A stretch of DNA of 64,000 bases from Prevotella sp. (GCA_031285625.1 JAITVV010000081.1:32001-96000), one strand, 5' to 3'. Positions 1 through 64,000 are shown, counted from the stretch's first letter. The notes: generated by a model from the sequence alone, not told the origin. Made by a program: numbers and translations.

Positions 1-709
1 CCCATTGTCCGTCTATCATGTACACTTTCAATAGCATCATATTGGCAATACCTCTATCCATACGTCCCCATTCTGTATCTTTAGGTAAAGGCAAATCAGC
101 TATAGCTAATTTCAATTCGCTAACCATTTGGGCTACATATTCCTCTTTAGACGGGCGAGGTATAATAACTTTCTGTTCAGGGTCACCTTTCAGTATCTCA
201 TCACTGGCAATAGGTACCGGCCCAAACAGATCGTACATTAAATACATCAGCCAGGCTCTTAAAGCCCTTACCTGAGATACATATTTAACCTTTACCTCAT
301 CACTGACAGATGATGCTTCAATATTTAACATTATATTCCTGAACTGACTTATATACTTATAGTGTCCATATTTTTCAGTTGCCTGGTCATTATTGGCAGC
401 AGTCCATCCGTGTGTATGATACATATTCCAGGTACCACCATCTCCCCACTGGCAATCCATAATGTCTGTACACATTTCTGTAAAGATATTGATGCCTCCT
501 CTACCATGAGAATATATTCCGCCACCACCATATGTATTGATTCGGAATCTATGATAAGCCGTTGTTGCAGCAGCATTTACATCCGACTCGTTTTTATAGA
601 AATTTTCGGGATATATCTGATCATAATTCTCACCCTCCAGGTCTCCATAGCAGCTATGAAATGAAAGAAGAATAATGCATCCCATTAATATTAATATATT
701 CGTTTTCAT
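1..709 (-). CDS. RagB/SusD family lipoprotein (3' part outside window)
   Basis: Not in the ORF track. Hand translation from the ATG at 709 gives MKTNILILMGCIILLSFHSCYGDLEGENYDQIYPENFYKNESDVNAA..., a lipoprotein signal plus the typical SusD N-terminus. It lies directly downstream of susC. Confidence 0.9.
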   Translation of the reverse strand, partial: MKTNILILMGCIILLSFHSCYGDLEGENYDQIYPENFYKNESDVNAAATTAYHRFRINTYGGGGIYSHGRGGINIFTEMCTDIMDCQWGDGGTWNMYHTHGWTAANNDQATEKYGHYKYISQFRNIMLNIEASSVSDEVKVKYVSQVRALRAWLMYLMYDLFGPVPIASDEILKGDPEQKVIIPRPSKEEYVAQMVSELKLAIADLPLPKDTEWGRMDRGIANMMLLKVYMIDGQW

Positions 710-734
710 ATTTGATCTGATTTAATGATTATTC

Positions 735-3700
735 TTAGAACTTAATGTCTACACCAAATGAAATAGACCGTTGTTGTGGATAAGCGCCCAAGGCATCTGT
801 TTCAGGATCTGTTCCCTTATAAGGACTTATTAAGAATAAGTTCTGAGCATCCACAAATACTCTGGCACTGCTACATACTTTCTTTAGCCATGATTGATCG
901 AATGTATATCCCAGAGTTATATTCTTGAAACGGATAAACCATGCTTTTTCCAAAAAGTAATTTCCTGTTCCTATCTTAGAGTCAACCTGGAAAATTGAAG
1001 GAAGATCGGAATCCATATTTTTATAAGACCATCTGTCAACCACTTCGTTGTACATATTAGATCCATTCTCTAATCGATATGCTTCTGTCAGATAATATGA
1101 CCTTGTATCATTGATTTTCCATCTGTTAAACATTCCATATACATACACATTCAGGTCGAATCCTTTGTATGTAAAGCTATTATTCAAACCAATTGTATAC
1201 GGAGTGTTTACTCCAAATTTGATCTTATCAGCATCATCAAGAATTCCGTCAGGAGCACCTGTACGTTGTGGTATACCATTCGCATCTACTATGATTTTAC
1301 CATCGGCATCTTTCAGGTATCCGTCCACATCCAATACTTTTACTGTTCCCGGTATTGCTCCGTATTTGCTTATATATTCTGTATCTTCAGGACTAACAAT
1401 ACCTGATGATTTATAATACCACAACTCATTGAAAGGTTGTTTCACACTACTCATAATATTTGGAGACCAGTTACCATCACGTTTTTTCCAACGGTCACGA
1501 TAATAAGTGAATGTTGCATCGGTAGTCCACGAGAAGTCCTTGTTACTTATATTGCGGCTAGTAAAATTAATCTCAAGACCACGGGTTTGTTTCTCCGAAT
1601 CCAGATTTGCAATACGGGTAGTAATTTCCTGATACGACATCAAATCCCTTGCTCCAATGATATCAGATATTGTTCTGTCAAATACCTCAATAGATCCTGC
1701 AAAACGATAGTTCATAAAGCTGAAATCCAATCCCAGATTTATGTCGGTCTGAGTTTCCCATTTAAGATCCGGATTTCCTAAGAATTTAAGTTCAATGCCA
1801 TTATTCAAAGTTCCGTCGAATATATAATTTGTACCGACACCATAATATGGGTTAGTTGTATAATATTCAACGTCATTCATTATGAATTTATCGTTACCTG
1901 TTTGTCCGTATCCAGCGCGTAGCTTCAATTCAGACAACCAACCTGATGTACCTTTCATAAAGCTTTCTTCATGTATTTTCCAGCCCAACGATACCCCCGG
2001 GAAATACCCCCATTTATGATTTTTCGCAAAATTGGAAGATCCATCAGCACGGAAATTGGCAGTCAGCATATACTTATTCTTGAATACATAGTTGAGACGG
2101 CCGATATAAGAAGCCATAATAGTGGTACTTCCTCCTGATGCTACATCCGGTCTGTCTTTAGAACCTGCACCTAAATTAAACCAAAGCATACCATCATAAG
2201 GGAATTTCGAGTTACCGGCGCTAAAATTACTTCTGGTCAGTTTCTGATAATCATATCCCCCCATTACAGAGATATCATGATCGTTAATTACCTTATGCCA
2301 GTTAGCAACCAGATTTACATTATAATCCTGCCTTTCGTTCTGCGATTGTACTGCATATCCGCCTTCACGTGCACCGAAAAGTACTGTTGTAGGCATATAG
2401 TAATCACGCTTACCTTGATTACGGTCTACACCGAATTGCGCCTTAAGAGTCAAATCCTTGATTGGCTGTGCTTCTACATATGCCAGCAATAGAGCACGCT
2501 GTGTTGTCGTATGATCCCGTATATCTAATAATGAAACCGGATTTGCGAGGAAACCCTGATCAGGATCAAGAGCATATTCTCCTTTTTCATTCCGAACCGG
2601 GATCAATGGATTAAACTGTTGTGCAGCTCTTATAATACCTGCATTTTCATATCCATTACCGCCAATAGGGACATTGCGGTTCTTCACCTGGTTTATATTC
2701 AAACTAACACCACCTGATATTATATTCGAAAATTTCTGGTCGAGGTTAATCCTCATATTGAAACGTTCAAGATCATTAGTCTTTATTACACCATTCTGTT
2801 TGTAGTAGTTTAAGGATGTAAGATATTTAGTACTCTCCGTACCACCTTGCACGCTTAAATTATGTTCGTTGATAAATCCTGCGCGTGTAATTTCATCAAG
2901 CCAATCTGTTTGATTCGCAGGATTTGCTATATCACTTTCACTGTATTTAGGCTGCCATTTGCTCACGCCCAAATTGTTCCAGACTTCATCATAGGTTTTT
3001 GATCCATATGGGTATACGCCATTTGTACGCATCCATTTCTCTTTGATAACCTCATTTGCTTCTGTCATGAATTCTCTTGCCCCCAGCATATTAGGCAATC
3101 CATACAGATGCTGAGTGGTAACAGAAGCTTTATAATTGACCTGTACTTTACCGGCTTTTCCTCTCTTGGTTGTAATAAGGATTACTCCTCCTGCAGCACG
3201 CGATCCGTAAATAGCTGTAGCTGACGCATCTTTTAATATCTCTATAGATTCTACATCATTCGGATTAATAGAGTTAAGGCCTGTTTCTACTTTGTTATCT
3301 TTATTGATACTTCCATATCCGCCACTCGGTACCGAAAAATCAGCTTGAGGGAATCCGTCAATCACTATCAAAGGAGAACGATTAGAGGCAGTACCACGAA
3401 TCTGTAAGTTCATACCTCCTCCGGGTTGTGCACTTTGCATTGTGGCTGTCAATCCGGTAGCTTTACCAGAAAGCATATGTGCTACAGATGTGTTTGCAGC
3501 GGGTGGCAGATCCTTCTGCTTAACTACTGCAATGGCTCCGGTCAGATCCGATTTTTTCTGGATACCATATCCCACCACAACAACTTCGTCAAGTAGCTTT
3601 GCATCTTCCCGCATACGAATATTGAACTGAGAATTGTTCCCTACTTCAATCTCTTGTGTCTCAAATCCTACAAAAGAGAATGATAATATTGAAGATGAAG

Positions 3701-4178
3701 TAACATCCAAAGAAAACTTCCCGTCAATGTCGCTAATTGTTCCATTTGTGGTATTTTTCTCTGATATACTAACCCCTGTAATAGGTTCATTATTATCATC
3801 GACGATTGTACCCGTAACTTTACGTGATTGTTGTGTTACTTTTTTTACAATAAGGATTTGCTTATTTTTTATATTAAATGTGGTATTTGTGTTTTTAAGT
3901 ATTTCGGTCAAAGCTTCCGATAGTGACTTATTACTGATATTGACAGAAACAGTCTGTTTGACGTTTATCAGCGATTCATTGTAAGCAATGGTCATGCCTG
4001 TTTGTTTTTCTACTTCTTCAAATGCATCCTTTATTGTCAGTTGATAGCCCGATATTGTTACTTTTTGTTTTTGGTCTTGTGCTATAATATTTGCAGTTAT
4101 AGAGAAAAATGCAGATAAAATAACAATTCGATACAAAATAGTCCTTACTATTGTAAAGAATAAAATTTTTATTTTCAT
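735..4178 (-). CDS. SusC/RagA TonB-dependent transporter with N-terminal STN signalling extension
   Basis: Motifs LDEVVVVGYG, INPNDVESIEILKDASATAIYGSRAAGGVILITTKRG and NPDLKWE, a C-terminal F, and an N-terminal STN domain. Confidence 0.97.
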   Translation of the reverse strand: MKIKILFFTIVRTILYRIVILSAFFSITANIIAQDQKQKVTISGYQLTIKDAFEEVEKQTGMTIAYNESLINVKQTVSVNISNKSLSEALTEILKNTNTTFNIKNKQILIVKKVTQQSRKVTGTIVDDNNEPITGVSISEKNTTNGTISDIDGKFSLDVTSSSILSFSFVGFETQEIEVGNNSQFNIRMREDAKLLDEVVVVGYGIQKKSDLTGAIAVVKQKDLPPAANTSVAHMLSGKATGLTATMQSAQPGGGMNLQIRGTASNRSPLIVIDGFPQADFSVPSGGYGSINKDNKVETGLNSINPNDVESIEILKDASATAIYGSRAAGGVILITTKRGKAGKVQVNYKASVTTQHLYGLPNMLGAREFMTEANEVIKEKWMRTNGVYPYGSKTYDEVWNNLGVSKWQPKYSESDIANPANQTDWLDEITRAGFINEHNLSVQGGTESTKYLTSLNYYKQNGVIKTNDLERFNMRINLDQKFSNIISGGVSLNINQVKNRNVPIGGNGYENAGIIRAAQQFNPLIPVRNEKGEYALDPDQGFLANPVSLLDIRDHTTTQRALLLAYVEAQPIKDLTLKAQFGVDRNQGKRDYYMPTTVLFGAREGGYAVQSQNERQDYNVNLVANWHKVINDHDISVMGGYDYQKLTRSNFSAGNSKFPYDGMLWFNLGAGSKDRPDVASGGSTTIMASYIGRLNYVFKNKYMLTANFRADGSSNFAKNHKWGYFPGVSLGWKIHEESFMKGTSGWLSELKLRAGYGQTGNDKFIMNDVEYYTTNPYYGVGTNYIFDGTLNNGIELKFLGNPDLKWETQTDINLGLDFSFMNYRFAGSIEVFDRTISDIIGARDLMSYQEITTRIANLDSEKQTRGLEINFTSRNISNKDFSWTTDATFTYYRDRWKKRDGNWSPNIMSSVKQPFNELWYYKSSGIVSPEDTEYISKYGAIPGTVKVLDVDGYLKDADGKIIVDANGIPQRTGAPDGILDDADKIKFGVNTPYTIGLNNSFTYKGFDLNVYVYGMFNRWKINDTRSYYLTEAYRLENGSNMYNEVVDRWSYKNMDSDLPSIFQVDSKIGTGNYFLEKAWFIRFKNITLGYTFDQSWLKKVCSSARVFVDAQNLFLISPYKGTDPETDALGAYPQQRSISFGVDIKF

Positions 4179-4291
4179 AACTTTGTTTATTAGATTTCAA
4201 TGAATGTCAACAATTTCTATGTGATTATTTTTGAGGTCTATCGATTTCAAACCGGAGAGTTAACCCTAAAAAAACTCTTCGGTTCTTTTTT
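4178..4291 (+). ncRNA. Putative cis-antisense sRNA to the susC leader (DonS-like), with its promoter and terminator
   Basis: TAACTTTG (-7 box) at 4178-4185 on +, overlapping the susC start codon. A 12-bp hairpin (4250-4284) followed by a T-run (4286-4291) is oriented for + strand termination. Confidence 0.55.
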
Positions 4292-4315
4292 GCATGATCA
4301 TAGTATTTTTCCAGA

Positions 4316-5296
4316 TTAATATATATAGACTTTATTCTCTTTTATTTTGTAGTTTAATTCAGGTATAATCTGCTTCAATATCTGAAGAGATTCTTCCAGT
4401 GTTTCACCATGAACGAATTTTGCTGTTATTAGTTCACTATAATATTTATTAGAGTTTATATAGATCGAAACATCGTATCGATGTTCAAATGTTCTGACAA
4501 TATCAGCTATCGATGCACTGAAGAATAACAAATGTCCGTTTTTCCATGCACCAATATGTTCATCTTTTACTATTTCCTTATTTATGTTATCGGATATCTT
4601 ATTATAAACAATCTGTTCGTTCCTATTAAGTATTATACTGGCTAGTTCACTTTTATTAAAATTCAGCTGTACTTTGCCTTCTTGCAGGGTGGTTATAATA
4701 TTGGGATTATCAGAATAAGCCGAAACATTAAACTTAGTACCCAATACTTCCACATCTATTCCATCAGTCTTTACAATAAATGGTTTGTCATTCCTGTGAG
4801 TAACTTCAAAATAGGCTTCACCATTTAAATAAACATAACGAGCTTCGGGGCTATGATCTTCTTCAGGATATATTACAACACTTCCCGAATTGATAGTCAC
4901 TTTGGTACTGTCAGGTAACATTAGTGTCCGGTATTCTCCATTTGGAGCAAAACATTCAGCAAATTGAACAGGTTTGTCAGCCGAAGTACGATCGCTCAGA
5001 TAATATACTGATAATGCGGAGAGAATGGGTAAAAGGATTACTGCTGCAGCTATTTTGTAGTATTTTCTTATTGTAAACCGTTTCCCGGTACCATAAAGTT
5101 TTCTTTCGACCTCCTTTAATGAATCCAGGGTAGATGAATCTGCTGATATATCGATCTTATTCCAGATTTCTTTTAATGCCTCATCTTTTTCATCAGAGTG
5201 CGATGAGTCCAAATACCATTCACGAAATTTTGTTTGAATATCTTTGGGATATTCATTTTTGAAGAATATATTTAAAATGTGTTTTAGTATTTGCAT
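4316..5296 (-). CDS. FecR family anti-sigma factor
   Basis: TM helix followed by LPDSTKVTINSGS, LNGEAYFEV and VLGTKFNV motifs; located between the ECF sigma and susC. Confidence 0.96.
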   Translation of the reverse strand: MQILKHILNIFFKNEYPKDIQTKFREWYLDSSHSDEKDEALKEIWNKIDISADSSTLDSLKEVERKLYGTGKRFTIRKYYKIAAAVILLPILSALSVYYLSDRTSADKPVQFAECFAPNGEYRTLMLPDSTKVTINSGSVVIYPEEDHSPEARYVYLNGEAYFEVTHRNDKPFIVKTDGIDVEVLGTKFNVSAYSDNPNIITTLQEGKVQLNFNKSELASIILNRNEQIVYNKISDNINKEIVKDEHIGAWKNGHLLFFSASIADIVRTFEHRYDVSIYINSNKYYSELITAKFVHGETLEESLQILKQIIPELNYKIKENKVYIY

Positions 5297-5369
5297 ATTA
5301 TCACCTTTTAATACAAGACAATCAAAAGGCGGATTGCACCCAATCGAATCTTAAAAAAAATATTATTTT

Positions 5370-5930
5370 CTAAATAAAAAACAAAAGCATAAAAGAAATT
5401 GTCTTCCTTATTTCTTTGAGTGCCAAGTTTATATGGTTCTCTACCGTTTTCTTTGTAATTCCTAATTTTTTTGCAATGTCTTCATTTTTTATGCCTTCCA
5501 TACGGCTCATCTCATAGATCTTTCGACGTTGTTCGGGCATTTTACTTACAGTCAATTCTGTTAACAGCCGTATTTCTTTGGCAAAAAGTTCTTCTTCTAT
5601 TGATATATAGTTTTCTTGAGAAGAAGAGTAATTGTAGTTATAATACTTTTCTTCCAGATCTTTTTTCTTAAACTCGTTTATCACAGCATTTTTTGCCATT
5701 TTATATATATAGGCATCAAATGATTGTATTTCTTTCAGACTTACCCTGTTCTCCCAAATCTTAATGAAAATATCCTGACTGATATCTTCTGCAGCAGCTT
5801 CTTCTTTTATTAAATGGACTATAAAATATTTGACTTTTGGGAAGTATGACAAAAACACTGATCGAAAAGCATTTCTATCCCCGTCGGATATCAATTCTAT
5901 TAGTTCTATTGTTTTCAGTGAATTCATCAA
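5370..5930 (-). CDS. ECF RNA polymerase sigma-70 factor (PUL type)
   Basis: AEDISQDIFIKIW (region 2) and DIAKKLGITKKTVENHI (region 4). Confidence 0.96.
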   Translation of the reverse strand: MMNSLKTIELIELISDGDRNAFRSVFLSYFPKVKYFIVHLIKEEAAAEDISQDIFIKIWENRVSLKEIQSFDAYIYKMAKNAVINEFKKKDLEEKYYNYNYSSSQENYISIEEELFAKEIRLLTELTVSKMPEQRRKIYEMSRMEGIKNEDIAKKLGITKKTVENHINLALKEIRKTISFMLLFFI

Positions 5931-6439
5931 TATGGCGATCAGAGGTGAAACTTGTGGAATGAAAAATCTTTTTTTAAGGTTAAAGGCAAAAAGTTTTTCA
6001 TATAATTATTCAATTCAGATTAACATCATAGTCCCAAAAATGGTATTCGATGAGGATATCACTTCAATGAAACTATTAAATAAGGAAAATAAATCTTTCA
6101 CAACACTATGACAAAAATAATAATATTATTATCTAATCTGACTATAAAAAGATTTTTTGTGCGGATATTATCCGCAACTTTAATAAATCTCTTTCCTTTT
6201 ATCCGAAGCACATTCAATAATATCATTTCGAAACCATTATACTACGAATTATATAAATAAAATTCAGGAAATAGCTGTTCGCTTAAAAATCGTCAACAAA
6301 CACAATGGAAATAATACAAGCAGAATATGAAATAGGAAAGCCGCTTTTTTAATAAAAATTCTAAATAAAACAAGATTAGCTATTTACAGAAACATCTTTA
6401 CCATACAAATAAATCCCCAATAATTTCAAAAAAATGATG

Positions 6440-6447
6440 TATCTTTG
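6440..6447 (+). promoter_or_regulatory. Bacteroidota housekeeping promoter -7 box for guaA
   Basis: TATCTTTG matches TAnnTTTG, about 40 nt upstream of the ATG. Confidence 0.6.
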
Positions 6448-6486
6448 TGCGCATTAAAATAATAAACTCTCACTTATTTTATTCCT

Positions 6487-8007
6487 ATGCACGAGAAAAT
6501 CATTATCCTCGATTTCGGGTCACAAACCACCCAACTTATTGGTCGCAGAGTCAGAGAATTAAATGTCTATTGCGAAATTGTTCCTTATGATAAATTTCCT
6601 TTTGGAGATGAGTCTGTAAAAGGTGTTATCCTGTCAGGAAGTCCTTTTTCTGTAAACGATGCTGATGCATTTAAGCCTGACCTGACTCAGATAAGAGGTA
6701 AATATCCGGTATTGGGTATCTGTTATGGAGCACAATATTTGGCATATACATCAGGCGGCAAAGTTGAAAAAAGTGACACTCGGGAATACGGACGGGCGCA
6801 CCTGGCTAAAATAAATGCTTCGGAACCCCTATTTGATGGTATCCAGGAAGAAACACAGGTATGGATGTCACATGGGGATACAATCACCCTATTACCAGAC
6901 AGTTTTAAAGTAATAGCAAGTACTACCGATGTAGCTGTTGCAGCATACAAAATAGAAGGAGAACCTACCTGGGCGGTACAGTTCCACCCTGAAGTGTTTC
7001 ACACGACAGACGGGACACGTCTACTCAGTAACTTCCTGAATATATGCAAAATGAAACGCGACTGGTCACCTGCATCATTCATTGATACTACCGTAGCAGA
7101 GTTGAAAATGCAATTAGGTGACGACAAAGTTATACTAGCTCTTTCGGGAGGAGTAGACTCGTCCGTTACTGCAGTTTTATTAAACAGAGCCATTGGTAAA
7201 AATCTAACCTGTGTATTTGTTGATCATGGATTACTTCGCAAAAATGAATTTGAGAATGTACTGAAAGACTATGAACATCTTGGGTTGAATGTAATTGGAG
7301 TAAATGCCAAGGAACGGTTTTACAAAGCGTTAGCAGGAGTAACAGACCCTGAGCAAAAACGTAAGATCATAGGAAAAGGCTTTATTGATGTATTTGATGA
7401 AGAAGCGCACAAGCTAAAAGACATAAAATGGCTGGGGCAGGGAACTATCTATCCCGATATTATTGAGTCGTTATCCATCACAGGACATGTAATCAAATCA
7501 CACCACAATGTAGGTGGTCTACCTGAGAAAATGAATCTGAAACTGGTAGAGCCTCTGCGTCTGCTGTTCAAAGATGAAGTTCGACGTGTCGGGCTCGAGC
7601 TAGGCATGAAAGAAACACTTATAAAACGCCATCCATTCCCAGGTCCCGGGTTAGGAATCCGGATACTTGGAGATATTACTCCCGAAAAAGTGGAAATAGC
7701 TCAGAATGCGGATGATATCTACATTCGTATGCTCCGCGAATACGGGTTCTATGATAAAGTATGGCAGGCAGGTGCAATACTGTTGCCTATTCGCTCGGTA
7801 GGGGTAATGGGTGACGAGCGTACTTATGAAAATACTGTGGCTTTACGTGCAGTAACTTCAACAGATGCTATGACTGCAGACTGGGCACACCTGCCTTACG
7901 AGTTTCTTGCAAAAGTATCAAATGAGATCATCAATAAGGTGAAAGGAGTAAACCGTGTAGTTTACGATATATCTTCGAAACCGCCTGCTACCATAGAGTG
8001 GGAATGA
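6487..8007 (+). CDS. guaA: GMP synthase (glutamine-hydrolysing)
   Basis: Motifs [38 protein letters not shown] and KPPATIEWE. Confidence 0.99.
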
Positions 8008-8010
8008 TCA

Positions 8011-8050
8011 TAAATAAAAAAGTATCCCAGTTGGGATACTTTTTTATTTA
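8011..8050. terminator. Bidirectional intrinsic terminator
   Basis: Palindrome TAAATAAAAAAGTATCCCA-GT-TGGGATACTTTTTTATTTA between convergent genes. Confidence 0.85.
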
Positions 8051-8505
8051 TACCAATCAGGCCTATTATATTCCTCAGTCCAAAAGAGGGCACCTTGCCC
8101 CCAAACAGATTCCTCATCTTTTAGTTGCCAGACAATACCGTCATAGATATTAAAGCTGCTGCCATATTTATCAATTCGCGGTCCCGAATAATTATATGCA
8201 ATACCATCACAGGTAACAATCTGTAGTAACTGTGCCCGCTCTGCCCTGTCTTCATCAGCAGCACTCAATCTTGAATGTAGCGATAGCATTTCCTCTAGGG
8301 TGTATTTGAAGCAGGATAAAGCATACTTATTTGCGTAAATAAAGTGAGGATCTGCGTTTGCATTATGAGCCAATATACTATAGGGGGCTTCTTCATCAAG
8401 CCATTGATAGCGGTCTGTGATATCATGAGGAGTAGGCAGCCTTTTTCCACTCAATTTGTAAAAGCAATCGTCAATCTGTCTAATTAGAAGTGATTTTTCT
8501 TCCAT
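8044..8505 (-). CDS. Stand-alone MEKHLA (PAS-like) domain protein
   Basis: APYSILAH...DPHFIYANKYAL..F, SRLSA...RAERAQLL..V...G...YSGPRI..G..F.I....VWQL match the MEKHLA pattern. Confidence 0.85.
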   Translation of the reverse strand: MEEKSLLIRQIDDCFYKLSGKRLPTPHDITDRYQWLDEEAPYSILAHNANADPHFIYANKYALSCFKYTLEEMLSLHSRLSAADEDRAERAQLLQIVTCDGIAYNYSGPRIDKYGSSFNIYDGIVWQLKDEESVWGQGALFWTEEYNRPDWYK

Positions 8506-8514
8506 AATATTCTT

Positions 8515-10227
8515 CTATAAATTTCGAAGCCGTGGGTTAGCCCCTAATAGCTGATGTGGATCAACAGCCACTTCAATAAGCAATGAGCGACATGAGCGAC
8601 TTCTCTTTTTTACCAATAATTCATTAAAATTAGAAAGATCCGGATTAAGTTTCTCGGCATCCCAACCATAAGCTCTAGCTATGGAGCAATAATCAACCGG
8701 CTTCAGAGCAGAATGATATCTTTCTTCTGGTACATCCGGAAGGATCTTTATCAAACCTTGTTCTACAATTGATAACGTTTCATTATTTAGTAAAAAGACA
8801 ACCAGACCAAGATCAGACACCTCTCCTAAAGAACCGGAAAAAAGACGAAAACACCCATCTCCCGTAAATAGGAATACCGGTTGCTCGGGCTTGGAGAGTT
8901 TGGCCCCCACAGCAACACCAAATGCGCCTCCCATTGCTGAACCCCTATAAAGAGAGTAAAAATGGATATTATTGTTAGGCCTTTGTGTTACATATTGCCG
9001 GTCTTTATATGACAGGCATACATCATCAAATCCAATGGAACCTGCCGGCCACCATTTGTCAAGTTGTTGATATAACTTAACCATATCAACATAACCTTTG
9101 CCCGGAATGGGAAATGAACTATTATTTAAATCCTCGGGAGCAGGCTCTACAGGTATATTTGCAAAAGGTTGTTGCTTAGCAGTATCTATCAGGCTCCTTA
9201 ATACCATATCAATGGCACCATGCATATGATAGTATTTACCTTTTGCAATATGAAACAAGCTATTCTTTACCAACCCGTAAGCTTTTGGTATATTACCCAC
9301 AAAGAAAGTATGTGAGGCCGTAAATAAATTCAGATTGACGGTATATTCGTCAGGACAAGCACCAAGTACCATCAGGACATCATCATCCCCCAATGAATCA
9401 TACATATTCAAAGCTTTATCATTTCCTCCAAAAGCAATATATCCATATCCATAAGGATTGTCTCGGCTAACAGCATTCGCTCCGTTTATACTCCATATAA
9501 CGGCAGCTTGGAATTGTTTACTAAATGCGCTGGTTAACTCCAAAGCATCAGTATAGCGAGCCATCTCCTCTCCAACAAGGATCACCAAACGTTTTCCATC
9601 AATAGCCTGGCGGAATATTGCTGTAAAATCATCAAAACGACCGTTTTCCACTGTATAAGGAGCAACTGCTGGTATAGCCGGCACTTCATCAACTGTTATA
9701 TTAAGCGATTCATTCACCAAAACAAAAACAACAGGTTTTGAATTATCCAATAAAGCCTTTGCCAATGCCAGCTGTTCAGCTAATATAGATGGATCATCAA
9801 GAACAAATACAGAATTAGGGAGTTCTGCCCGTAACTGTTCTATCATGTTACTCCCATAGATTGAAGTATCCTGAAGAGGAGAACATCCCAGTGTATTTTT
9901 AGCCGAGACAGGCACTATGTATACTGCAGGTATGTCATGTAGTTTAGCATCACTAAGGCCACAAGCCAGAAGTTTAGTGGCAGCGCCTGTCGTCGCAACA
10001 GCTGCTGCTATTTTTCCACTTGCCAGATAATATCCCAACGGAACAAAACCGGCATTATACTCACCAAATGTAAAGAATTCCGGTTTACCGGAAGATGTAT
10101 CATGCAAGGTATCGAGATATTTGAGGTAATGAATAACTCCCCCTCCCGTTACACCTGTATACAATGTTATCCCCCAACTTTTAAGTGTATCTATCAAAAA
10201 TTGATAATAATCATATTTTTCAGCCAT
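8515..10227 (-). CDS. Thiamine-diphosphate-dependent enzyme (divergent AHAS/decarboxylase superfamily)
   Basis: N-terminal GVTGGG, catalytic Glu in GEYNAGF, GSAMGGAFGVAVGAK, and the GDG...NN ThDP/Mg motif (FTGDGCF...LLNN). Confidence 0.88.
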   Translation of the reverse strand: MAEKYDYYQFLIDTLKSWGITLYTGVTGGGVIHYLKYLDTLHDTSSGKPEFFTFGEYNAGFVPLGYYLASGKIAAAVATTGAATKLLACGLSDAKLHDIPAVYIVPVSAKNTLGCSPLQDTSIYGSNMIEQLRAELPNSVFVLDDPSILAEQLALAKALLDNSKPVVFVLVNESLNITVDEVPAIPAVAPYTVENGRFDDFTAIFRQAIDGKRLVILVGEEMARYTDALELTSAFSKQFQAAVIWSINGANAVSRDNPYGYGYIAFGGNDKALNMYDSLGDDDVLMVLGACPDEYTVNLNLFTASHTFFVGNIPKAYGLVKNSLFHIAKGKYYHMHGAIDMVLRSLIDTAKQQPFANIPVEPAPEDLNNSSFPIPGKGYVDMVKLYQQLDKWWPAGSIGFDDVCLSYKDRQYVTQRPNNNIHFYSLYRGSAMGGAFGVAVGAKLSKPEQPVFLFTGDGCFRLFSGSLGEVSDLGLVVFLLNNETLSIVEQGLIKILPDVPEERYHSALKPVDYCSIARAYGWDAEKLNPDLSNFNELLVKKRSRSCRSLLIEVAVDPHQLLGANPRLRNL

Positions 10228-10435
10228 ATTTTTCTTTATTAAAGTTATTAAGGCAATCAGTCATGAAAAAAACTGACATCCTCAGAAGAACAGCCATAAG
10301 GGCAATAGGTTCAAGCCTTTAATAAAGGTTTAGTTAATATAGGTTCTTTAAAAAGAAAATAAGGTTTCTCTTAAAACCTTTACTGTGGTTTTGTATTTAT
10401 TTAATAATTACCTTTGAAAAATAAATTTTAGAAAG

Positions 10436-11014
10436 ATGGAAGATATTATAAACAAACGTTGTGGCTGGGCTGGAACCGACGAGTTATATGTGAAATATCA
10501 TGATGAAGAATGGGGACAATTGGTAAACGATGATAAAACTTTATTCGAATTTCTTGTTTTGGAAAGCGCTCAGGCCGGATTGTCATGGATTACGATTCTT
10601 CGAAAACGCGAAGGATACAGAAAAGCCTTTTACAATTTTGACGTTGAAAAAGTAGCTGGGATGACTCCGAATGATATCGAGAGACTGATGAAGTTTGACG
10701 GAATTGTAAAGAACCGGCTAAAGATTGCATCCACCATTACGAATGCTCAATATTTTATCGCGATTCAAAAGGAATTCGGCAGTTTCTATAATTATACATT
10801 ATCATTCTTTCCTAAACAGCAACCGGTCAAGAATAACTTCAAATCGTTAAGTGAGGTTCCCGCCTCGTCTCCTGAATCAGATGCAATGAGTAAGGATATG
10901 AAAAAACGAGGATTTAAATTTTTTGGCTCCACTATTTGTTATGCTTATATGCAGGCTGCAGGGTTTGTGAATGATCATTTGGATAGTTGTTTCTGTAGAG
11001 AAAAGAAAATATAA
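10436..11014 (+). CDS. tag: DNA-3-methyladenine glycosylase I
   Basis: Motifs RCGW, YHDEEWG, LESAQAGLSWITIL and NDHLDSC. Confidence 0.97.
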   Translation: MEDIINKRCGWAGTDELYVKYHDEEWGQLVNDDKTLFEFLVLESAQAGLSWITILRKREGYRKAFYNFDVEKVAGMTPNDIERLMKFDGIVKNRLKIASTITNAQYFIAIQKEFGSFYNYTLSFFPKQQPVKNNFKSLSEVPASSPESDAMSKDMKKRGFKFFGSTICYAYMQAAGFVNDHLDSCFCREKKI

Positions 11015-11017
11015 ACA

Positions 11018-11055
11018 TATAAAAAGAGATGTCCGACTGGACATCTCTTTTTATA
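11018..11055. terminator. Bidirectional intrinsic terminator
   Basis: TATAAAAAGAGATGTCC-GACT-GGACATCTCTTTTTATA between convergent genes. Confidence 0.85.
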
Positions 11056-11068
11056 TAACTAACTGATT

Positions 11069-11425
11069 CTAGTTTTTACCTCTTATTTCGGAGAGGACAG
11101 CATTTAATTTTGCATCTTCACACTTAATCTCTTTCAGTTTATCTTTACCTTCATTTGTAATACAGAAATACATTTGCCGTTTATCGCCCTCTCCAAGCAT
11201 TCTTTTTATAAAACCTTTATCTTCTACCGACTTGATCACTTTCGAAGCGTTAGAGTTCGTTAAACCGAGCATATCGGCTATTTCTCCGGAGGAGTGCTTG
11301 CCTTCCTTCAAACTACAGAGAAGCATACCCTCATTTAAAGAAAGATCATGTTCCTTTTGGAAATCCAGTTCAAAGTTTCTGATTGAACGGTATATATCCC
11401 TGATTGAGCATAATGTTTCTTCCAT
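11069..11425 (-). CDS. MarR family transcriptional regulator
   Basis: Winged HTH EIADMLGLTNSNASKVIKSVEDKGFIKR...DKRQ. Confidence 0.9.
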   Translation of the reverse strand: MEETLCSIRDIYRSIRNFELDFQKEHDLSLNEGMLLCSLKEGKHSSGEIADMLGLTNSNASKVIKSVEDKGFIKRMLGEGDKRQMYFCITNEGKDKLKEIKCEDAKLNAVLSEIRGKN

Positions 11426-11429
11426 TCTC

Positions 11430-11900
11430 TTATTTTTTATTTAATAGAACTTTATCAATAGCTTCCTTTAGTGTTGGTTTAGGTAATGCACCCTGAGCCA
11501 TTTGCGGAGTACCTTCCATTGGCACAAACAGCAAACTAGGTATACTTCTTATACCAAATACAGCGGCAAGTTCCTGTTCTGCTTCAGTATCTATTTTATA
11601 GATGTAGATCTCTCCGTCATACTCTTTGGCAAGCTCTTCCAGTACCGGGGCCACAGCTTTACATGGCCCACACCAGTCCGCATAGAAGTCTATCAGTGCA
11701 GGTTTGTCACCCAGATATTTCCATTCGCTAGGATTGGCTTCATAGTTAGCTACTTTTTTTAAAAAATCGATTTTATTTAAATGTATTGTTTTCATTTTAC
11801 TCTCCTTTTTTACTGGTTCTGTTGTTTGTTTCTTTTTCGTTTGTCCACAAGCATTTAATGAAAGGCCTGCAATTAATAACAATAATAAAAATTGTTTCAT
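11430..11900 (-). CDS. Thioredoxin, exported lipoprotein type
   Basis: DFYADWCGPC active site; signal peptide with lipobox LNAC. Confidence 0.95.
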   Translation of the reverse strand: MKQFLLLLLIAGLSLNACGQTKKKQTTEPVKKESKMKTIHLNKIDFLKKVANYEANPSEWKYLGDKPALIDFYADWCGPCKAVAPVLEELAKEYDGEIYIYKIDTEAEQELAAVFGIRSIPSLLFVPMEGTPQMAQGALPKPTLKEAIDKVLLNKK

Positions 11901-12055
11901 TCTTGGTTCGTATTATATTTTACCTGATTTTCATTTTTACCTTGCGGATTATCTATCTGACAATATCCTGTTATACAACACGAAACATTAAGCATCGCAA
12001 TAACAACAATAGCAAGATATTGTATAGTATACTTTCTAAGATACTTATTCTTCAT
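11897..12055 (-). CDS. Unannotated 52-aa Cys-containing small membrane/lipoprotein
   Basis: Hand translation gives MKNKYLRKYTIQYLAIVVIAMLNVSCCITGYCQIDNPQGKNENQVKYNTNQE. Its start overlaps the upstream gene's 3' end and its stop overlaps the thioredoxin start (ATGA). Confidence 0.6.
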   Translation of the reverse strand: MKNKYLRKYTIQYLAIVVIAMLNVSCCITGYCQIDNPQGKNENQVKYNTNQE

Positions 12056-12257
12056 TCCCGCCTTTTTTAAAAAAGCTGAGTAATAAACTACCCATAGCAG
12101 CTCCCCAGATAATACTCATTGTTGGCGATGCTGTTATCGGACAGGTACCACTTGAACATCCTATATAAAACCAATATAAATATCCTCCTATTCCGCCGAT
12201 AATGGCTCCCACCAGATATGTCCAGTTCTGTTTTAATATATTGATCATTCTATCCAC
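12045..12257 (-). CDS. DUF6132-like small membrane protein
   Basis: GAIIGGIGGYLYWFYIGCSSGTCPIT motif and two TM helices; the start may be the ATG at 12248. Confidence 0.85.
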   Translation of the reverse strand: MDRMINILKQNWTYLVGAIIGGIGGYLYWFYIGCSSGTCPITASPTMSIIWGAAMGSLLLSFFKKGGNEE

Positions 12258-12370
12258 AATATTTTTTTTAAATCAGAAACAAAAATATAATTTATTTTCC
12301 AATGGAACAAATTTCTATTGTAAATAAAATATAATATTTATTATTATACATAATCCAAAGGGAAAAAATA

Positions 12371-12398
12371 AGCCCGGCATATTTAAATATGCCGGGCT
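12371..12398 (-). terminator. Intrinsic terminator after pepC
   Basis: AGCCCGGCATATTT/AAATATGCCGGGCT palindrome with a T-run on the minus strand. Confidence 0.8.
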
Positions 12399-12417
12399 AA
12401 ATATTCTATATCTTTTA

Positions 12418-13599
12418 TTAGAAGCCTAGTTTATTAGCTATACCTTTAGGCAAAGCAGCCTTATTTACCATGATATTTGTAGTCTTATATTTAACAAAAG
12501 CTTCGGATGCATACCAAATACCTTTATAGTTACCAGCCTCACCCCATGAGTTTTTTACAAGATAATATTTAGTACCGTTTTGGTCTTTTACAATACCGTA
12601 AATTTGCATTCCGTGGTCATCTGTGGTTTCCTGATTATCAAAAGCTATTTGCCGCATTTCCTGAGTGATAGTTTTTTCTTTCACCGGGCCTTGGTCAACC
12701 ATTGCTTTCATACGATTGTTTTTCTCATTACGTGATAGACCTAACCAATGTGCCTGATCTGAACCCACGTTTTCAGGAGCTTCATCATCCGGAATAACAG
12801 CAATACCATTACGTGTAAAGCCTATTTCACTCACGTCTGTTGCCCAAGCGACTGTATACCCGTTGTTGATTGCATTATCTATTATCTGTATCATTTCGTC
12901 TACAGGCACGTTGTATGACAATGCCCAACGCCAGTTGTCTGGAATTTCAAGTGCAAAAGGAGCATAGAAAGGATGATGCGTAAAGGAAGTAACTGATACA
13001 TAATTCTTACTATCCAATCCCAAAGACTGAGCTAAAGACTGTGGAGTATAAGTTTTTCCCTGATATTGAAAATCTTTTGGTATAGCTCCAAAATAAGCAT
13101 CCAAAGCCCCATTGAAACCGATAGCCCAGACAGGAGAGATACGTCTGTTCTTATTAGCCGAAATACCTTTTACATATCCACTAAGAGCAGCTTCTACTTC
13201 TCCATGGTTGTGCAATGTTTCACCATAATTAAGTCCTGCATAGGTATCATTAGGGATAACACCATATTCATTCAGGGTCTCTACCACATCTGCAAATGCT
13301 CCTCCCTGTGCAAAATTCAGGTTTCCTCCTACTCTTACATATTTATCTGCTTTATCTGCATAGTTGCGACGAACAATATACATTTCCGACAGGTCATGCT
13401 CCCCTTTGTTCATCCTCAATAGTTCCGATTCAAGGAATGCTACTCCAGAGAAACTCCAGCACGTACCACTATTTCCCTGATTTTTGATAGAAGTGATTGG
13501 ATTCTCTTTAACAACTGTAAATTGATAACCTGCATTATCCTGAGCATATATGCTTAATGTAATGAGCAGGAATAAAGGTAGAATGAATAATTTTTTCAT
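12418..13599 (-). CDS. C1B cysteine aminopeptidase (PepC/bleomycin hydrolase family), exported
   Basis: NQGNSGTCWSFS (Cys), DDHGM (His), VKNSWG (Asn); signal peptide. Confidence 0.95.
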   Translation of the reverse strand: MKKLFILPLFLLITLSIYAQDNAGYQFTVVKENPITSIKNQGNSGTCWSFSGVAFLESELLRMNKGEHDLSEMYIVRRNYADKADKYVRVGGNLNFAQGGAFADVVETLNEYGVIPNDTYAGLNYGETLHNHGEVEAALSGYVKGISANKNRRISPVWAIGFNGALDAYFGAIPKDFQYQGKTYTPQSLAQSLGLDSKNYVSVTSFTHHPFYAPFALEIPDNWRWALSYNVPVDEMIQIIDNAINNGYTVAWATDVSEIGFTRNGIAVIPDDEAPENVGSDQAHWLGLSRNEKNNRMKAMVDQGPVKEKTITQEMRQIAFDNQETTDDHGMQIYGIVKDQNGTKYYLVKNSWGEAGNYKGIWYASEAFVKYKTTNIMVNKAALPKGIANKLGF

Positions 13600-13642
13600 A
13601 TACGTTTAATGATTGGTTTTTATGATTTAAGTTTTACTCTAT

Positions 13643-15739
13643 TTACATTGAATCTTTCTCCGGTGTAGCTTCCACATCCTTTTTCAACTCCGGATATGCA
13701 ACACGTAAGTGGCGCATGCTTACCAGCTTCTCACAAAAGACCTCTTTCACCAGTTCTATATCTTTAAAGGTTATAGGTGCATTCTTGAACAGTCCATCGC
13801 TCAGCTGTGTATCTATCAACCGGTTTACAAGTTCTGTTATGGCTTCTTTGCTATTATCTTTCAGACTTCTTGAGGCGGCTTCAACCGTGTCTGCCATCAT
13901 CAAGATAGCTGTTTCGCGGGTAAAAGGATTTGGGCCGGGATAAGTGAAATCAGCTTCATCGACCTCCTCTTCAGGATGATTATTTACATAAGAATTGTAG
14001 AAATATTTAGCCTTACCTTTTCCATGATGTGTTTCTATAAAATCAATAATCTGCTGTGGCAAGTTATTCTTTTTGGCAATACGGACACCCTCAGCTACAT
14101 GATCGATAATGATACGTGCACTTTCTTTTTCAGTAAGTCCGGCATGAGGATCTATGCCTTCCATCTGATTTTCGGTAAAGAATATAGGATTCACCATTTT
14201 ACCGATATCATGGTACAGAGCACCGGTACGTACAAGGGTAGCATTTGCCCCAATACGATGCGCTGCCGATACAACAAGGGTAGATACCTGCATTGAGTGC
14301 TGGAATGTACCCGGAGCCACTTCTGACAGCTGCTGAAGCAAAGGCCTGTTAGTATTGGATAATTCGATCATGCTCACTTCCGACATAAAACCAAAAACCC
14401 TTTCGCAGATATAGACCAAAAGATATGCAAATGTGACAAATACAAAATTGATACAGAAATAAATATATAATCTTGAATTTTCTTTTATCAATGAAATATC
14501 ACCTTCTGTACACAATATCCATCCTGTAAATGTCACAAAATACGTAGCGAGTATAAATAAAGCACAATATATCAGCTGCGAACGTTCAGATAAATTGCGA
14601 AGGCTATAAATACACATATAGCCCACAAGAATCTGAACTACTATAAACTGAGCCATTTGAGCCAGAGGAAGCATCAAAGAACAAATGAGCACAGTGACAA
14701 CATGGGTGGTAACAGCTGTACGCGAATCTATAAATGTACGGATAAGGATCGTTGGTATGGCAAAAGGGATCACATACATCAGTGTAAACAACTTTGAGTC
14801 TGCCATTATTCCGGTGATAATCGGAAAGATCATTACCATCAATAATATAAAGACAATGCTTTTCTTATCCTTGTATTCTTTAATACGATAAAACTTCAGG
14901 TAAACCATCAAGGTCATAATGAGAAGCGTTATCATGATCAGTTCACCAAAAATAAGCCACCCTGGTTTCGATTTCGTTCCTACTTTTCCTTCTGCTTCCT
15001 TACTATATGAGTCCAGGATATTTTTTAACCTAGCATCAACAATCTCCCCGCGGTCAATGATCTTTTCACCATACTGAATTTCACCTTCATATAATGATAC
15101 CTGCTGTAACAGATCATTCTTCATATTCGAAGAAGTCTTTTCATCAGACATTATATTAGGATTGAGATAATCATTCAGATTTATGGATTTAAGGTGAGCT
15201 ATATCAATATGAGCAGGGGCATCATCAATTATCTTTTCGTATGCCTGACGCGGAGTATAGAAAGAAGCTATATGCTTGGCCGAGGCAATATTATTGCCAT
15301 TTTCGCTTCTCAGCAACAGCTGCTTCTTAGTTAATTGCTGGATACGATCATAATTTTCTGCTGAGATAATACCTGCTTTGTAAATCTCTGTAAATTTCCG
15401 GTTTATATAGCTGATGTAATCATCCGGAATACTTTTTGCACGGGCATCCTGAGTGAATTGTGTAGACGATTTTTTTGCTATCGTTCCGTCTACCATATAG
15501 TATGGCAGAAAAGATTGCATGATGCTATCTTTTTCCTGCTTTATCTGTGCATCCGATTTATGAATATGGAACTTGAACGGGGCTGTAAGTAAACCATATT
15601 GCCATGGTTTATTTTCATCATAACTGTATTTATATTTCCCCTCGCGAGGTAAAAAATACATAATGATTAAAATTGCAGCTATGAAGAATACGAATGTAGG
15701 TACTTTGACCTTGCCTATAAATTTGTCGATTTTTGCCAT
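13643..15739 (-). CDS. 7TM-HD (HDIG) phosphohydrolase, PgpH-like
   Basis: Extracellular domain, a multi-TM region, and APGTFQHS, LYHDIGK, HHG and MMADTVEAASRSL motifs. Confidence 0.93.
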   Translation of the reverse strand: MAKIDKFIGKVKVPTFVFFIAAILIIMYFLPREGKYKYSYDENKPWQYGLLTAPFKFHIHKSDAQIKQEKDSIMQSFLPYYMVDGTIAKKSSTQFTQDARAKSIPDDYISYINRKFTEIYKAGIISAENYDRIQQLTKKQLLLRSENGNNIASAKHIASFYTPRQAYEKIIDDAPAHIDIAHLKSINLNDYLNPNIMSDEKTSSNMKNDLLQQVSLYEGEIQYGEKIIDRGEIVDARLKNILDSYSKEAEGKVGTKSKPGWLIFGELIMITLLIMTLMVYLKFYRIKEYKDKKSIVFILLMVMIFPIITGIMADSKLFTLMYVIPFAIPTILIRTFIDSRTAVTTHVVTVLICSLMLPLAQMAQFIVVQILVGYMCIYSLRNLSERSQLIYCALFILATYFVTFTGWILCTEGDISLIKENSRLYIYFCINFVFVTFAYLLVYICERVFGFMSEVSMIELSNTNRPLLQQLSEVAPGTFQHSMQVSTLVVSAAHRIGANATLVRTGALYHDIGKMVNPIFFTENQMEGIDPHAGLTEKESARIIIDHVAEGVRIAKKNNLPQQIIDFIETHHGKGKAKYFYNSYVNNHPEEEVDEADFTYPGPNPFTRETAILMMADTVEAASRSLKDNSKEAITELVNRLIDTQLSDGLFKNAPITFKDIELVKEVFCEKLVSMRHLRVAYPELKKDVEATPEKDSM

Positions 15740-15814
15740 AATCCATTATGGTTTAGAATACAAATCTACAAGTTTATTTTTTATTTGAAGAAAAATAGAG
15801 ATTAAAAGGGGAGT

Positions 15815-17056
15815 TTATAAGCCTAAAACCGCCATCACCCGCTGAACTACTCCGGCATTTGACCGCACATAATTACCGGCATGCAGGCCAGCCGCATCAA
15901 GTGACTCTTTGTATTGAAGAAATTCGTCCATGAGTCCTCTGAAAGACTGATAGTCTGAAATAGAGTATCCCCCTCCCTGTTCTATAAGCTGTTGTGCTTC
16001 ACGAAACTTTTTAAAATTAGGGCCGAATATAACAGGAATATCGTATACGGCAGCCTCTAAAACATTGTGTATGCCTACCCCAAAACCACCACCTACATAG
16101 GCCAGTTGCCCGTATCTGTATAGTGAAGAAAGCAGCCCGAAATTATCGATTATCAAACAATCATAATCACCCATCATTTCAGGGATTGCTCTAGAATAGC
16201 GGATATGTGGGCGTTGCAGATTACTTTCGATATATTTTAAATGAGCCTCATCGATTTCGTGAGGTGCAATTATTAGTTTTAGATCTGTTGTAATATTAAA
16301 ATAAGGGATAAGGATATCTTCATCTTTAGGCCATGTACTTCCGGCTATAAATATTTGTTCGTTTTCCATTTTTGCTTTTTTCTCAAAAGCTTCGGCAACA
16401 GGCAATTGTTTTGCTTGTTCCTGTATATCCAGAACTCTATCGAAACGGGTATCGCCACATACTTCCACATTGGTAATATTGATACCTGCTAATAATTTGG
16501 CTGAACTGCTATCCTGAACGCAAATAGATTCATATCTCCTCAGTAATTTTCGCATATCACTGCCATACCATTTGAAGAATATCTGCGAAGGGCGAAAAAT
16601 AGCTGACACCATATAAACAGGTATATTCTTCTTGTACAAACGGTTTACGAAGTTATACCAGAACTCATATTTTATAAAGATAGCCATTTTAGGCTCAACT
16701 AATTTCAGAAATTTCTTAACATTTCGCTTTTTATCAAACGGAAGGTAACAAATAACATCTGCTAAAGGATAATCTTTTCTGACCTCATATCCTGAAGGAG
16801 AGAAGAAAGTAAGTAATATTTTATATTCGGGATGTCTCCGCTTCACTTCTTCCATGATTGGCCTTCCTTGCTCAAATTCGCCCAAAGATGCGGCATGGAA
16901 CCAGATATATTCAGCGTCCTTTTCTATTTTTTGTTTTAAAATTTTATAGGTCTGTTTATGACCAACGATCATTTTTCTTGCTTTCTTATGGAAAGGTGAA
17001 ACGATACGAACCGCAAGGGCGTATAAGTATATAGCAAGATTATAAAAAAACAGCAT
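15815..17056 (-). CDS. waaA: 3-deoxy-D-manno-octulosonic acid transferase
   Basis: Motifs IWFHAASLGEFEQ, YLPFD, GDTRFD and GGGFGVGIHNVLEAA. Confidence 0.96.
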   Translation of the reverse strand: MLFFYNLAIYLYALAVRIVSPFHKKARKMIVGHKQTYKILKQKIEKDAEYIWFHAASLGEFEQGRPIMEEVKRRHPEYKILLTFFSPSGYEVRKDYPLADVICYLPFDKKRNVKKFLKLVEPKMAIFIKYEFWYNFVNRLYKKNIPVYMVSAIFRPSQIFFKWYGSDMRKLLRRYESICVQDSSSAKLLAGINITNVEVCGDTRFDRVLDIQEQAKQLPVAEAFEKKAKMENEQIFIAGSTWPKDEDILIPYFNITTDLKLIIAPHEIDEAHLKYIESNLQRPHIRYSRAIPEMMGDYDCLIIDNFGLLSSLYRYGQLAYVGGGFGVGIHNVLEAAVYDIPVIFGPNFKKFREAQQLIEQGGGYSISDYQSFRGLMDEFLQYKESLDAAGLHAGNYVRSNAGVVQRVMAVLGL

Positions 17057-17137
17057 TCCTTACAATTTAAGGTCGCAGACCTATTTATTACTTTTGTATG
17101 TATAACAACTATAGCTAGTTGCGTTAAATACTTTCTT

Positions 17138-18652
17138 TTACTTAATATTTAAAACAGCCTTTTCGAGACGTGCAATTGTTTCTTCTTTTCCAATAGTAGC
17201 TGTTATATCAAACATATGAGGACCTTTAGATTCTCCTACAATGGCAAGGCGGAAAGCATTCATTACATTTCCCAGATGGTACCCTTTAGATTCGATCCAG
17301 CCTTTCACGATCTCTTCCTGATTATGTGCTGAAAAATCATTGATTCCTTTAATAACCTCAATCAGTTCTGTTATTTGAGCAGGAGATTCTTCCTTCCAGC
17401 GCTTCTTCACCACTTTTTCATCATAAGCTGTAGGAGCTACAAAGAAGAAGAAAGATTGATCCCACAATTCTTTCACAAAGCTAACCCTCTCTTTAACAAG
17501 ACCAACTACAGTCTCTACATATTCGATAGGAGTATCAATCCCTTTATCTTCAAGAACCGGATAAAAGATATTAGCTATCTCACTATTCGGACGTAGTTGG
17601 ATATATTGATGGTTAAACCATTTTCCTTTTTCATAATCAAACTTAGCACCACTTTTACTACATTTTTCAAGTGAGAAGAGGTCGATAAGTTCCGGCAGGG
17701 TCATTATTTCCTGATCATTTCCTGGATTCCATCCGAGAAGGGCAAGAAAATTAATAACAGCTTCGGGTAGATAGCCGCTCTCACGATAGCCCGAAGAAAT
17801 TTCTCCACTATTCGGATCTTTCCATTCTAAAGGGAATACAGGGAATCCCAAACGGTCACCATCACGCTTACTAAGCTTTCCGTTTCCTTCCGGCTTCAGT
17901 AATAACGGAAGATGAGCAAACTGTGGCATAGTATCCTCCCAACCAAAAGCACGGTATAATAACACATGCAGAGGTGCAGAAGGCAACCATTCCTCTCCAC
18001 GTATTACATGAGTGATTTCCATCAGGTGGTCATCCACTATGTTTGCCAGATGATATGTAGGTAGTTGATCTGCAGATTTATATAAAACTTTATCATCGAG
18101 CACTGAAGAATTGTATTTTACTTCGCCACGAATGACATCGTTTACAAGAACTTCCTGATTTGATTCTATTTTGAAACGCACAACATATTGATTTCCTGCA
18201 TCAATCAGAGATTGTACCTCTTCCTTACTAAGGGTGAGTGAGTTTCTCATATCTCCACGGGTAGATGCATCATACTGAAAGTTGTTCACAACTTCACGTT
18301 TTGCAGTCAGCTCTTCGGGAGTATCAAAAGCGATATAAGCAGCTCCTTTGTCGAGAAGTATGTCTACATATTTTTTATAAATATCTTTTCTTTCCGACTG
18401 CCGGTATGGGGCATATGCACCTCCCACATGGGTTCCTTCATCGAACTGAAGACCTAACCATGTAAAAGCTTCTATTATATATTCCTCTGCTCCGGGAACG
18501 AAACGTTGAGAATCGGTATCTTCGATACGGAGAATAAAATCACCATTATTCTTTTTAGCAAAAAGATAATTATATAGTGCTGTACGCACTCCTCCAATGT
18601 GCAAAGGCCCTGTCGGACTCGGAGCAAATCGCACCCTAACTTTTTGAGACAT
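17138..18652 (-). CDS. gltX: Glutamate--tRNA ligase
   Basis: [14 protein letters not shown] (HIGH motif) and KLSKR (KMSKS motif). Confidence 0.99.
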
Positions 18653-18728
18653 ACTGTATTTTTTAAAGAGGCTACAAAATTATACAAAATATTGCAAACT
18701 AGTGAGGATATAACCAGAATAAATAAAA

Positions 18729-18752
18729 ACAGCCGGACAGAAATCCGGCTGT
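18729..18752 (-). terminator. Intrinsic terminator
   Basis: ACAGCCGGA-CAGAAA-TCCGGCTGT with a T-run on the minus strand. Confidence 0.7.
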
Positions 18753-18771
18753 ACTCACTAAACTTAATATA

Positions 18772-19449
18772 TTATTTTCTGATGCTGCCTCTTCCAGACA
18801 TATTTGTATTGATATTATCATATTTGAGATTTACAACATTAACATCTGCACTACCCGAAGCACTAACAGATATATTATCTACTCTACCGCTAACTGTTAT
18901 GTTAGATCCACCGCTGGCAGCCACATTTGCATTCTTAGCTTTCTCAATCCTAATATTGGTATTGCTCCCTCCTGAAGCAGCAATATTAATCTTTTCACTC
19001 TTTGTTTGTCGTATTGTGCAATCTGCTCCTCCCGAAAGGGCTACATTACAATTGTCGGACTTTACTTTATTTATATCTATATTGGCCCCACCAGAAGCTG
19101 TAATAGAAATTTTATCACTATTTTTCAATTCCTCGGAAAAGAATCTCGATCCGCCTGACAGAATAACCGCATCCAGTTTGCTTGCTGATAAATATACCTT
19201 TGCACTGCCTTTTCGTCCTCCTTTTCTGCTTAGTATCAATGAACCATCTTTCACATTTACATTCACATTGTCATACTTATCTATATCTGCAGTATGGGAT
19301 TTACCCTGCGAATAATAGACTTCAATCCCAGAGCTGGAGACAATAGTACTGTACGGACTTACCGCTATTTTTTCCCTGTTTGCTGTTTTGCTCGACCCGC
19401 AAGATATAAAAAGGATCATGCTTAATATAAGAACACTCATAAATTTCAT
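18772..19449 (-). CDS. DUF2807/GIN-domain lipoprotein
   Basis: Lipobox FISC and repeated SGGA/SGGS beta-solenoid units. Confidence 0.85.
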   Translation of the reverse strand: MKFMSVLILSMILFISCGSSKTANREKIAVSPYSTIVSSSGIEVYYSQGKSHTADIDKYDNVNVNVKDGSLILSRKGGRKGSAKVYLSASKLDAVILSGGSRFFSEELKNSDKISITASGGANIDINKVKSDNCNVALSGGADCTIRQTKSEKINIAASGGSNTNIRIEKAKNANVAASGGSNITVSGRVDNISVSASGSADVNVVNLKYDNINTNMSGRGSIRK

Positions 19450-19473
19450 CTGTATATGTTTTATAACGTTTAC

Positions 19474-20715
19474 TTATCTAATTTTCACATCAGCATAGTT
19501 ACTCGTAACGTTTATTACTGCTGTTGCTTTCTTATTCCCGACTTGTCCTTTCTTTATCACAGAACCCGCCTTTTCAATGTGTTCTGTATATTTTACAGAA
19601 TATTTGTTAGACACATTTATATCTCCATGGTTTAATGATACACTAAAAGTAGCACCAATATTTGCAGGAATACTTAATATTATATCAGAGTAATTACTAT
19701 TGACATTTATGTTTGCATTAGATGATATAGAATTGATTTGGATATCGGAATAATTACATTTGGTAGTCAGGTCAGAATTCAAATTATCAATCTTTATATC
19801 AGCATAATTCAAATTTCCACTTATATTACCTATTGTTCCTATCTTGAAATCTCCGGAAGATGTACCCTTAATTACAAGATTTTGTACATTACTAAAAACA
19901 TTATCACTATAGTTGCTCAACAAGTCAATCCGGTTAGCCTTTGCTATATTAACTTTTGAATAAGATGCATCAATATCTATATCCTGAGCCTGACCTATAG
20001 TAATTTTCCCATATCTGTCTTTGATTACCGGCTTTACTCCCGAAAAGCCTTCTGCATTAAGACTACTATAAGATAAATTTGATGAGAATGGGGCATGGAA
20101 CTCATCCATCCTTACTTTTCCATATCTCAGGTTGATATTCAGTTTAGTATTTCGTGGAATATTTATTATAAAATCTATCTCAGCTCCGCTGGTACTTTTG
20201 CTATCTATTGTCAATTGTCCTTTTGTTGTCGAAATATTTACCGGATTTTTTTGATTACGGCTACTAAAGTATTGAATCTGTAGTTCCACCTGTTTCGATT
20301 TGGATTCCTTGACAATGATATTACCATATTGATGCCGGAAATCAATTTCTGATATATTGGAAAAGGATTTTGTCTCTGTTCTTTTAGGTGTTTTATTTTT
20401 TTGATTGAATTTGTATACCCTTACATCTCTCCACTTATCTGCTTTAAGGTCCTTAAAGTTTTCTTCTATTTGTTTTTGTGTGGCTTTTAGGGATTCTTTC
20501 CAATCTTCAATATCCGCCTTATTTGCCCCAAACTTCTCTCTGAGAGCAAGCAGATCGCTAGTATCCATATCTGGAAAATTAAAATCAAAACCACTCATAT
20601 CAATATTCGGGTCTATTTTTCCTTTATAGATATAGATCGAATCTTGTGGAATATTAATAGCGCTTAGTTGCGTGGATATTAAACAACATAAGCTGATAAA
20701 TATATACTTTTTCAT
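19474..20715 (-). CDS. Exported beta-solenoid protein (DUF4097/adhesin-like)
   Basis: Signal peptide and repeated YG/YS.I.I units. Confidence 0.7.
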   Translation of the reverse strand: MKKYIFISLCCLISTQLSAINIPQDSIYIYKGKIDPNIDMSGFDFNFPDMDTSDLLALREKFGANKADIEDWKESLKATQKQIEENFKDLKADKWRDVRVYKFNQKNKTPKRTETKSFSNISEIDFRHQYGNIIVKESKSKQVELQIQYFSSRNQKNPVNISTTKGQLTIDSKSTSGAEIDFIINIPRNTKLNINLRYGKVRMDEFHAPFSSNLSYSSLNAEGFSGVKPVIKDRYGKITIGQAQDIDIDASYSKVNIAKANRIDLLSNYSDNVFSNVQNLVIKGTSSGDFKIGTIGNISGNLNYADIKIDNLNSDLTTKCNYSDIQINSISSNANINVNSNYSDIILSIPANIGATFSVSLNHGDINVSNKYSVKYTEHIEKAGSVIKKGQVGNKKATAVINVTSNYADVKIR

Positions 20716-20728
20716 ATCAATTGTATAA

Positions 20729-21259
20729 TTAGCATTTTGTGTATTTTCCTAACTTTTCATTTATATTTTCCAGTGCGTGAATGTTTGCTTTATAATGCTT
20801 AACCAAAAAACGTATTGCTGTTTCCTGATCCTCATTCTGTGCCATTTCATTAATAAAATCGGAATTGTTATCCATTATTTTTTGTAAGTCTTTTGTCAGT
20901 TGCGCCTGATTGTCAGTGTCTGTATAAGCAAGCTTACACATTATGTCCGCGATTTGCTCTTCCATTTGCTGACTGTAATAGCTATTTGTTGTTTTAAATT
21001 CCTCAGAAGCCTCAATAGTCGCAGTTGGAGGAATATTATCGTTCATTGTTTCGGGATTGTAAAACTTAATAGCAACAGCAATCAAAACCGCAATAGATGC
21101 TGCCACAGACAATATACTTATCAATCTTACCTTTTTAGTAGATTTAGGCTTTTGTTCTTTTTTCAAAAGAGCTTCAAACCTATCCATATGCCCTGCCGAA
21201 GGCTCTTTGTCATCGAATAAATCCCTATTTTCCTGTATTTTCTTTCTTAAGTCATTCAT
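20729..21259 (-). CDS. Putative anti-sigma factor (single TM)
   Basis: FDDKEPSAGHMDRFEALL, then a TM (SVAASIAVLI) and a helical periplasmic part; follows the ECF sigma. Confidence 0.75.
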   Translation of the reverse strand: MNDLRKKIQENRDLFDDKEPSAGHMDRFEALLKKEQKPKSTKKVRLISILSVAASIAVLIAVAIKFYNPETMNDNIPPTATIEASEEFKTTNSYYSQQMEEQIADIMCKLAYTDTDNQAQLTKDLQKIMDNNSDFINEMAQNEDQETAIRFLVKHYKANIHALENINEKLGKYTKC

Positions 21260-21270
21260 ATCCCCTCCTT

Positions 21271-21801
21271 TCAGATGAGTTCGATTAATCTTTGTTTTGC
21301 TCTCATATACTGTATACGTACGGTACCCGGTGCTATATTTAATATTTCACTTATCTCTTCATGGTCATAGCCCTCTATCAGGTAAAGGTTAATGACCAAA
21401 CGGCTTGCTTCGGGCAATTTTTGTATTGCTGCTTTTACCTGTTCCACTTTATCCAAAATTGCATCCCAATCTTCATTATCATCGGAATCAATTACATCAT
21501 ATTTTATATTTTCATTCAGGTTGATTACATCAAGACTTTTCTTCCTCAATTTATCAATCGATGTATTGATGGCAATTCTCACCAGCCATGCCTCGAAAGG
21601 TACAGAATCTTTATAATCATTCAAACTGGAAAATACTTTTAGAAAACTTTCCTGCATTGCATCTTCCGCCTCAAAAGAATCATATAAAACCCGATAACAG
21701 GCATTGTAAACCCTCTTATAGAAAGTTGTATACAGTTGCATCTGGGACTTATGCTCCCCTCTCTTGCACCGCTCTAATATAGTAGAATCAAAGCCTATCA
21801 T
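21271..21801 (-). CDS. ECF RNA polymerase sigma factor
   Basis: AEDAMQESFLKVF, WLVRIAINTSID and EGYDHEEISEILNI motifs. Confidence 0.95.
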   Translation of the reverse strand: MIGFDSTILERCKRGEHKSQMQLYTTFYKRVYNACYRVLYDSFEAEDAMQESFLKVFSSLNDYKDSVPFEAWLVRIAINTSIDKLRKKSLDVINLNENIKYDVIDSDDNEDWDAILDKVEQVKAAIQKLPEASRLVINLYLIEGYDHEEISEILNIAPGTVRIQYMRAKQRLIELI

Positions 21802-21828
21802 TAAATTTTGGTTACCCTTCTATCTATA

Positions 21829-21856
21829 TGTACGAAAGAAAAAAAGATGTGTTACA
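21829..21856 (-). promoter_or_regulatory. Putative autoregulatory ECF promoter
   Basis: Minus strand reads TGTAAC-N16-CGTACA about 30 nt upstream of the sigma gene, matching the AAC/CGT ECF promoter pattern. Confidence 0.6.
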
Positions 21857-21926
21857 AAAGGAGAAACTATTTTCAGTAAAATATCAGATTATCTTCTTTT
21901 TTATCATTATAAGTCGCTAAAATTGC

Positions 21927-22304
21927 TTACATCTCTGAAATTACACCCCAATAACAAACAGCAATAATAAAGGACAAAGGGGTCATCATCCATCTTTCTT
22001 TATGGCTTTTTGAGAATATATTCATAACTACATTTATAGATAAATATATTGCAAATACATAGCAGCTAATCTTAATTATTCCATATGAAAAAACCGAAGC
22101 AATCAATCCTCCGGCCTGAAGTAATGCAAAAATCCCGAATATCTGCAAAATTATTGCCAAAGTAACAGCAACTCTGTTTTTACCCGATAAGATCTTCTGT
22201 TGGCCACCCATAGCATATTCGCCCAGTGGTACTCCAAAAACGAGTAACAGATAAAATATTACTATTAGTCCGAAAAAAATACTTCCAATAAGTGCAAAAA
22301 TCAT
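21927..22304 (-). CDS. Small 4-TM membrane protein
   Basis: Hydrophobic sequence with GVPLGEYAMGG and SKSHKER motifs. Confidence 0.75.
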   Translation of the reverse strand: MIFALIGSIFFGLIVIFYLLLVFGVPLGEYAMGGQQKILSGKNRVAVTLAIILQIFGIFALLQAGGLIASVFSYGIIKISCYVFAIYLSINVVMNIFSKSHKERWMMTPLSFIIAVCYWGVISEM

Positions 22305-22434
22305 AATGAATATACTTTACCTGCAAAAATACGAGTAAATAATCAAAAAACAGAAAAGGTTTCCTTTTTATCTCTTTAAACCAAAGCGGATACTCAATTG
22401 TTACAAATGATAATATTCACAAATCTCATTTAAT

Positions 22435-23478
22435 ATGAAAAAATTTTGCCTCGCATTATTTGCTATTGTTTTAACTGCCCATTTTAATGTAATAGAAGCT
22501 TGTACAAGAATTGTTTATCAAGGACCTAACAATACCATCCTCACAGCCCGTTCGATGGATTGGAAAGAAGACAGCCGTAGTAATCTATGGATTTTTCCCA
22601 GAGGTATGGAACGTAATGGGGAAGTGGGTAAGAGTCCTATGAAATGGACTTCTAAGTACGGAAGTGTCATAGCCTCAGCTTATGATATTTGTAGTACTGA
22701 TGGTATGAACGAAAAAGGGCTGGTAGCTAACTTGCTCTGGCTCGCTGAGTCTGCATACCCTCAATGGGATGGAAAGAAACCCGGTCTTTCGATAGCTGCA
22801 TGGGTACAATATATGCTCGATAATTTTGCTGATGTAAATGAAGCCGTAGCAGCAATGGAGAAAAGAAATTTTGAAGTAGTCTCTGATATGATGCCCGACG
22901 GGTCGCGTATGGCAACCCTGCATTTATCAATTTCCGATGCATCCGGTGACAATGCCATATTTGAATACGTAAACGGTGAATTAAGAATTCACCATGATAA
23001 ATCTTATCAGGTAATGACTAACTCTCCTATATTTGACCAGCAATTAGCACTTAACGATTATTGGAAGAATATCGGAGGCTTAACATTCCTTCCCGGAACC
23101 AATCGTGCAGCAGACCGTTTTGTGAGGGCCTCTTATTATATCAATGCTATTCCAAAAACAGAAGATACACGCATTGCCGTAGCCAGTGTATTCAGTGTAA
23201 TACGCAATACATCTGTTCCTTATGGAATAAGTACCCCGAATGAACCTAATATTTCATCCACAAGATGGAGAACAGTCTCAGATCAGAAGAACAAAGTATA
23301 TTATTTCGAATCTGCTTTATATCCGAATGTCTTTTGGGTTGATTTCGCAAATATAGATTTCACTAAAAATGCACCTGTGAAAAAACTGGATCTGGTAGGA
23401 GGTAAAACTTATGCAGGAAATACTATTAATGAATTTGTGAATTCTGAAGCATTTAAATTTTTGGGAGTAGATCAGTAA
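22435..23478 (+). CDS. Choloylglycine hydrolase/penicillin V acylase family Ntn hydrolase, exported
   Basis: Signal peptide ending EA before catalytic CTR; ARSMDW, DGMNEKGL, MTNSP and DRFVRA motifs. Confidence 0.95.
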   Translation: MKKFCLALFAIVLTAHFNVIEACTRIVYQGPNNTILTARSMDWKEDSRSNLWIFPRGMERNGEVGKSPMKWTSKYGSVIASAYDICSTDGMNEKGLVANLLWLAESAYPQWDGKKPGLSIAAWVQYMLDNFADVNEAVAAMEKRNFEVVSDMMPDGSRMATLHLSISDASGDNAIFEYVNGELRIHHDKSYQVMTNSPIFDQQLALNDYWKNIGGLTFLPGTNRAADRFVRASYYINAIPKTEDTRIAVASVFSVIRNTSVPYGISTPNEPNISSTRWRTVSDQKNKVYYFESALYPNVFWVDFANIDFTKNAPVKKLDLVGGKTYAGNTINEFVNSEAFKFLGVDQ

Positions 23479-23499
23479 TTTCAGTATTTTTTTAAAGCA

Positions 23500-23531
23500 A
23501 AGAAAAGCCAGTTTTTTAACTGGCTTTTCTT
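23500..23531. terminator. Bidirectional intrinsic terminator
   Basis: AAGAAAAGCCAGTT-TTTT-AACTGGCTTTTCTT. Confidence 0.85.
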
Positions 23532-23542
23532 GTTTATTATTT

Positions 23543-25861
23543 TTAGAATGGATATCCTATACCAAAATGCCATGCCATACGATTTAGGCGAGGCTTAAAT
23601 AACACAAAGCGTTTTGACTGGTCACGTCCGGGATCATAGGCTTGCATTCCCGCATCGAAACGGAGCAACAGGAAACCAAGATCGAAACGTATACCTAATC
23701 CATAGGAAACGGCTATTTCCTTATAGAAATCTTTAAATTGGAATTGTCCATCTGGTTGATTTTCATAATCTTTCAGTGTCCAAATATTTCCTGCATCTAT
23801 AAATTGTGCAAATTCAAAAAGTGAAGTCAGTTTATATCTATTTTCGATACTGAATTCAAGTTTCATATCTCCTGTTTGGTTTACAAAATCGCTTCTTGTA
23901 CCTTCCGGTCGTTTGTATGAACCAGGTCCAAGCGATCGGGTACTCCATCCCCTGATACTATTTGCCCCTCCTGCAAAAAACCGCCTTTCGAAAGGGAGTA
24001 CATCTGAGTTTCCATACGGATGTGCCATACCTAGACCAATCCTATATGCCACTGAATGAATTTTAGAGAAATAGAATGTGCGTGAGTATTCTATACTTCC
24101 CTTTATATATTCAGCATAGGCAACCCCTAGTATTTTTTTCTGTCCGGTTTCTTCATCGGGCTTGGCTCCATTTATAGTTGTAGCCAGTCGTGGCAATGCT
24201 CCGGCAACCTCTATCGATCCGCGTAAGGTGTAAGTCGGATGTAATGAGTTTAATCGGCGCGAATTTACAAGAGTTGCTGTGTATGCGGTACGTGATACAA
24301 GTTGATCCCGATAGCTTTCCCGTAATAAAGGATTGTTTGAGTTGCTGAGATAAAGGCTATCAAACCTGTGAGATACCCAAGGCATGCGGATATAGTTAAT
24401 ATCTAATAAGTCGAGAGCATGTCTCAGCCTGTTCCTTTTGGTTGCCCATCCATAGTTTAATGTAGTATTAAAAAACTGGCGGGTATATTCTGCACGATGC
24501 TGATTGGTCAGACCAATAGAAATGCGGGTAGACGCCGAAGGCTGCTCACGCCAGCTTTTCTTTAGCCAGGGGAAGAGGAACATAGGGAATGTAAGTCCTG
24601 TCTCTATACCATACTCATAGTAGTTTTGGTTCATCAGGTCGTCATCCTTCTTTCCGGCAATAAATTCGTAGGCTCCTTTTAACTTTATATTGAATTGTTC
24701 CCCTCCGTTGAAGAGATTCTGATGCTGATAAGATACACTTGGCGCAACCCCTATATCACCGGCAGAGTTTGTACCATCCAATCCAGCCTTGAACCAGTGG
24801 GCATTGGCAGGGAGAAGGATAATAGTTGCATCTAATAATCGTGTACTGTCTTCGGGGGAAGGAGTAATTGAAATATTTGCCTGTTTGATCGCACCCATTT
24901 TGCTATACGCTTCAAAGGTTCCATTCAGTGCATAATCAGAGAACCAGCTCCCTTTACGCATATAATTATTACGTGCTATAGTAGAATTACGAAGGAAGTT
25001 ATTCCGCCCGTGTATAATTTTAATTCCTTTATATTCAGTTGTATCCGCATTTCTGAAAAACCATCTGTTGGTGCTCAACTGCCCGCTATCATCTCCTCCC
25101 CGTCTACTGGTCAGGGAGTTTATACCTGAAATAACGGTTACATTGTTAATCCTATAGCGCGGATATGGCAAACTATCTTTTGCCGGATAAATATCGAGGA
25201 ACAGATCGACTTCGTGAGAATTGTGTGTTGTGTCAGCTTTGAAGTACACATATTCTTTCGAGAAATTGTAATACCCTACATTACGCATTATGCTATTTAC
25301 CCTCACTCTTTCCTCTTCCAGCATATCCATATCGAACATATCCCCTTTAGCTATATAGGGCTTCATCGGGATCAAATTTATAATACGCTGCATTGTAGTA
25401 TCGCTAAGGGTATATTTATAATCGCGTATAAGATAGGGAGTGCCTCCCCTTAGATTATATGTTACGGATACTTTTTTGTCATTAAACTTTAAGGTAGTAT
25501 CTGCTTCGGCATTCAGATATCCCTGATTATTCAATTGTTTTAGCAATTGATTTTTAGACAACTGTGTCTGTGAAGCGCTGTAAATAACAGGTGGTTGTCC
25601 GGCTTTTCTTATTATCTTATTCAACCATGTTGAGTCCTGTCCGGCCGTATTGTATAATTTTAGCCTGAATTTACCTAACAATGGAAGGCTTGTATTTGGT
25701 TGTTGGCGGACAAAATCTTCTAAATCGGAAGTCGCATTTTTTGTATCATGTTTTATTGTGAAGTCATCTAAAAGATAACTCCCTTCCGGAATGTTTTTAG
25801 TAGTGCTACATGCCGCAAGGATCAAAATAAAAGCAAACGGTATTAATCTATATTTCTTCAT
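23543..25861 (-). CDS. Omp85 family lipoprotein (TamL-like)
   Basis: Lipobox LAAC, POTRA domains, FAGGANSIRGW loop motif and C-terminal FGIGYPF. Confidence 0.9.
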   Translation of the reverse strand: MKKYRLIPFAFILILAACSTTKNIPEGSYLLDDFTIKHDTKNATSDLEDFVRQQPNTSLPLLGKFRLKLYNTAGQDSTWLNKIIRKAGQPPVIYSASQTQLSKNQLLKQLNNQGYLNAEADTTLKFNDKKVSVTYNLRGGTPYLIRDYKYTLSDTTMQRIINLIPMKPYIAKGDMFDMDMLEEERVRVNSIMRNVGYYNFSKEYVYFKADTTHNSHEVDLFLDIYPAKDSLPYPRYRINNVTVISGINSLTSRRGGDDSGQLSTNRWFFRNADTTEYKGIKIIHGRNNFLRNSTIARNNYMRKGSWFSDYALNGTFEAYSKMGAIKQANISITPSPEDSTRLLDATIILLPANAHWFKAGLDGTNSAGDIGVAPSVSYQHQNLFNGGEQFNIKLKGAYEFIAGKKDDDLMNQNYYEYGIETGLTFPMFLFPWLKKSWREQPSASTRISIGLTNQHRAEYTRQFFNTTLNYGWATKRNRLRHALDLLDINYIRMPWVSHRFDSLYLSNSNNPLLRESYRDQLVSRTAYTATLVNSRRLNSLHPTYTLRGSIEVAGALPRLATTINGAKPDEETGQKKILGVAYAEYIKGSIEYSRTFYFSKIHSVAYRIGLGMAHPYGNSDVLPFERRFFAGGANSIRGWSTRSLGPGSYKRPEGTRSDFVNQTGDMKLEFSIENRYKLTSLFEFAQFIDAGNIWTLKDYENQPDGQFQFKDFYKEIAVSYGLGIRFDLGFLLLRFDAGMQAYDPGRDQSKRFVLFKPRLNRMAWHFGIGYPF

Positions 25862-26008
25862 TAAAACTAAGGTCTGAAACCTATATTATTACTTTGATAA
25901 GTGAAACAACAATAGATTGTTATGATTCAAAAACAATTCATTAAATGTGTTTATAGTTACATATTAACGTTTGACAAAGATACAATGTTTAAAAATAGAT
26001 AACATCAG

Positions 26009-27472
26009 TTAATTCAATTCACTTACATCTGCAATTCCATTACGGTCAAACAGCACACGATATTTTTTATAATATTCATCATCTTCCGATTTACATTGTA
26101 TTATAAAGTAAAGTGAATAAACTTTATTCCCCTCGATTGTTTCCAGACCTTGTTCAGGGTCTTCTAGGTATAAAGGAATATATGGATTATCCATCTTCTG
26201 GGTAAAATTGACAAGCGTAAAACGTGTTATATCATTTATCCCCGAGAGCCGGTATTCCTTATATTTTTCAATTTCTTCTTTCGAAAGATTCACCCATTTA
26301 CGGTACAATATTATTTTCTCATCATATACCTGGTTCTCGGCTTCTACAAGAGGGCTTCGGGCACGAATACTCCGCACCTCATCAGGAAGTTTGCTTTCCT
26401 CTATGAAATCGAAAGCTTCCTTTATCCATCCTATTTTCCGTTTACGAATACTCAGGTTTAACTTAGTGTCAAAATATTTTTTACCAAGTTTGGAAGTGAA
26501 GTAGTACCGCATAATATCTTTAATGCGGTCTTTAAACATATAACTAAAGACAAGGATAATGAAAAGGTCGGTAGTAAAGTTACCCAACCGTTGTGTGGCA
26601 AAAAAAGAAACCACTGTAGCAAAGAACATAGCTATACCGGCAGCGATACTATAATAAAACTGCTCGGCAAACACACCATCTTTCTTTTTAATTATTTGTA
26701 AGAAAAGGTCGCTTTCAACGAATTTTTTAAGAATATTCCGTTGAGTTATCACCAGACTGTTGTGCTTGTCATTCCCTTTCTCCAGGATCATAAAGCCTCT
26801 CTTTTTCTTATGGCTTTTCTCATCCTCTATGAGTTTGTATAGTTCAGGTTTAATGATCTCAAAAGCAGGTTTATTCTTTAACAGCCTCATTATCTGAAAA
26901 GAGTATTGCTCAATGATATTTCCTAAAAAGTCATCACCGAAAAGGAAAAAATCCCGCTGCTGTTTCGTAATGTCGGGCTTAGTAAGCTCATCCCACATTT
27001 CACGGTATTGTAATGCGATTTGTCTTACATTTTGTACATACGCCTCTACATGGGAAATTACTTTCTCATCGGTTGCCGTACCGGTAATGATCTGTACCTG
27101 TCGCCTCAGGGCACTTTTCATAATACAGACAAACATTTTTATCTGATAGACAAAACTTTCTGTAACTGTATCATTTGCAGGATCGATAGCTAATGCATCC
27201 AGTGCTTTTTGTAAGCGGGGCAAGGGGCCTCGTCCTGCTTTGAGTATTTCTTCGAGTGAATATACGGGAGTAATAAGACGCATATTACTTTTTACATCTC
27301 TGTAAAAGTCAGCTTTCTTATATGTTGAGCGATTGATATCAAGGCTGTTTGGTAAAAACATCCAGGTATTAATTCTGAACTCATTCAGGTTCTTAGAGTT
27401 TTTGCTGGTTATAAACCCAATTTTAAACTCTAAAGCAAAATTATCATGAATTTTTACTTCAGTATCGATCAT
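26009..27472 (-). CDS. Hypothetical protein with two TM helices
   Basis: 487-aa ORF with a TM pair near residues 270-315; co-oriented with CYTH, 26-nt gap. Confidence 0.8.
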   Translation of the reverse strand: MIDTEVKIHDNFALEFKIGFITSKNSKNLNEFRINTWMFLPNSLDINRSTYKKADFYRDVKSNMRLITPVYSLEEILKAGRGPLPRLQKALDALAIDPANDTVTESFVYQIKMFVCIMKSALRRQVQIITGTATDEKVISHVEAYVQNVRQIALQYREMWDELTKPDITKQQRDFFLFGDDFLGNIIEQYSFQIMRLLKNKPAFEIIKPELYKLIEDEKSHKKKRGFMILEKGNDKHNSLVITQRNILKKFVESDLFLQIIKKKDGVFAEQFYYSIAAGIAMFFATVVSFFATQRLGNFTTDLFIILVFSYMFKDRIKDIMRYYFTSKLGKKYFDTKLNLSIRKRKIGWIKEAFDFIEESKLPDEVRSIRARSPLVEAENQVYDEKIILYRKWVNLSKEEIEKYKEYRLSGINDITRFTLVNFTQKMDNPYIPLYLEDPEQGLETIEGNKVYSLYFIIQCKSEDDEYYKKYRVLFDRNGIADVSELN

Positions 27473-27498
27473 ATTCAGCTCTTCCCCAATTTATTACC

Positions 27499-27966
27499 TT
27501 ACCATTTAGAGTAAGGATATTTGGTTAATGAAGCATTATAATAACGCTTGTCGCCAGTCACTTCATTACCAAGCCATTCAGGCTTTATAAAAGATTCACT
27601 CTCTTCTGAAAGTTCAATCTCTGCTATAACCAGTCCTTCATTTTCACCGTGAAATTCGTCCACTTCGAAAGTATGATTTCCGCTGTTTATATAATAACGG
27701 ACTTTATCGATGATACCGGGTTCACAGAGTTTTAATAATTCACGGGCATCATCAACAGGTATTTCCTTTTCCCACTCAAAGCGGGAAACACCGGATTCAT
27801 TCCCGGCTCCCTTTATGGTTATATATGCTTTTTGTCCTTTTATCCGGACTCTTACCACACGTTCTGCAACAGAAGACAGATAACCCTGTACAACTTCCTC
27901 ATGTGAATGAGCATATTGCTTGAAGTTACCTCTTATCAGAAATTTACGTTCTATTTCTTGAGGCAT
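27499..27966 (-). CDS. CYTH domain triphosphatase
   Basis: EIERKFL, QGYL, RVRI and EVDEF...AEIEL motifs. Confidence 0.95.
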   Translation of the reverse strand: MPQEIERKFLIRGNFKQYAHSHEEVVQGYLSSVAERVVRVRIKGQKAYITIKGAGNESGVSRFEWEKEIPVDDARELLKLCEPGIIDKVRYYINSGNHTFEVDEFHGENEGLVIAEIELSEESESFIKPEWLGNEVTGDKRYYNASLTKYPYSKW

Positions 27967-27967
27967 C

Positions 27968-29137
27968 TTATTGGATTATCTGTTTTATAGCCCCCAATTC
28001 AGGATAGAAAATAACCTTTATTGGCAGCTTATTATTGTCAAACATCTTGGTTACCAGCACATCCTGAATACCATATTGAGCTACATCACATTCTTTTTTA
28101 ACAACGTCTTTTCCATTGAATGTTATTTGCAGAGCCGCCTTGTTAGGGATATTATAAATTATACCTGCCGAAAATTTCTTCTCCATGTCTTTTTCCTCTT
28201 TCGGCGTAAGTATCTGTTGTGGCCTTGGATCTTTATTCTTCAACGACAGGTATACAGGGGCTCCTGCCAAATCATTTGCATCTACAACACCTAACTTGGA
28301 AGAGAAACGGAAGATAATTCTGTTATTTATGTCTTTCTCATCGGGAATCACAGTAAATGTTTTAGATCCTGTTTCGGTAGTTTCGGTTCCTGTAAACATG
28401 GAGGTAAGTGCTTTTTCCTGTTCATCAAGTTGCGACATCACCAGTTTATAAGCATTACCATCAGGAGGCATGTTATCAGCTTCACCTGTTAGAATGTTTG
28501 TACGGCTTTCGCGCAAACGATATATCTGTTTGGCTATTAGTTCGGCTTGCTTAGCAGTGGAACCTGCTCTCAGGATTTCTTCCGACAAGAAACTCCGTGG
28601 GTTCGGTCCGGCAGCAGGAGTTATCACACTTGCCGGTATTTCTTCTTTCGGAAATGTATAATCATCGTTGATAGCACAAATCAGCCCGTCCTTAGATAAG
28701 GTTACATAAGGGGCTGTTGTATTTGTACGAAATTCTACCAAATATGATTTATCTTTATCTACAACTCCTTTTGTTGTTGCATCTATGGTTTCCAATGTAT
28801 AAGTAACAGTATTTTCAGTTATCGGATTTGTTATACTTAAATAGCGCTCTGCATATTGATAAAATTCACCTGTTTTACGGGTTGTTTTTGTGTACTGAGC
28901 AGTTATCTCAATAGATGTTTTCGGTAAAGAGTAAGCTACACCATAGTCATTTGCTTTTACCGCACTCATCTTAACGGTGTTTTGTGCCGATACCACTGAA
29001 CTGATAGTAAGAAAGGCCAACAAACAGCCAAAAGCATTCAATGGTATGTTTTTCAAATACATCGATTTGTACTTCATAAGTTTTTTCATTTTTAAGTAAC
29101 AGTAAGTATTTAATGATATATTTCCGAATCGTAACAA
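27968..29137 (-). CDS. DUF4831 family exported protein
   Basis: YGVAYSLPKT and YAERYL motifs. The real start is probably downstream of the listed one. Confidence 0.75.
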   Translation of the reverse strand: MLRFGNISLNTYCYLKMKKLMKYKSMYLKNIPLNAFGCLLAFLTISSVVSAQNTVKMSAVKANDYGVAYSLPKTSIEITAQYTKTTRKTGEFYQYAERYLSITNPITENTVTYTLETIDATTKGVVDKDKSYLVEFRTNTTAPYVTLSKDGLICAINDDYTFPKEEIPASVITPAAGPNPRSFLSEEILRAGSTAKQAELIAKQIYRLRESRTNILTGEADNMPPDGNAYKLVMSQLDEQEKALTSMFTGTETTETGSKTFTVIPDEKDINNRIIFRFSSKLGVVDANDLAGAPVYLSLKNKDPRPQQILTPKEEKDMEKKFSAGIIYNIPNKAALQITFNGKDVVKKECDVAQYGIQDVLVTKMFDNNKLPIKVIFYPELGAIKQIIQ

Positions 29138-29389
29138 TTATTACTGTTTTACAGACGAAAATAATAAACAGGCCTAAGACCTTATTATTCACAAAGCTAA
29201 TTATTTTTTGTGAAATTTCGATTTACTGTTTTTAAACCTTTAATTTTTCTTAGTTTTGTATCTGTACTTTGACATTTTTATTTCTACACAAAATAAAAAC
29301 ATATTATTATTGATATTATTTTCTCAAAATTCAAAATGTTGTAAAAAATAAATTTAATTATCTGTATATAAGCAGTTTTATGTGATAGC

Positions 29390-29448
29390 AAAGTAACAAA
29401 AAGTTACATCAAAAAATTGTATTAAAACTGTTACCTTTGTCACTTTTT
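29390..29448 (+). repeat. Dispersed GT(T/C)AC repeat element, copy A
   Basis: AAAGTAACAAAAAGTTACA-N21-GTTACCTTTGTCACTTTT. Confidence 0.75.
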
Positions 29449-29519
29449 AATGACATTTCACTGAAAAACAACACATTGTAAAATAAAGCGTTTCAAATTA
29501 CCAATTAAATAGTAAGAAT

Positions 29520-30656
29520 ATGAAAAACATCTTTAAGCTAGGAGTCCTATTTTCACTCATTCTGACGAGTTTCTTATCATGTGAAACGAAGCCAAAAGTA
29601 ACAAATAAGCCTTCCGGGCCTGTTATTATAGCATATGTTGGTGGCTATAGAGGCCTTGTGGATGCCAGTAAGATCTCTGCAAATAAAATAACTCATATAA
29701 ATTATGCTTTTGTCGATGTAAAGGACGGAAAAGCATTTCTCACCAATGAGGCTACAGATACCACCAACTTTAGAACACTAAATGCACTAAAAGAGCAGAA
29801 TCCTGATCTCAAAATTCTCATTTCAATAGGAGGGTGGACCTGGAGCCGTAATTTCTCCGATGCAGTTTTAACACCGGAAGGCCAAAAAACTTTTGCTAAA
29901 TCTGCTGTTGATATAATGAAGACCTATAATCTGGATGGAGTAGATATAGACTGGGAATATCCGGCTATGCCCGGAGACACCGGAAATGTATATCGTCCTG
30001 AAGATAAGCAAAACTATACATTGATGTTTCAGGCAATAAGGACAGAATTAGATGTTTTGGAAAAGGAAACGGATAAAAAATACCTGTTGACAACAGCTGT
30101 TGGAGGTTCTCAGAATTTTATCGATAATACTGAAATGGGAAAGGTTCAGGAGTATCTTGATTATATAAACATCATGACTTATGATTATCATCCTCACAAA
30201 CAAGCTGTACATCACACTAATCTGTTTGCATCAGACAAATATGAGCAAAAGCATGGGGCGGACATAGCAGTCAAGGCATATGTGGCAGCAGGTGTTCCTG
30301 TAGAAAAGCTTGTGATGGGAATTGCTTTTTATGGCCGTGCATTCAATCTTAAGAAAGGCGCCTCAAAAGGGCTTGGCGATCCTGTAGCAGACCAGGTACG
30401 TGGCGGTGGATATACTTATATAAAAGACAGCCTTGTTAACCAAAACGAATATTACAGATACTGGGATGATGTAGCTAAGGCTCCATATTTATTCAATTTT
30501 TATAAAGGGATTTTTGTAACCTACGATGATGAGGAATCCGTTAAAGAAAAATGCCGATACGTTCTGGATAATAAAATGGGCGGAGTAATGTTCTGGGAAT
30601 ATAGTTCTGACCCTAAAGAATACCTGTTGAATGAAATTAACAAAGCGCTGAAATAA
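29520..30656 (+). CDS. GH18 chitinase, lipoprotein
   Basis: THINYAF, SIGGW, DGVDIDWEYP catalytic motif, MTYDY; lipobox FLSC. Confidence 0.95.
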   Translation: MKNIFKLGVLFSLILTSFLSCETKPKVTNKPSGPVIIAYVGGYRGLVDASKISANKITHINYAFVDVKDGKAFLTNEATDTTNFRTLNALKEQNPDLKILISIGGWTWSRNFSDAVLTPEGQKTFAKSAVDIMKTYNLDGVDIDWEYPAMPGDTGNVYRPEDKQNYTLMFQAIRTELDVLEKETDKKYLLTTAVGGSQNFIDNTEMGKVQEYLDYINIMTYDYHPHKQAVHHTNLFASDKYEQKHGADIAVKAYVAAGVPVEKLVMGIAFYGRAFNLKKGASKGLGDPVADQVRGGGYTYIKDSLVNQNEYYRYWDDVAKAPYLFNFYKGIFVTYDDEESVKEKCRYVLDNKMGGVMFWEYSSDPKEYLLNEINKALK

Positions 30657-30766
30657 TAAAATTTAACAATATCAAATGTTGAGATTGATCTTCTGTTTGT
30701 ACTTTTGATAATAAAGTGCAAAACTAATATGATACAACAAGCCACTTTATTTTCGGATAATGTGGC

Positions 30767-32329
30767 TTGTATAATGAGTATAAAATGAGAAAAAAAAGGA
30801 TACTTTGGGCAGATGATGAAATAGATATGTTGCGTTCACATATTCTCTTCCTGCAAGAAAAGGGATATGAGGTAACTCCCGTTAACAGTGGACAAGACGC
30901 TATTGACTGTATTCGGGAAGAAACCTTTGATATCGTTTTTCTTGACGAGAATATGCCTGGTCTGTCGGGGCTTGAAACACTTAGCCTAATCAAGGAGATC
31001 AATCCCAATATTCCTGTTATAATGATTACCAAGAGTGAGGATGAAGGCATTATGACACATGCTATAGGGAAAAAAATTGCAGATTATCTTATTAAACCGG
31101 TAAATCCGAACCAGATACTCCTTTCCATCAAGAAAAACCTGCATAAGGATGACATCGTCTCTGAAGTAACATTAGAAAGCTACAGGGAGGAATTTAGCAA
31201 AATCAGTACCCAAATAAACGAAACGTCGACTTATGCTGACTGGGTAGATATTTATAAGAAGCTTGTTTATTGGGAACTAGAGCTTACAGCATCAGACAGC
31301 CCATTAATCGATTTGCTTAAGGTGCAAAAAAATGAAGCCAATGATAGCTATTGTAAGTTTATAAAAAAGAACTACGAATCATGGTTTAGAAATGAAGCAA
31401 ACAAACCATTGATGAGTCCCGAACTTTTCTCCAAAAAGGTATTTCCATTATTAGACAATGATGAGAAGGTATTCTTTATACTTATCGATAACTTTCGTTT
31501 AGACCAGTGGTGGGACGTAAAAGACCTGCTGGCAAGCGATTTCTCAATTTCGGAGGATGAATATTTCAGTATATTACCCACTGCAACACAATATGCCCGC
31601 AATGCTATTTTTGCAGGATTGATGCCTTCCCAGATAGCCAAGCTATATCCTCATCTTTGGGTAGAAGAGGAAGAAGATGAAAGTAAAAATCTAAATGAAG
31701 AAGCATTACTGCAAACGCAAATAGATCGTTACAGGAAGAAATATACTTTTTCCTACAATAAACTATTATCCTCTTTTTCGGGTGAGAAGTTAGTTCAGAA
31801 TATGAATACATTGAACAATAAGCAGTTAAATGTAATTGTAATCAATTTTGTAGATATGCTGTCCCATGCGCGTACCGAGTCGAAAATGATACGGGAACTG
31901 GCTTCTGATGAAGCTGCATACCGGTCTCTAACCCGTTCGTGGTTCAAGCATTCCAGTACAATGGATATCCTCAGGAAGGCGAAGGATATGGGATATAAGA
32001 TTATCTTAACCACAGATCATGGAACAATCCGTGTAAAGAACCCTCTAAAAGTAATCGGAGATAAAGCGGTGAATTCAAACATCCGCTATAAAGTAGGTCG
32101 CAATCTTGATTATGACCGTAAAAAAGTTTATGATGTGCATTCACCCGATAAATTCGGGCTTCCGGTTCCACACATCAGTACAAAATATATCTTTGCAACA
32201 GGTGATGATTTCTTTGCTTACCCTAACAATTACAACTATTATGTATCTTACTATACAGATACTTTCCAACATGGTGGTATCTCTATGGAAGAAATGATTG
32301 TTCCTTTTATAACTTTAACAGGAAAGTAA
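30767..32329 (+). CDS. porX: PorX response regulator (REC + PglZ domain)
   Basis: ILWADDE and FLDENMPG receiver; PglZ motifs [18 protein letters not shown] and FQHGGIS; upstream of tsaE. The start is probably 30785. Confidence 0.93.
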
Positions 32330-32358
32330 ATATCTTTGTACTATTAATAACGAATACA

Positions 32359-32775
32359 ATGAATATAAAAATAGAATCATTAGATAAGATACACGAAGCA
32401 GCCATAGAGTTTATAAAAGTCATGGGAGACAATACCGTTTTTGCCTTTCATGGCGAGATGGGTGCCGGTAAAACTACCTTTATAAAAGCCATCTGTGAAA
32501 AGCTGGGAGTTTCCGATACTATTAATAGTCCTACATTTGCTATCATAAATGAATATCGTTCAGATAGCGGGGAGCTGATTTATCATTTTGATTTCTACCG
32601 TATCAATAAAATAGAAGAAGCTTTCGATTTCGGATATGAAGATTATTTCTATAGTGGAAGCCTTTGCTTTATTGAATGGCCTGAAAAGGTTGAAAGTTTA
32701 TTACCAAATGATACAGTGAATGTTAGCATCAAAGTACTTGAAGATGGTAGCCGGGATGTAAAGTTGGATATTTAA
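32359..32775 (+). CDS. tsaE: tRNA threonylcarbamoyladenosine biosynthesis ATPase
   Basis: [20 protein letters not shown] and IEWPE motifs. Confidence 0.98.
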
Positions 32776-32833
32776 TATTTTTTTAATTATATTTGCATAC
32801 TCAATATCCTGAATTAAATTCATCATAAAGAGG

Positions 32834-34531
32834 ATGCAATATACATTTTTTGATTTTTTACTGTTCTTAGGCTCTATGGGCCTCTTCCTGTATGGGATGA
32901 AAGTCATGAGCGAGGGGCTCCAGAAATTAGCAGGTGACAAGCTGAGAAGTATACTCACCGCAATGACCAAGAATCGCTTTACCGGAGTTTTAACCGGAGT
33001 ACTAATTACCGCCATTATTCAGTCGTCGAGCGCAACCACCGTTATGGTTGTTAGTTTTGTAAATGCAGGTTTACTTACTCTATATCAGTCTATTGGAGTT
33101 ATATTGGGGGCTAATATCGGAACAACACTCACTGCATGGATTATCTCCTTCTTTGGTTTCAAAGTCGATATTGCATTATTTACATTACCCATTCTGGCTT
33201 TAGCCACACCACTTATATTTTCAAAGAAAAGCACTCGCAAATCTTTAGGTGAATTCATCTTCGGGTTTGCTTTTCTGTTTATGGGGCTTACCAGCCTGAA
33301 AGCAAATGTACCGGACCTCGCGCAGAATCCGGAGATGCTAAGCTTCGTGACTAATTACACCGATATGGGATTTGCTTCCATTGTCTTATTCTTCTTTATT
33401 GGAGCAATATTGACTGTTGTCGTGCAATCATCCAGTGCTACAATGGCTATTACCCTTATTATGTGCGCACAGGGATGGATATCTTATGAGATAGGTGCTG
33501 CATTAGTATTAGGTGAAAATTTGGGAACTACCTGTACTGCAAACATAGCTGCTCTTGCAGGGAACGTATCGGCTAGGCGTGCAGCTTTATCCCACTTTAT
33601 GTTCAATATGTTTGGGGTCATATGGGTATTAGCTATCTTCCATCCTTTCACAACAGGTGTATCCAATCTGGTTGAACACCTGGCTTCGGGGAATGAACAG
33701 ACAATGATCTCATTTAAATTATCAGCATTCCACACTTGCTATAATATATGTAACACCTTCATATTTATATGGCTTATCAAATTCCTGGAAAAAGTTGTTA
33801 CAAAACTACTGCCCCAAAAAGAGGAGGAAGAAGAATTCAGGCTTCAATATATACAAACCGGTCTGGTTTCACTCTCAGAATTATCAATTGTTGAAGCCCG
33901 TCAGGAGATAGGATTATACTCATCCCGTATGCAAAAAATGTTCGGGTTTGTTAAAGAACTTCTGTATGAAGAAAATGAGGCTGCCTTTGAGAAGCTATTT
34001 AACCGTATAGAAAAATATGAGAATATAAGCGATAGTATGGAACTGGAAATCGCTAACTATCTGAATAAGGCTTCGGAAGGAAGATTAAGCTCGGAAGGAA
34101 AGATGGAAATAAGGCTTATGCTGAGGGAAGTAAGCGAAATAGAAAGTATAGGCGACTCCTGCTATAATATGGCAAAGGCTATCAAGCGTAAAAGGAATGC
34201 AAATGCAGAGTTTACTGAATCTCAGTATGAGCATATACAAGAAATGTTTGACCTGTTGACAATGTCTTTTGAGTATATGCAAAAGGTAGTTGAAAAACAA
34301 GAGAACAAAAATAAGAATATCATTCAGGTACTCAATCTGGAGAATGAAATCAACAATCTACGTAACAACCTTAAAACCAAAAATTTATTAGATATAGATA
34401 AGAAAGAATACCCTTACGAAATAGGCGTATTCTATATTGATATTATAGGCGACTGTGAAAAACTCGGCGACTTTATCGTAAATGTCGTTGAAGCTGAATC
34501 TTCTGAATATAAGGAAAGAAAGGGGATTTAA
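32834..34531 (+). CDS. Na/Pi cotransporter family protein with PhoU-like C-terminus
   Basis: Two QSSSAT repeats, GANIGTT and GENLGTT. Confidence 0.95.
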   Translation: MQYTFFDFLLFLGSMGLFLYGMKVMSEGLQKLAGDKLRSILTAMTKNRFTGVLTGVLITAIIQSSSATTVMVVSFVNAGLLTLYQSIGVILGANIGTTLTAWIISFFGFKVDIALFTLPILALATPLIFSKKSTRKSLGEFIFGFAFLFMGLTSLKANVPDLAQNPEMLSFVTNYTDMGFASIVLFFFIGAILTVVVQSSSATMAITLIMCAQGWISYEIGAALVLGENLGTTCTANIAALAGNVSARRAALSHFMFNMFGVIWVLAIFHPFTTGVSNLVEHLASGNEQTMISFKLSAFHTCYNICNTFIFIWLIKFLEKVVTKLLPQKEEEEEFRLQYIQTGLVSLSELSIVEARQEIGLYSSRMQKMFGFVKELLYEENEAAFEKLFNRIEKYENISDSMELEIANYLNKASEGRLSSEGKMEIRLMLREVSEIESIGDSCYNMAKAIKRKRNANAEFTESQYEHIQEMFDLLTMSFEYMQKVVEKQENKNKNIIQVLNLENEINNLRNNLKTKNLLDIDKKEYPYEIGVFYIDIIGDCEKLGDFIVNVVEAESSEYKERKGI

Positions 34532-34536
34532 ATACA

Positions 34537-37140
34537 TCAAAATTTAAAACTAACCGTACCCAAAACATTTATTGGTCTTAATTTATAATTATAATTGTAA
34601 GTATCAAGTGAATTATAAATAGTATAGCTATATTCTTTTTTATTGAATATGTTATTTATATATAATTCATATTCTATTTCTTTATTTTTATATTTGACGC
34701 CGATATTAGCAAATATTAGATTACATGAAAGGCTTTTGGTTATTTCATTGTATAAATATTCCAATTGAGTATCTAGTTCTATCTTACTGTTAAGGAAATA
34801 GTGGCCAGTTAATTTCTGAGATATTTGATAAGTAGATAACTTAGAACTCGAAGATATATCTATTTGTAATCTATTATTCAATATTTCGGCCTGATATGAT
34901 GCTGAGAACTCATCACATATCTTAGTATTAATCTTAGGTATCAAACTCCAAGAAGTAGATTTTAGCGGAACTAACAAACCTTGTTGCATTTTTTCTGATT
35001 TTATAAAGTTGAGATTTGCCAGTAGAGAGAAACCAGTCTTTATATCACCAAAATACTTACCTATATATCCTCTCCACATCCACATTTCATAACGATTCTT
35101 ATGCTCCGAATTACTGATAATACTTTGTTTATTCAAAAAATATTGCTCATCCAATAGATTTCTTCTGAAAGAGGTATAAGCAATAGAAGTATTAAAAAAC
35201 ATTGTTGTTAATGGATTCCTAAAATTGACTCTGATATTTACAGACTGGCTTTCTCGTTTCTGCAATATTCCAGCTTTTACATTCACAGTACGATAATCAC
35301 TGATGATGTATGAATCTGCGAAATCGGTTATATCTCCTATATTATGATTATAACGATATAGAAATGAAGTTTCCCATAACTGATTTATTTTATATGTTAG
35401 CTTTACTTTAGAATCGAGATACAAGAAATCTTCAGATTTGGTTCTATTGTTCATTTTGTCCTGAGACTCCAACCAATGATAAGTAATAGGTACATTAATT
35501 GAAAACTCTATTTTTTTCTTCTTGAAAGAATAGGATGGGTTAATTATTATTTTAAAATAGTTAGCTCTTATTTTGCTAGATGTACTATCTGTTAGTATTG
35601 GATGATTTGATAAATCAGAATTTAGGTTTTCAATATATCCTTCCATATTCAAGTTAAGATATAATCGTGAATTCCCTTTTGAAAATGAAAAGTTACTATT
35701 ATTATTTGTGTATAGCCCATTTTGATTAGTCTTTTGAATCATATCCTCTTTAAGAGTATCAATATCTACTCTCAGATTCTGAGGAAGTGATGTATAACGA
35801 ACGAATGAGGAAATATCCCATATCCGATTATTCCATTTCTTAACATATTGAAAATCATTGGATACTAAATATTCAGGAGTATTAAATTTTTGCATTATTC
35901 TATTTGCATTTTCGATATTCAAACTAGCCTCATTCAATTTTGCTTGCCCTTTCAATATATTACTTATATAGTGCCGGGAAGTATTATCTGTATATGTAAT
36001 AGTTCCATCGATATAATTATTTTTCTTATATGCATTTCTTTGTTCATCAATCTGCAAAGAGTTCTCTGGTAAAAAGTATGAACTATTCTGATAGATTGAT
36101 TCATCCAAAGCGTCATGCAGATAATTTATATTTAGGCGTAATTGACTGTCTTCTCCTGTTTTCCATAGACTATTTAGTGTCGCAATATGGGTTTTATTGA
36201 AAAGATATCGATTTTCTTCTATTGGTGGATTATTTAATACATTATCTGTCAATAGGCCAGAAATTGTTTTATGTTTACTTAAATCCTCTGAGAATAATGA
36301 ATGTTCGGTAAGTTCGGTTGCTATATTGTTCCCTGTATTATTTGTTTTATACATTGCGATAGCTTGATGTTTTCTGTTGGCTTGTAGTGCAAAAGCATCA
36401 ATGTTCCATAGCAAATCTTTTATTCCTCCAATTCCAACTTTTGCAGTGCCTACAGGTCGAGCCATTTTACTATCTTGTAATTTGAGATTAATAGCTGCCT
36501 GACCTGTACTCATCAAATCTTTTAAAGCCTTTACCGGTTGATGATTTTCTATTACTTCCACATTTGTAACTGCATCCACAGGCACATTATTTGTTGCTAT
36601 ACCATATTTTTTATCTAATAAATCCATTCCCTCTATATAGAATTTATTAATTGGCTCACCATTGTATTTTATACCGCCATTCTGTGAAACCTCTATCCCT
36701 GGTAACTTTTTTAATATATCTCCTATTGTACGATCCTGCTGAGAACGAAATGCACCGACACTGTATACAAGAGTGTCTTCTCTACTCCACATCACCTCTG
36801 ATTTAATTACAACCTCCTTTAATTGGATTTCTAATGGCTGTAATGCTACATCTATTACCTGGGAGTTGTTCCTTATTGTAAATACTTTTTGTTTGTATCC
36901 CAGAAAGGATACGGTCAATTCCAATTCTTTATTCTGTGAATCTATTTCTATTTGATAAAAGCCTTTACTATCTGTCAATCCGTAACCTATAATGTCTTGA
37001 TCATTATCGATAATAGAGACAACAACACCATTGATTGGTTTATTATCAATGGTGTCTCTTACAACTCCATGTATTGCTGTTTGGGCTGACAAAAAGAATG
37101 GAGATAAGACTAGAGCTATATATAGTAAATACTTACTCAC
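34537..37140 (-). CDS. TonB-dependent-receptor-like outer membrane beta-barrel with carboxypeptidase-regulatory-like N-domain
   Basis: Signal peptide, VSFLGY, LKEVVIK, plug-like GDILKKLPGIEV, C-terminal SFKF. Its start overlaps the GLPGLI stop. Confidence 0.85.
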   Translation of the reverse strand: MSKYLLYIALVLSPFFLSAQTAIHGVVRDTIDNKPINGVVVSIIDNDQDIIGYGLTDSKGFYQIEIDSQNKELELTVSFLGYKQKVFTIRNNSQVIDVALQPLEIQLKEVVIKSEVMWSREDTLVYSVGAFRSQQDRTIGDILKKLPGIEVSQNGGIKYNGEPINKFYIEGMDLLDKKYGIATNNVPVDAVTNVEVIENHQPVKALKDLMSTGQAAINLKLQDSKMARPVGTAKVGIGGIKDLLWNIDAFALQANRKHQAIAMYKTNNTGNNIATELTEHSLFSEDLSKHKTISGLLTDNVLNNPPIEENRYLFNKTHIATLNSLWKTGEDSQLRLNINYLHDALDESIYQNSSYFLPENSLQIDEQRNAYKKNNYIDGTITYTDNTSRHYISNILKGQAKLNEASLNIENANRIMQKFNTPEYLVSNDFQYVKKWNNRIWDISSFVRYTSLPQNLRVDIDTLKEDMIQKTNQNGLYTNNNSNFSFSKGNSRLYLNLNMEGYIENLNSDLSNHPILTDSTSSKIRANYFKIIINPSYSFKKKKIEFSINVPITYHWLESQDKMNNRTKSEDFLYLDSKVKLTYKINQLWETSFLYRYNHNIGDITDFADSYIISDYRTVNVKAGILQKRESQSVNIRVNFRNPLTTMFFNTSIAYTSFRRNLLDEQYFLNKQSIISNSEHKNRYEMWMWRGYIGKYFGDIKTGFSLLANLNFIKSEKMQQGLLVPLKSTSWSLIPKINTKICDEFSASYQAEILNNRLQIDISSSSKLSTYQISQKLTGHYFLNSKIELDTQLEYLYNEITKSLSCNLIFANIGVKYKNKEIEYELYINNIFNKKEYSYTIYNSLDTYNYNYKLRPINVLGTVSFKF

Positions 37141-37984
37141 TTAACTCTATTGGATTATATGCACGCTTACGCAATGCATGAGCAGGTATATCACCTTGTA
37201 TCATTCCCGAATTTTGTAATGCTGCTCCAGGATTTTCTCTGTATTGTTTATATGATTTCAGGAAAGTTTTTTTATTTGTTTTCATATAATTCCTGTCAAA
37301 TATATATATATTATCTACCCAACGAGGTTTTTCGATCGCAATACATTCAAATGATATTTGTTTTTTATCATCTTCCACCTTTAATATTAGTCCCGGTAGT
37401 CCTGAAAATTTCCAAGGACCATTACTTATAGGAATATCCGGAGTATACCATGCAGTATATTTTCTACCGAAAAGCGTTGTTGATGCTTTTTTACATTTAT
37501 ATCCACTAACAGTTAGATTTCCTGATTCAGATTTCCAATTAGTCTTTATTAATGGTTCTTCATATAAAAAAGAAGACCCTGTAAAGAAATTAGTTGATGT
37601 AATCTTTCCTTTAGGATAATTTGTGAAAATATTTTCCCTCGAACCATTTCTTGTATATATAGAAACTTTTTCCAACATAGAATTTATATCCATACCCTGT
37701 TTGCTGTACACAAAATTTAAAGAATCACCTATTAATTTATTATAATCAGTATATTTTGAGACTCTATTTCCAATCTGAAGCAACATAAGATGTTCTTGAT
37801 AGTTTTGTGTTATTGTATCATTTATAATTCGTTGTCGATATTGTATCCTTATAATAGAACTGTCTAATACAATAGGAGTTTTAGGAATTGAAGCTTTGGT
37901 ATTTTGTCTTTTATCAGGTATAAATATCTGAGCGTTCAAGGTTAATGTTATAAATAAAATGAAGTATAAAATAAAATGTTTCAT
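37133..37984 (-). CDS. GLPGLI family exported protein (copy 2)
   Basis: AWYTPDIPISNGPWKFSGLPGLIL and C-terminal YNPIELSE. Confidence 0.95.
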   Translation of the reverse strand: MKHFILYFILFITLTLNAQIFIPDKRQNTKASIPKTPIVLDSSIIRIQYRQRIINDTITQNYQEHLMLLQIGNRVSKYTDYNKLIGDSLNFVYSKQGMDINSMLEKVSIYTRNGSRENIFTNYPKGKITSTNFFTGSSFLYEEPLIKTNWKSESGNLTVSGYKCKKASTTLFGRKYTAWYTPDIPISNGPWKFSGLPGLILKVEDDKKQISFECIAIEKPRWVDNIYIFDRNYMKTNKKTFLKSYKQYRENPGAALQNSGMIQGDIPAHALRKRAYNPIELSE

Positions 37985-38838
37985 TACTCACTTAACTCTA
38001 TCGGGTTATATGCTCGTTTACGAAATGCTTTAGCAGGTATATCGCCCTGTATCATCCCTGAATTTTGTATTACTGCACCCGGATTATCCTTGTATTGTTT
38101 ATATAATTTAAGAAAAGTCTTCTTATTTGTTTTCATATAATCACTTTCATTCATATATATTGGGTCTTTCCAATGCGGTTTATCTATAGCTATACATTCA
38201 AAAGAAACTTCTTTTTTACTATCTTCTACCTTTAGTATTAACCCAGGTAAGCCTGAGAATTTCCATGGACCGTTGCTTATGGGTATATCTGGAGTATACC
38301 AAGCTGTATATTTTCTACCAAAAAGTGTAGTGGACGCTTTCTTGCATTTATATCCGGCTATAGTCATATTTCCGGATTCCAGTTTCCAATCAATATTTAC
38401 TGATGCCTCTTCATATAGGTATGAAGAGCCTCCAAATAAATTGGTTGATGTGATTTTTCCTTGAGGATAATCTTTAAATATATTTTCTCGAGAGCTTCCC
38501 TTTATATAGGGATGTATCTTAGTAAATATAGTACTCAAATCATCTCCCATTTTGACATACACATCATAAAGGGAATCTGCTTTTAATCCATAGTAATCTG
38601 TATATTTTGATATATTGTTTCCTATCTGAAGTAGCATTATATTATCTGTTTTCTGATTTGTATCAGTTGTATCCTGAATAATTACTTGACGGTATTGTAT
38701 TCTCATTTTAGATGTATCTTGGATGCTTTTCTTTTGTAGCTTCAAGGGTTCTGCAGTACGAGGGTCAACTGTAATTGTTTGAGCATGTAAAAAATTGCAT
38801 GCGAATATAATAAGACAACTTAAAAAAACTTTTTTCAT
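37984..38838 (-). CDS. GLPGLI family exported protein (copy 1)
   Basis: Same GLPGLI signature; the C-terminal half is nearly identical to copy 2. Confidence 0.95.
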   Translation of the reverse strand: MKKVFLSCLIIFACNFLHAQTITVDPRTAEPLKLQKKSIQDTSKMRIQYRQVIIQDTTDTNQKTDNIMLLQIGNNISKYTDYYGLKADSLYDVYVKMGDDLSTIFTKIHPYIKGSSRENIFKDYPQGKITSTNLFGGSSYLYEEASVNIDWKLESGNMTIAGYKCKKASTTLFGRKYTAWYTPDIPISNGPWKFSGLPGLILKVEDSKKEVSFECIAIDKPHWKDPIYMNESDYMKTNKKTFLKLYKQYKDNPGAVIQNSGMIQGDIPAKAFRKRAYNPIELSE

Positions 38839-38863
38839 AAGATATATTTAACTGATATTAAAT

Positions 38864-38919
38864 AGGTTGTCAATAAATAATTTGAATATTTGGCACATCA
38901 TTTATTATATTGACAACCT
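38864..38919 (-). promoter_or_regulatory. Intergenic stem-loop between the peptide gene and the first GLPGLI gene
   Basis: AGGTTGTCAATA (38864-38875) and TATTGACAACCT (38908-38919) are perfect inverted arms; no strong U-tract follows. Confidence 0.65.
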
Positions 38920-38935
38920 CCAAATTTTTGTTTTA

Positions 38936-39112
38936 CTAACAGAAGAAACTATAGATTTCATCTACCCATTGAAGAGTCTCCAACTCTCCAGCTCCAGAAC
39001 AATAATAAGTAGCAGGTGCACCTCCAGGACAATACAAAGTTCCGCAAACTGGAGATGCAGTATTAACAATAAGTACAATTCCGACAATAATAAGGGCTAA
39101 TTTCTTCTTCAT
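38936..39112 (-). CDS. Unannotated 58-aa secreted Cys-rich peptide
   Basis: Hand translation gives MKKKLALIIVGIVLIVNTASPVCGTLYCPGGAPATYYCSGAGELETLQWVDEIYSFFC: a Sec-type signal, 4 Cys including the C-terminal residue, and an A-rich start context. Confidence 0.8.
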   Translation of the reverse strand: MKKKLALIIVGIVLIVNTASPVCGTLYCPGGAPATYYCSGAGELETLQWVDEIYSFFC

Positions 39113-39312
39113 AATTTAAAATTTGAGTTAAACATACACTGCAAATTTCAAAAAATAAAAAGACTAAGAGAGTATAGTATTGCTCCCATATGACTTTTTT
39201 CAGAAGTCTGATCTGGATAACCTGCTTATCATCAAATTGTTAATTGATCCGTCATATAAGAAATATATAACTTTTTAATTGTCTGAAATACAATTAGTTG
39301 TGAATATTCATA

Positions 39313-42051
39313 TTAGAAATCTTCACCTTCATAGTCCTCATTATTCTTTCCCTTACTCTTTATAATGTTGAATTTGTAAGAGAAGCTAAGCATAAAGTAT
39401 CGGCTAACACTGTTGGAGCGCGAATCGGTCATGTAATTACCACTTACATAGCGTGATATATTATTCCTATCATTGAGGATATCAAAGAATTGTAACTTCA
39501 GGGTACCTTTTTTCTTTTTCAGAAATAGTTTTGAGATTGAGGCATTCCAGAGAATCTCGCTTTTCTTAAAATCATCCCCATACCCGCTATAATAAGACAT
39601 ATTTATATCATTTTGTATTGATATGTCTAAGGGGATATCAAATATGGAAGGTATTTTCCATAGGAAAGAATGGAGAACAGTATAGTTTGCTGTATTCCTA
39701 TCCTGAGAGCCGGATAGGTTATTTCGTGTGATATTGAATGAAGCACCCAGTTGCAGGCGTGTTTCAAATTTATCAACTTTGAATTTACCGGCAACCCTCT
39801 CTCCTATCACCACATTATGAGTTATAGCCTTCTCCCCATTCGTATAGCCTATGTTTTTATAATAATTACTATATGTACTATTATCTATCGTAAATTTTTT
39901 ATTACGCAACGGAGTATTAAACATAAAGTTGAGGTTTGCCCCCATATTACCGCTTAGGTTGCGATAGGTATTTATGCTATTACCCTGATCGTCAATTGTC
40001 GTATAATCAACAATATTATTGAACGTATAATTCAGCCCTCCGGACAACATAAGAAAGCGGCTGGTTTCGTAATTCGACTTACGGTAATATACATTGAAGT
40101 TATTGCTGTAGCTTGGCTTCAAATCAGGGTTACCATAGTACTTAGTGAGTGCATTTACAATAACCGTATCGGCTGACAACTGTGTTATTCCAGGCTGACT
40201 TGTCGACCCAGAGTAGCTGATATCCAAACTGGTTTGCTCATTGGGCTGATAAGTAAAATTAAGGCTGGGTGAAAAATTAATCACATTTTGCTTTGTATTC
40301 AGGCTATCGATGGATGTATCGCCTATACTTACCTCGCTTTTTGAATATGAAGGATCAATACTGAGGCCTATAGTATAATTATATTTGTCTTTTGTTGTCT
40401 GAAAATTGAGACTAATGTTCTGGTTTATATATTTATTTTTGGTATTCCTTGCATATGCTGAATCCAAAACCGTATAGTTACCTGCATCATCTTTTGTACG
40501 GACATCACGCATCCGCTTTGAGTTATTCTGTCCATATGAATATGAAAACTGTAGTCTGTGATCTTTACCAATAGGTTCCACATATGACATCGAGATATTA
40601 TAGCTATTGGTTTTATTGTCCGTCTCATTTCGTTGGTCAATGATCTTATCGGGTGTTCCTTCTGTATAGGTTGTATATGAATAGCTGGTTCCTTTGCTAT
40701 TGTCTTTTCGTATCGAATTATTAAAAGTCAGACTAACTGTCCTCCCTTTGTCATTTAGTTTACGCCCTATTGTAAAGAAATTATTGATACTATAACCATC
40801 CCCTTTCGACTGACTATTTGAATACCCTGAAGTTGTATCTTTTTCGGCAACATATGAAATATTAGAAGAGTTCTTCTTATTCATTGTGTTATTAAAGCTA
40901 ATATATGACCGTGCATAGATTGTGGTCAGAGTATCAGGTTTCCATTGCAGGTTCATACCCGCATTATAGTTATCCCGTTTATTCCTCGATGAAGATTCCT
41001 GTTTGGAAAAACGATCACCGGACGAAAGAAAAGTCTGGGTATTAGTTTTTGTCTCCATCAAGTTATCATTACTTGAGTACCTCAGATTTCCCCCGATTCT
41101 GAATTTTTCGGATGACTGTATATAAGCATTGGCTCCAACATTTTTGTTTTTATCAATCCCGTTATCCATCCCCATACTATAGCCATTGTCATTTACATTA
41201 TTCATATCCGCCACAAAAGACATCTGATTATCATTACGCATATAGTTAACCAATGCCTTGTTTGCATACTTGTCGTCACTTCCATATCCGGCCTTTACAT
41301 CGCCAAAGATGCTTTGTCTGAGTTCTTCTTTTACAACAAGGTTCAGTACCTGATCAGGGTCTTTATCTTTAAATCCGGTTACTTTGGCTGTTTCTGATTC
41401 TTCTTTATACAATTGCAGTTTTTTGATCATATTAGCTGGTAAGTTTGCCAATGCCATAGGAATATCATTCCCGAAAAACTCTTTTCCGTCTACCAGTATT
41501 TTTTTTATGGTTTTCCCATTCGCTGTAATATTCCCGTTTTCGTCTACCTCTACACCCGGAATATTTTTCATCATATCCTGTAGCATATCACTCTCCTGTG
41601 AACTATAAGATCCGGCATTGTATTCTATCGTATCTCCTTTGACCACAATATCAGGGACCTGTGCCTCCACCACAGCCTCTTTTAGCTCAACAATATCCTC
41701 ATCAAGATATATATCGCCAAAAGAATAACCCGGTTCTTTTGATGATATTTCAAAATTTTGCAGAAATGCTTTATAGCCTATAAAAGATGCTTCTAGAATA
41801 TATTTACCTGTATTTGCCGAAAGCTTGAATTTGCCTTTCTCATCTGTTGCCACTCCTTTTATATAAGCGCTATCAGACTGATTTAATAATTTTACAGTTA
41901 CAAAAGGGATAGATTCCTTCGTTTTAGAATCGTATACAGTTCCTTGTATATCCTTTCTTATTTGCTGTGCCTGGGCATACATGGCAAATGAAAAAAAGAA
42001 TAATAAAGTAATCTGCAGGTATCTCATTCCTATCGAAAAATATTTTGGCAT
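39313..42051 (-). CDS. Outer membrane beta-barrel protein with carboxypeptidase-regulatory-like N-domain (TBDR-like)
   Basis: ASFIGY, VKGDTIEYNA, KNIPGVEV, VDGKEFFG and YGNPDLKP motifs; related to the 34537 protein. Confidence 0.88.
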   Translation of the reverse strand: MPKYFSIGMRYLQITLLFFFSFAMYAQAQQIRKDIQGTVYDSKTKESIPFVTVKLLNQSDSAYIKGVATDEKGKFKLSANTGKYILEASFIGYKAFLQNFEISSKEPGYSFGDIYLDEDIVELKEAVVEAQVPDIVVKGDTIEYNAGSYSSQESDMLQDMMKNIPGVEVDENGNITANGKTIKKILVDGKEFFGNDIPMALANLPANMIKKLQLYKEESETAKVTGFKDKDPDQVLNLVVKEELRQSIFGDVKAGYGSDDKYANKALVNYMRNDNQMSFVADMNNVNDNGYSMGMDNGIDKNKNVGANAYIQSSEKFRIGGNLRYSSNDNLMETKTNTQTFLSSGDRFSKQESSSRNKRDNYNAGMNLQWKPDTLTTIYARSYISFNNTMNKKNSSNISYVAEKDTTSGYSNSQSKGDGYSINNFFTIGRKLNDKGRTVSLTFNNSIRKDNSKGTSYSYTTYTEGTPDKIIDQRNETDNKTNSYNISMSYVEPIGKDHRLQFSYSYGQNNSKRMRDVRTKDDAGNYTVLDSAYARNTKNKYINQNISLNFQTTKDKYNYTIGLSIDPSYSKSEVSIGDTSIDSLNTKQNVINFSPSLNFTYQPNEQTSLDISYSGSTSQPGITQLSADTVIVNALTKYYGNPDLKPSYSNNFNVYYRKSNYETSRFLMLSGGLNYTFNNIVDYTTIDDQGNSINTYRNLSGNMGANLNFMFNTPLRNKKFTIDNSTYSNYYKNIGYTNGEKAITHNVVIGERVAGKFKVDKFETRLQLGASFNITRNNLSGSQDRNTANYTVLHSFLWKIPSIFDIPLDISIQNDINMSYYSGYGDDFKKSEILWNASISKLFLKKKKGTLKLQFFDILNDRNNISRYVSGNYMTDSRSNSVSRYFMLSFSYKFNIIKSKGKNNEDYEGEDF

Positions 42052-42103
42052 ATAAAGTAAACGCTTTTTTAATTATAAGAGGATAATTATGCCCTAATTT
42101 CAT

Positions 42104-42151
42104 AAAAAGTAACAAAAGTAACAGTTTTCAGATATAAACACCTGTCACTTT
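42104..42151 (-). repeat. Dispersed GT(T/C)AC repeat element, copy B
   Basis: Minus strand AAAGTGACA-N20-GTTACTTTTGTTACTTTT; contains the TGA stop of the HTH gene. Confidence 0.75.
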
Positions 42152-42777
42152 CGATACCGGTAACCGGGAGGGACCATCTGATCGGTAACACTTTTAATCG
42201 TAACATACCTGGATTTCTTCTCGGGTTGTGGTTCAATAACCGGGACTTCTGATAATGGTTTTGATTCATCAATTATCTCTCTCTTTTCTTTCGGTATCTG
42301 CGTACTCAATGTCTGCTGCAACAGATTCAGGTAATCTACCGATTTGGGATCGTTAACGGTTATCATCAGTGCCGGATGCGAACTTTCTTTAGCACGCTCA
42401 TGCCTATTGTTATCTCCAGCCAGTAACAGCTTTATCGCATGTGTATCAGGGGCGTATTCTTTTTGTCTTACTACTTGTGACTTTAGTGCCAGTTTTTCAG
42501 GATTATCCTTATCAGGCACATAAGTCGTACGGGTCTCAGTGAGAGTATAGCCTTCCAGTTTTCTCTTCAGTGACTTACGGGCTATCAGCAACAATTTATC
42601 ATCGCGACGATCTGTTGCCTTTTCTATGGCTTTCTCAAATTCAGGCTTGGTATCCTTCCATTCATAAAATGTTTTACGACTTAGTTTTAGTATACTACAT
42701 ATTTCAGAAATACTATAGGTATCTTCTTCGATAAGAGACACAATTTTCTCGACTAATTTTTCGGTGTATTTTGACAT
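42145..42777 (-). CDS. Orphan HTH protein resembling phage terminase small subunit N-terminus
   Basis: SKYTEKLVEKI...SISEICSILKLSRKTFYEWKDTKPEF...SLKRKLEGY...PDTHAI pattern; no other phage genes nearby. Confidence 0.65.
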   Translation of the reverse strand: MSKYTEKLVEKIVSLIEEDTYSISEICSILKLSRKTFYEWKDTKPEFEKAIEKATDRRDDKLLLIARKSLKRKLEGYTLTETRTTYVPDKDNPEKLALKSQVVRQKEYAPDTHAIKLLLAGDNNRHERAKESSHPALMITVNDPKSVDYLNLLQQTLSTQIPKEKREIIDESKPLSEVPVIEPQPEKKSRYVTIKSVTDQMVPPGYRYRK

Positions 42778-42865
42778 ATCTGTTATAAGTTAGAGGTTAA
42801 TAATCTCACTTATAATAGATAAATATTGTAGGAAATTATGCTATATCAAATAGTGATTTACATAA

Positions 42866-44686
42866 TCACCTGCGGAACAGGTGTTTAAATTGATGGGAAT
42901 ATAATTTGGATAGCCCCTGCCTGTTGTCAATGGCATCCCCTACAACAATCATTGTTGTCAGCGTCAGCTTATTCTCCTTTATTATTTTTGCCAGATCCTG
43001 TAATTGCCCTCTGTAAATACGTTCATCTTTCCATGTCAGTTTATAACATGCCGCAATTGGTGTAGTTGGCGGATAATGTTCCAATAATTCTTTTTGAACA
43101 TTCTCAACTACTGTGGCACTAAGAAAAATACATATGGTACTCTGTGAGCGAGCGAGTAAATGAAGTTTCTCTTTATCAGGCATTGGCGTACGACCTTCTC
43201 CTCTTGTCAGGATGATCGTCTGTACTTTCTCAGGTATCGTAAATTGTGACCTGAGAGCAGCTGCAGCGGCCTGAAAAGATGATATACCCGGGGTGATGTG
43301 GTAAGACATATTGTATTCATCGAAGAAAGCCATTTGTTCCTGTATAGCACCATAGATGCACGGATCGCCTGTGTGTAAGCGTACAACAAGTGCACCTCTG
43401 TCATAGAACTCTTTCATCAGAGTAAATTGTTCCTCCAGGTCCATTGATGCGGAACTACGGACTACAGCTCCCTCTTTGGCACAATATGTAAGTTCTATAG
43501 GAACAAGGCTTCCGGCATATAGAATGAGATCGGCCTCTTCAAGAAACTGACGGCCTTTGACAGAGACGAGGTCAGGGTCACCGGGGCCTGCACCTACTAT
43601 TTCGATATGTCCCTGACGAATGGCTGACCGATTGAGAGCAATAGCAAAAGTGAAGTCATTTCCTTTACTTAATACACCTTTTTGTTTCTCCATGATCAAC
43701 TGTCCATAGTCTGCACTCTTGATTGCTGTGGATTCGGATACTCCCTGTACCGAGGTTACTTTTTCCACCTTTTCAGAAGGGTTAGGCACTTCAATATCTT
43801 TCAGTTCATCGGCAGAATAGATATTTACAGGTATATCGTTCAGATACTGTTGAAGGTCTCTTAGTAAGGCTTCATCCTTCTTAATATCGATGGAGGATAT
43901 ATCGGCTATGGAATGTATGGAGATGGAGTTATTTGTTATAGCTTCTGATATGTATTTAGCAATATCTTCCGGATTACAATCTTTCCGACAGCCTATACCC
44001 AGATGCAGAACCTTCGGATGATAACAGATTGTTTGTATTTCTGTTTCAGGATACAGAAAAGGAGTAACAGCAATAAGCAAGTCATACTTATCCTGTCTGA
44101 TGTCTGTATATCTGTAATATATATCTACATGGTCAGGCTTTGTCCTTTCCATATAGGCAGTTCCTTCATCTTTGATATCGAGAAGTAAGGCAACAGGCTT
44201 TTTATTCACAAACGTAGTCAGAGGAGAATTGAAGTTCTCTGCATTAGTATTTGTTGTCCATTCATATTGCTTACCTAAAGTGTCCAATGCCCACAAGCCT
44301 GTGTTGTCACTCTGAGTCGTGATAATAGCGTTTCCTCCGATGATATGGGCTATCTGACTTGTCAGGTCGTTGGCCCCTCCTACATGTCCTGAAAGTACGG
44401 ATATTACATTCTTACCTGTACTATCGATATTGATTACGGCAGGGTCTGTATGTTTATCTTTTATATAAGGTGCAATGCTCCGTACACAAATACCCATTGC
44501 TCCGATGAAAACGATAGATTCTACTTCCGAAAAGAGCTCAGCTACACAATTGCTAATGGAGTCTATATGCTCTGTTCCATCGATCTTATTCTTACTGTAT
44601 ATCTTTGATCCGGTTAATTCTTTGCTTATTGTTTCAGCTAAAGGATAGCTGCTTTCAGATGTGAGGATTATCGCTGTCTTTATCAT
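42866..44686 (-). CDS. cbiF: CbiG-CbiF(CobM) fusion: cobalt-precorrin-5A hydrolase / precorrin-4 C11-methyltransferase
   Basis: CbiG motifs KHTDPAV, LSGHVGGAN and LGIGCRK; CbiF motifs VGAGPGDPDL, YAGSLV and RLHTGDPCIYGAI. Confidence 0.95.
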   Translation of the reverse strand: MIKTAIILTSESSYPLAETISKELTGSKIYSKNKIDGTEHIDSISNCVAELFSEVESIVFIGAMGICVRSIAPYIKDKHTDPAVINIDSTGKNVISVLSGHVGGANDLTSQIAHIIGGNAIITTQSDNTGLWALDTLGKQYEWTTNTNAENFNSPLTTFVNKKPVALLLDIKDEGTAYMERTKPDHVDIYYRYTDIRQDKYDLLIAVTPFLYPETEIQTICYHPKVLHLGIGCRKDCNPEDIAKYISEAITNNSISIHSIADISSIDIKKDEALLRDLQQYLNDIPVNIYSADELKDIEVPNPSEKVEKVTSVQGVSESTAIKSADYGQLIMEKQKGVLSKGNDFTFAIALNRSAIRQGHIEIVGAGPGDPDLVSVKGRQFLEEADLILYAGSLVPIELTYCAKEGAVVRSSASMDLEEQFTLMKEFYDRGALVVRLHTGDPCIYGAIQEQMAFFDEYNMSYHITPGISSFQAAAAALRSQFTIPEKVQTIILTRGEGRTPMPDKEKLHLLARSQSTICIFLSATVVENVQKELLEHYPPTTPIAACYKLTWKDERIYRGQLQDLAKIIKENKLTLTTMIVVGDAIDNRQGLSKLYSHQFKHLFRR

Positions 44687-44687
44687 C

Positions 44688-45878
44688 TTATTTTTTCTTT
44701 ATTGCTTTCATAACTTCAATGGTATTGAAGTCGTCAATTGTGATACAAATGCTTTGCTCTAATGTCAGATTATTATCGTTTAGTGCTTCCAGAAACATAT
44801 TCCGGCTTTCGTCAGAAACGGAATTGAATACGATGCTTCCATTTTCGTTCAATATGTTAGCTACAGTGGAAACAATCTCTTTCATCTTTCCTCCATGCCC
44901 TCCTATAAAGACAGCATCAGGTTTTGGTAGATGTGAAATATCTGTTTCAGTAAAATCAGCTATAATAGCTGTGATTCCCGGTGTGCCGAATTTTTGTGCA
45001 TTCAGTTCCATTAGCTCTTTCCCTTCGTTACGCTGCTCAAATGCAAAGATTTGCAGATGAGGAAATTGAAGTTTAGCCTCTATTGATACAGATCCTGTGC
45101 AAAAACCTATATCCCAAAATACTGCTTTATCTCGGAGTTCGAGCATGCTTAAAGAAAGTAGTCGTATAGGCATCTTGGTAATCATCTTTGCACGCCCATT
45201 AAGTAAATAGAATTCATTTTCAGGAATGCCAAAAGAACGGGGACGATCAGATATCTTTTCTAAAATAAGATTGTTGGGGAAGGCAAAACTTTTGCCTATT
45301 ACGTCTTCCAGTTTATAAGTGGAGAATTTTTCCTGCTCCTTATTTCCTAACAATTCACCGACTGATATACGGTAGTTGTTATATCCGTATTTGAGCATGC
45401 GGGATGCAATAGCAGACGGGGTATGTTCTTTGTTATCTGTCAGTACTCCGATCTTATTATATCCCATTATCAGCGCTTCATCGAACTTATGCCAGGACCT
45501 GCCTGTTAACGATACAATATGCATATCATGATATGGCATGATCAGACGATGTGCAAGCAATTGCAATGAATTGAAGTACGGGTATAGTATTATATCAACG
45601 TCAGGTATCATCCTCTTTACTGTGTTGGCAAAGCCAAAGAATAAGGGATCGCCCGAAGCAAAGACAACGATTGTATTATGCTTCTTATATTCCTCAAAGA
45701 CATTCTCTAAAGGAACGGCAATATCGATCCATATACTCTTTTCAGGTAAAAAAGATTCCACGATCTGATGATGGCGGTTTCCTCCTGAAAAAATGCGATG
45801 AGAACGGATGATATCTAATATTTCTTCCGCGAAATGTTGTTCCTGATCATCGTCGATACCTATTATATAGAATTTCAT
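44688..45878 (-). CDS. cbiE: CbiE-CbiT fusion: precorrin-6Y C5,15-methyltransferase (decarboxylating)
   Basis: ASGDPLFFG, ITKMPIR, WDIGFCTGSVSIE and PDAVFIGG motifs. Confidence 0.95.
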   Translation of the reverse strand: MKFYIIGIDDDQEQHFAEEILDIIRSHRIFSGGNRHHQIVESFLPEKSIWIDIAVPLENVFEEYKKHNTIVVFASGDPLFFGFANTVKRMIPDVDIILYPYFNSLQLLAHRLIMPYHDMHIVSLTGRSWHKFDEALIMGYNKIGVLTDNKEHTPSAIASRMLKYGYNNYRISVGELLGNKEQEKFSTYKLEDVIGKSFAFPNNLILEKISDRPRSFGIPENEFYLLNGRAKMITKMPIRLLSLSMLELRDKAVFWDIGFCTGSVSIEAKLQFPHLQIFAFEQRNEGKELMELNAQKFGTPGITAIIADFTETDISHLPKPDAVFIGGHGGKMKEIVSTVANILNENGSIVFNSVSDESRNMFLEALNDNNLTLEQSICITIDDFNTIEVMKAIKKK

Positions 45879-45880
45879 GA

Positions 45881-47287
45881 TTATACGTCTCTACCGGGTT
45901 TCAATTGTTCTGCATCGTCAAAAGTAAGAATAGAGTTGACCAATGTTGCAGCCAGATTACTTCCTCCCTTGCGCCCTTCTACAATTAGTTTAGGTATATC
46001 CTTGAATGGCTTGGTCATATGTTTGGACTCCCTTACATTTACAAAACCTACAGGAGCAGCAACAATACCTGCCGGATGAGCTTTGTCTTTTCTCACTAAT
46101 TCACACAATTCCATCAGTGCAGTAGGTGCATTACCGAAAACATACAATGCATCGGGATGTTCTTCTACTGCTAAGCGAATACCGGCTTGTGTGCGGGTTA
46201 TTCCTTTTTCTTTTGCGATAGTAGCAACGCGTTCATCATGCAGATAACATTTTACGTCAATGCCTAAGCGATCCAAAGCTCCTTTACGAATACCTGACGC
46301 AGCCATTGTTACATCTGTTATAATTGTTTTCACCTTTCCTTGTATAAACTCATTATGCAGGTTTTCCACAGCATTTTCGTCTACAAGCAGGATATTTTCC
46401 ATATCGAAATCGGCAGTAGTATGTATGGCATGAAGCAATGCCCATTTCTTGCCTAAAGAAATATTCTTATTCTTGAGTTCACCCTCTATAGTGCGGAAAC
46501 TACGGATCATAATATCCTGACCAATACCAATTTCTTCACTTTTAGATTCACGATAGTATCCGCGTGGGGTAATAATATTGTTGTTAGAAATATATGATTG
46601 GGAATTTCCTATAATGATAATCGTGAACATATCTATTTCTTCAGGATCGAATTCAGCAAGGGTAGTAACCTTTATTTCCTGTTCCTCACGTCCTGCCTGA
46701 CGTACATAACCAATAGGCGTTTCGGGAGATCGTTCTTTCAGAAAAAGCTCGATCAATCGGTATAATTGCCAATAACGTCCTTTGCTTTTTGGATTGTAGA
46801 TAGCAGTTACAAAATCGGCAGAAACTGCTGCCGATATTCGCTTTTCTATTCTGTCCCAAGGTGTCATTAGGTCTGAAAGGGAAATGATGCAGAAATCGTG
46901 TCCGATGGGTGCACCAAGCAATGCTGCCGCTTTCTGGAATGCGCTTATGCCGGGTAGTACTTCCACTTCTATTCTGCTTTTCCTCTCATCCCTCATTTCG
47001 TAGACAAGCGGAGCCATTCCATAAATGCCGGAATCGCCGGAACTAATGACACAAACAGTCTTGCCTTTTTCTGCATGAAGAAAAGCCTCTTCTGCACGTT
47101 CACGCTCTTTTTTCATGCCTGTATCGATACAGATTGTATCAGAATTGATTATATTCTCTACAAACTGAAAATAGTACTTATAACCGACTATAACCTGCGA
47201 TATTTTCATTGCATCTATCACAGCCGGTGTAATATCTTCCTTTGATCCGGGGCCTATTCCGGCAACTATTATTTTCCCTTTTGTCAT
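45881..47287 (-). CDS. cbiH: CbiH(CobJ)-CbiC(CobH) fusion
   Basis: GIGPG, SSGDSGIYGM and ISLSDLMTPW; then IHTTADF, GNAPTAL, PVGFV and GRKGGS. Confidence 0.95.
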   Translation of the reverse strand: MTKGKIIVAGIGPGSKEDITPAVIDAMKISQVIVGYKYYFQFVENIINSDTICIDTGMKKERERAEEAFLHAEKGKTVCVISSGDSGIYGMAPLVYEMRDERKSRIEVEVLPGISAFQKAAALLGAPIGHDFCIISLSDLMTPWDRIEKRISAAVSADFVTAIYNPKSKGRYWQLYRLIELFLKERSPETPIGYVRQAGREEQEIKVTTLAEFDPEEIDMFTIIIIGNSQSYISNNNIITPRGYYRESKSEEIGIGQDIMIRSFRTIEGELKNKNISLGKKWALLHAIHTTADFDMENILLVDENAVENLHNEFIQGKVKTIITDVTMAASGIRKGALDRLGIDVKCYLHDERVATIAKEKGITRTQAGIRLAVEEHPDALYVFGNAPTALMELCELVRKDKAHPAGIVAAPVGFVNVRESKHMTKPFKDIPKLIVEGRKGGSNLAATLVNSILTFDDAEQLKPGRDV

Positions 47288-47292
47288 GTATG

Positions 47293-48768
47293 TTAGTTGT
47301 GTTTATTAGAACAAATATACTTCTTTAATTTCTTAACTTTCCGTTTCAGATATCCAAACCCTAGCCAAACTCCTGATACGGATACAATTGTTCCACCAAT
47401 CATGGTTGTCCACATAATAATATTCCAAAGAATTTTATTTTCTGCCGTAAGTTTAAACTTGAAACTATGTAATGCCTGATAAGACCAACGCCTTACTTTG
47501 GTATTCGTATTAAAATAGCGCGTATTCCCGTTTTTAGGATTGATATAATAGGTGCTGCCATCTGCATCATCTATTTCAGCTTTATATACAGGTAATGGTA
47601 AATGATCGGACAGGCCTACATAGTAGTTGTCATACTCCGTCATTAATGAAAGTGTAACCGGCTCGGAATGAACTAATGCCAACCTTTCTTTTATATCCTG
47701 TTCGTTTAGTGACAGATCCTTAATTTCTTCAGAAGAGGCATCAATAGTTATTAACCGATTATTTATGACAGCCTTATAGATGGGTTTATTTCCAAATGAT
47801 GTCCATTCTATGCTTTTTACCTCATCAGGGTATTTATCAAATATTCTATGATAGTCCAATATGTAATTTTGGAGCTTGATAGGTTCTTGCGCATACAATT
47901 TTTTCTCTATGTCAGAATTATGCACTTTAACTATCCATTGAGGAACAGGAGCCAATGACATCATTCCGCTGAATACAAATGTAAAAACAAATATGCCGAA
48001 TATAAATCCTAATATATGATGCCATTTATAGATAATCTTTTTATATGGAGTCTTCAGCTTCTTTCTCCGGCGATATTGTACAATATAGGAACGTACGCCA
48101 AGGATAATGCCAGCAAGGCACATTAGTGAACCAATGCCTGAAAGCCATACTACCACGTCTATCCATAGTTGGGAATTTTGCCGGAGTGAGGTAAAATACA
48201 CCCAGTGGGGTATTGCTCCCAGCCATGCCCAGAAACGATTGTTTTCATCGGTAAATTGCAAAGCCTCACCTGTACGTGATGATATATAGAGTTGATGTTT
48301 GTCTTTATCTCCAAAATAGAATTTATAGATAGGAAACTCTTTTTTCAAACGCCCAAAAGGTATCCATTGATCCAATTCACGTAATGTATCTACCTGTACT
48401 ATTTCAGCGTCATTCCATCGTTGTGCATATTCCTTTATCTGTTCATATGTAGAGGATCGTACATTCTGCATGGACAAGTCTGCAAAAATCCGGCTGTTAT
48501 TCCCTGAGGACGAAACAACGAAGAAAGGCTTATTTGCATAAGACTGTAATGCTAATTTAGTTATTGTACTATCCGATTTCTTTATGATTGAATCAATAGG
48601 TAGAATATCCCCCTGCAACACATCCATATTTTTATATGTGTCGCGATTGCTTACTTTCGGAAAAGTATGATATATCATTACAAAACCTGAAAGGAACCAG
48701 ATCAGGAACAGGATACTGAGAATTGTACCCAGTATCCTGTGAAAAGAATAGAATATCTTTGTTAGCAT
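47293..48768 (-). CDS. PepSY-associated TM protein (BtuN-like)
   Basis: HRILG..LSILFLIWFLSG, WLGAIPHWVYF, WHHILG and RRWSYQALHS motifs. Confidence 0.85.
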   Translation of the reverse strand: MLTKIFYSFHRILGTILSILFLIWFLSGFVMIYHTFPKVSNRDTYKNMDVLQGDILPIDSIIKKSDSTITKLALQSYANKPFFVVSSSGNNSRIFADLSMQNVRSSTYEQIKEYAQRWNDAEIVQVDTLRELDQWIPFGRLKKEFPIYKFYFGDKDKHQLYISSRTGEALQFTDENNRFWAWLGAIPHWVYFTSLRQNSQLWIDVVVWLSGIGSLMCLAGIILGVRSYIVQYRRRKKLKTPYKKIIYKWHHILGFIFGIFVFTFVFSGMMSLAPVPQWIVKVHNSDIEKKLYAQEPIKLQNYILDYHRIFDKYPDEVKSIEWTSFGNKPIYKAVINNRLITIDASSEEIKDLSLNEQDIKERLALVHSEPVTLSLMTEYDNYYVGLSDHLPLPVYKAEIDDADGSTYYINPKNGNTRYFNTNTKVRRWSYQALHSFKFKLTAENKILWNIIMWTTMIGGTIVSVSGVWLGFGYLKRKVKKLKKYICSNKHN

Positions 48769-48770
48769 AA

Positions 48771-51128
48771 TTATAAGCTATACGCGAGAGTAAACAAATA
48801 GTTACGGGGATTGCTCGGTACCATCTGGGTACTCAACGATTGATTATAATATTCCTTGTCAAACACATTATTTACATTTACTCTCAGTTGTATGCCATTA
48901 TTTAACTTGTAGGATGCTCCGAAATCTGTTAGCCAGTAAGAAGGATATACCACACTTTTACTTATATCGCGATACACATTATCAGTATAGGATACAGTAA
49001 AGTTGAAAGCCAAGTCTTTAAACACACCTCTTGTAATACCATAATTTCCGGCTGCAAAGAATGTATTTTTAGGGATACCTGCCAGACGCATACCTTTTTG
49101 AGGATCGGATCCACTTTCGACATAGCCATTTTCAACTAAATTCTTAGCGGTGAAATCTATGATAGTTGCATCGGTATATCCATATCCCAAAGAAAACATC
49201 AAGTTGTCAGATGGTGTAATTATAAATTCCAATTCAAAACCTTTCGATTCGCTGGATGCTACTTGTCCTACAACCGATTTCTTTTTTCCTCCGTCTTCCG
49301 GGTCTTCATAGCTACTGTTTAGTGTTTTCTTTTCATTATTCTTGCGAATATAAAATGCACTGGCTGTAGCTTGTAAGAGCCTGCTGAATGAATAGCGTGC
49401 ACCCAGTTCAGCTTGATAGCCTGTCTGCGGTTTTAAAGCTTCCTCGGCTGATTTCGGATAAAATCTTTTGCCATCTCCGTCGATATATACGGTGGTTTCG
49501 GTATTTACGATATCACGATATGGCATAAAAAAGTTTGCAATCGATCCGTATATAGATAAATTAGTCACAGGCAAATAAACAGCACCGACCCTATAAGTAA
49601 AAGCAGAAGTAGAAGTTTTATCAAAAGGTTCTTGTTCCGAATATTCCCGCTCTTTCGTTTTGGTATCCATTTTACCTAAAGCGGTTTTGAATGAAAAGTG
49701 GTCAAAACGTCCGGATAGCATAACTTTAAACTTTTCAGATAATTCGAATAGATTTTGCAGGTAAACACTGTTTGTGTAATTACGTGTAGCAGTACCTGCT
49801 CCAAAATACGGATCCATATATCCCATGCTGTGAGGATTGTTGACAGAAACTTTAGAATATAATCCGGGACCTTCTATTAAATCGGATAATGCATATCCCC
49901 CTCCATAACCACGATAAGTGTTACGATGGAAAAAAACGAAGTTATATCCACCCAGATAATTATATTTCATACCGTTGACGAATTCTATCTTACCGGATGC
50001 TTCTATTTGTTCATTAATAGTGTGTACTGTATAAGCGAAACGAAGAGGATATGTTAGCTGGACAGTATCTAAACAGATATATTTTTTCGCATCTCCTTTC
50101 ATATAGTAGTGGTTATAGATCGGTTGGTCACTTTCCAGATATGATAGTTCCTCAGTACTGAAATAATCGATGTTATCGTAGTTATATGCCAAACGGTTTT
50201 CTATTTTAAAAGATTCCGATACTTTATTACTATATCTTACAGATATATTCGAAGCATGATTTTTCATGAAATCGGACTCGTTATTATACCTTGCACGTTT
50301 ATTTAATCCGGGAAGCATATCCCCCTTGGAAAGATATTGAGTGCCATCTGTTTTATAAATATCATTGGCCATAAGGCGTGGTAGACCAATCTCTGTTCCG
50401 TACCAGTCGCGGTTAAGCCCTGCGCGGATGTCCAGTTCCTGTTTTTCGTCGAACTTAGCACCCAGTACAAAATATCCGGAGAAACGCTTGTCATTGGTAT
50501 CCCTGTATCCTTCATTATCGGACCAGTTTATCACTGCACGATAATTAAACGGCCCAAGAAATCTTCCTCCGAAATCCATCATAGCACGTTTGTTATCCCA
50601 CGAGCCGTAACTCATCAGGGCATTTACTGTTGTGCGGGATGTTGGAGCCTTGCGGGTAATATTTACAATTCCTCCTACAGAAGAGTGTCCGTATAATACA
50701 GAGGCCGGGCCTTTAAGTAACTCGATAGACTCTACTGATGACAAATCTGCCAATGGTGCGGAGTTTGTAATGGAAGTACGCTCATCCCTTACGCCATCTA
50801 TCATAATAGGAGTATAATCGAATCCTCTTACTTCGAACTGCTGGTATGAGCCATAAGTGGTTCTCATACGTGTATTGGGTAGGAATTTCACTGCGTCTTG
50901 TATATTTACAATACCTCTCATATCCAGATTATTCGCTGATACGGTAGTTACTGAAAGAGGTAAGTATTGTAATGGAACATTCAGTTTTCCGATATCATTT
51001 TTTTTCAGGTTGGTTCCTATTACTTCAATTTCTTTTATGCTATGTATGGTATCCGTTATACTTTTATTCTGAGCGTTAGAATATAAGCTAATCGCTGATA
51101 GTATAATAATAAATATATATATTTTCAT
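48771..51128 (-). CDS. TonB-dependent receptor (siderophore/metal type)
   Basis: VRGF, IELLKGPASVLYG, GGIVN and NNVFDKEY motifs. Confidence 0.93.
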   Translation of the reverse strand: MKIYIFIIILSAISLYSNAQNKSITDTIHSIKEIEVIGTNLKKNDIGKLNVPLQYLPLSVTTVSANNLDMRGIVNIQDAVKFLPNTRMRTTYGSYQQFEVRGFDYTPIMIDGVRDERTSITNSAPLADLSSVESIELLKGPASVLYGHSSVGGIVNITRKAPTSRTTVNALMSYGSWDNKRAMMDFGGRFLGPFNYRAVINWSDNEGYRDTNDKRFSGYFVLGAKFDEKQELDIRAGLNRDWYGTEIGLPRLMANDIYKTDGTQYLSKGDMLPGLNKRARYNNESDFMKNHASNISVRYSNKVSESFKIENRLAYNYDNIDYFSTEELSYLESDQPIYNHYYMKGDAKKYICLDTVQLTYPLRFAYTVHTINEQIEASGKIEFVNGMKYNYLGGYNFVFFHRNTYRGYGGGYALSDLIEGPGLYSKVSVNNPHSMGYMDPYFGAGTATRNYTNSVYLQNLFELSEKFKVMLSGRFDHFSFKTALGKMDTKTKEREYSEQEPFDKTSTSAFTYRVGAVYLPVTNLSIYGSIANFFMPYRDIVNTETTVYIDGDGKRFYPKSAEEALKPQTGYQAELGARYSFSRLLQATASAFYIRKNNEKKTLNSSYEDPEDGGKKKSVVGQVASSESKGFELEFIITPSDNLMFSLGYGYTDATIIDFTAKNLVENGYVESGSDPQKGMRLAGIPKNTFFAAGNYGITRGVFKDLAFNFTVSYTDNVYRDISKSVVYPSYWLTDFGASYKLNNGIQLRVNVNNVFDKEYYNQSLSTQMVPSNPRNYLFTLAYSL

Positions 51129-51219
51129 AGTTCTTTTTATTTGAATAATTAAATAACTAAAGTATTTGTATTCACTTGATTTTTGTCATCTCTCCTCTTT
51201 TCCTTGATAAATGGGTCGG

Positions 51220-51246
51220 GATGCTTCCTATCGTCAGCATGACAAA
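51220..51246 (+). repeat. REP-like repeat arm (inverted copy of 53328-53354)
   Basis: GATGCTTCCTATCGTCAGCATGACAAA, the exact reverse complement of 53328-53354. Confidence 0.85.
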
Positions 51247-51272
51247 ATACTTCAATAAATGTCTGCCATAAC

Positions 51273-52211
51273 TTAATGATGGTGAAGATGTTGCTTCTCT
51301 CCTGTTACTTCATAGGTGGCTTTCTTCTCCATAATGCCTATCTTACGGTGAGTAGCTATAAATTTTAGGTGTGAAATGTACAGATCTTGTATATCCGGAT
51401 TTTGTCCTAACCCTTTCATTAAGACTCCGACTTCAAAACCTTCTTTCCCCAAATCGTTTTTCCAGTCTTCGGCTATATCATTTTTAGCATGTTCTCCCGC
51501 AACAAACATAAAAGGAACTAATACTACTTTCTTTAATCCTGATGTTTTCAATTGTTTAAGCATATCGTTATATTCAGGATAACCTTCGATTGTTCCTACA
51601 AAATAGTTATTGTGACCTTTAGCCTTTAACATATAATCCATCATTGCATACTGCGCCGTAGTGGCATCGTAAGTACCATGACCTACCCATACATATGCCG
51701 TATTTTTATCACTGTTCGAGGTCAGGATATCTATTACCTTTTCATAATCGTGAGGCGAGTACAAAAGAGGATCTCCTACACGGATATCTTTAAATAATGC
51801 ACTCACTTCTTCTACATTTCTGTTTAATGATTCCATTTCCACCCCATCAATTATGGTAGATGCCTGCACAAGGATATGTGTATATCCATCCGCATGGAGT
51901 TGTTTCAATGCTTCCAACGGGTTTTGCTTAATAATACCCATTGCATCCAATCTCTTAATAACGATACGCGATGTATATGCTTCGCGGAACTCAATGTCAC
52001 TGAATTGTTGTTTTACTTTGCTGTTTATTGCATCTATCGTAAGTTCGCGGGTATCGCGATGTGTTGTACCGAAGTGTACCATCAGTATAGCCAGTTTATC
52101 GCCGGTTTGCATCGTTTTTATAATATCTGATGCTTCAAAGTTTTTACCTCCGTGCCCCAAGGCTGTTAGTGCAATGATGCACATCGTGAATATTAAGAAT
52201 ATCTTTTTCAT
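51273..52211 (-). CDS. cbiK: Sirohydrochlorin cobaltochelatase CbiK with signal peptide
   Basis: LMVHFGT, AYTSRIV, VGHGT, GTIEGYP and PFMFVAGEHAKND motifs; N-terminal signal; His-rich tail. Confidence 0.93.
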   Translation of the reverse strand: MKKIFLIFTMCIIALTALGHGGKNFEASDIIKTMQTGDKLAILMVHFGTTHRDTRELTIDAINSKVKQQFSDIEFREAYTSRIVIKRLDAMGIIKQNPLEALKQLHADGYTHILVQASTIIDGVEMESLNRNVEEVSALFKDIRVGDPLLYSPHDYEKVIDILTSNSDKNTAYVWVGHGTYDATTAQYAMMDYMLKAKGHNNYFVGTIEGYPEYNDMLKQLKTSGLKKVVLVPFMFVAGEHAKNDIAEDWKNDLGKEGFEVGVLMKGLGQNPDIQDLYISHLKFIATHRKIGIMEKKATYEVTGEKQHLHHH

Positions 52212-52225
52212 ATATTTATTATTTT

Positions 52226-53335
52226 TTATTCCAATGGTTTAAAGTAGCTAAGCTCACTATGAGGAAATAATTGAGGCTGAAATATTATAGCCATATCCCT
52301 CAGTATCGAATCAGGGTGTATAGGTATATCTTCGAAATAATGGATCCTACCTGTATTACAACCCCAGATATGTTTGTTCTTATATGCACCAAACTGCGAG
52401 TATATCTTACTTTCTTTCTCCAGAGTGGAATAAGTGAAATCATTATCCCGGTTATACTTCAATAGCCAGATATCTGCCGTACCTGCCTCATCAAGAACCA
52501 TTTCTCCGGCCAATCGCCTCGATCCGGTTGATGAGTCTTTCCATACATATTCTCCTCCGGCATCGCGTATGAGGTTTGCCAGATAGCTTTGTCCGCCTGC
52601 TATCCGCCATGTTTTCCCAAACTTGAGATCATTAAATACAGTCGGTTTCTTATCGGTATTCTTCACTTTTTCCTTGATTTCATTGTAACGGCGTTCCGTT
52701 TCGCTGAACAGAGAATCAGCCATTTGCTCTTTCCCATAAAACAAAGCGTGATAGCGTATCCATTCGGCACGTCCCAAGGCTGTATTTTCCATGTAATCTG
52801 TTGTAGCAATAACCGGAATTTTTAGCTTTTCGAGATAGCCCATTCCCGTTTCCATCGCTGAAACGACAAGTCCGGAAGGCATAAGTTGGATCAGACGTTC
52901 TACATCAGGTTTGTGCATACTGCCTAGGTCAAGGATTTCGCCTGATTTGAGTTTTTCCTGAATATAGGGTAAGTCGATATACTGTGCCTGACAGACTCCT
53001 TTTATCTTGTGCTGCTCATTTATTTCCTGAAGCATACTACACTGGATAGTAGAAAAAGCAATTACCGATTCTAACGGAACTTTTACAATAGTACCTTTTG
53101 GTAAATCTGAAGGAATTTCTTTATCCTTATCAACCAATATGTATTGAAAGAGTGTACGAGTGGTATCCCACGGATCACGTACAGTTACCAGCCTGTAATC
53201 GTCATATCCTTTTACACTGAAGCCTTTTGCATATCTCAATTCATATCCATCAATATCTTCAATGCTCTTTTTTTGTGTTTGGGAGCAGGATAATGACAGG
53301 ATGAAAACAAGGATCAGCAATATCCTCTTTGTCAT
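52226..53335 (-). CDS. ABC-type cobalamin/iron substrate-binding lipoprotein (BtuF-like)
   Basis: YAKGF, DYMENTALGRAEWI and DAGGEY motifs. The lipoprotein signal MTKRILLILVFILSLSC suggests a start at 53335 rather than 53428. Confidence 0.88.
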   Translation of the reverse strand: MTKRILLILVFILSLSCSQTQKKSIEDIDGYELRYAKGFSVKGYDDYRLVTVRDPWDTTRTLFQYILVDKDKEIPSDLPKGTIVKVPLESVIAFSTIQCSMLQEINEQHKIKGVCQAQYIDLPYIQEKLKSGEILDLGSMHKPDVERLIQLMPSGLVVSAMETGMGYLEKLKIPVIATTDYMENTALGRAEWIRYHALFYGKEQMADSLFSETERRYNEIKEKVKNTDKKPTVFNDLKFGKTWRIAGGQSYLANLIRDAGGEYVWKDSSTGSRRLAGEMVLDEAGTADIWLLKYNRDNDFTYSTLEKESKIYSQFGAYKNKHIWGCNTGRIHYFEDIPIHPDSILRDMAIIFQPQLFPHSELSYFKPLE

Positions 53336-53354
53336 GCTGACGATAGGAAGCATC
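53328..53354 (+). repeat. REP-like repeat arm
   Basis: TTTGTCATGCTGACGATAGGAAGCATC, followed by a degenerate partner GTCGGGATCCTTCC. Confidence 0.85.
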
Positions 53355-53424
53355 TCTTGTAACTTTTGGGAGTCGGGATCCTTCCCTTTGGTAACAAGAG
53401 AAAAGGATTTTATAAAGTTGACGC

Positions 53425-55620
53425 TCATTTACTAAATTTTACTTTCAGACTCACATAATAAGTACGTCCGGGAGAGAGCGTCGCATAGTTTTGATTGAAA
53501 GGCTTGTCATCAACAAAGTCGAAGATGTTTTCGATACCAAATCCGGGCTCAAATACAATTCCGTTATAATCTTTGAATGTATGACGTGTGGCAAAGTTCC
53601 ATAACTGATATGCACGGGCATCGTCACCATTGTCATAGTATCTGCGACTTTGCAGACGTCCGTTTATATTGAAGTTAGATCTTAATATACCCCAGTCTTT
53701 ATACCAGTTTGCGTTTACATTTCCTGTATGCCTGCTTATCCTCTGCAGACGTTTGCCTGTATCGAGATCTTTAGCGTTTACATAACTATATCCACCACCC
53801 AATGTGATGTTATATCCGAGGTATGAACTAAAAGTAAAGTCAACCCCCTGAATCCGTGCCTTTCCAATATTCTCATATGATGATTTCTTATCATATCCTT
53901 CAGCTATTTCTTCAGGAGTCATATCCATTTCAATTATCTCAATCTTATTTTTTAGATCATTGATGTAGCCGTTTACAGACATTGTAAGAAAACTACTCAT
54001 ATATTCTGCATTCAGGGAATAATAATTGGAACTTTCAGGTTTCAGGTTTTTATTACCCACACTCAGAGTCGTCTTTCCTCTGCTGGTAACCTCTGTCTTC
54101 ATGAATAATTGCTTGAGATCAGGAGTCTTAAATCCGGAAGCGTACGATGCCCTGAAATTAAAGTTACTCAGTGAATACATTGCACTCAGCTTGGGGGTCA
54201 CCCTGTTCTTGAATGTTTCGTTGTAGATATAGCGTATACCGGGAACAATATTCAGTTTATCAAAAAGCTTGATCTCATCCTGAGCATACACTGCCATAGT
54301 ATAGACATCCTTTGATCCTCCTATACTGTCTGATGGAGCATAAAGATTATCAACCTTGTATTCCGTTCCGACAGTCACTTTATTGTATTTTCCTGCATAG
54401 AAAGAACCTTTAAGGTTGATATTGGTATATTTTTGCCTTCTTACAAATTCTTCCTGTCCAACGGCAAATACGGTACCGTTCTTATCTTTTGTTTCTTTCA
54501 GGTAATCTTTATAATACTCGAATTTATCAGTATTCCAATCCAAGGATATTACACCATTATTTTTCAATAGATACTTCGCTCCTGCTCCAAATGAATAGTC
54601 TTCATATCTCATATCAAAGCCATAAGCACTTACAGGGCGTTTAAACTTTTTATCGAAAATACTTCCTTCAACATATATGCTGAAATCCTTTGTTGGAGCA
54701 TATCCGAATCTTTGACTAAGTACATCGGAATAGAATCGTAGCATAGCTTGTTTGTCTGTATCTACCAATTCATCATTAAGCATTTCTTTTGTATTCAGCT
54801 GCCAGCCATCAGCCTGATTCCGTTGAAAAGATGTAGAGGAAGAAAAACCATCTGCATTCAGGTATAAGTTAACATTCTGTGTTAACTGTCCATATTTTGA
54901 GAGACGGGTTTCTGCCGAAAAGTTTATCAGGTCTTTAGGTTTATTTGTTATTATATTAATAACTCCTGCCATGGCATCAGAACCATAAAGAGAAGATGCC
55001 GCACCTTTCAGGACTTCTATTCTCTTCACATTACTCATGTCTATCCTGTTAAGATCTGTATTGCCACCTACATCCCCTCCCATTTTTTTACCGTCAACCA
55101 GCACTAATATATATCTGTTGCTTAAGCCATTGAGTTGCATATAAGACCCCATGGCATTAGGTGTGAAAGACAACGAGGGATTAAGGGCGGTCATGGCATT
55201 CTCGAAAGTCGGGATACTTACATTTTCCAGTTCTCTTTTAGAGATTACATCTATCACTACAGGAGAATTCTTGAGTTTGTTGAGGGTTCCTGTTCCTGTT
55301 ACCACCACTTCATTTAGTTTGAGGGGTGAGCGTTCCATCTTCACAAGAACATTTTCGTTAGAGTCACTTACAGGCATCCGTCCTCCGGTATAGTCCAGAG
55401 CACTCACTCTCAGGAGTTGGTCTCCTTCGGGTACTTTTTCCAGATAGAATTCACCTCTTGAGTCGGTAGAAGTTCCGATGGTTGTGTATTCGATCCATAC
55501 ACTGGCTCCTGAAATAGGTTTCTGATTCTCATCAACAACTTTTCCTTTCAGTGTTAGTTGGGCAAACACCAAATTTACAGCACAGCATAATAATGCTGTC
55601 AGCAATACTTTCTTTTTCAT
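53425..55620 (-). CDS. btuB: TonB-dependent cobalamin receptor (BtuB-like)
   Basis: LNEVVVTGT and IEVLKGAASSLYGSDAMAGVINIIT motifs; first gene behind a cobalamin riboswitch. Confidence 0.85.
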   Translation of the reverse strand: MKKKVLLTALLCCAVNLVFAQLTLKGKVVDENQKPISGASVWIEYTTIGTSTDSRGEFYLEKVPEGDQLLRVSALDYTGGRMPVSDSNENVLVKMERSPLKLNEVVVTGTGTLNKLKNSPVVIDVISKRELENVSIPTFENAMTALNPSLSFTPNAMGSYMQLNGLSNRYILVLVDGKKMGGDVGGNTDLNRIDMSNVKRIEVLKGAASSLYGSDAMAGVINIITNKPKDLINFSAETRLSKYGQLTQNVNLYLNADGFSSSTSFQRNQADGWQLNTKEMLNDELVDTDKQAMLRFYSDVLSQRFGYAPTKDFSIYVEGSIFDKKFKRPVSAYGFDMRYEDYSFGAGAKYLLKNNGVISLDWNTDKFEYYKDYLKETKDKNGTVFAVGQEEFVRRQKYTNINLKGSFYAGKYNKVTVGTEYKVDNLYAPSDSIGGSKDVYTMAVYAQDEIKLFDKLNIVPGIRYIYNETFKNRVTPKLSAMYSLSNFNFRASYASGFKTPDLKQLFMKTEVTSRGKTTLSVGNKNLKPESSNYYSLNAEYMSSFLTMSVNGYINDLKNKIEIIEMDMTPEEIAEGYDKKSSYENIGKARIQGVDFTFSSYLGYNITLGGGYSYVNAKDLDTGKRLQRISRHTGNVNANWYKDWGILRSNFNINGRLQSRRYYDNGDDARAYQLWNFATRHTFKDYNGIVFEPGFGIENIFDFVDDKPFNQNYATLSPGRTYYVSLKVKFSK

Positions 55621-55685
55621 TAAGATTATGAAGTATAATGTTAGTCACTATATTCTTGGCCCCGAGAATATTATTTACTTGTTTG

Positions 55686-55860
55686 CCTGGCAGGTTTCCT
55701 GACTTACTCTATTTTGAACGCCTTCCCATTCTTATGAACAGTGGCAAAGTGATGTTCAAAACTTTTTAAAAGAGGTCACAGTAGCGGGCACTGTTCCGGA
55801 TTCTAACCGGATTCCCTTTTTATGTAAATAGACGGATGCCTATATACATCACCTAAGCGG
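55686..55860 (-). ncRNA. Cobalamin riboswitch
   Basis: Minus strand AGGT...AAAAGGGAATCCGGTTAGAATCCGGAACAGTGCCCGCTACTGT...GCCACTG...GGGAAGG...AGTCAGGAAACCTGCC (B12 box). Confidence 0.96.
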
Positions 55861-55863
55861 TGG

Positions 55864-55871
55864 CAAAGTTA
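55864..55871 (-). promoter_or_regulatory. -7 promoter box of the btuB/cbi operon
   Basis: TAACTTTG immediately upstream of the riboswitch. Confidence 0.7.
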
Positions 55872-55925
55872 AATTTAAAAAATATTAGAAAAAAGGATTT
55901 TGAAGAATAATTTTTTTGAAAGATA

Positions 55926-56111
55926 AGTTTGTCTTATATATAGAGGTCTTTGAAATAATTGGGAGAAGAAAGTTACAACTAAAAATAGGTGGAAAAAGTG
56001 TTACTTTTGTCACCTTTTATATTAAACTCATCTATAAGTATCTGATAACATATTATTTAGATATAAATGCTAAAATAGTTGACTTTGTATATTTTGTTAC
56101 TTTTATTACTT
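55926..56111 (+). repeat. Dispersed GT(T/C)AC repeat element, copy C (extended)
   Basis: TTTGTCTTATATA..TCTTTGAAATAATTG..AAAGTTACA-N22-GTTACTTTTGTCACCTTTT, plus an extra TTTTGTTACTTTTATTAC near 56092-56109. Confidence 0.75.
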
Positions 56112-56157
56112 AGAGATAAAAGCTTTTCATATTTTTGCAGGAACAAACGAAATCATT

Positions 56158-57453
56158 ATGCCAGATATTTCAAGTTTTCTTATTTCTGCAACTGCATCGG
56201 GATCCGGTAAAACCACCATTACATTAGGCCTGTTAAGAGCATTGAAAAACAGAGGACTGAACACCCAGCCTTTCAAATGTGGCCCCGACTATATCGATAC
56301 TAAATATCATGATCTGGCTTCCGGTAGTAAGTCAGTTAACCTTGACTTGTTTTTATCATCAGAGCAGCATGTAGAGGCAATATACAGAAAATATGCATCC
56401 AGATCAGACGTCAGCATCACTGAAGGTGTAATGGGATTATTTGATGGCTATGATAAGATGAAAGGAAGCAGCGCCGAGATTGCAGAATTATTAAACATTC
56501 CTGTTATTTTGATAATCAATGCAAAGTCAATGGCTTATTCTGCTGCTGCTATGCTTTATGGCTTCAAGAACTTTTATAAAAATATCAATCTGGTCGGAGT
56601 TATATTCAATTTTGTAGGTTCTGAAAGTCATTACGGATTTTTGAAAGAGGCCTGTCAGGCTGTCGGACTGGAAGCATTGGGGTATTTGCCGAAGAATGTG
56701 TCTGTCGAGATCCCATCAAGGCATTTAGGGTTAAGCCTTGATAAAGAATACCGTTTTGATGATTTTGCTGAGAATTTAGCTGCTCTGGTAGAGAAATATA
56801 TTGATATAGACAAATTATTAGCTCTGACCGTTAGTAAGGTTGAGCTTCCTGTTAATAAGCCTGTTATGTCTAATAAAAATCTGCGAATTGCCGTTGCTGC
56901 TGATGAGGCTTTCAATTTTATGTATCAGGAGAATCTGGAGCACTTTAATAAGATTGGGGATGTTTCCTATTTTAGTCCTCTCACTGATAAGGAGTTGCCC
57001 GATGCCGACTTAGTCTATTTGCCGGGAGGATATCCTGAATTGTATTTGAAGCAGTTGAGTGATAATCATTTGATGAAAAACAGTATCCAAAATTATATCG
57101 AAAATGGAGGATATCTGCTTGCCGAATGCGGTGGAATGATGTATTTATCTACCTCGATTTCGGATAAAGAAGGGAATGCCTATTCAATGGTGGGTATTTT
57201 CGATCAGAAAGCAACTATGGAAAATATGAAACTCAAGCTGGGATACAGGCAATTTGAATATAATAGCATAAGAATGAAAGGGCATGAGTTTCACTATTCT
57301 TCTATAGAGAGCAACGAAAGCAGTATTACTCAGCAGTTGAATGCAAAAGGGACTCCTGTAGATACCAAGCTAATGCGATATAAAAATACTATTGCAGGGT
57401 ATACTCATTTATATTGGGCTGAAATGGATAATATCACGGAGTTATTCAGATAG
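56158..57453 (+). CDS. cbiA: Cobyrinate a,c-diamide synthase
   Basis: SGSGKTT, FKCGPDYID, EGVMGLFDG, SRHLGL, GGYPEL, AECGG and GHEFHYS motifs. Confidence 0.97.
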   Translation: MPDISSFLISATASGSGKTTITLGLLRALKNRGLNTQPFKCGPDYIDTKYHDLASGSKSVNLDLFLSSEQHVEAIYRKYASRSDVSITEGVMGLFDGYDKMKGSSAEIAELLNIPVILIINAKSMAYSAAAMLYGFKNFYKNINLVGVIFNFVGSESHYGFLKEACQAVGLEALGYLPKNVSVEIPSRHLGLSLDKEYRFDDFAENLAALVEKYIDIDKLLALTVSKVELPVNKPVMSNKNLRIAVAADEAFNFMYQENLEHFNKIGDVSYFSPLTDKELPDADLVYLPGGYPELYLKQLSDNHLMKNSIQNYIENGGYLLAECGGMMYLSTSISDKEGNAYSMVGIFDQKATMENMKLKLGYRQFEYNSIRMKGHEFHYSSIESNESSITQQLNAKGTPVDTKLMRYKNTIAGYTHLYWAEMDNITELFR

Positions 57454-57470
57454 GATCCTATCAAAAATCT

Positions 57471-58406
57471 TTATTTGCCATAAATCGCCCCCTGATAAGT
57501 TTCTCTTTCTGCAAAGCGTTTCAAAACTTTTGCGGTGAATTCGAAGTTTTTCAATCCCCAATCAGGTGCTATTAGGAGTTGCTTGGGAGACTGAGATATA
57601 AAACGTTCTATAATAAAGTCGGGATTCAATCTTTCTGCAAAATCAATACACAGATCAATATAATCATCTACTTTAAATAGATTGAACCACTCAGGATGCT
57701 CACGGTATTGTTTTGCCATAACTGTCCCCTTTATCAGTTGCAACTGATGCATTTTCAATGTTGTCAATGGCAACTTTGCCACAATATTGGCATGGGCCAG
57801 TATCTGCTCACGGCTTTCATGTGGTAACCCCAAAATAAGGTGTGCGCCGGTATATATCCCTTTATCGGCAGTTTTAAGAATAGCCTCCTCACTTTCCTGA
57901 TGTGTATGCCCCCGGTTGATAAACTTTAATGTGGAATCCAGCGTTGATTCCAGTCCATATTCGATAATCAGAAAAGTCTTTTTATTTAGTTCAGCAAAAT
58001 AATCCAATAGTTCATCTGGCATACAATCGGGTCTTGTACCAATAATCAGGCCAACCACATTAGGGTACGATAAGGCTTCTTCATATAATCCAATAAGCTT
58101 ATCTATGCTATCATATGTATTGGTATATGACTGAAAATAAGCCAGATATTTCATATCGGGATATTTGTAAGAAAAGAAATCAATCCCGTCTTTTAACTGA
58201 TCGCTCACGGTTCGCTGCCTGCCTCCATATCCTGGACTGAAACTTTGATTATTACAATATGTACAGCCTCCTACGGCTTTCGATCCATCCCTGTTGGGAC
58301 AGGTAAAGCCTGCATTAATCGATATTTTCTGGACTTTATATGGGAAGTGTTTTGAAAGTAGCTCTCCAAATTCTTTATAGAATTTATTTTCCATTATTTT
58401 ATTCAA
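57471..58406 (-). CDS. TIGR01212 (YhcC-like) radical SAM protein
   Basis: GFTCPNRDG...GGCTYC, YFQSYTNTY and GTRPDC motifs. The ATG start is probably 58394. Confidence 0.95.
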   Translation of the reverse strand: MNKIMENKFYKEFGELLSKHFPYKVQKISINAGFTCPNRDGSKAVGGCTYCNNQSFSPGYGGRQRTVSDQLKDGIDFFSYKYPDMKYLAYFQSYTNTYDSIDKLIGLYEEALSYPNVVGLIIGTRPDCMPDELLDYFAELNKKTFLIIEYGLESTLDSTLKFINRGHTHQESEEAILKTADKGIYTGAHLILGLPHESREQILAHANIVAKLPLTTLKMHQLQLIKGTVMAKQYREHPEWFNLFKVDDYIDLCIDFAERLNPDFIIERFISQSPKQLLIAPDWGLKNFEFTAKVLKRFAERETYQGAIYGK

Positions 58407-58570
58407 TTTGTATGCAAAGGTAATAATATGTAGAATGAATTTATTTCATGATTTGTATTTTAACTCAAAACAATAAAGCCGAGGCTTACTAAAGAAAAAT
58501 CATTCATATACCTTTACTTCTGGGATATTCTTTATATTTGTTTCTAATTGTATTAAATTAACAATAGGCT

Positions 58571-59947
58571 ATGTTTCAATTTTTTAAAAGACTTTTTGGT
58601 ATAGAGGATAATCCTACCCCTCAAAAACAATTTATACAGACCACAACAGAGAAATCAATAAATGAATCTGCATCTGTTACTTTCCTTGATTTGATCAGTG
58701 AATGTTGCATTTCCGATGGGGAAAGCTATACTTTAAAACCCAAAGCAGATTGGAATCTTAGAGGTAAGCTTGACAGGGAATATGCATTTCTATTTAGGAA
58801 TCTAAAAGAGAACATTCACAAGCTGGATGATAAGGAAATAGAACAGGTTTATTATCTATGCCTGGTGGCAGGAAAGGTTTTGTATGACATTGAGCCTACA
58901 TACTATTTAATGGTAAAAGCATATAAAAAGTTTCTGAAGGACAAACATAACGGTTTCCTTAGTGGAGGGAATGGGTTATTTTTATTCGGATTTGACAATA
59001 AATTCAAAATAAATCCAGATCAGAAGTATGATGAATATAGACAATATTGTTTTTTCCTAATAGCAAATCCTGACTGCCATTTCGAAGTGGTTAGCTATCG
59101 TAGCTGGATGTGGAGATTGAGATATAAGCAGCCTTTTATTGCAAATGAAATCTGTTTACCCCGCATTTCCCAGATATTGAGAACTACGATTAGATCTGTA
59201 AAACAACAGGAAAAATATATGATGTGGCAGGCCTATTTTGTTTTGTTACTTAATCCTTCTCCGATATCTCAGGATACAATTGAATTCGTAGAATCTATAA
59301 AGACCAAATCGAAACAGTTTAAGAAGCAGCTTGAACGTATTGATGCTATAGCTAAAGATTACCAAGAAAATAATGACAGGCATTATTGGTATAAAATAAC
59401 GCTTGACGACCATTTGTTACAAAAACAAATAAAACTGGAACTTCAGGGTCAGAAAATCCCTGAACTTATTAAACCATTAGGATTAATACCTACTTCATTT
59501 AACTGGCGATTCTCGGTAGAATTTTCAACTGGCGATTTTTCAAAATGTAAAGAAAACCATAGACCAGCACCCGGCTTGACAAATAAAGACGCTATTCTGG
59601 GACTTCACATTTCAGCTGGAAATAAATGGGTTGTCGATTTGCAATGGTATCTGCCATCCGAAAAGGCTCATTATATCCGGGAGGCATCGCACGACCGCCC
59701 ACGCATTATGTGGCGTAATATGTACCAACATCCGATAAGTTACCAGCCTTCATTGAAAGAAAAAATTCCAGATTTTCAGGATATGCATAATTTCCCTGAA
59801 TTAGTAAATCAATTGCAGGAGATATTTAGTCTGGACTTTAAGAAACAGGCTGTTATTACGGTTAAAGGATTGAAAGTAGAAGATAAAATACCAATTGAAA
59901 AATGGCTGTCTCTTTGTGTTAACAGTGTCGTTTTTGAGAATGCATAG
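58571..59947 (+). CDS. Hypothetical protein
   Basis: 458-aa ORF with no recognisable motif. Confidence 0.75.
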   Translation: MFQFFKRLFGIEDNPTPQKQFIQTTTEKSINESASVTFLDLISECCISDGESYTLKPKADWNLRGKLDREYAFLFRNLKENIHKLDDKEIEQVYYLCLVAGKVLYDIEPTYYLMVKAYKKFLKDKHNGFLSGGNGLFLFGFDNKFKINPDQKYDEYRQYCFFLIANPDCHFEVVSYRSWMWRLRYKQPFIANEICLPRISQILRTTIRSVKQQEKYMMWQAYFVLLLNPSPISQDTIEFVESIKTKSKQFKKQLERIDAIAKDYQENNDRHYWYKITLDDHLLQKQIKLELQGQKIPELIKPLGLIPTSFNWRFSVEFSTGDFSKCKENHRPAPGLTNKDAILGLHISAGNKWVVDLQWYLPSEKAHYIREASHDRPRIMWRNMYQHPISYQPSLKEKIPDFQDMHNFPELVNQLQEIFSLDFKKQAVITVKGLKVEDKIPIEKWLSLCVNSVVFENA

Positions 59948-59949
59948 GA

Positions 59950-59980
59950 TAAAAAAGCCCGATAAAATCAGGCTTTTTTA
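59950..59980. terminator. Bidirectional intrinsic terminator
   Basis: TAAAAAAGCC...GGCTTTTTTA between convergent genes. Confidence 0.75.
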
Positions 59981-59991
59981 TTTATATATTT

Positions 59992-60646
59992 CTAAAATTT
60001 ATATCCTAAGGATATAGATACATTCATATTTTTTACTGAGACGTCACTTCCATCAAATTGTCCCCATTCATCCATATCAAATATACCAAAGTCAGAGATA
60101 TTCACCAAACCGAAATCACAATTTACTCCTGCATTTATCTTTCCGAATTCGGCGCCAACACCAAAGCCTAATCCAAAATCAAATCTTTTCATTTTGATTC
60201 CTCCAGCTTCAGCATCATCACTAAATGCTCCTACACTGACCTCTGAGCCACCTTCTTTCACCTTCCACTTACCATCTACTGCGTAAGCAAGGTAAGGACC
60301 TGCATGAAATAGTATTCTTGTATCATTACTTACGGTTATTTTATATCCTGCATATAGGTAGTTGCAGATATGATAAGTTCAATTTTAAATTTGTATTGTC
60401 ATCTACTTTTGAGCCCTTTGTTGTAAACTCTAAACCGGTAAGTAAATAAAAATCAGGCGTCAAAGCATAATCAGCTGTTACTCCAACATTAAAACCTACT
60501 TTTAGTTTTGAATCCTCAAAATCACCACTAACATTAGACATATTCATTCCAGCCTTTACCCCAAAAGTCAAAGGTTTATTCTGTGCACTAGCTACTACTC
60601 CAATTAATAATGCAACTGTAATCAAACTTGCCTTAATAGCTTTCAT
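59992..60646 (-). pseudogene. Frameshifted PorT-like/porin-family outer membrane beta-barrel gene
   Basis: ORF1 ends ...YLQLPI. A shift near 60352 continues AGYKITVSNDTRILFHAGPYLAYAVDGKWKV into ORF2, which ends SLGYKF. Confidence 0.85.
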
Positions 60647-60731
60647 ATAATCTTTTTTAGTTAATTAGTTAAGTTATTTAAATCTAAACCCTGTAAAGAT
60701 ATTCTTTTTTTAAATAGCATGCTGCCTATAT

Positions 60732-60771
60732 ATAGATAAAAGCCTCATAAAAATATGAGGCTTTTATCTAT
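60732..60771 (-). terminator. Intrinsic terminator
   Basis: ATAGATAAAAGCCTCATA-AAAA-TATGAGGCTTTTATCTAT. Confidence 0.8.
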
Positions 60772-60789
60772 CTTTTTAATTCTAAGATT

Positions 60790-61422
60790 TTAGAATAAAA
60801 ATTTAACACCTACCTGTAGTTCACCCACAGTACGGTCACCTATTGATTTAAAAGGATTAGCATTAAACTCGAAAGAGGTACTGCCATCGCCTCCTTTAGG
60901 TTTTGAACGAGAGTAACCTGTATTCAAAATTGTGAATGAAGTTTCAATTGTTAACCAGCTGTTTATAACATAATCAAATCCTGGAGACAATTCTAAACCA
61001 ATATTAGTAGTATTAGTTTTACCAGAATCCTTAGCTCCTTCAGAATTACCAATAATCACAGGTAAAGCTGCCTGTCCAAAGAAGAAAAGTCCACCAGAAA
61101 TATTCCAGTATTTTCTAACTAATGGTTTTACAACAAAATTATTGGTTTTCAAGTATTGTTCTCCTTCAATTTTGGAATTACCACCCATATATCCTAGACC
61201 AATACCTAAAGCTACATCAGGTGAGACGAAGGTACCAATAATAGGTAACACAGTTGTATTTGTGATTTTTTGTTCACCAGTAACATCTCCCACTTTAACT
61301 CCTTTATTTTTCGCACTGCCAAAAGATAATTGACCACCAGCAAACCATGTACCTTTGAGACCTTGTGCACTAACACACATACTGATGACAGCCAAAACTG
61401 CCACTAAGAATAATTTTTTCAT
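60790..61422 (-). CDS. Small outer membrane beta-barrel protein
   Basis: Signal peptide, alternating beta-strands and C-terminal GVKFLF. Confidence 0.85.
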   Translation of the reverse strand: MKKLFLVAVLAVISMCVSAQGLKGTWFAGGQLSFGSAKNKGVKVGDVTGEQKITNTTVLPIIGTFVSPDVALGIGLGYMGGNSKIEGEQYLKTNNFVVKPLVRKYWNISGGLFFFGQAALPVIIGNSEGAKDSGKTNTTNIGLELSPGFDYVINSWLTIETSFTILNTGYSRSKPKGGDGSTSFEFNANPFKSIGDRTVGELQVGVKFLF

Positions 61423-61550
61423 AGCTTTTAAATTTAAAAAGTGACTAAATAACTTAACTCTATTTCCAGTTTTCTCTATTATTGTAGCCGTAAATATAGC
61501 TAAATTTTTATAAATTTCACATTTTAAACTTAAAAAATAGTTTTTTTATG

Positions 61551-62321
61551 TTAATCTGAAATAATTGTACCTGAATTGTCACTCAAATGTGTGGCACTCG
61601 TTATTATTACTTCTTTAACCCCTGCTTTTATGGCTTCAAAAGAGTTCTCAAGCTTAGGAATCATCCCTCCCTGAATTACACCTTCATTAACCAGCCTCTT
61701 AAAATCTCCTTCGTCTAATCTTGGTATAACACTATCATCATCATTCTCATCCATCAATACACCTTTTTTCTCAAAACAGAAAACCAGGCTTACATCAAAA
61801 ACTTTGGCCAAAGCTTTTGCAGTTTCTCCCGCTATTGTATCTGCATTTGTATTCAGTATATTTCCCTTTCCATCATGTGTTAACGGTGCCAGTATAGGCA
61901 CTACACCCTGAGAAATAAGGTTGGATAGTATATTTATATTCACTTCTTTTACATCACCAACATATCCGTAATCAATATCTTTAACCGGACGCTTCTCCGA
62001 ACAAATAAGATTCAGGTCGGTACCTGTAAGCCCAAGGGCATTCACACCTAAGGCCTGTAAACCTGCGACAATATTTTTATTGACCAGTCCCCCATAGACC
62101 ATTGTTACCACCTGTAATGTATCCTTATCGGTTATCCGGCGACCATTTACCATCCGGCTTTCAATACCAAGCCTTTCGGCCAGTTTAGTTGCAGAACGTC
62201 CTCCTCCATGTACGAGGATCTTATACCCTTCTATAGGGGAAAAATCTTTAAGTAATTGTTGTAGCGATTGTTCTTCTTCAACAATCTTCCCTCCTACTTT
62301 TATAATCGTCAGCTTATCCAT
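61551..62321 (-). CDS. argB: Acetylglutamate kinase
   Basis: IKVGG, VHGGG, GRRITD, NTNAD and GGMIPK motifs. Confidence 0.97.
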   Translation of the reverse strand: MDKLTIIKVGGKIVEEEQSLQQLLKDFSPIEGYKILVHGGGRSATKLAERLGIESRMVNGRRITDKDTLQVVTMVYGGLVNKNIVAGLQALGVNALGLTGTDLNLICSEKRPVKDIDYGYVGDVKEVNINILSNLISQGVVPILAPLTHDGKGNILNTNADTIAGETAKALAKVFDVSLVFCFEKKGVLMDENDDDSVIPRLDEGDFKRLVNEGVIQGGMIPKLENSFEAIKAGVKEVIITSATHLSDNSGTIISD

Positions 62322-62350
62322 TTCAATTTTATTATTTATTCAACTCTAAG

Positions 62351-62444
62351 AAAAAGTAACAAAAGTAACACCTTTTCAACCATTTTATATTGTCACTTTT
62401 ATTTAAAACGGCAATCATTTAAAGATTGTCTTATATAAGACAAA
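62351..62444 (-). repeat. Dispersed GT(T/C)AC repeat element, copy D (extended)
   Basis: Minus strand TTTGTCTTATATAAGACAATCTTTAAATGATTG..AAAGTGACA-N21-GTTACTTTTGTTACTTTTT; aligns with copy C over about 90 nt. Confidence 0.78.
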
Positions 62445-62478
62445 TTAAAGTGCAAATAACATGTAGAATACAAAAATA

Positions 62479-62512
62479 AAAAGAGATTGAATCTGATGAA
62501 ACAATCTCTTTT
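62479..62512 (-). terminator. rpsO terminator
   Basis: AAAAGAGATTG...CAATCTCTTTT with a T-rich tail on the minus strand. Confidence 0.75.
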
Positions 62513-62531
62513 AAATTTTCGCTGGAAAGAA

Positions 62532-62801
62532 TTACTTTCTGATACCTAATTCTTTGATGATAGCACGATATCTTTCGATATCGTTATCGATCAGATAGTC
62601 AAGCAAACGACGACGTTTACCTACAAGGCGTCTTAGTGATCTTTCTGTGTTATAGTCCTTCTTATTTAACTTCAAATGTTCAGTTAAATGCGAAATACGG
62701 TATGAAAACAATGCTATCTGAGCTTCAGGTGAGCCAGTATCAGTGTTAGACTTTCCGTATTTAGCGAAGAGTTCTTGCTTTTTAGCTGAATCTAAATACA
62801 T
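62532..62801 (-). CDS. rpsO: 30S ribosomal protein S15
   Basis: DTGSPEAQIALFS, HLTEHL and LVGKRRRLLDYL motifs. Confidence 0.99.
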   Translation of the reverse strand: MYLDSAKKQELFAKYGKSNTDTGSPEAQIALFSYRISHLTEHLKLNKKDYNTERSLRRLVGKRRRLLDYLIDNDIERYRAIIKELGIRK

Positions 62802-62834
62802 AAGTAATTATTTATAATTTATTTAAACGAGGTG

Positions 62835-62842
62835 CAAAGATA
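62835..62842 (-). promoter_or_regulatory. -7 promoter box for rpsO
   Basis: TATCTTTG on the minus strand. Confidence 0.65.
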
Positions 62843-62888
62843 AAACTTATTTTGTGAGTCACAAACATTTAAGCCATAAAATGCAGGG

Positions 62889-63254
62889 TTAGAATGGCAA
62901 ATCATCTCCTTCGTCACTGCTACTAAAATCAACTGGAGCAGATGGAGCTTGTTGTTGTGGAGCAGCTTGCGGGGGTACAGGAGCACCTGCTCCGGCCGGA
63001 TCTACCTTCCATGCCCTAAGGTCTGTATACCAGTTTCCATTATATTCACGGCTCTCGATATCAAAAGAAACATCAAGTATATTTCCAACTTGTAATATTG
63101 ATTCATTAATTTTATCTCCCCATAATGTCATGCATACTTTCTTAGGATACATACCATCAGTTTCCAGAATTATATTCTGTTTTCTCCACTCTCCGTTCTT
63201 TCCCATACCGGTTTGTATAGGCATTACCTGAATCAATTTAGCTGTTAATTGCAT
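62889..63254 (-). CDS. DUF3127 family OB-fold protein
   Basis: WRKQ...YPKK, FDIESREYNGNWYTDLRAWK and a DDLPF tail. Confidence 0.92.
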   Translation of the reverse strand: MQLTAKLIQVMPIQTGMGKNGEWRKQNIILETDGMYPKKVCMTLWGDKINESILQVGNILDVSFDIESREYNGNWYTDLRAWKVDPAGAGAPVPPQAAPQQQAPSAPVDFSSSDEGDDLPF

Positions 63255-63334
63255 TATAATTAGTTTTGTTTATATTTCAAAATGGAGCATAAAGGTATAA
63301 AAAAATCAGGAATTTTCAATTTTTGCCAGGATTC

Positions 63335-64000
63335 CTATTTCCTTTTTCCGATCCATGTCAGTTTTTTCCAAATATATTCTAACGGGCCGTGTTTATAATT
63401 TTTCATCCACCAGTAAGAAAACAGATACTGCAATAAAAATAAGACGATACCAAGCAAAAATGAATATGTGACTCCCAATTTATTATGCAAGCTTAAACCC
63501 CAGTTATAAAACAGAGCTGAGCCAATAATCGACTGCATAATATAGTTAGTGAGCGTCATTTTTCCATAAGGACGAAGCTTATCCAACAATTTATGTCCTT
63601 TCGCTGTCTTATAATAGAGTAATATTACCAGAGCAACGAGGAATGACATAAATGCCAGATTTGAAAGAGATCTTATTATCAACGCCAAAGGCCTCAAAAC
63701 AGCCTTATTCTCAATAAAGCCGGGAATAAGATTAACCAGACCATTGAGTGGAAGAAAGCAAATAATACCTATAACTAATACCTTTATCCAAAAAGATGCA
63801 TTTTGCTCGTTATATTTAAATAATCCACTTCTGCCGATTAGCATACCAAACATAAAAAGGGCCGGAGTCTGAAAAAAGCGGGCATTTTCCCAGGCCCATG
63901 TAAGGCTTGCGAGTTGTCCGTCCCATAAATTCATTTTCACTGTTTCCAGAAATGTACCGGCTTCCTGTACAGGATAAGCGTTACCAAAGTAATAATTGGC
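63335..64000 (-). CDS. DUF418 (YeiB-like) membrane protein, 5' part outside window
   Basis: GKMTLTNYIMQS and GPLEYIWKKLT motifs; the frame is open to position 64000. Confidence 0.92.
   Translation of the reverse strand, partial: ANYYFGNAYPVQEAGTFLETVKMNLWDGQLASLTWAWENARFFQTPALFMFGMLIGRSGLFKYNEQNASFWIKVLVIGIICFLPLNGLVNLIPGFIENKAVLRPLALIIRSLSNLAFMSFLVALVILLYYKTAKGHKLLDKLRPYGKMTLTNYIMQSIIGSALFYNWGLSLHNKLGVTYSFLLGIVLFLLQYLFSYWWMKNYKHGPLEYIWKKLTWIGKRK

Follow-up and report, generated by a model that had tools for sequence, protein, structure and literature searches.

A candidate peptide-handling module in Prevotella: a predicted secreted cysteine peptide encoded beside tandem GLPGLI genes and a TonB-receptor-like barrel gene

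Import is the rule for TonB-dependent transporters, and nearly all characterized members work in that direction; a precedent for secretion is the Oar-PopC pair of Myxococcus xanthus, where release of a periplasmic intermediate from the cell requires a TonB-dependent-type protein of the outer membrane (available text of PMC6434023). The cargo in that case is a full-size protease, and the same text mentions no LolA-like carrier working with Oar. The GG-Bacteroidales rSAM RiPP system, which combines a TIGR04149 precursor, a TIGR04148 maturase and a TIGR04150 pseudo-rSAM protein, is described as forming putative sactipeptide clusters in the available part of PMC4573289. An N-terminal domain for which no stated function was found in the accessible descriptions is that of PNGase F-II (PDB 4r4z, 7zgn), where it is fused to a glycanase. 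Among periplasmic proteins, the carrier LolA delivers to LolB at the outer membrane in the Lol pathway, and RseB/MucB bind the periplasmic domain of RseA/MucA and regulate a sigma-factor pathway. Methanobactin-type operons associate a RiPP with a TonB-dependent importer and a periplasmic binding protein. GLPGLI proteins form a large paralogous family in gut, oral and environmental species of Bacteroidota. A full-text literature search on the family name revealed no function in print, GLPGLI genes being merely listed in the available text of PMC9603813, and we found no printed description of a module made of a Cys peptide, GLPGLI proteins and a barrel.

Such a module lies in the window analyzed here (a whole stretch of 64,000 nucleotides of Prevotella sp. 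DNA). The first-pass annotation had described a tight, AT-rich unit headed by a missed 58-aa ORF and continuing with a stem-loop, tandem GLPGLI genes and a TonB-receptor-like barrel, with no modifying enzymes; each of these elements was recovered. On the minus strand, the small peptide gene (38936..39112, ATG start, TAG stop) is followed by the stem-loop (38864..38919), by GLPGLI-1 (37984..38838, 284 aa) and GLPGLI-2 (37133..37984, 283 aa), and by the gene for an 867-aa outer-membrane barrel protein (34537..37140). The start of GLPGLI-2 overlaps the stop of GLPGLI-1 by 1 nt, and the barrel gene starts with GTG in an 8-nt overlap with GLPGLI-2. GC content is 0.26-0.34 over 34500-39500, compared with 0.35-0.43 in the flanks. 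The block has no genes for modifying enzymes beside it in the window, which also lacks genes for a maturase, a C39 peptidase and an ABC exporter.

The small ORF encodes MKKKLALIIVGIVLIVNTASPVCGTLYCPGGAPATYYCSGAGELETLQWVDEIYSFFC, with four Cys including the last residue. By eye, its N-terminus is of the Sec type, with MKKK, a 12-residue hydrophobic core, and then NTA preceding a Ser at the predicted cleavage point; the signal segment (approximately residues 1-19) corresponds to 39056-39112 and the mature part of 39 aa to 38939-39055. The predicted product is a secreted anionic mini-protein with a net charge of -4, for which an AF2 model (pLDDT 72) places strands at residues 22-26 and 34-37 and a helix at 43-57. 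No family was matched in NCBIfam at E <= 0.01 or in Pfam at E <= 0.1, and no lipobox was seen by eye before the peptide Cys in an alignment of 27 sequences. The peptide was also considered as a GG-leader RiPP or class II bacteriocin precursor (TIGR04149, TIGR01847); neither model matched, and the N-terminus is of the Sec type instead.

Counterparts of the ORF were found at homologous GLPGLI(+barrel) loci. In 75 loci of other Bacteroidota, ORFs with a signal peptide and Cys lie just upstream of 12/85 GLPGLI gene heads, versus 2/333 other genes and 2/73 on the antisense strand. When the search started from the mature-peptide profile, 4 genomes among 401 from the order matched, and all four matches lie directly before a GLPGLI gene. 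Another genome of the genus (G015) carries a 60-aa ORF with signal and Cys, a hairpin, a GLPGLI gene and a gene for an 874-aa barrel with the identical 8-nt GTG overlap, and one locus (L107) has three peptide-GLPGLI pairs in tandem with no barrel between them. By definition, members of the family have a signal peptide, then a short strand followed by Cys(-Gly) and an acidic helix that terminates in Cys, and their genes lie directly 5' of a GLPGLI gene. The window ORF has all of these features and is found by the mature-peptide profile at 3.4e-10. Among the 27 aligned peptides, C28 and C58 are invariant and G31 nearly so, all mature parts are anionic (-2 to -9), and between 0 and 20 aa follow the last Cys; the peptides resemble one another weakly, at 33% over 43 aa (E 0.006). 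By comparison across loci, the ORF belongs to a loose, unnamed family of acidic peptides with a Sec signal and two invariant Cys. It is very probably a real gene, and we are confident that it is a gene belonging to this GLPGLI-linked family.

The proposal that the block is a dedicated peptide module thus holds in that Cys ORFs recur at homologous loci, but it does not extend to all members, as 62 of the 81 GLPGLI clusters lack a neighboring Cys-peptide ORF. Relaxed ORF scans uncovered no hidden peptide ORFs in 10 peptide-less loci, and none precedes the closest GLPGLI homologue (G011, 46% identity) within the 1035 nt available up to the end of the contig. The peptide is absent throughout a gut clade of 12 rows in the GLPGLI tree, and three loci (L058, L086, L106) have GLPGLI-only arrays of 3-5 genes. 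The same genome possesses a second GLPGLI+barrel module with no neighboring peptide ORF; the pair therefore works without a neighboring peptide. The module occurs in a patchy, accessory pattern and is low in GC.

The stem-loop that separates the peptide gene from GLPGLI-1 has a 12-bp perfect outer stem, then AUUUAAUAU, and its folding energy (dG -20.5 kcal/mol, z -3.77) was matched by 0 of 200 shuffles. A hairpin occupies the same place in 9 of 14 family loci at z <= -3.5 and in 11 of 14 at z <= -2.5; in several, a T-run comes after it. In the window, the stem ends 25 nt before the GLPGLI-1 ATG and leaves the start codon uncovered. The structure is probably a transcript 3' end or a partial terminator, by which the level of the peptide relative to the downstream genes is set. 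A pattern scan also gave a weak call for a promoter element, GAAATTTG (39142..39149, minus strand), which ends 29 nt upstream of the peptide ATG and has one mismatch to the Bacteroidota -7 consensus TAnnTTTG. Of the 14 family loci, only 3 have the exact motif upstream of the peptide ORF, and none of the 14 peptide-GLPGLI spacers contains it.

Both GLPGLI proteins score far above the family cut-offs (198.5 and 186.3 bits against 50 for TIGR01200; 48.8 and 44.1 bits against 25 for PF09697), with a family match of E 6.8e-55 for GLPGLI-2. The segment SGLPGLILKV occurs in both, and G196-L-P-G-L-I201 is invariant among 59 sequences. GLPGLI-2 shares 65% identity with GLPGLI-1 and pairs with it as a sister branch in the tree, so it is a recent tandem duplicate. 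GLPGLI-1, whose signal peptide ends in LHA before a Gln, is a putative periplasmic carrier. The fold is of the LolA/LolB/RseB type, an open (unclosed) beta-barrel, and the usual ligands of LolA-fold proteins are acyl chains or lipids, according to the titles of the fold matches. The net charge of the GLPGLI proteins is not complementary to that of the acidic peptides. Compared with the Lol pathway, the window proteins share the fold but match no LolA family in Pfam or NCBIfam, their partner is a plugged barrel rather than LolB, and the presumed ligand is an unlipidated peptide. Unlike the RseB/MucB setting, the window has no anti-sigma or protease genes, and GLPGLI stands alone, whereas the PNGase F-II domain is part of a larger enzyme.

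The barrel protein consists of a signal peptide, a CarboxypepD_reg-like N-domain, a plug-like region and a barrel without Pfam coverage, and ends in ...VSFKF. In the window protein, CarbopepD_reg_2 is matched at 1.2e-11 and Plug (PF07715) weakly, at 17.7 bits under a cut-off of 23.9; among 35 family members, these domains were found in 34 and 9 (best 2.3e-7), respectively. A Pfam barrel domain (PF00593 or PF14905) is not matched by the window protein and is matched by one of the 35. The family profile nevertheless aligned by hhalign with the PF14905/PF00593 protein of the window over 596 columns (probability 99.8, E 2.9e-29), and with a classical receptor over the last 83 residues only (probability 15.6). 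The N-domain is followed by LKEVVIK, in which residues L107 and E109 are nearly invariant across the family, and this LxEV motif lies where SusC-type proteins carry the TonB box and may resemble it. Oar reportedly has a carboxypeptidase-regulatory-like N-domain as well; it was compared with the window barrel by domain type alone, and the direction of transport in the window is predicted. By its domains and profile, the window protein is classed as a divergent TonB-receptor-like protein. A barrel gene follows GLPGLI in 47 of 68 clusters.

The GLPGLI+barrel pair was also found embedded in 4 of 20 fetched TIGR04148/04150 RiPP clusters, in each case with a Cys-rich GG-leader peptide between barrel and GLPGLI. 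The window peptide differs from these precursors by its Sec signal, by the lack of a GG leader and by matching no RiPP model. The RiPP clusters containing the pair retain a C39-ABC exporter and an HlyD-like gene; as their known export route is kept, the pair is no substitute for it there. Its position beside GG-leader precursors fits a peptide-handling module. The locus also resembles methanobactin-type operons in that a small Cys peptide gene adjoins genes for a TonB-type barrel and a periplasmic binder, but the fold of the binder differs, and modifying enzymes and a dedicated exporter are lacking.

The peptide is most likely the cognate cargo or ligand of the putative carrier and barrel. The scheme that we prefer, a tentative one that we place a little short of even, runs as follows. 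Sec would export the 58-codon product, and cleavage would leave about 39 aa, folding as a beta-hairpin and an acidic C-terminal helix stapled by C28 and C58, with a second Cys pair in the window member. The hairpin 3' of the peptide gene would leave more transcript for the peptide than for the carrier and barrel. LolA-fold GLPGLI proteins would bind the peptide in the periplasm, a step that has an even chance in our judgment, and pass it to the translationally coupled barrel, where the outer membrane would be crossed; this passage is somewhat more doubtful. Should it occur, the direction is rather more likely to be outward: Sec would deliver the peptide, the carrier would assist, and the barrel would release it in TonB-type fashion, as Oar does for PopC. 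We lean this way because neither another exit route nor an inner-membrane importer is encoded in the module. Points that speak against this scheme are the peptide-less majority of clusters, the closest GLPGLI homologue and the second module of this genome among them, the importing role of nearly all characterized TonB-dependent transporters, the lack of charge complementarity, the weak similarity among peptides and the exporters kept in RiPP clusters.

The same parts could work in reverse: the peptide would leave by another route and act outside as a signal or metal binder, and the barrel would retrieve it for GLPGLI to receive in the periplasm, much like the transporter and binding protein of methanobactin operons. 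The plug and the conserved LxEV at the position of the SusC-type TonB box suit such import, and so do the Cys-rich, acidic peptides. Import is also the usual direction for the class of the barrel (available text of PMC6434023), and RiPP clusters with the pair keep their own C39-ABC/HlyD exporter, so the pair is an extra in these clusters, which is what one would expect of an uptake arm. However, no type-A locus scanned contains an inner-membrane importer or an exporter for a 4-kDa peptide, GLPGLI is LolA-like and lacks a solute-binding-protein fold, and the peptide has no metal-binding motifs beyond its Cys; we regard recapture as rather unlikely. That the pair moves another hydrophobic cargo (a lipid or small molecule), with the peptide as an optional lid, adaptor or regulator in some lineages, would explain the 62/81 clusters and the 12-row gut clade devoid of peptide, and agrees with the ligands typical of LolA-fold proteins. 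This improbable reading is countered by the one-to-one peptide-GLPGLI cassettes without an intervening barrel in locus L107, and by the presence of the pair next to peptides of two unrelated classes, which points to peptides as what it handles.

The tandem peptide-GLPGLI pairs could alternatively be read as an antibacterial toxin with a sequestering periplasmic immunity protein, the GLPGLI-only arrays then being orphan immunity genes; proximity of the pair to GG-leader bacteriocin-type precursors and the patchy, low-GC accessory distribution point the same way. Yet all 27 mature peptides are anionic, unlike most membrane-active bacteriocins, the peptide matches no bacteriocin family, and the translational coupling of GLPGLI to the barrel would be left unexplained, which makes this bacteriocin reading quite improbable. 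Far less probable is that the peptide is functionless and translation of the ORF only controls the downstream genes through the hairpin, by attenuation or in a SecM-like manner. A hairpin does lie directly 3' of the ORF in 9 of 14 loci, with no -7 motif in any of the 14 spacers, but the mature layout (two invariant Cys, hairpin plus helix) is conserved, the stem stops short of the GLPGLI ATG, and the variable C-terminal tails disfavor an arrest motif at the stop codon. Finally, the ORF has no relative by sequence but itself among 5.77 billion proteins, and shuffling of the 474-nt AT-rich intergenic space gave an ATG ORF of 58 aa or more on the same strand in 171/5000 cases (3.4%), as might be expected of an unexpressed chance ORF. 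That it is one is nonetheless scarcely credible: only 9/5000 shuffles gave such an ORF with a signal-like start and at least 2 Cys, other genomes have counterparts at the same position, and the profile finds the window ORF.

Annotation has overlooked the peptide family, and comparable small genes are therefore probably more numerous than current counts suggest. With a small secreted peptide as candidate ligand, the orphan GLPGLI family gains a likely partner, and the LolA-like fold and the coupled TonB-type barrel offer further handles on it. As the pair recurs beside two unrelated peptide classes, it is a concrete candidate for the crossing of the outer membrane by small peptides and RiPPs in Bacteroidota. 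It is conceivable, though unlikely, that GLPGLI and barrel together form an undescribed outer-membrane release route of Bacteroidota, in which, after delivery to the periplasm by Sec, as in the window, or by C39-ABC exporters, as in the rSAM RiPP clusters, a LolA-fold chaperone would feed small disulfide- or thioether-containing peptides outward through an energized plugged barrel. Such a route, if real, would account for the way small peptides lacking a type IX signal get out of Bacteroidota cells, and the large GLPGLI family would have a function.

The small gene that the first-pass annotation had placed outside the ORF track was recovered as a 58-codon ORF with an ATG start on the minus strand (38936-39112). 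Its product begins with a signal peptide (MKKK, a 12-residue hydrophobic core, then NTA followed by S), and the other 39 residues include four Cys, the last residue being one of them. After a 97-nt spacer come three further minus-strand genes: GLPGLI-1 (37984-38838) and GLPGLI-2 (37133-37984), which overlap by 1 nt and match TIGR01200 at 198.5 and 186.3 bits (cut-off 50), and an 867-aa barrel (34537-37140) with a GTG start, an 8-nt overlap with GLPGLI-2, and CarbopepD_reg_2 and weak Plug matches. The spacer holds a hairpin (38864-38919, same strand) with a 12-bp perfect outer stem and a dG of -20.5 kcal/mol (z -3.77); 0 of 200 shuffles folded as well. Everything that the first-pass annotation had observed was thus borne out, including the stem-loop, the gene overlaps and the higher AT content of the block, whose GC is 0.26-0.34 versus 0.35-0.43 in adjoining DNA.

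Searched among 5.77 billion proteins, the window ORF matched only itself; no second copy was found in its own genome, and the best match in 40 relatives had an E value of 0.07. When the 474-nt intergenic space was shuffled 5000 times, an ORF of this length arose in 171 cases, and a chance explanation of its length alone is not negligible; the same length combined with a signal-like start and two Cys arose in 9 of 5000. It is position, not sequence, that is decisive for taking this ORF as a probable gene. G015, a genome from the same genus, has a comparable ORF of 60 aa that encodes a signal peptide and six Cys; it immediately precedes a GLPGLI gene whose product is 44% identical to GLPGLI-1, and an 874-aa barrel comes next, again with the 8-nt GTG overlap. 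The two peptides are 33% identical over 43 residues (E 0.006). No such ORF was found in the 1035 nt to the contig end in G011, a genome with both GLPGLI (46% identity) and barrel. We regard a chance ORF as extremely improbable. Upstream of that closest GLPGLI homologue (L037, G011:C32, 170-700) are repeated segments, with one peptide-like string twice in a single frame and mirrored ORFs on the opposite strand; these segments could be short repeats or what is left of a decayed element.

A locus search with GLPGLI-1 as single query gave no match, and an alignment of six GLPGLI proteins was therefore used as the query, yielding 75 loci from named Bacteroidota genomes. ORFs were called with a simple purpose-written script based on ATG starts and a signal-like regular expression, on which all survey counts rest. 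Among the 81 GLPGLI clusters with at least 400 nt of upstream sequence, 12, in 10 loci, were immediately preceded on their own strand by a Sec-signal ORF with two or more Cys, and 7 had a Cys peptide with a double-glycine (GG) leader. The scan of Bacteroidota GLPGLI loci for small signal-peptide Cys ORFs, as the first-pass annotation had proposed, placed such ORFs before 12 of 85 GLPGLI heads. By the same criteria they preceded 2 of the 333 other genes of these loci and occurred in 2 of 73 cases on the antisense strand. These are counts and not independent trials, as the loci are related to varying degrees and not phylogenetically independent. One of the two matches at other genes is a GG-type peptide. 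Relaxed scans (any start codon, at least 25 aa) revealed no hidden peptide in 10 peptide-less loci. Starting from the peptide instead, a mature-peptide profile matched 4 of the 401 genomes of the order (the source genome G000, G015, G043 and G135), and all four matches lie directly before a GLPGLI gene. Judged from sequence and gene order, a small family of putative secreted-type genes is tied to GLPGLI by position.

Other arrangements were seen during the survey. One uncultured Bacteroidales genome carries three tandem peptide-GLPGLI cassettes with divergent peptides (L107, 4678-8978), with no barrel in the 1.7 kb that follow; two loci have arrays of four to five GLPGLI genes in tandem, with no peptides in between (L058, 589-5825; L086, 272-4112); and on a Proteiniphilum contig two small membrane-protein-like ORFs of 69 and 94 aa occupy the Cys-peptide position before a tandem GLPGLI pair (L041, 172-662).

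Alignment of 27 peptide sequences showed two invariant Cys (C28 and C58 of the window ORF) and a nearly invariant Gly after the first. The family layout starts with a signal peptide and a short alternating strand that ends in Cys; a turn and a second strand come next, and then an acidic helix with the last Cys at its end, followed by a tail of 0 to 20 residues. Mature parts are anionic in all 27, with charges of -2 to -9 (-4 for the window peptide). A modest AlphaFold2 model built on the alignment (mean pLDDT 72, mature part 77-80) shows two strands (22-26, 34-37) and one helix (43-57). We infer that peptides of the family are disulfide-bonded, and the invariance of C28 and C58 leads us to predict a C28-C58 bond. 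Foldseek found no PDB match to the model at E <= 0.001, no Pfam or NCBIfam model fits the family peptides, and the ESM Atlas returned only unnamed Bacteroidota clusters at 0.76-0.79, under the tool's meaningful level. The full-length profile retrieved 26 proteins at E <= 0.01, every one 'hypothetical' or unnamed; the mature-only profile had 11 matches at E <= 0.001 among 1.84 billion representatives, 8 of them queries or near copies and three new proteins with the family layout. Public protein sets contain few members of this unnamed peptide family.

The GLPGLI proteins are LolA-like, and had no match in a viral structure library at E <= 0.001. Their extreme C-terminus, PYNPIELSE, is conserved (window 37984-38010 and 37133-37160); E281 does not vary across 59 sequences, N278 and P279 hardly do, and this end of the protein may be a docking tail. 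A search for charge complementarity between GLPGLI and peptide found none. The proteins encoded beside GLPGLI form one family in a 35-sequence alignment. Of these 35 members, 34 match CarbopepD_reg_2, 9 match Plug (best 2.3e-7) and only one matches a Pfam barrel model. The profile of this family aligns over 596 columns with the window's 912-aa PF14905/PF00593 protein (probability 99.8, E 2.9e-29; 27% identity between the module barrel and that protein over the first 250 aa by BLASTP) and with a classical receptor at the C-terminus only. Between the N-domain and the plug lies a nearly invariant L-x-E-V motif, at what we take to be the TonB box position of SusC-type proteins. In 47 of the 68 clusters with room for one, the gene immediately after GLPGLI encodes a barrel of 700 aa or longer, and GLPGLI is translationally coupled to this putatively plugged, TonB-receptor-like barrel. 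Passages of PMC9603813 that name GLPGLI only list the genes.

Hairpins between peptide stop and GLPGLI start recur in the family: 9 of 14 loci have a strong one (z <= -3.5), and the count rises to 11 of 14 at z <= -2.5. They are unrelated in sequence, and several are followed by a T-run. The exact Bacteroidota -7 consensus motif was present in none of the 14 peptide-GLPGLI spacers and, upstream of the peptide ORF, in only 3 of 14 loci; a sigma-70 promoter scan did no better than shuffles and was discarded. The hairpin would thus act as a transcript end or partial terminator, giving more peptide message than carrier and barrel message. An excess of peptide message over downstream genes is the arrangement of many peptide operons. 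With a hairpin behind it, the window ORF could also be read as a regulatory leader, which we hold to be very improbable.

The block looks accessory, because it is missing from the two nearest relatives, synteny is lost there and its GC is low. The nearest named relatives are Dysgonomonas, with 76-80% identity in a housekeeping transporter. Some GLPGLI homologue occurs in 12 of 24 genus members, with more than 40% identity in only two; none occurs in the two nearest relatives, whose Na/Pi transporter gene is 79-80% identical. Synteny with them breaks off immediately past that gene, and from about 34507 onwards they have nothing in common with the window in DNA or protein, which leaves the island boundary not definable. 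The source genome has a second module (G000:C23, L040 6354-9910) of a 294-aa GLPGLI and an 876-aa barrel, of a subfamily with the C-terminus ..EYxSLETE; no upstream Cys-peptide ORF was found there.

Several neighbors in the window deserve mention. The 912-aa CarbopepD_reg plus PF14905/PF00593 outer-membrane protein (39313-42051) is encoded on the minus strand like the peptide gene, 200 nt upstream of it. The region 42145-52211 (minus strand) holds a 210-aa protein that weakly matches a phage small terminase and, after it, a cobalamin-synthesis block (a CbiG-methylase fusion, a CbiC fusion and CbiK) accompanied by a PepSY-TM protein and a classical TonB-dependent receptor. On the other side, 30767-32329 (plus strand) encodes a 520-aa fusion of a response-regulator receiver domain to a PglZ domain, with a TTG start as listed.

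A second class of Cys peptides, unrelated to the first, is found beside the pair of GLPGLI and barrel as well. GG-leader peptides adjoining GLPGLI match TIGR04149 with up to 55.9 bits, and the loci L073 and L054 have a TIGR04148 radical-SAM maturase (548 and 549 bits; cut-off 300) and a TIGR04150 pseudo-rSAM protein as neighbors. A relationship between the Sec-type peptides and a GG-leader core in locus L080, alike by eye, was not supported (hhalign E 0.055, BLASTP E 13). The maturase occurs in 25 of the 401 genomes of the order. Of the 20 maturase loci examined, four encode members of both families, GLPGLI and barrel (E 1e-81 to 1e-302), and in each of these four the barrel and GLPGLI genes flank a GG-leader Cys peptide; in the remaining 16, neither family occurs. 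In a quick GLPGLI tree, all six GG-linked rows fall within one half, the window's 22-row clade has 9 Sec-type rows, and a 12-row gut clade has none; with all labels the tree requires 15 changes versus a shuffled mean of 18.4, a value reached in 2 of 200 shuffles. At L073, 173-1732 (same record as L126, 1331-2890), a 519-aa C39-peptidase-like/VKOR/thioredoxin fusion, which no NCBIfam model covers, heads the RiPP cluster ahead of the barrel, a sign that cleavage of the leader may be linked with disulfide formation in the envelope. Clusters of the radical-SAM type have been described in Bacteroides, in passages that do not mention GLPGLI (PMC4573289). That the pair substitutes for ABC/HlyD export in RiPP clusters was rejected, as C39-ABC-like ORFs (called by a script from N-terminal DCGP and Walker A motifs, not by family scan) occur with and without it. 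Judged by motifs only, exporter and HlyD-sized gene are kept in both kinds of cluster, and the pair is therefore an add-on, not a replacement.

What the module does with its peptide can be read in several ways. Import or recapture of the peptide, for which the barrel's likeness to TonB receptors could speak, is unlikely. Neither a Sec-type nor a GG-type Cys peptide was found at 62 of the 81 GLPGLI clusters with at least 400 nt upstream, and the peptide could be accessory to a carrier of other cargo, a rather improbable reading. Tandem GLPGLI genes lacking interleaved peptides form a pattern reminiscent of orphan immunity arrays; a bacteriocin with immunity is likewise rather improbable.

A TonB-dependent transporter is known to act in secretion (PMC6434023). 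Export is the direction that we favor, with low confidence, because the peptide would reach the periplasm by Sec, as an anion of 4 kDa it cannot pass through porins, and neither another way out nor an importer for the inner membrane is encoded in the three-gene unit. Sec would thus deliver the peptide into the periplasm, GLPGLI may bind it there, and the barrel would pass it across the outer membrane.
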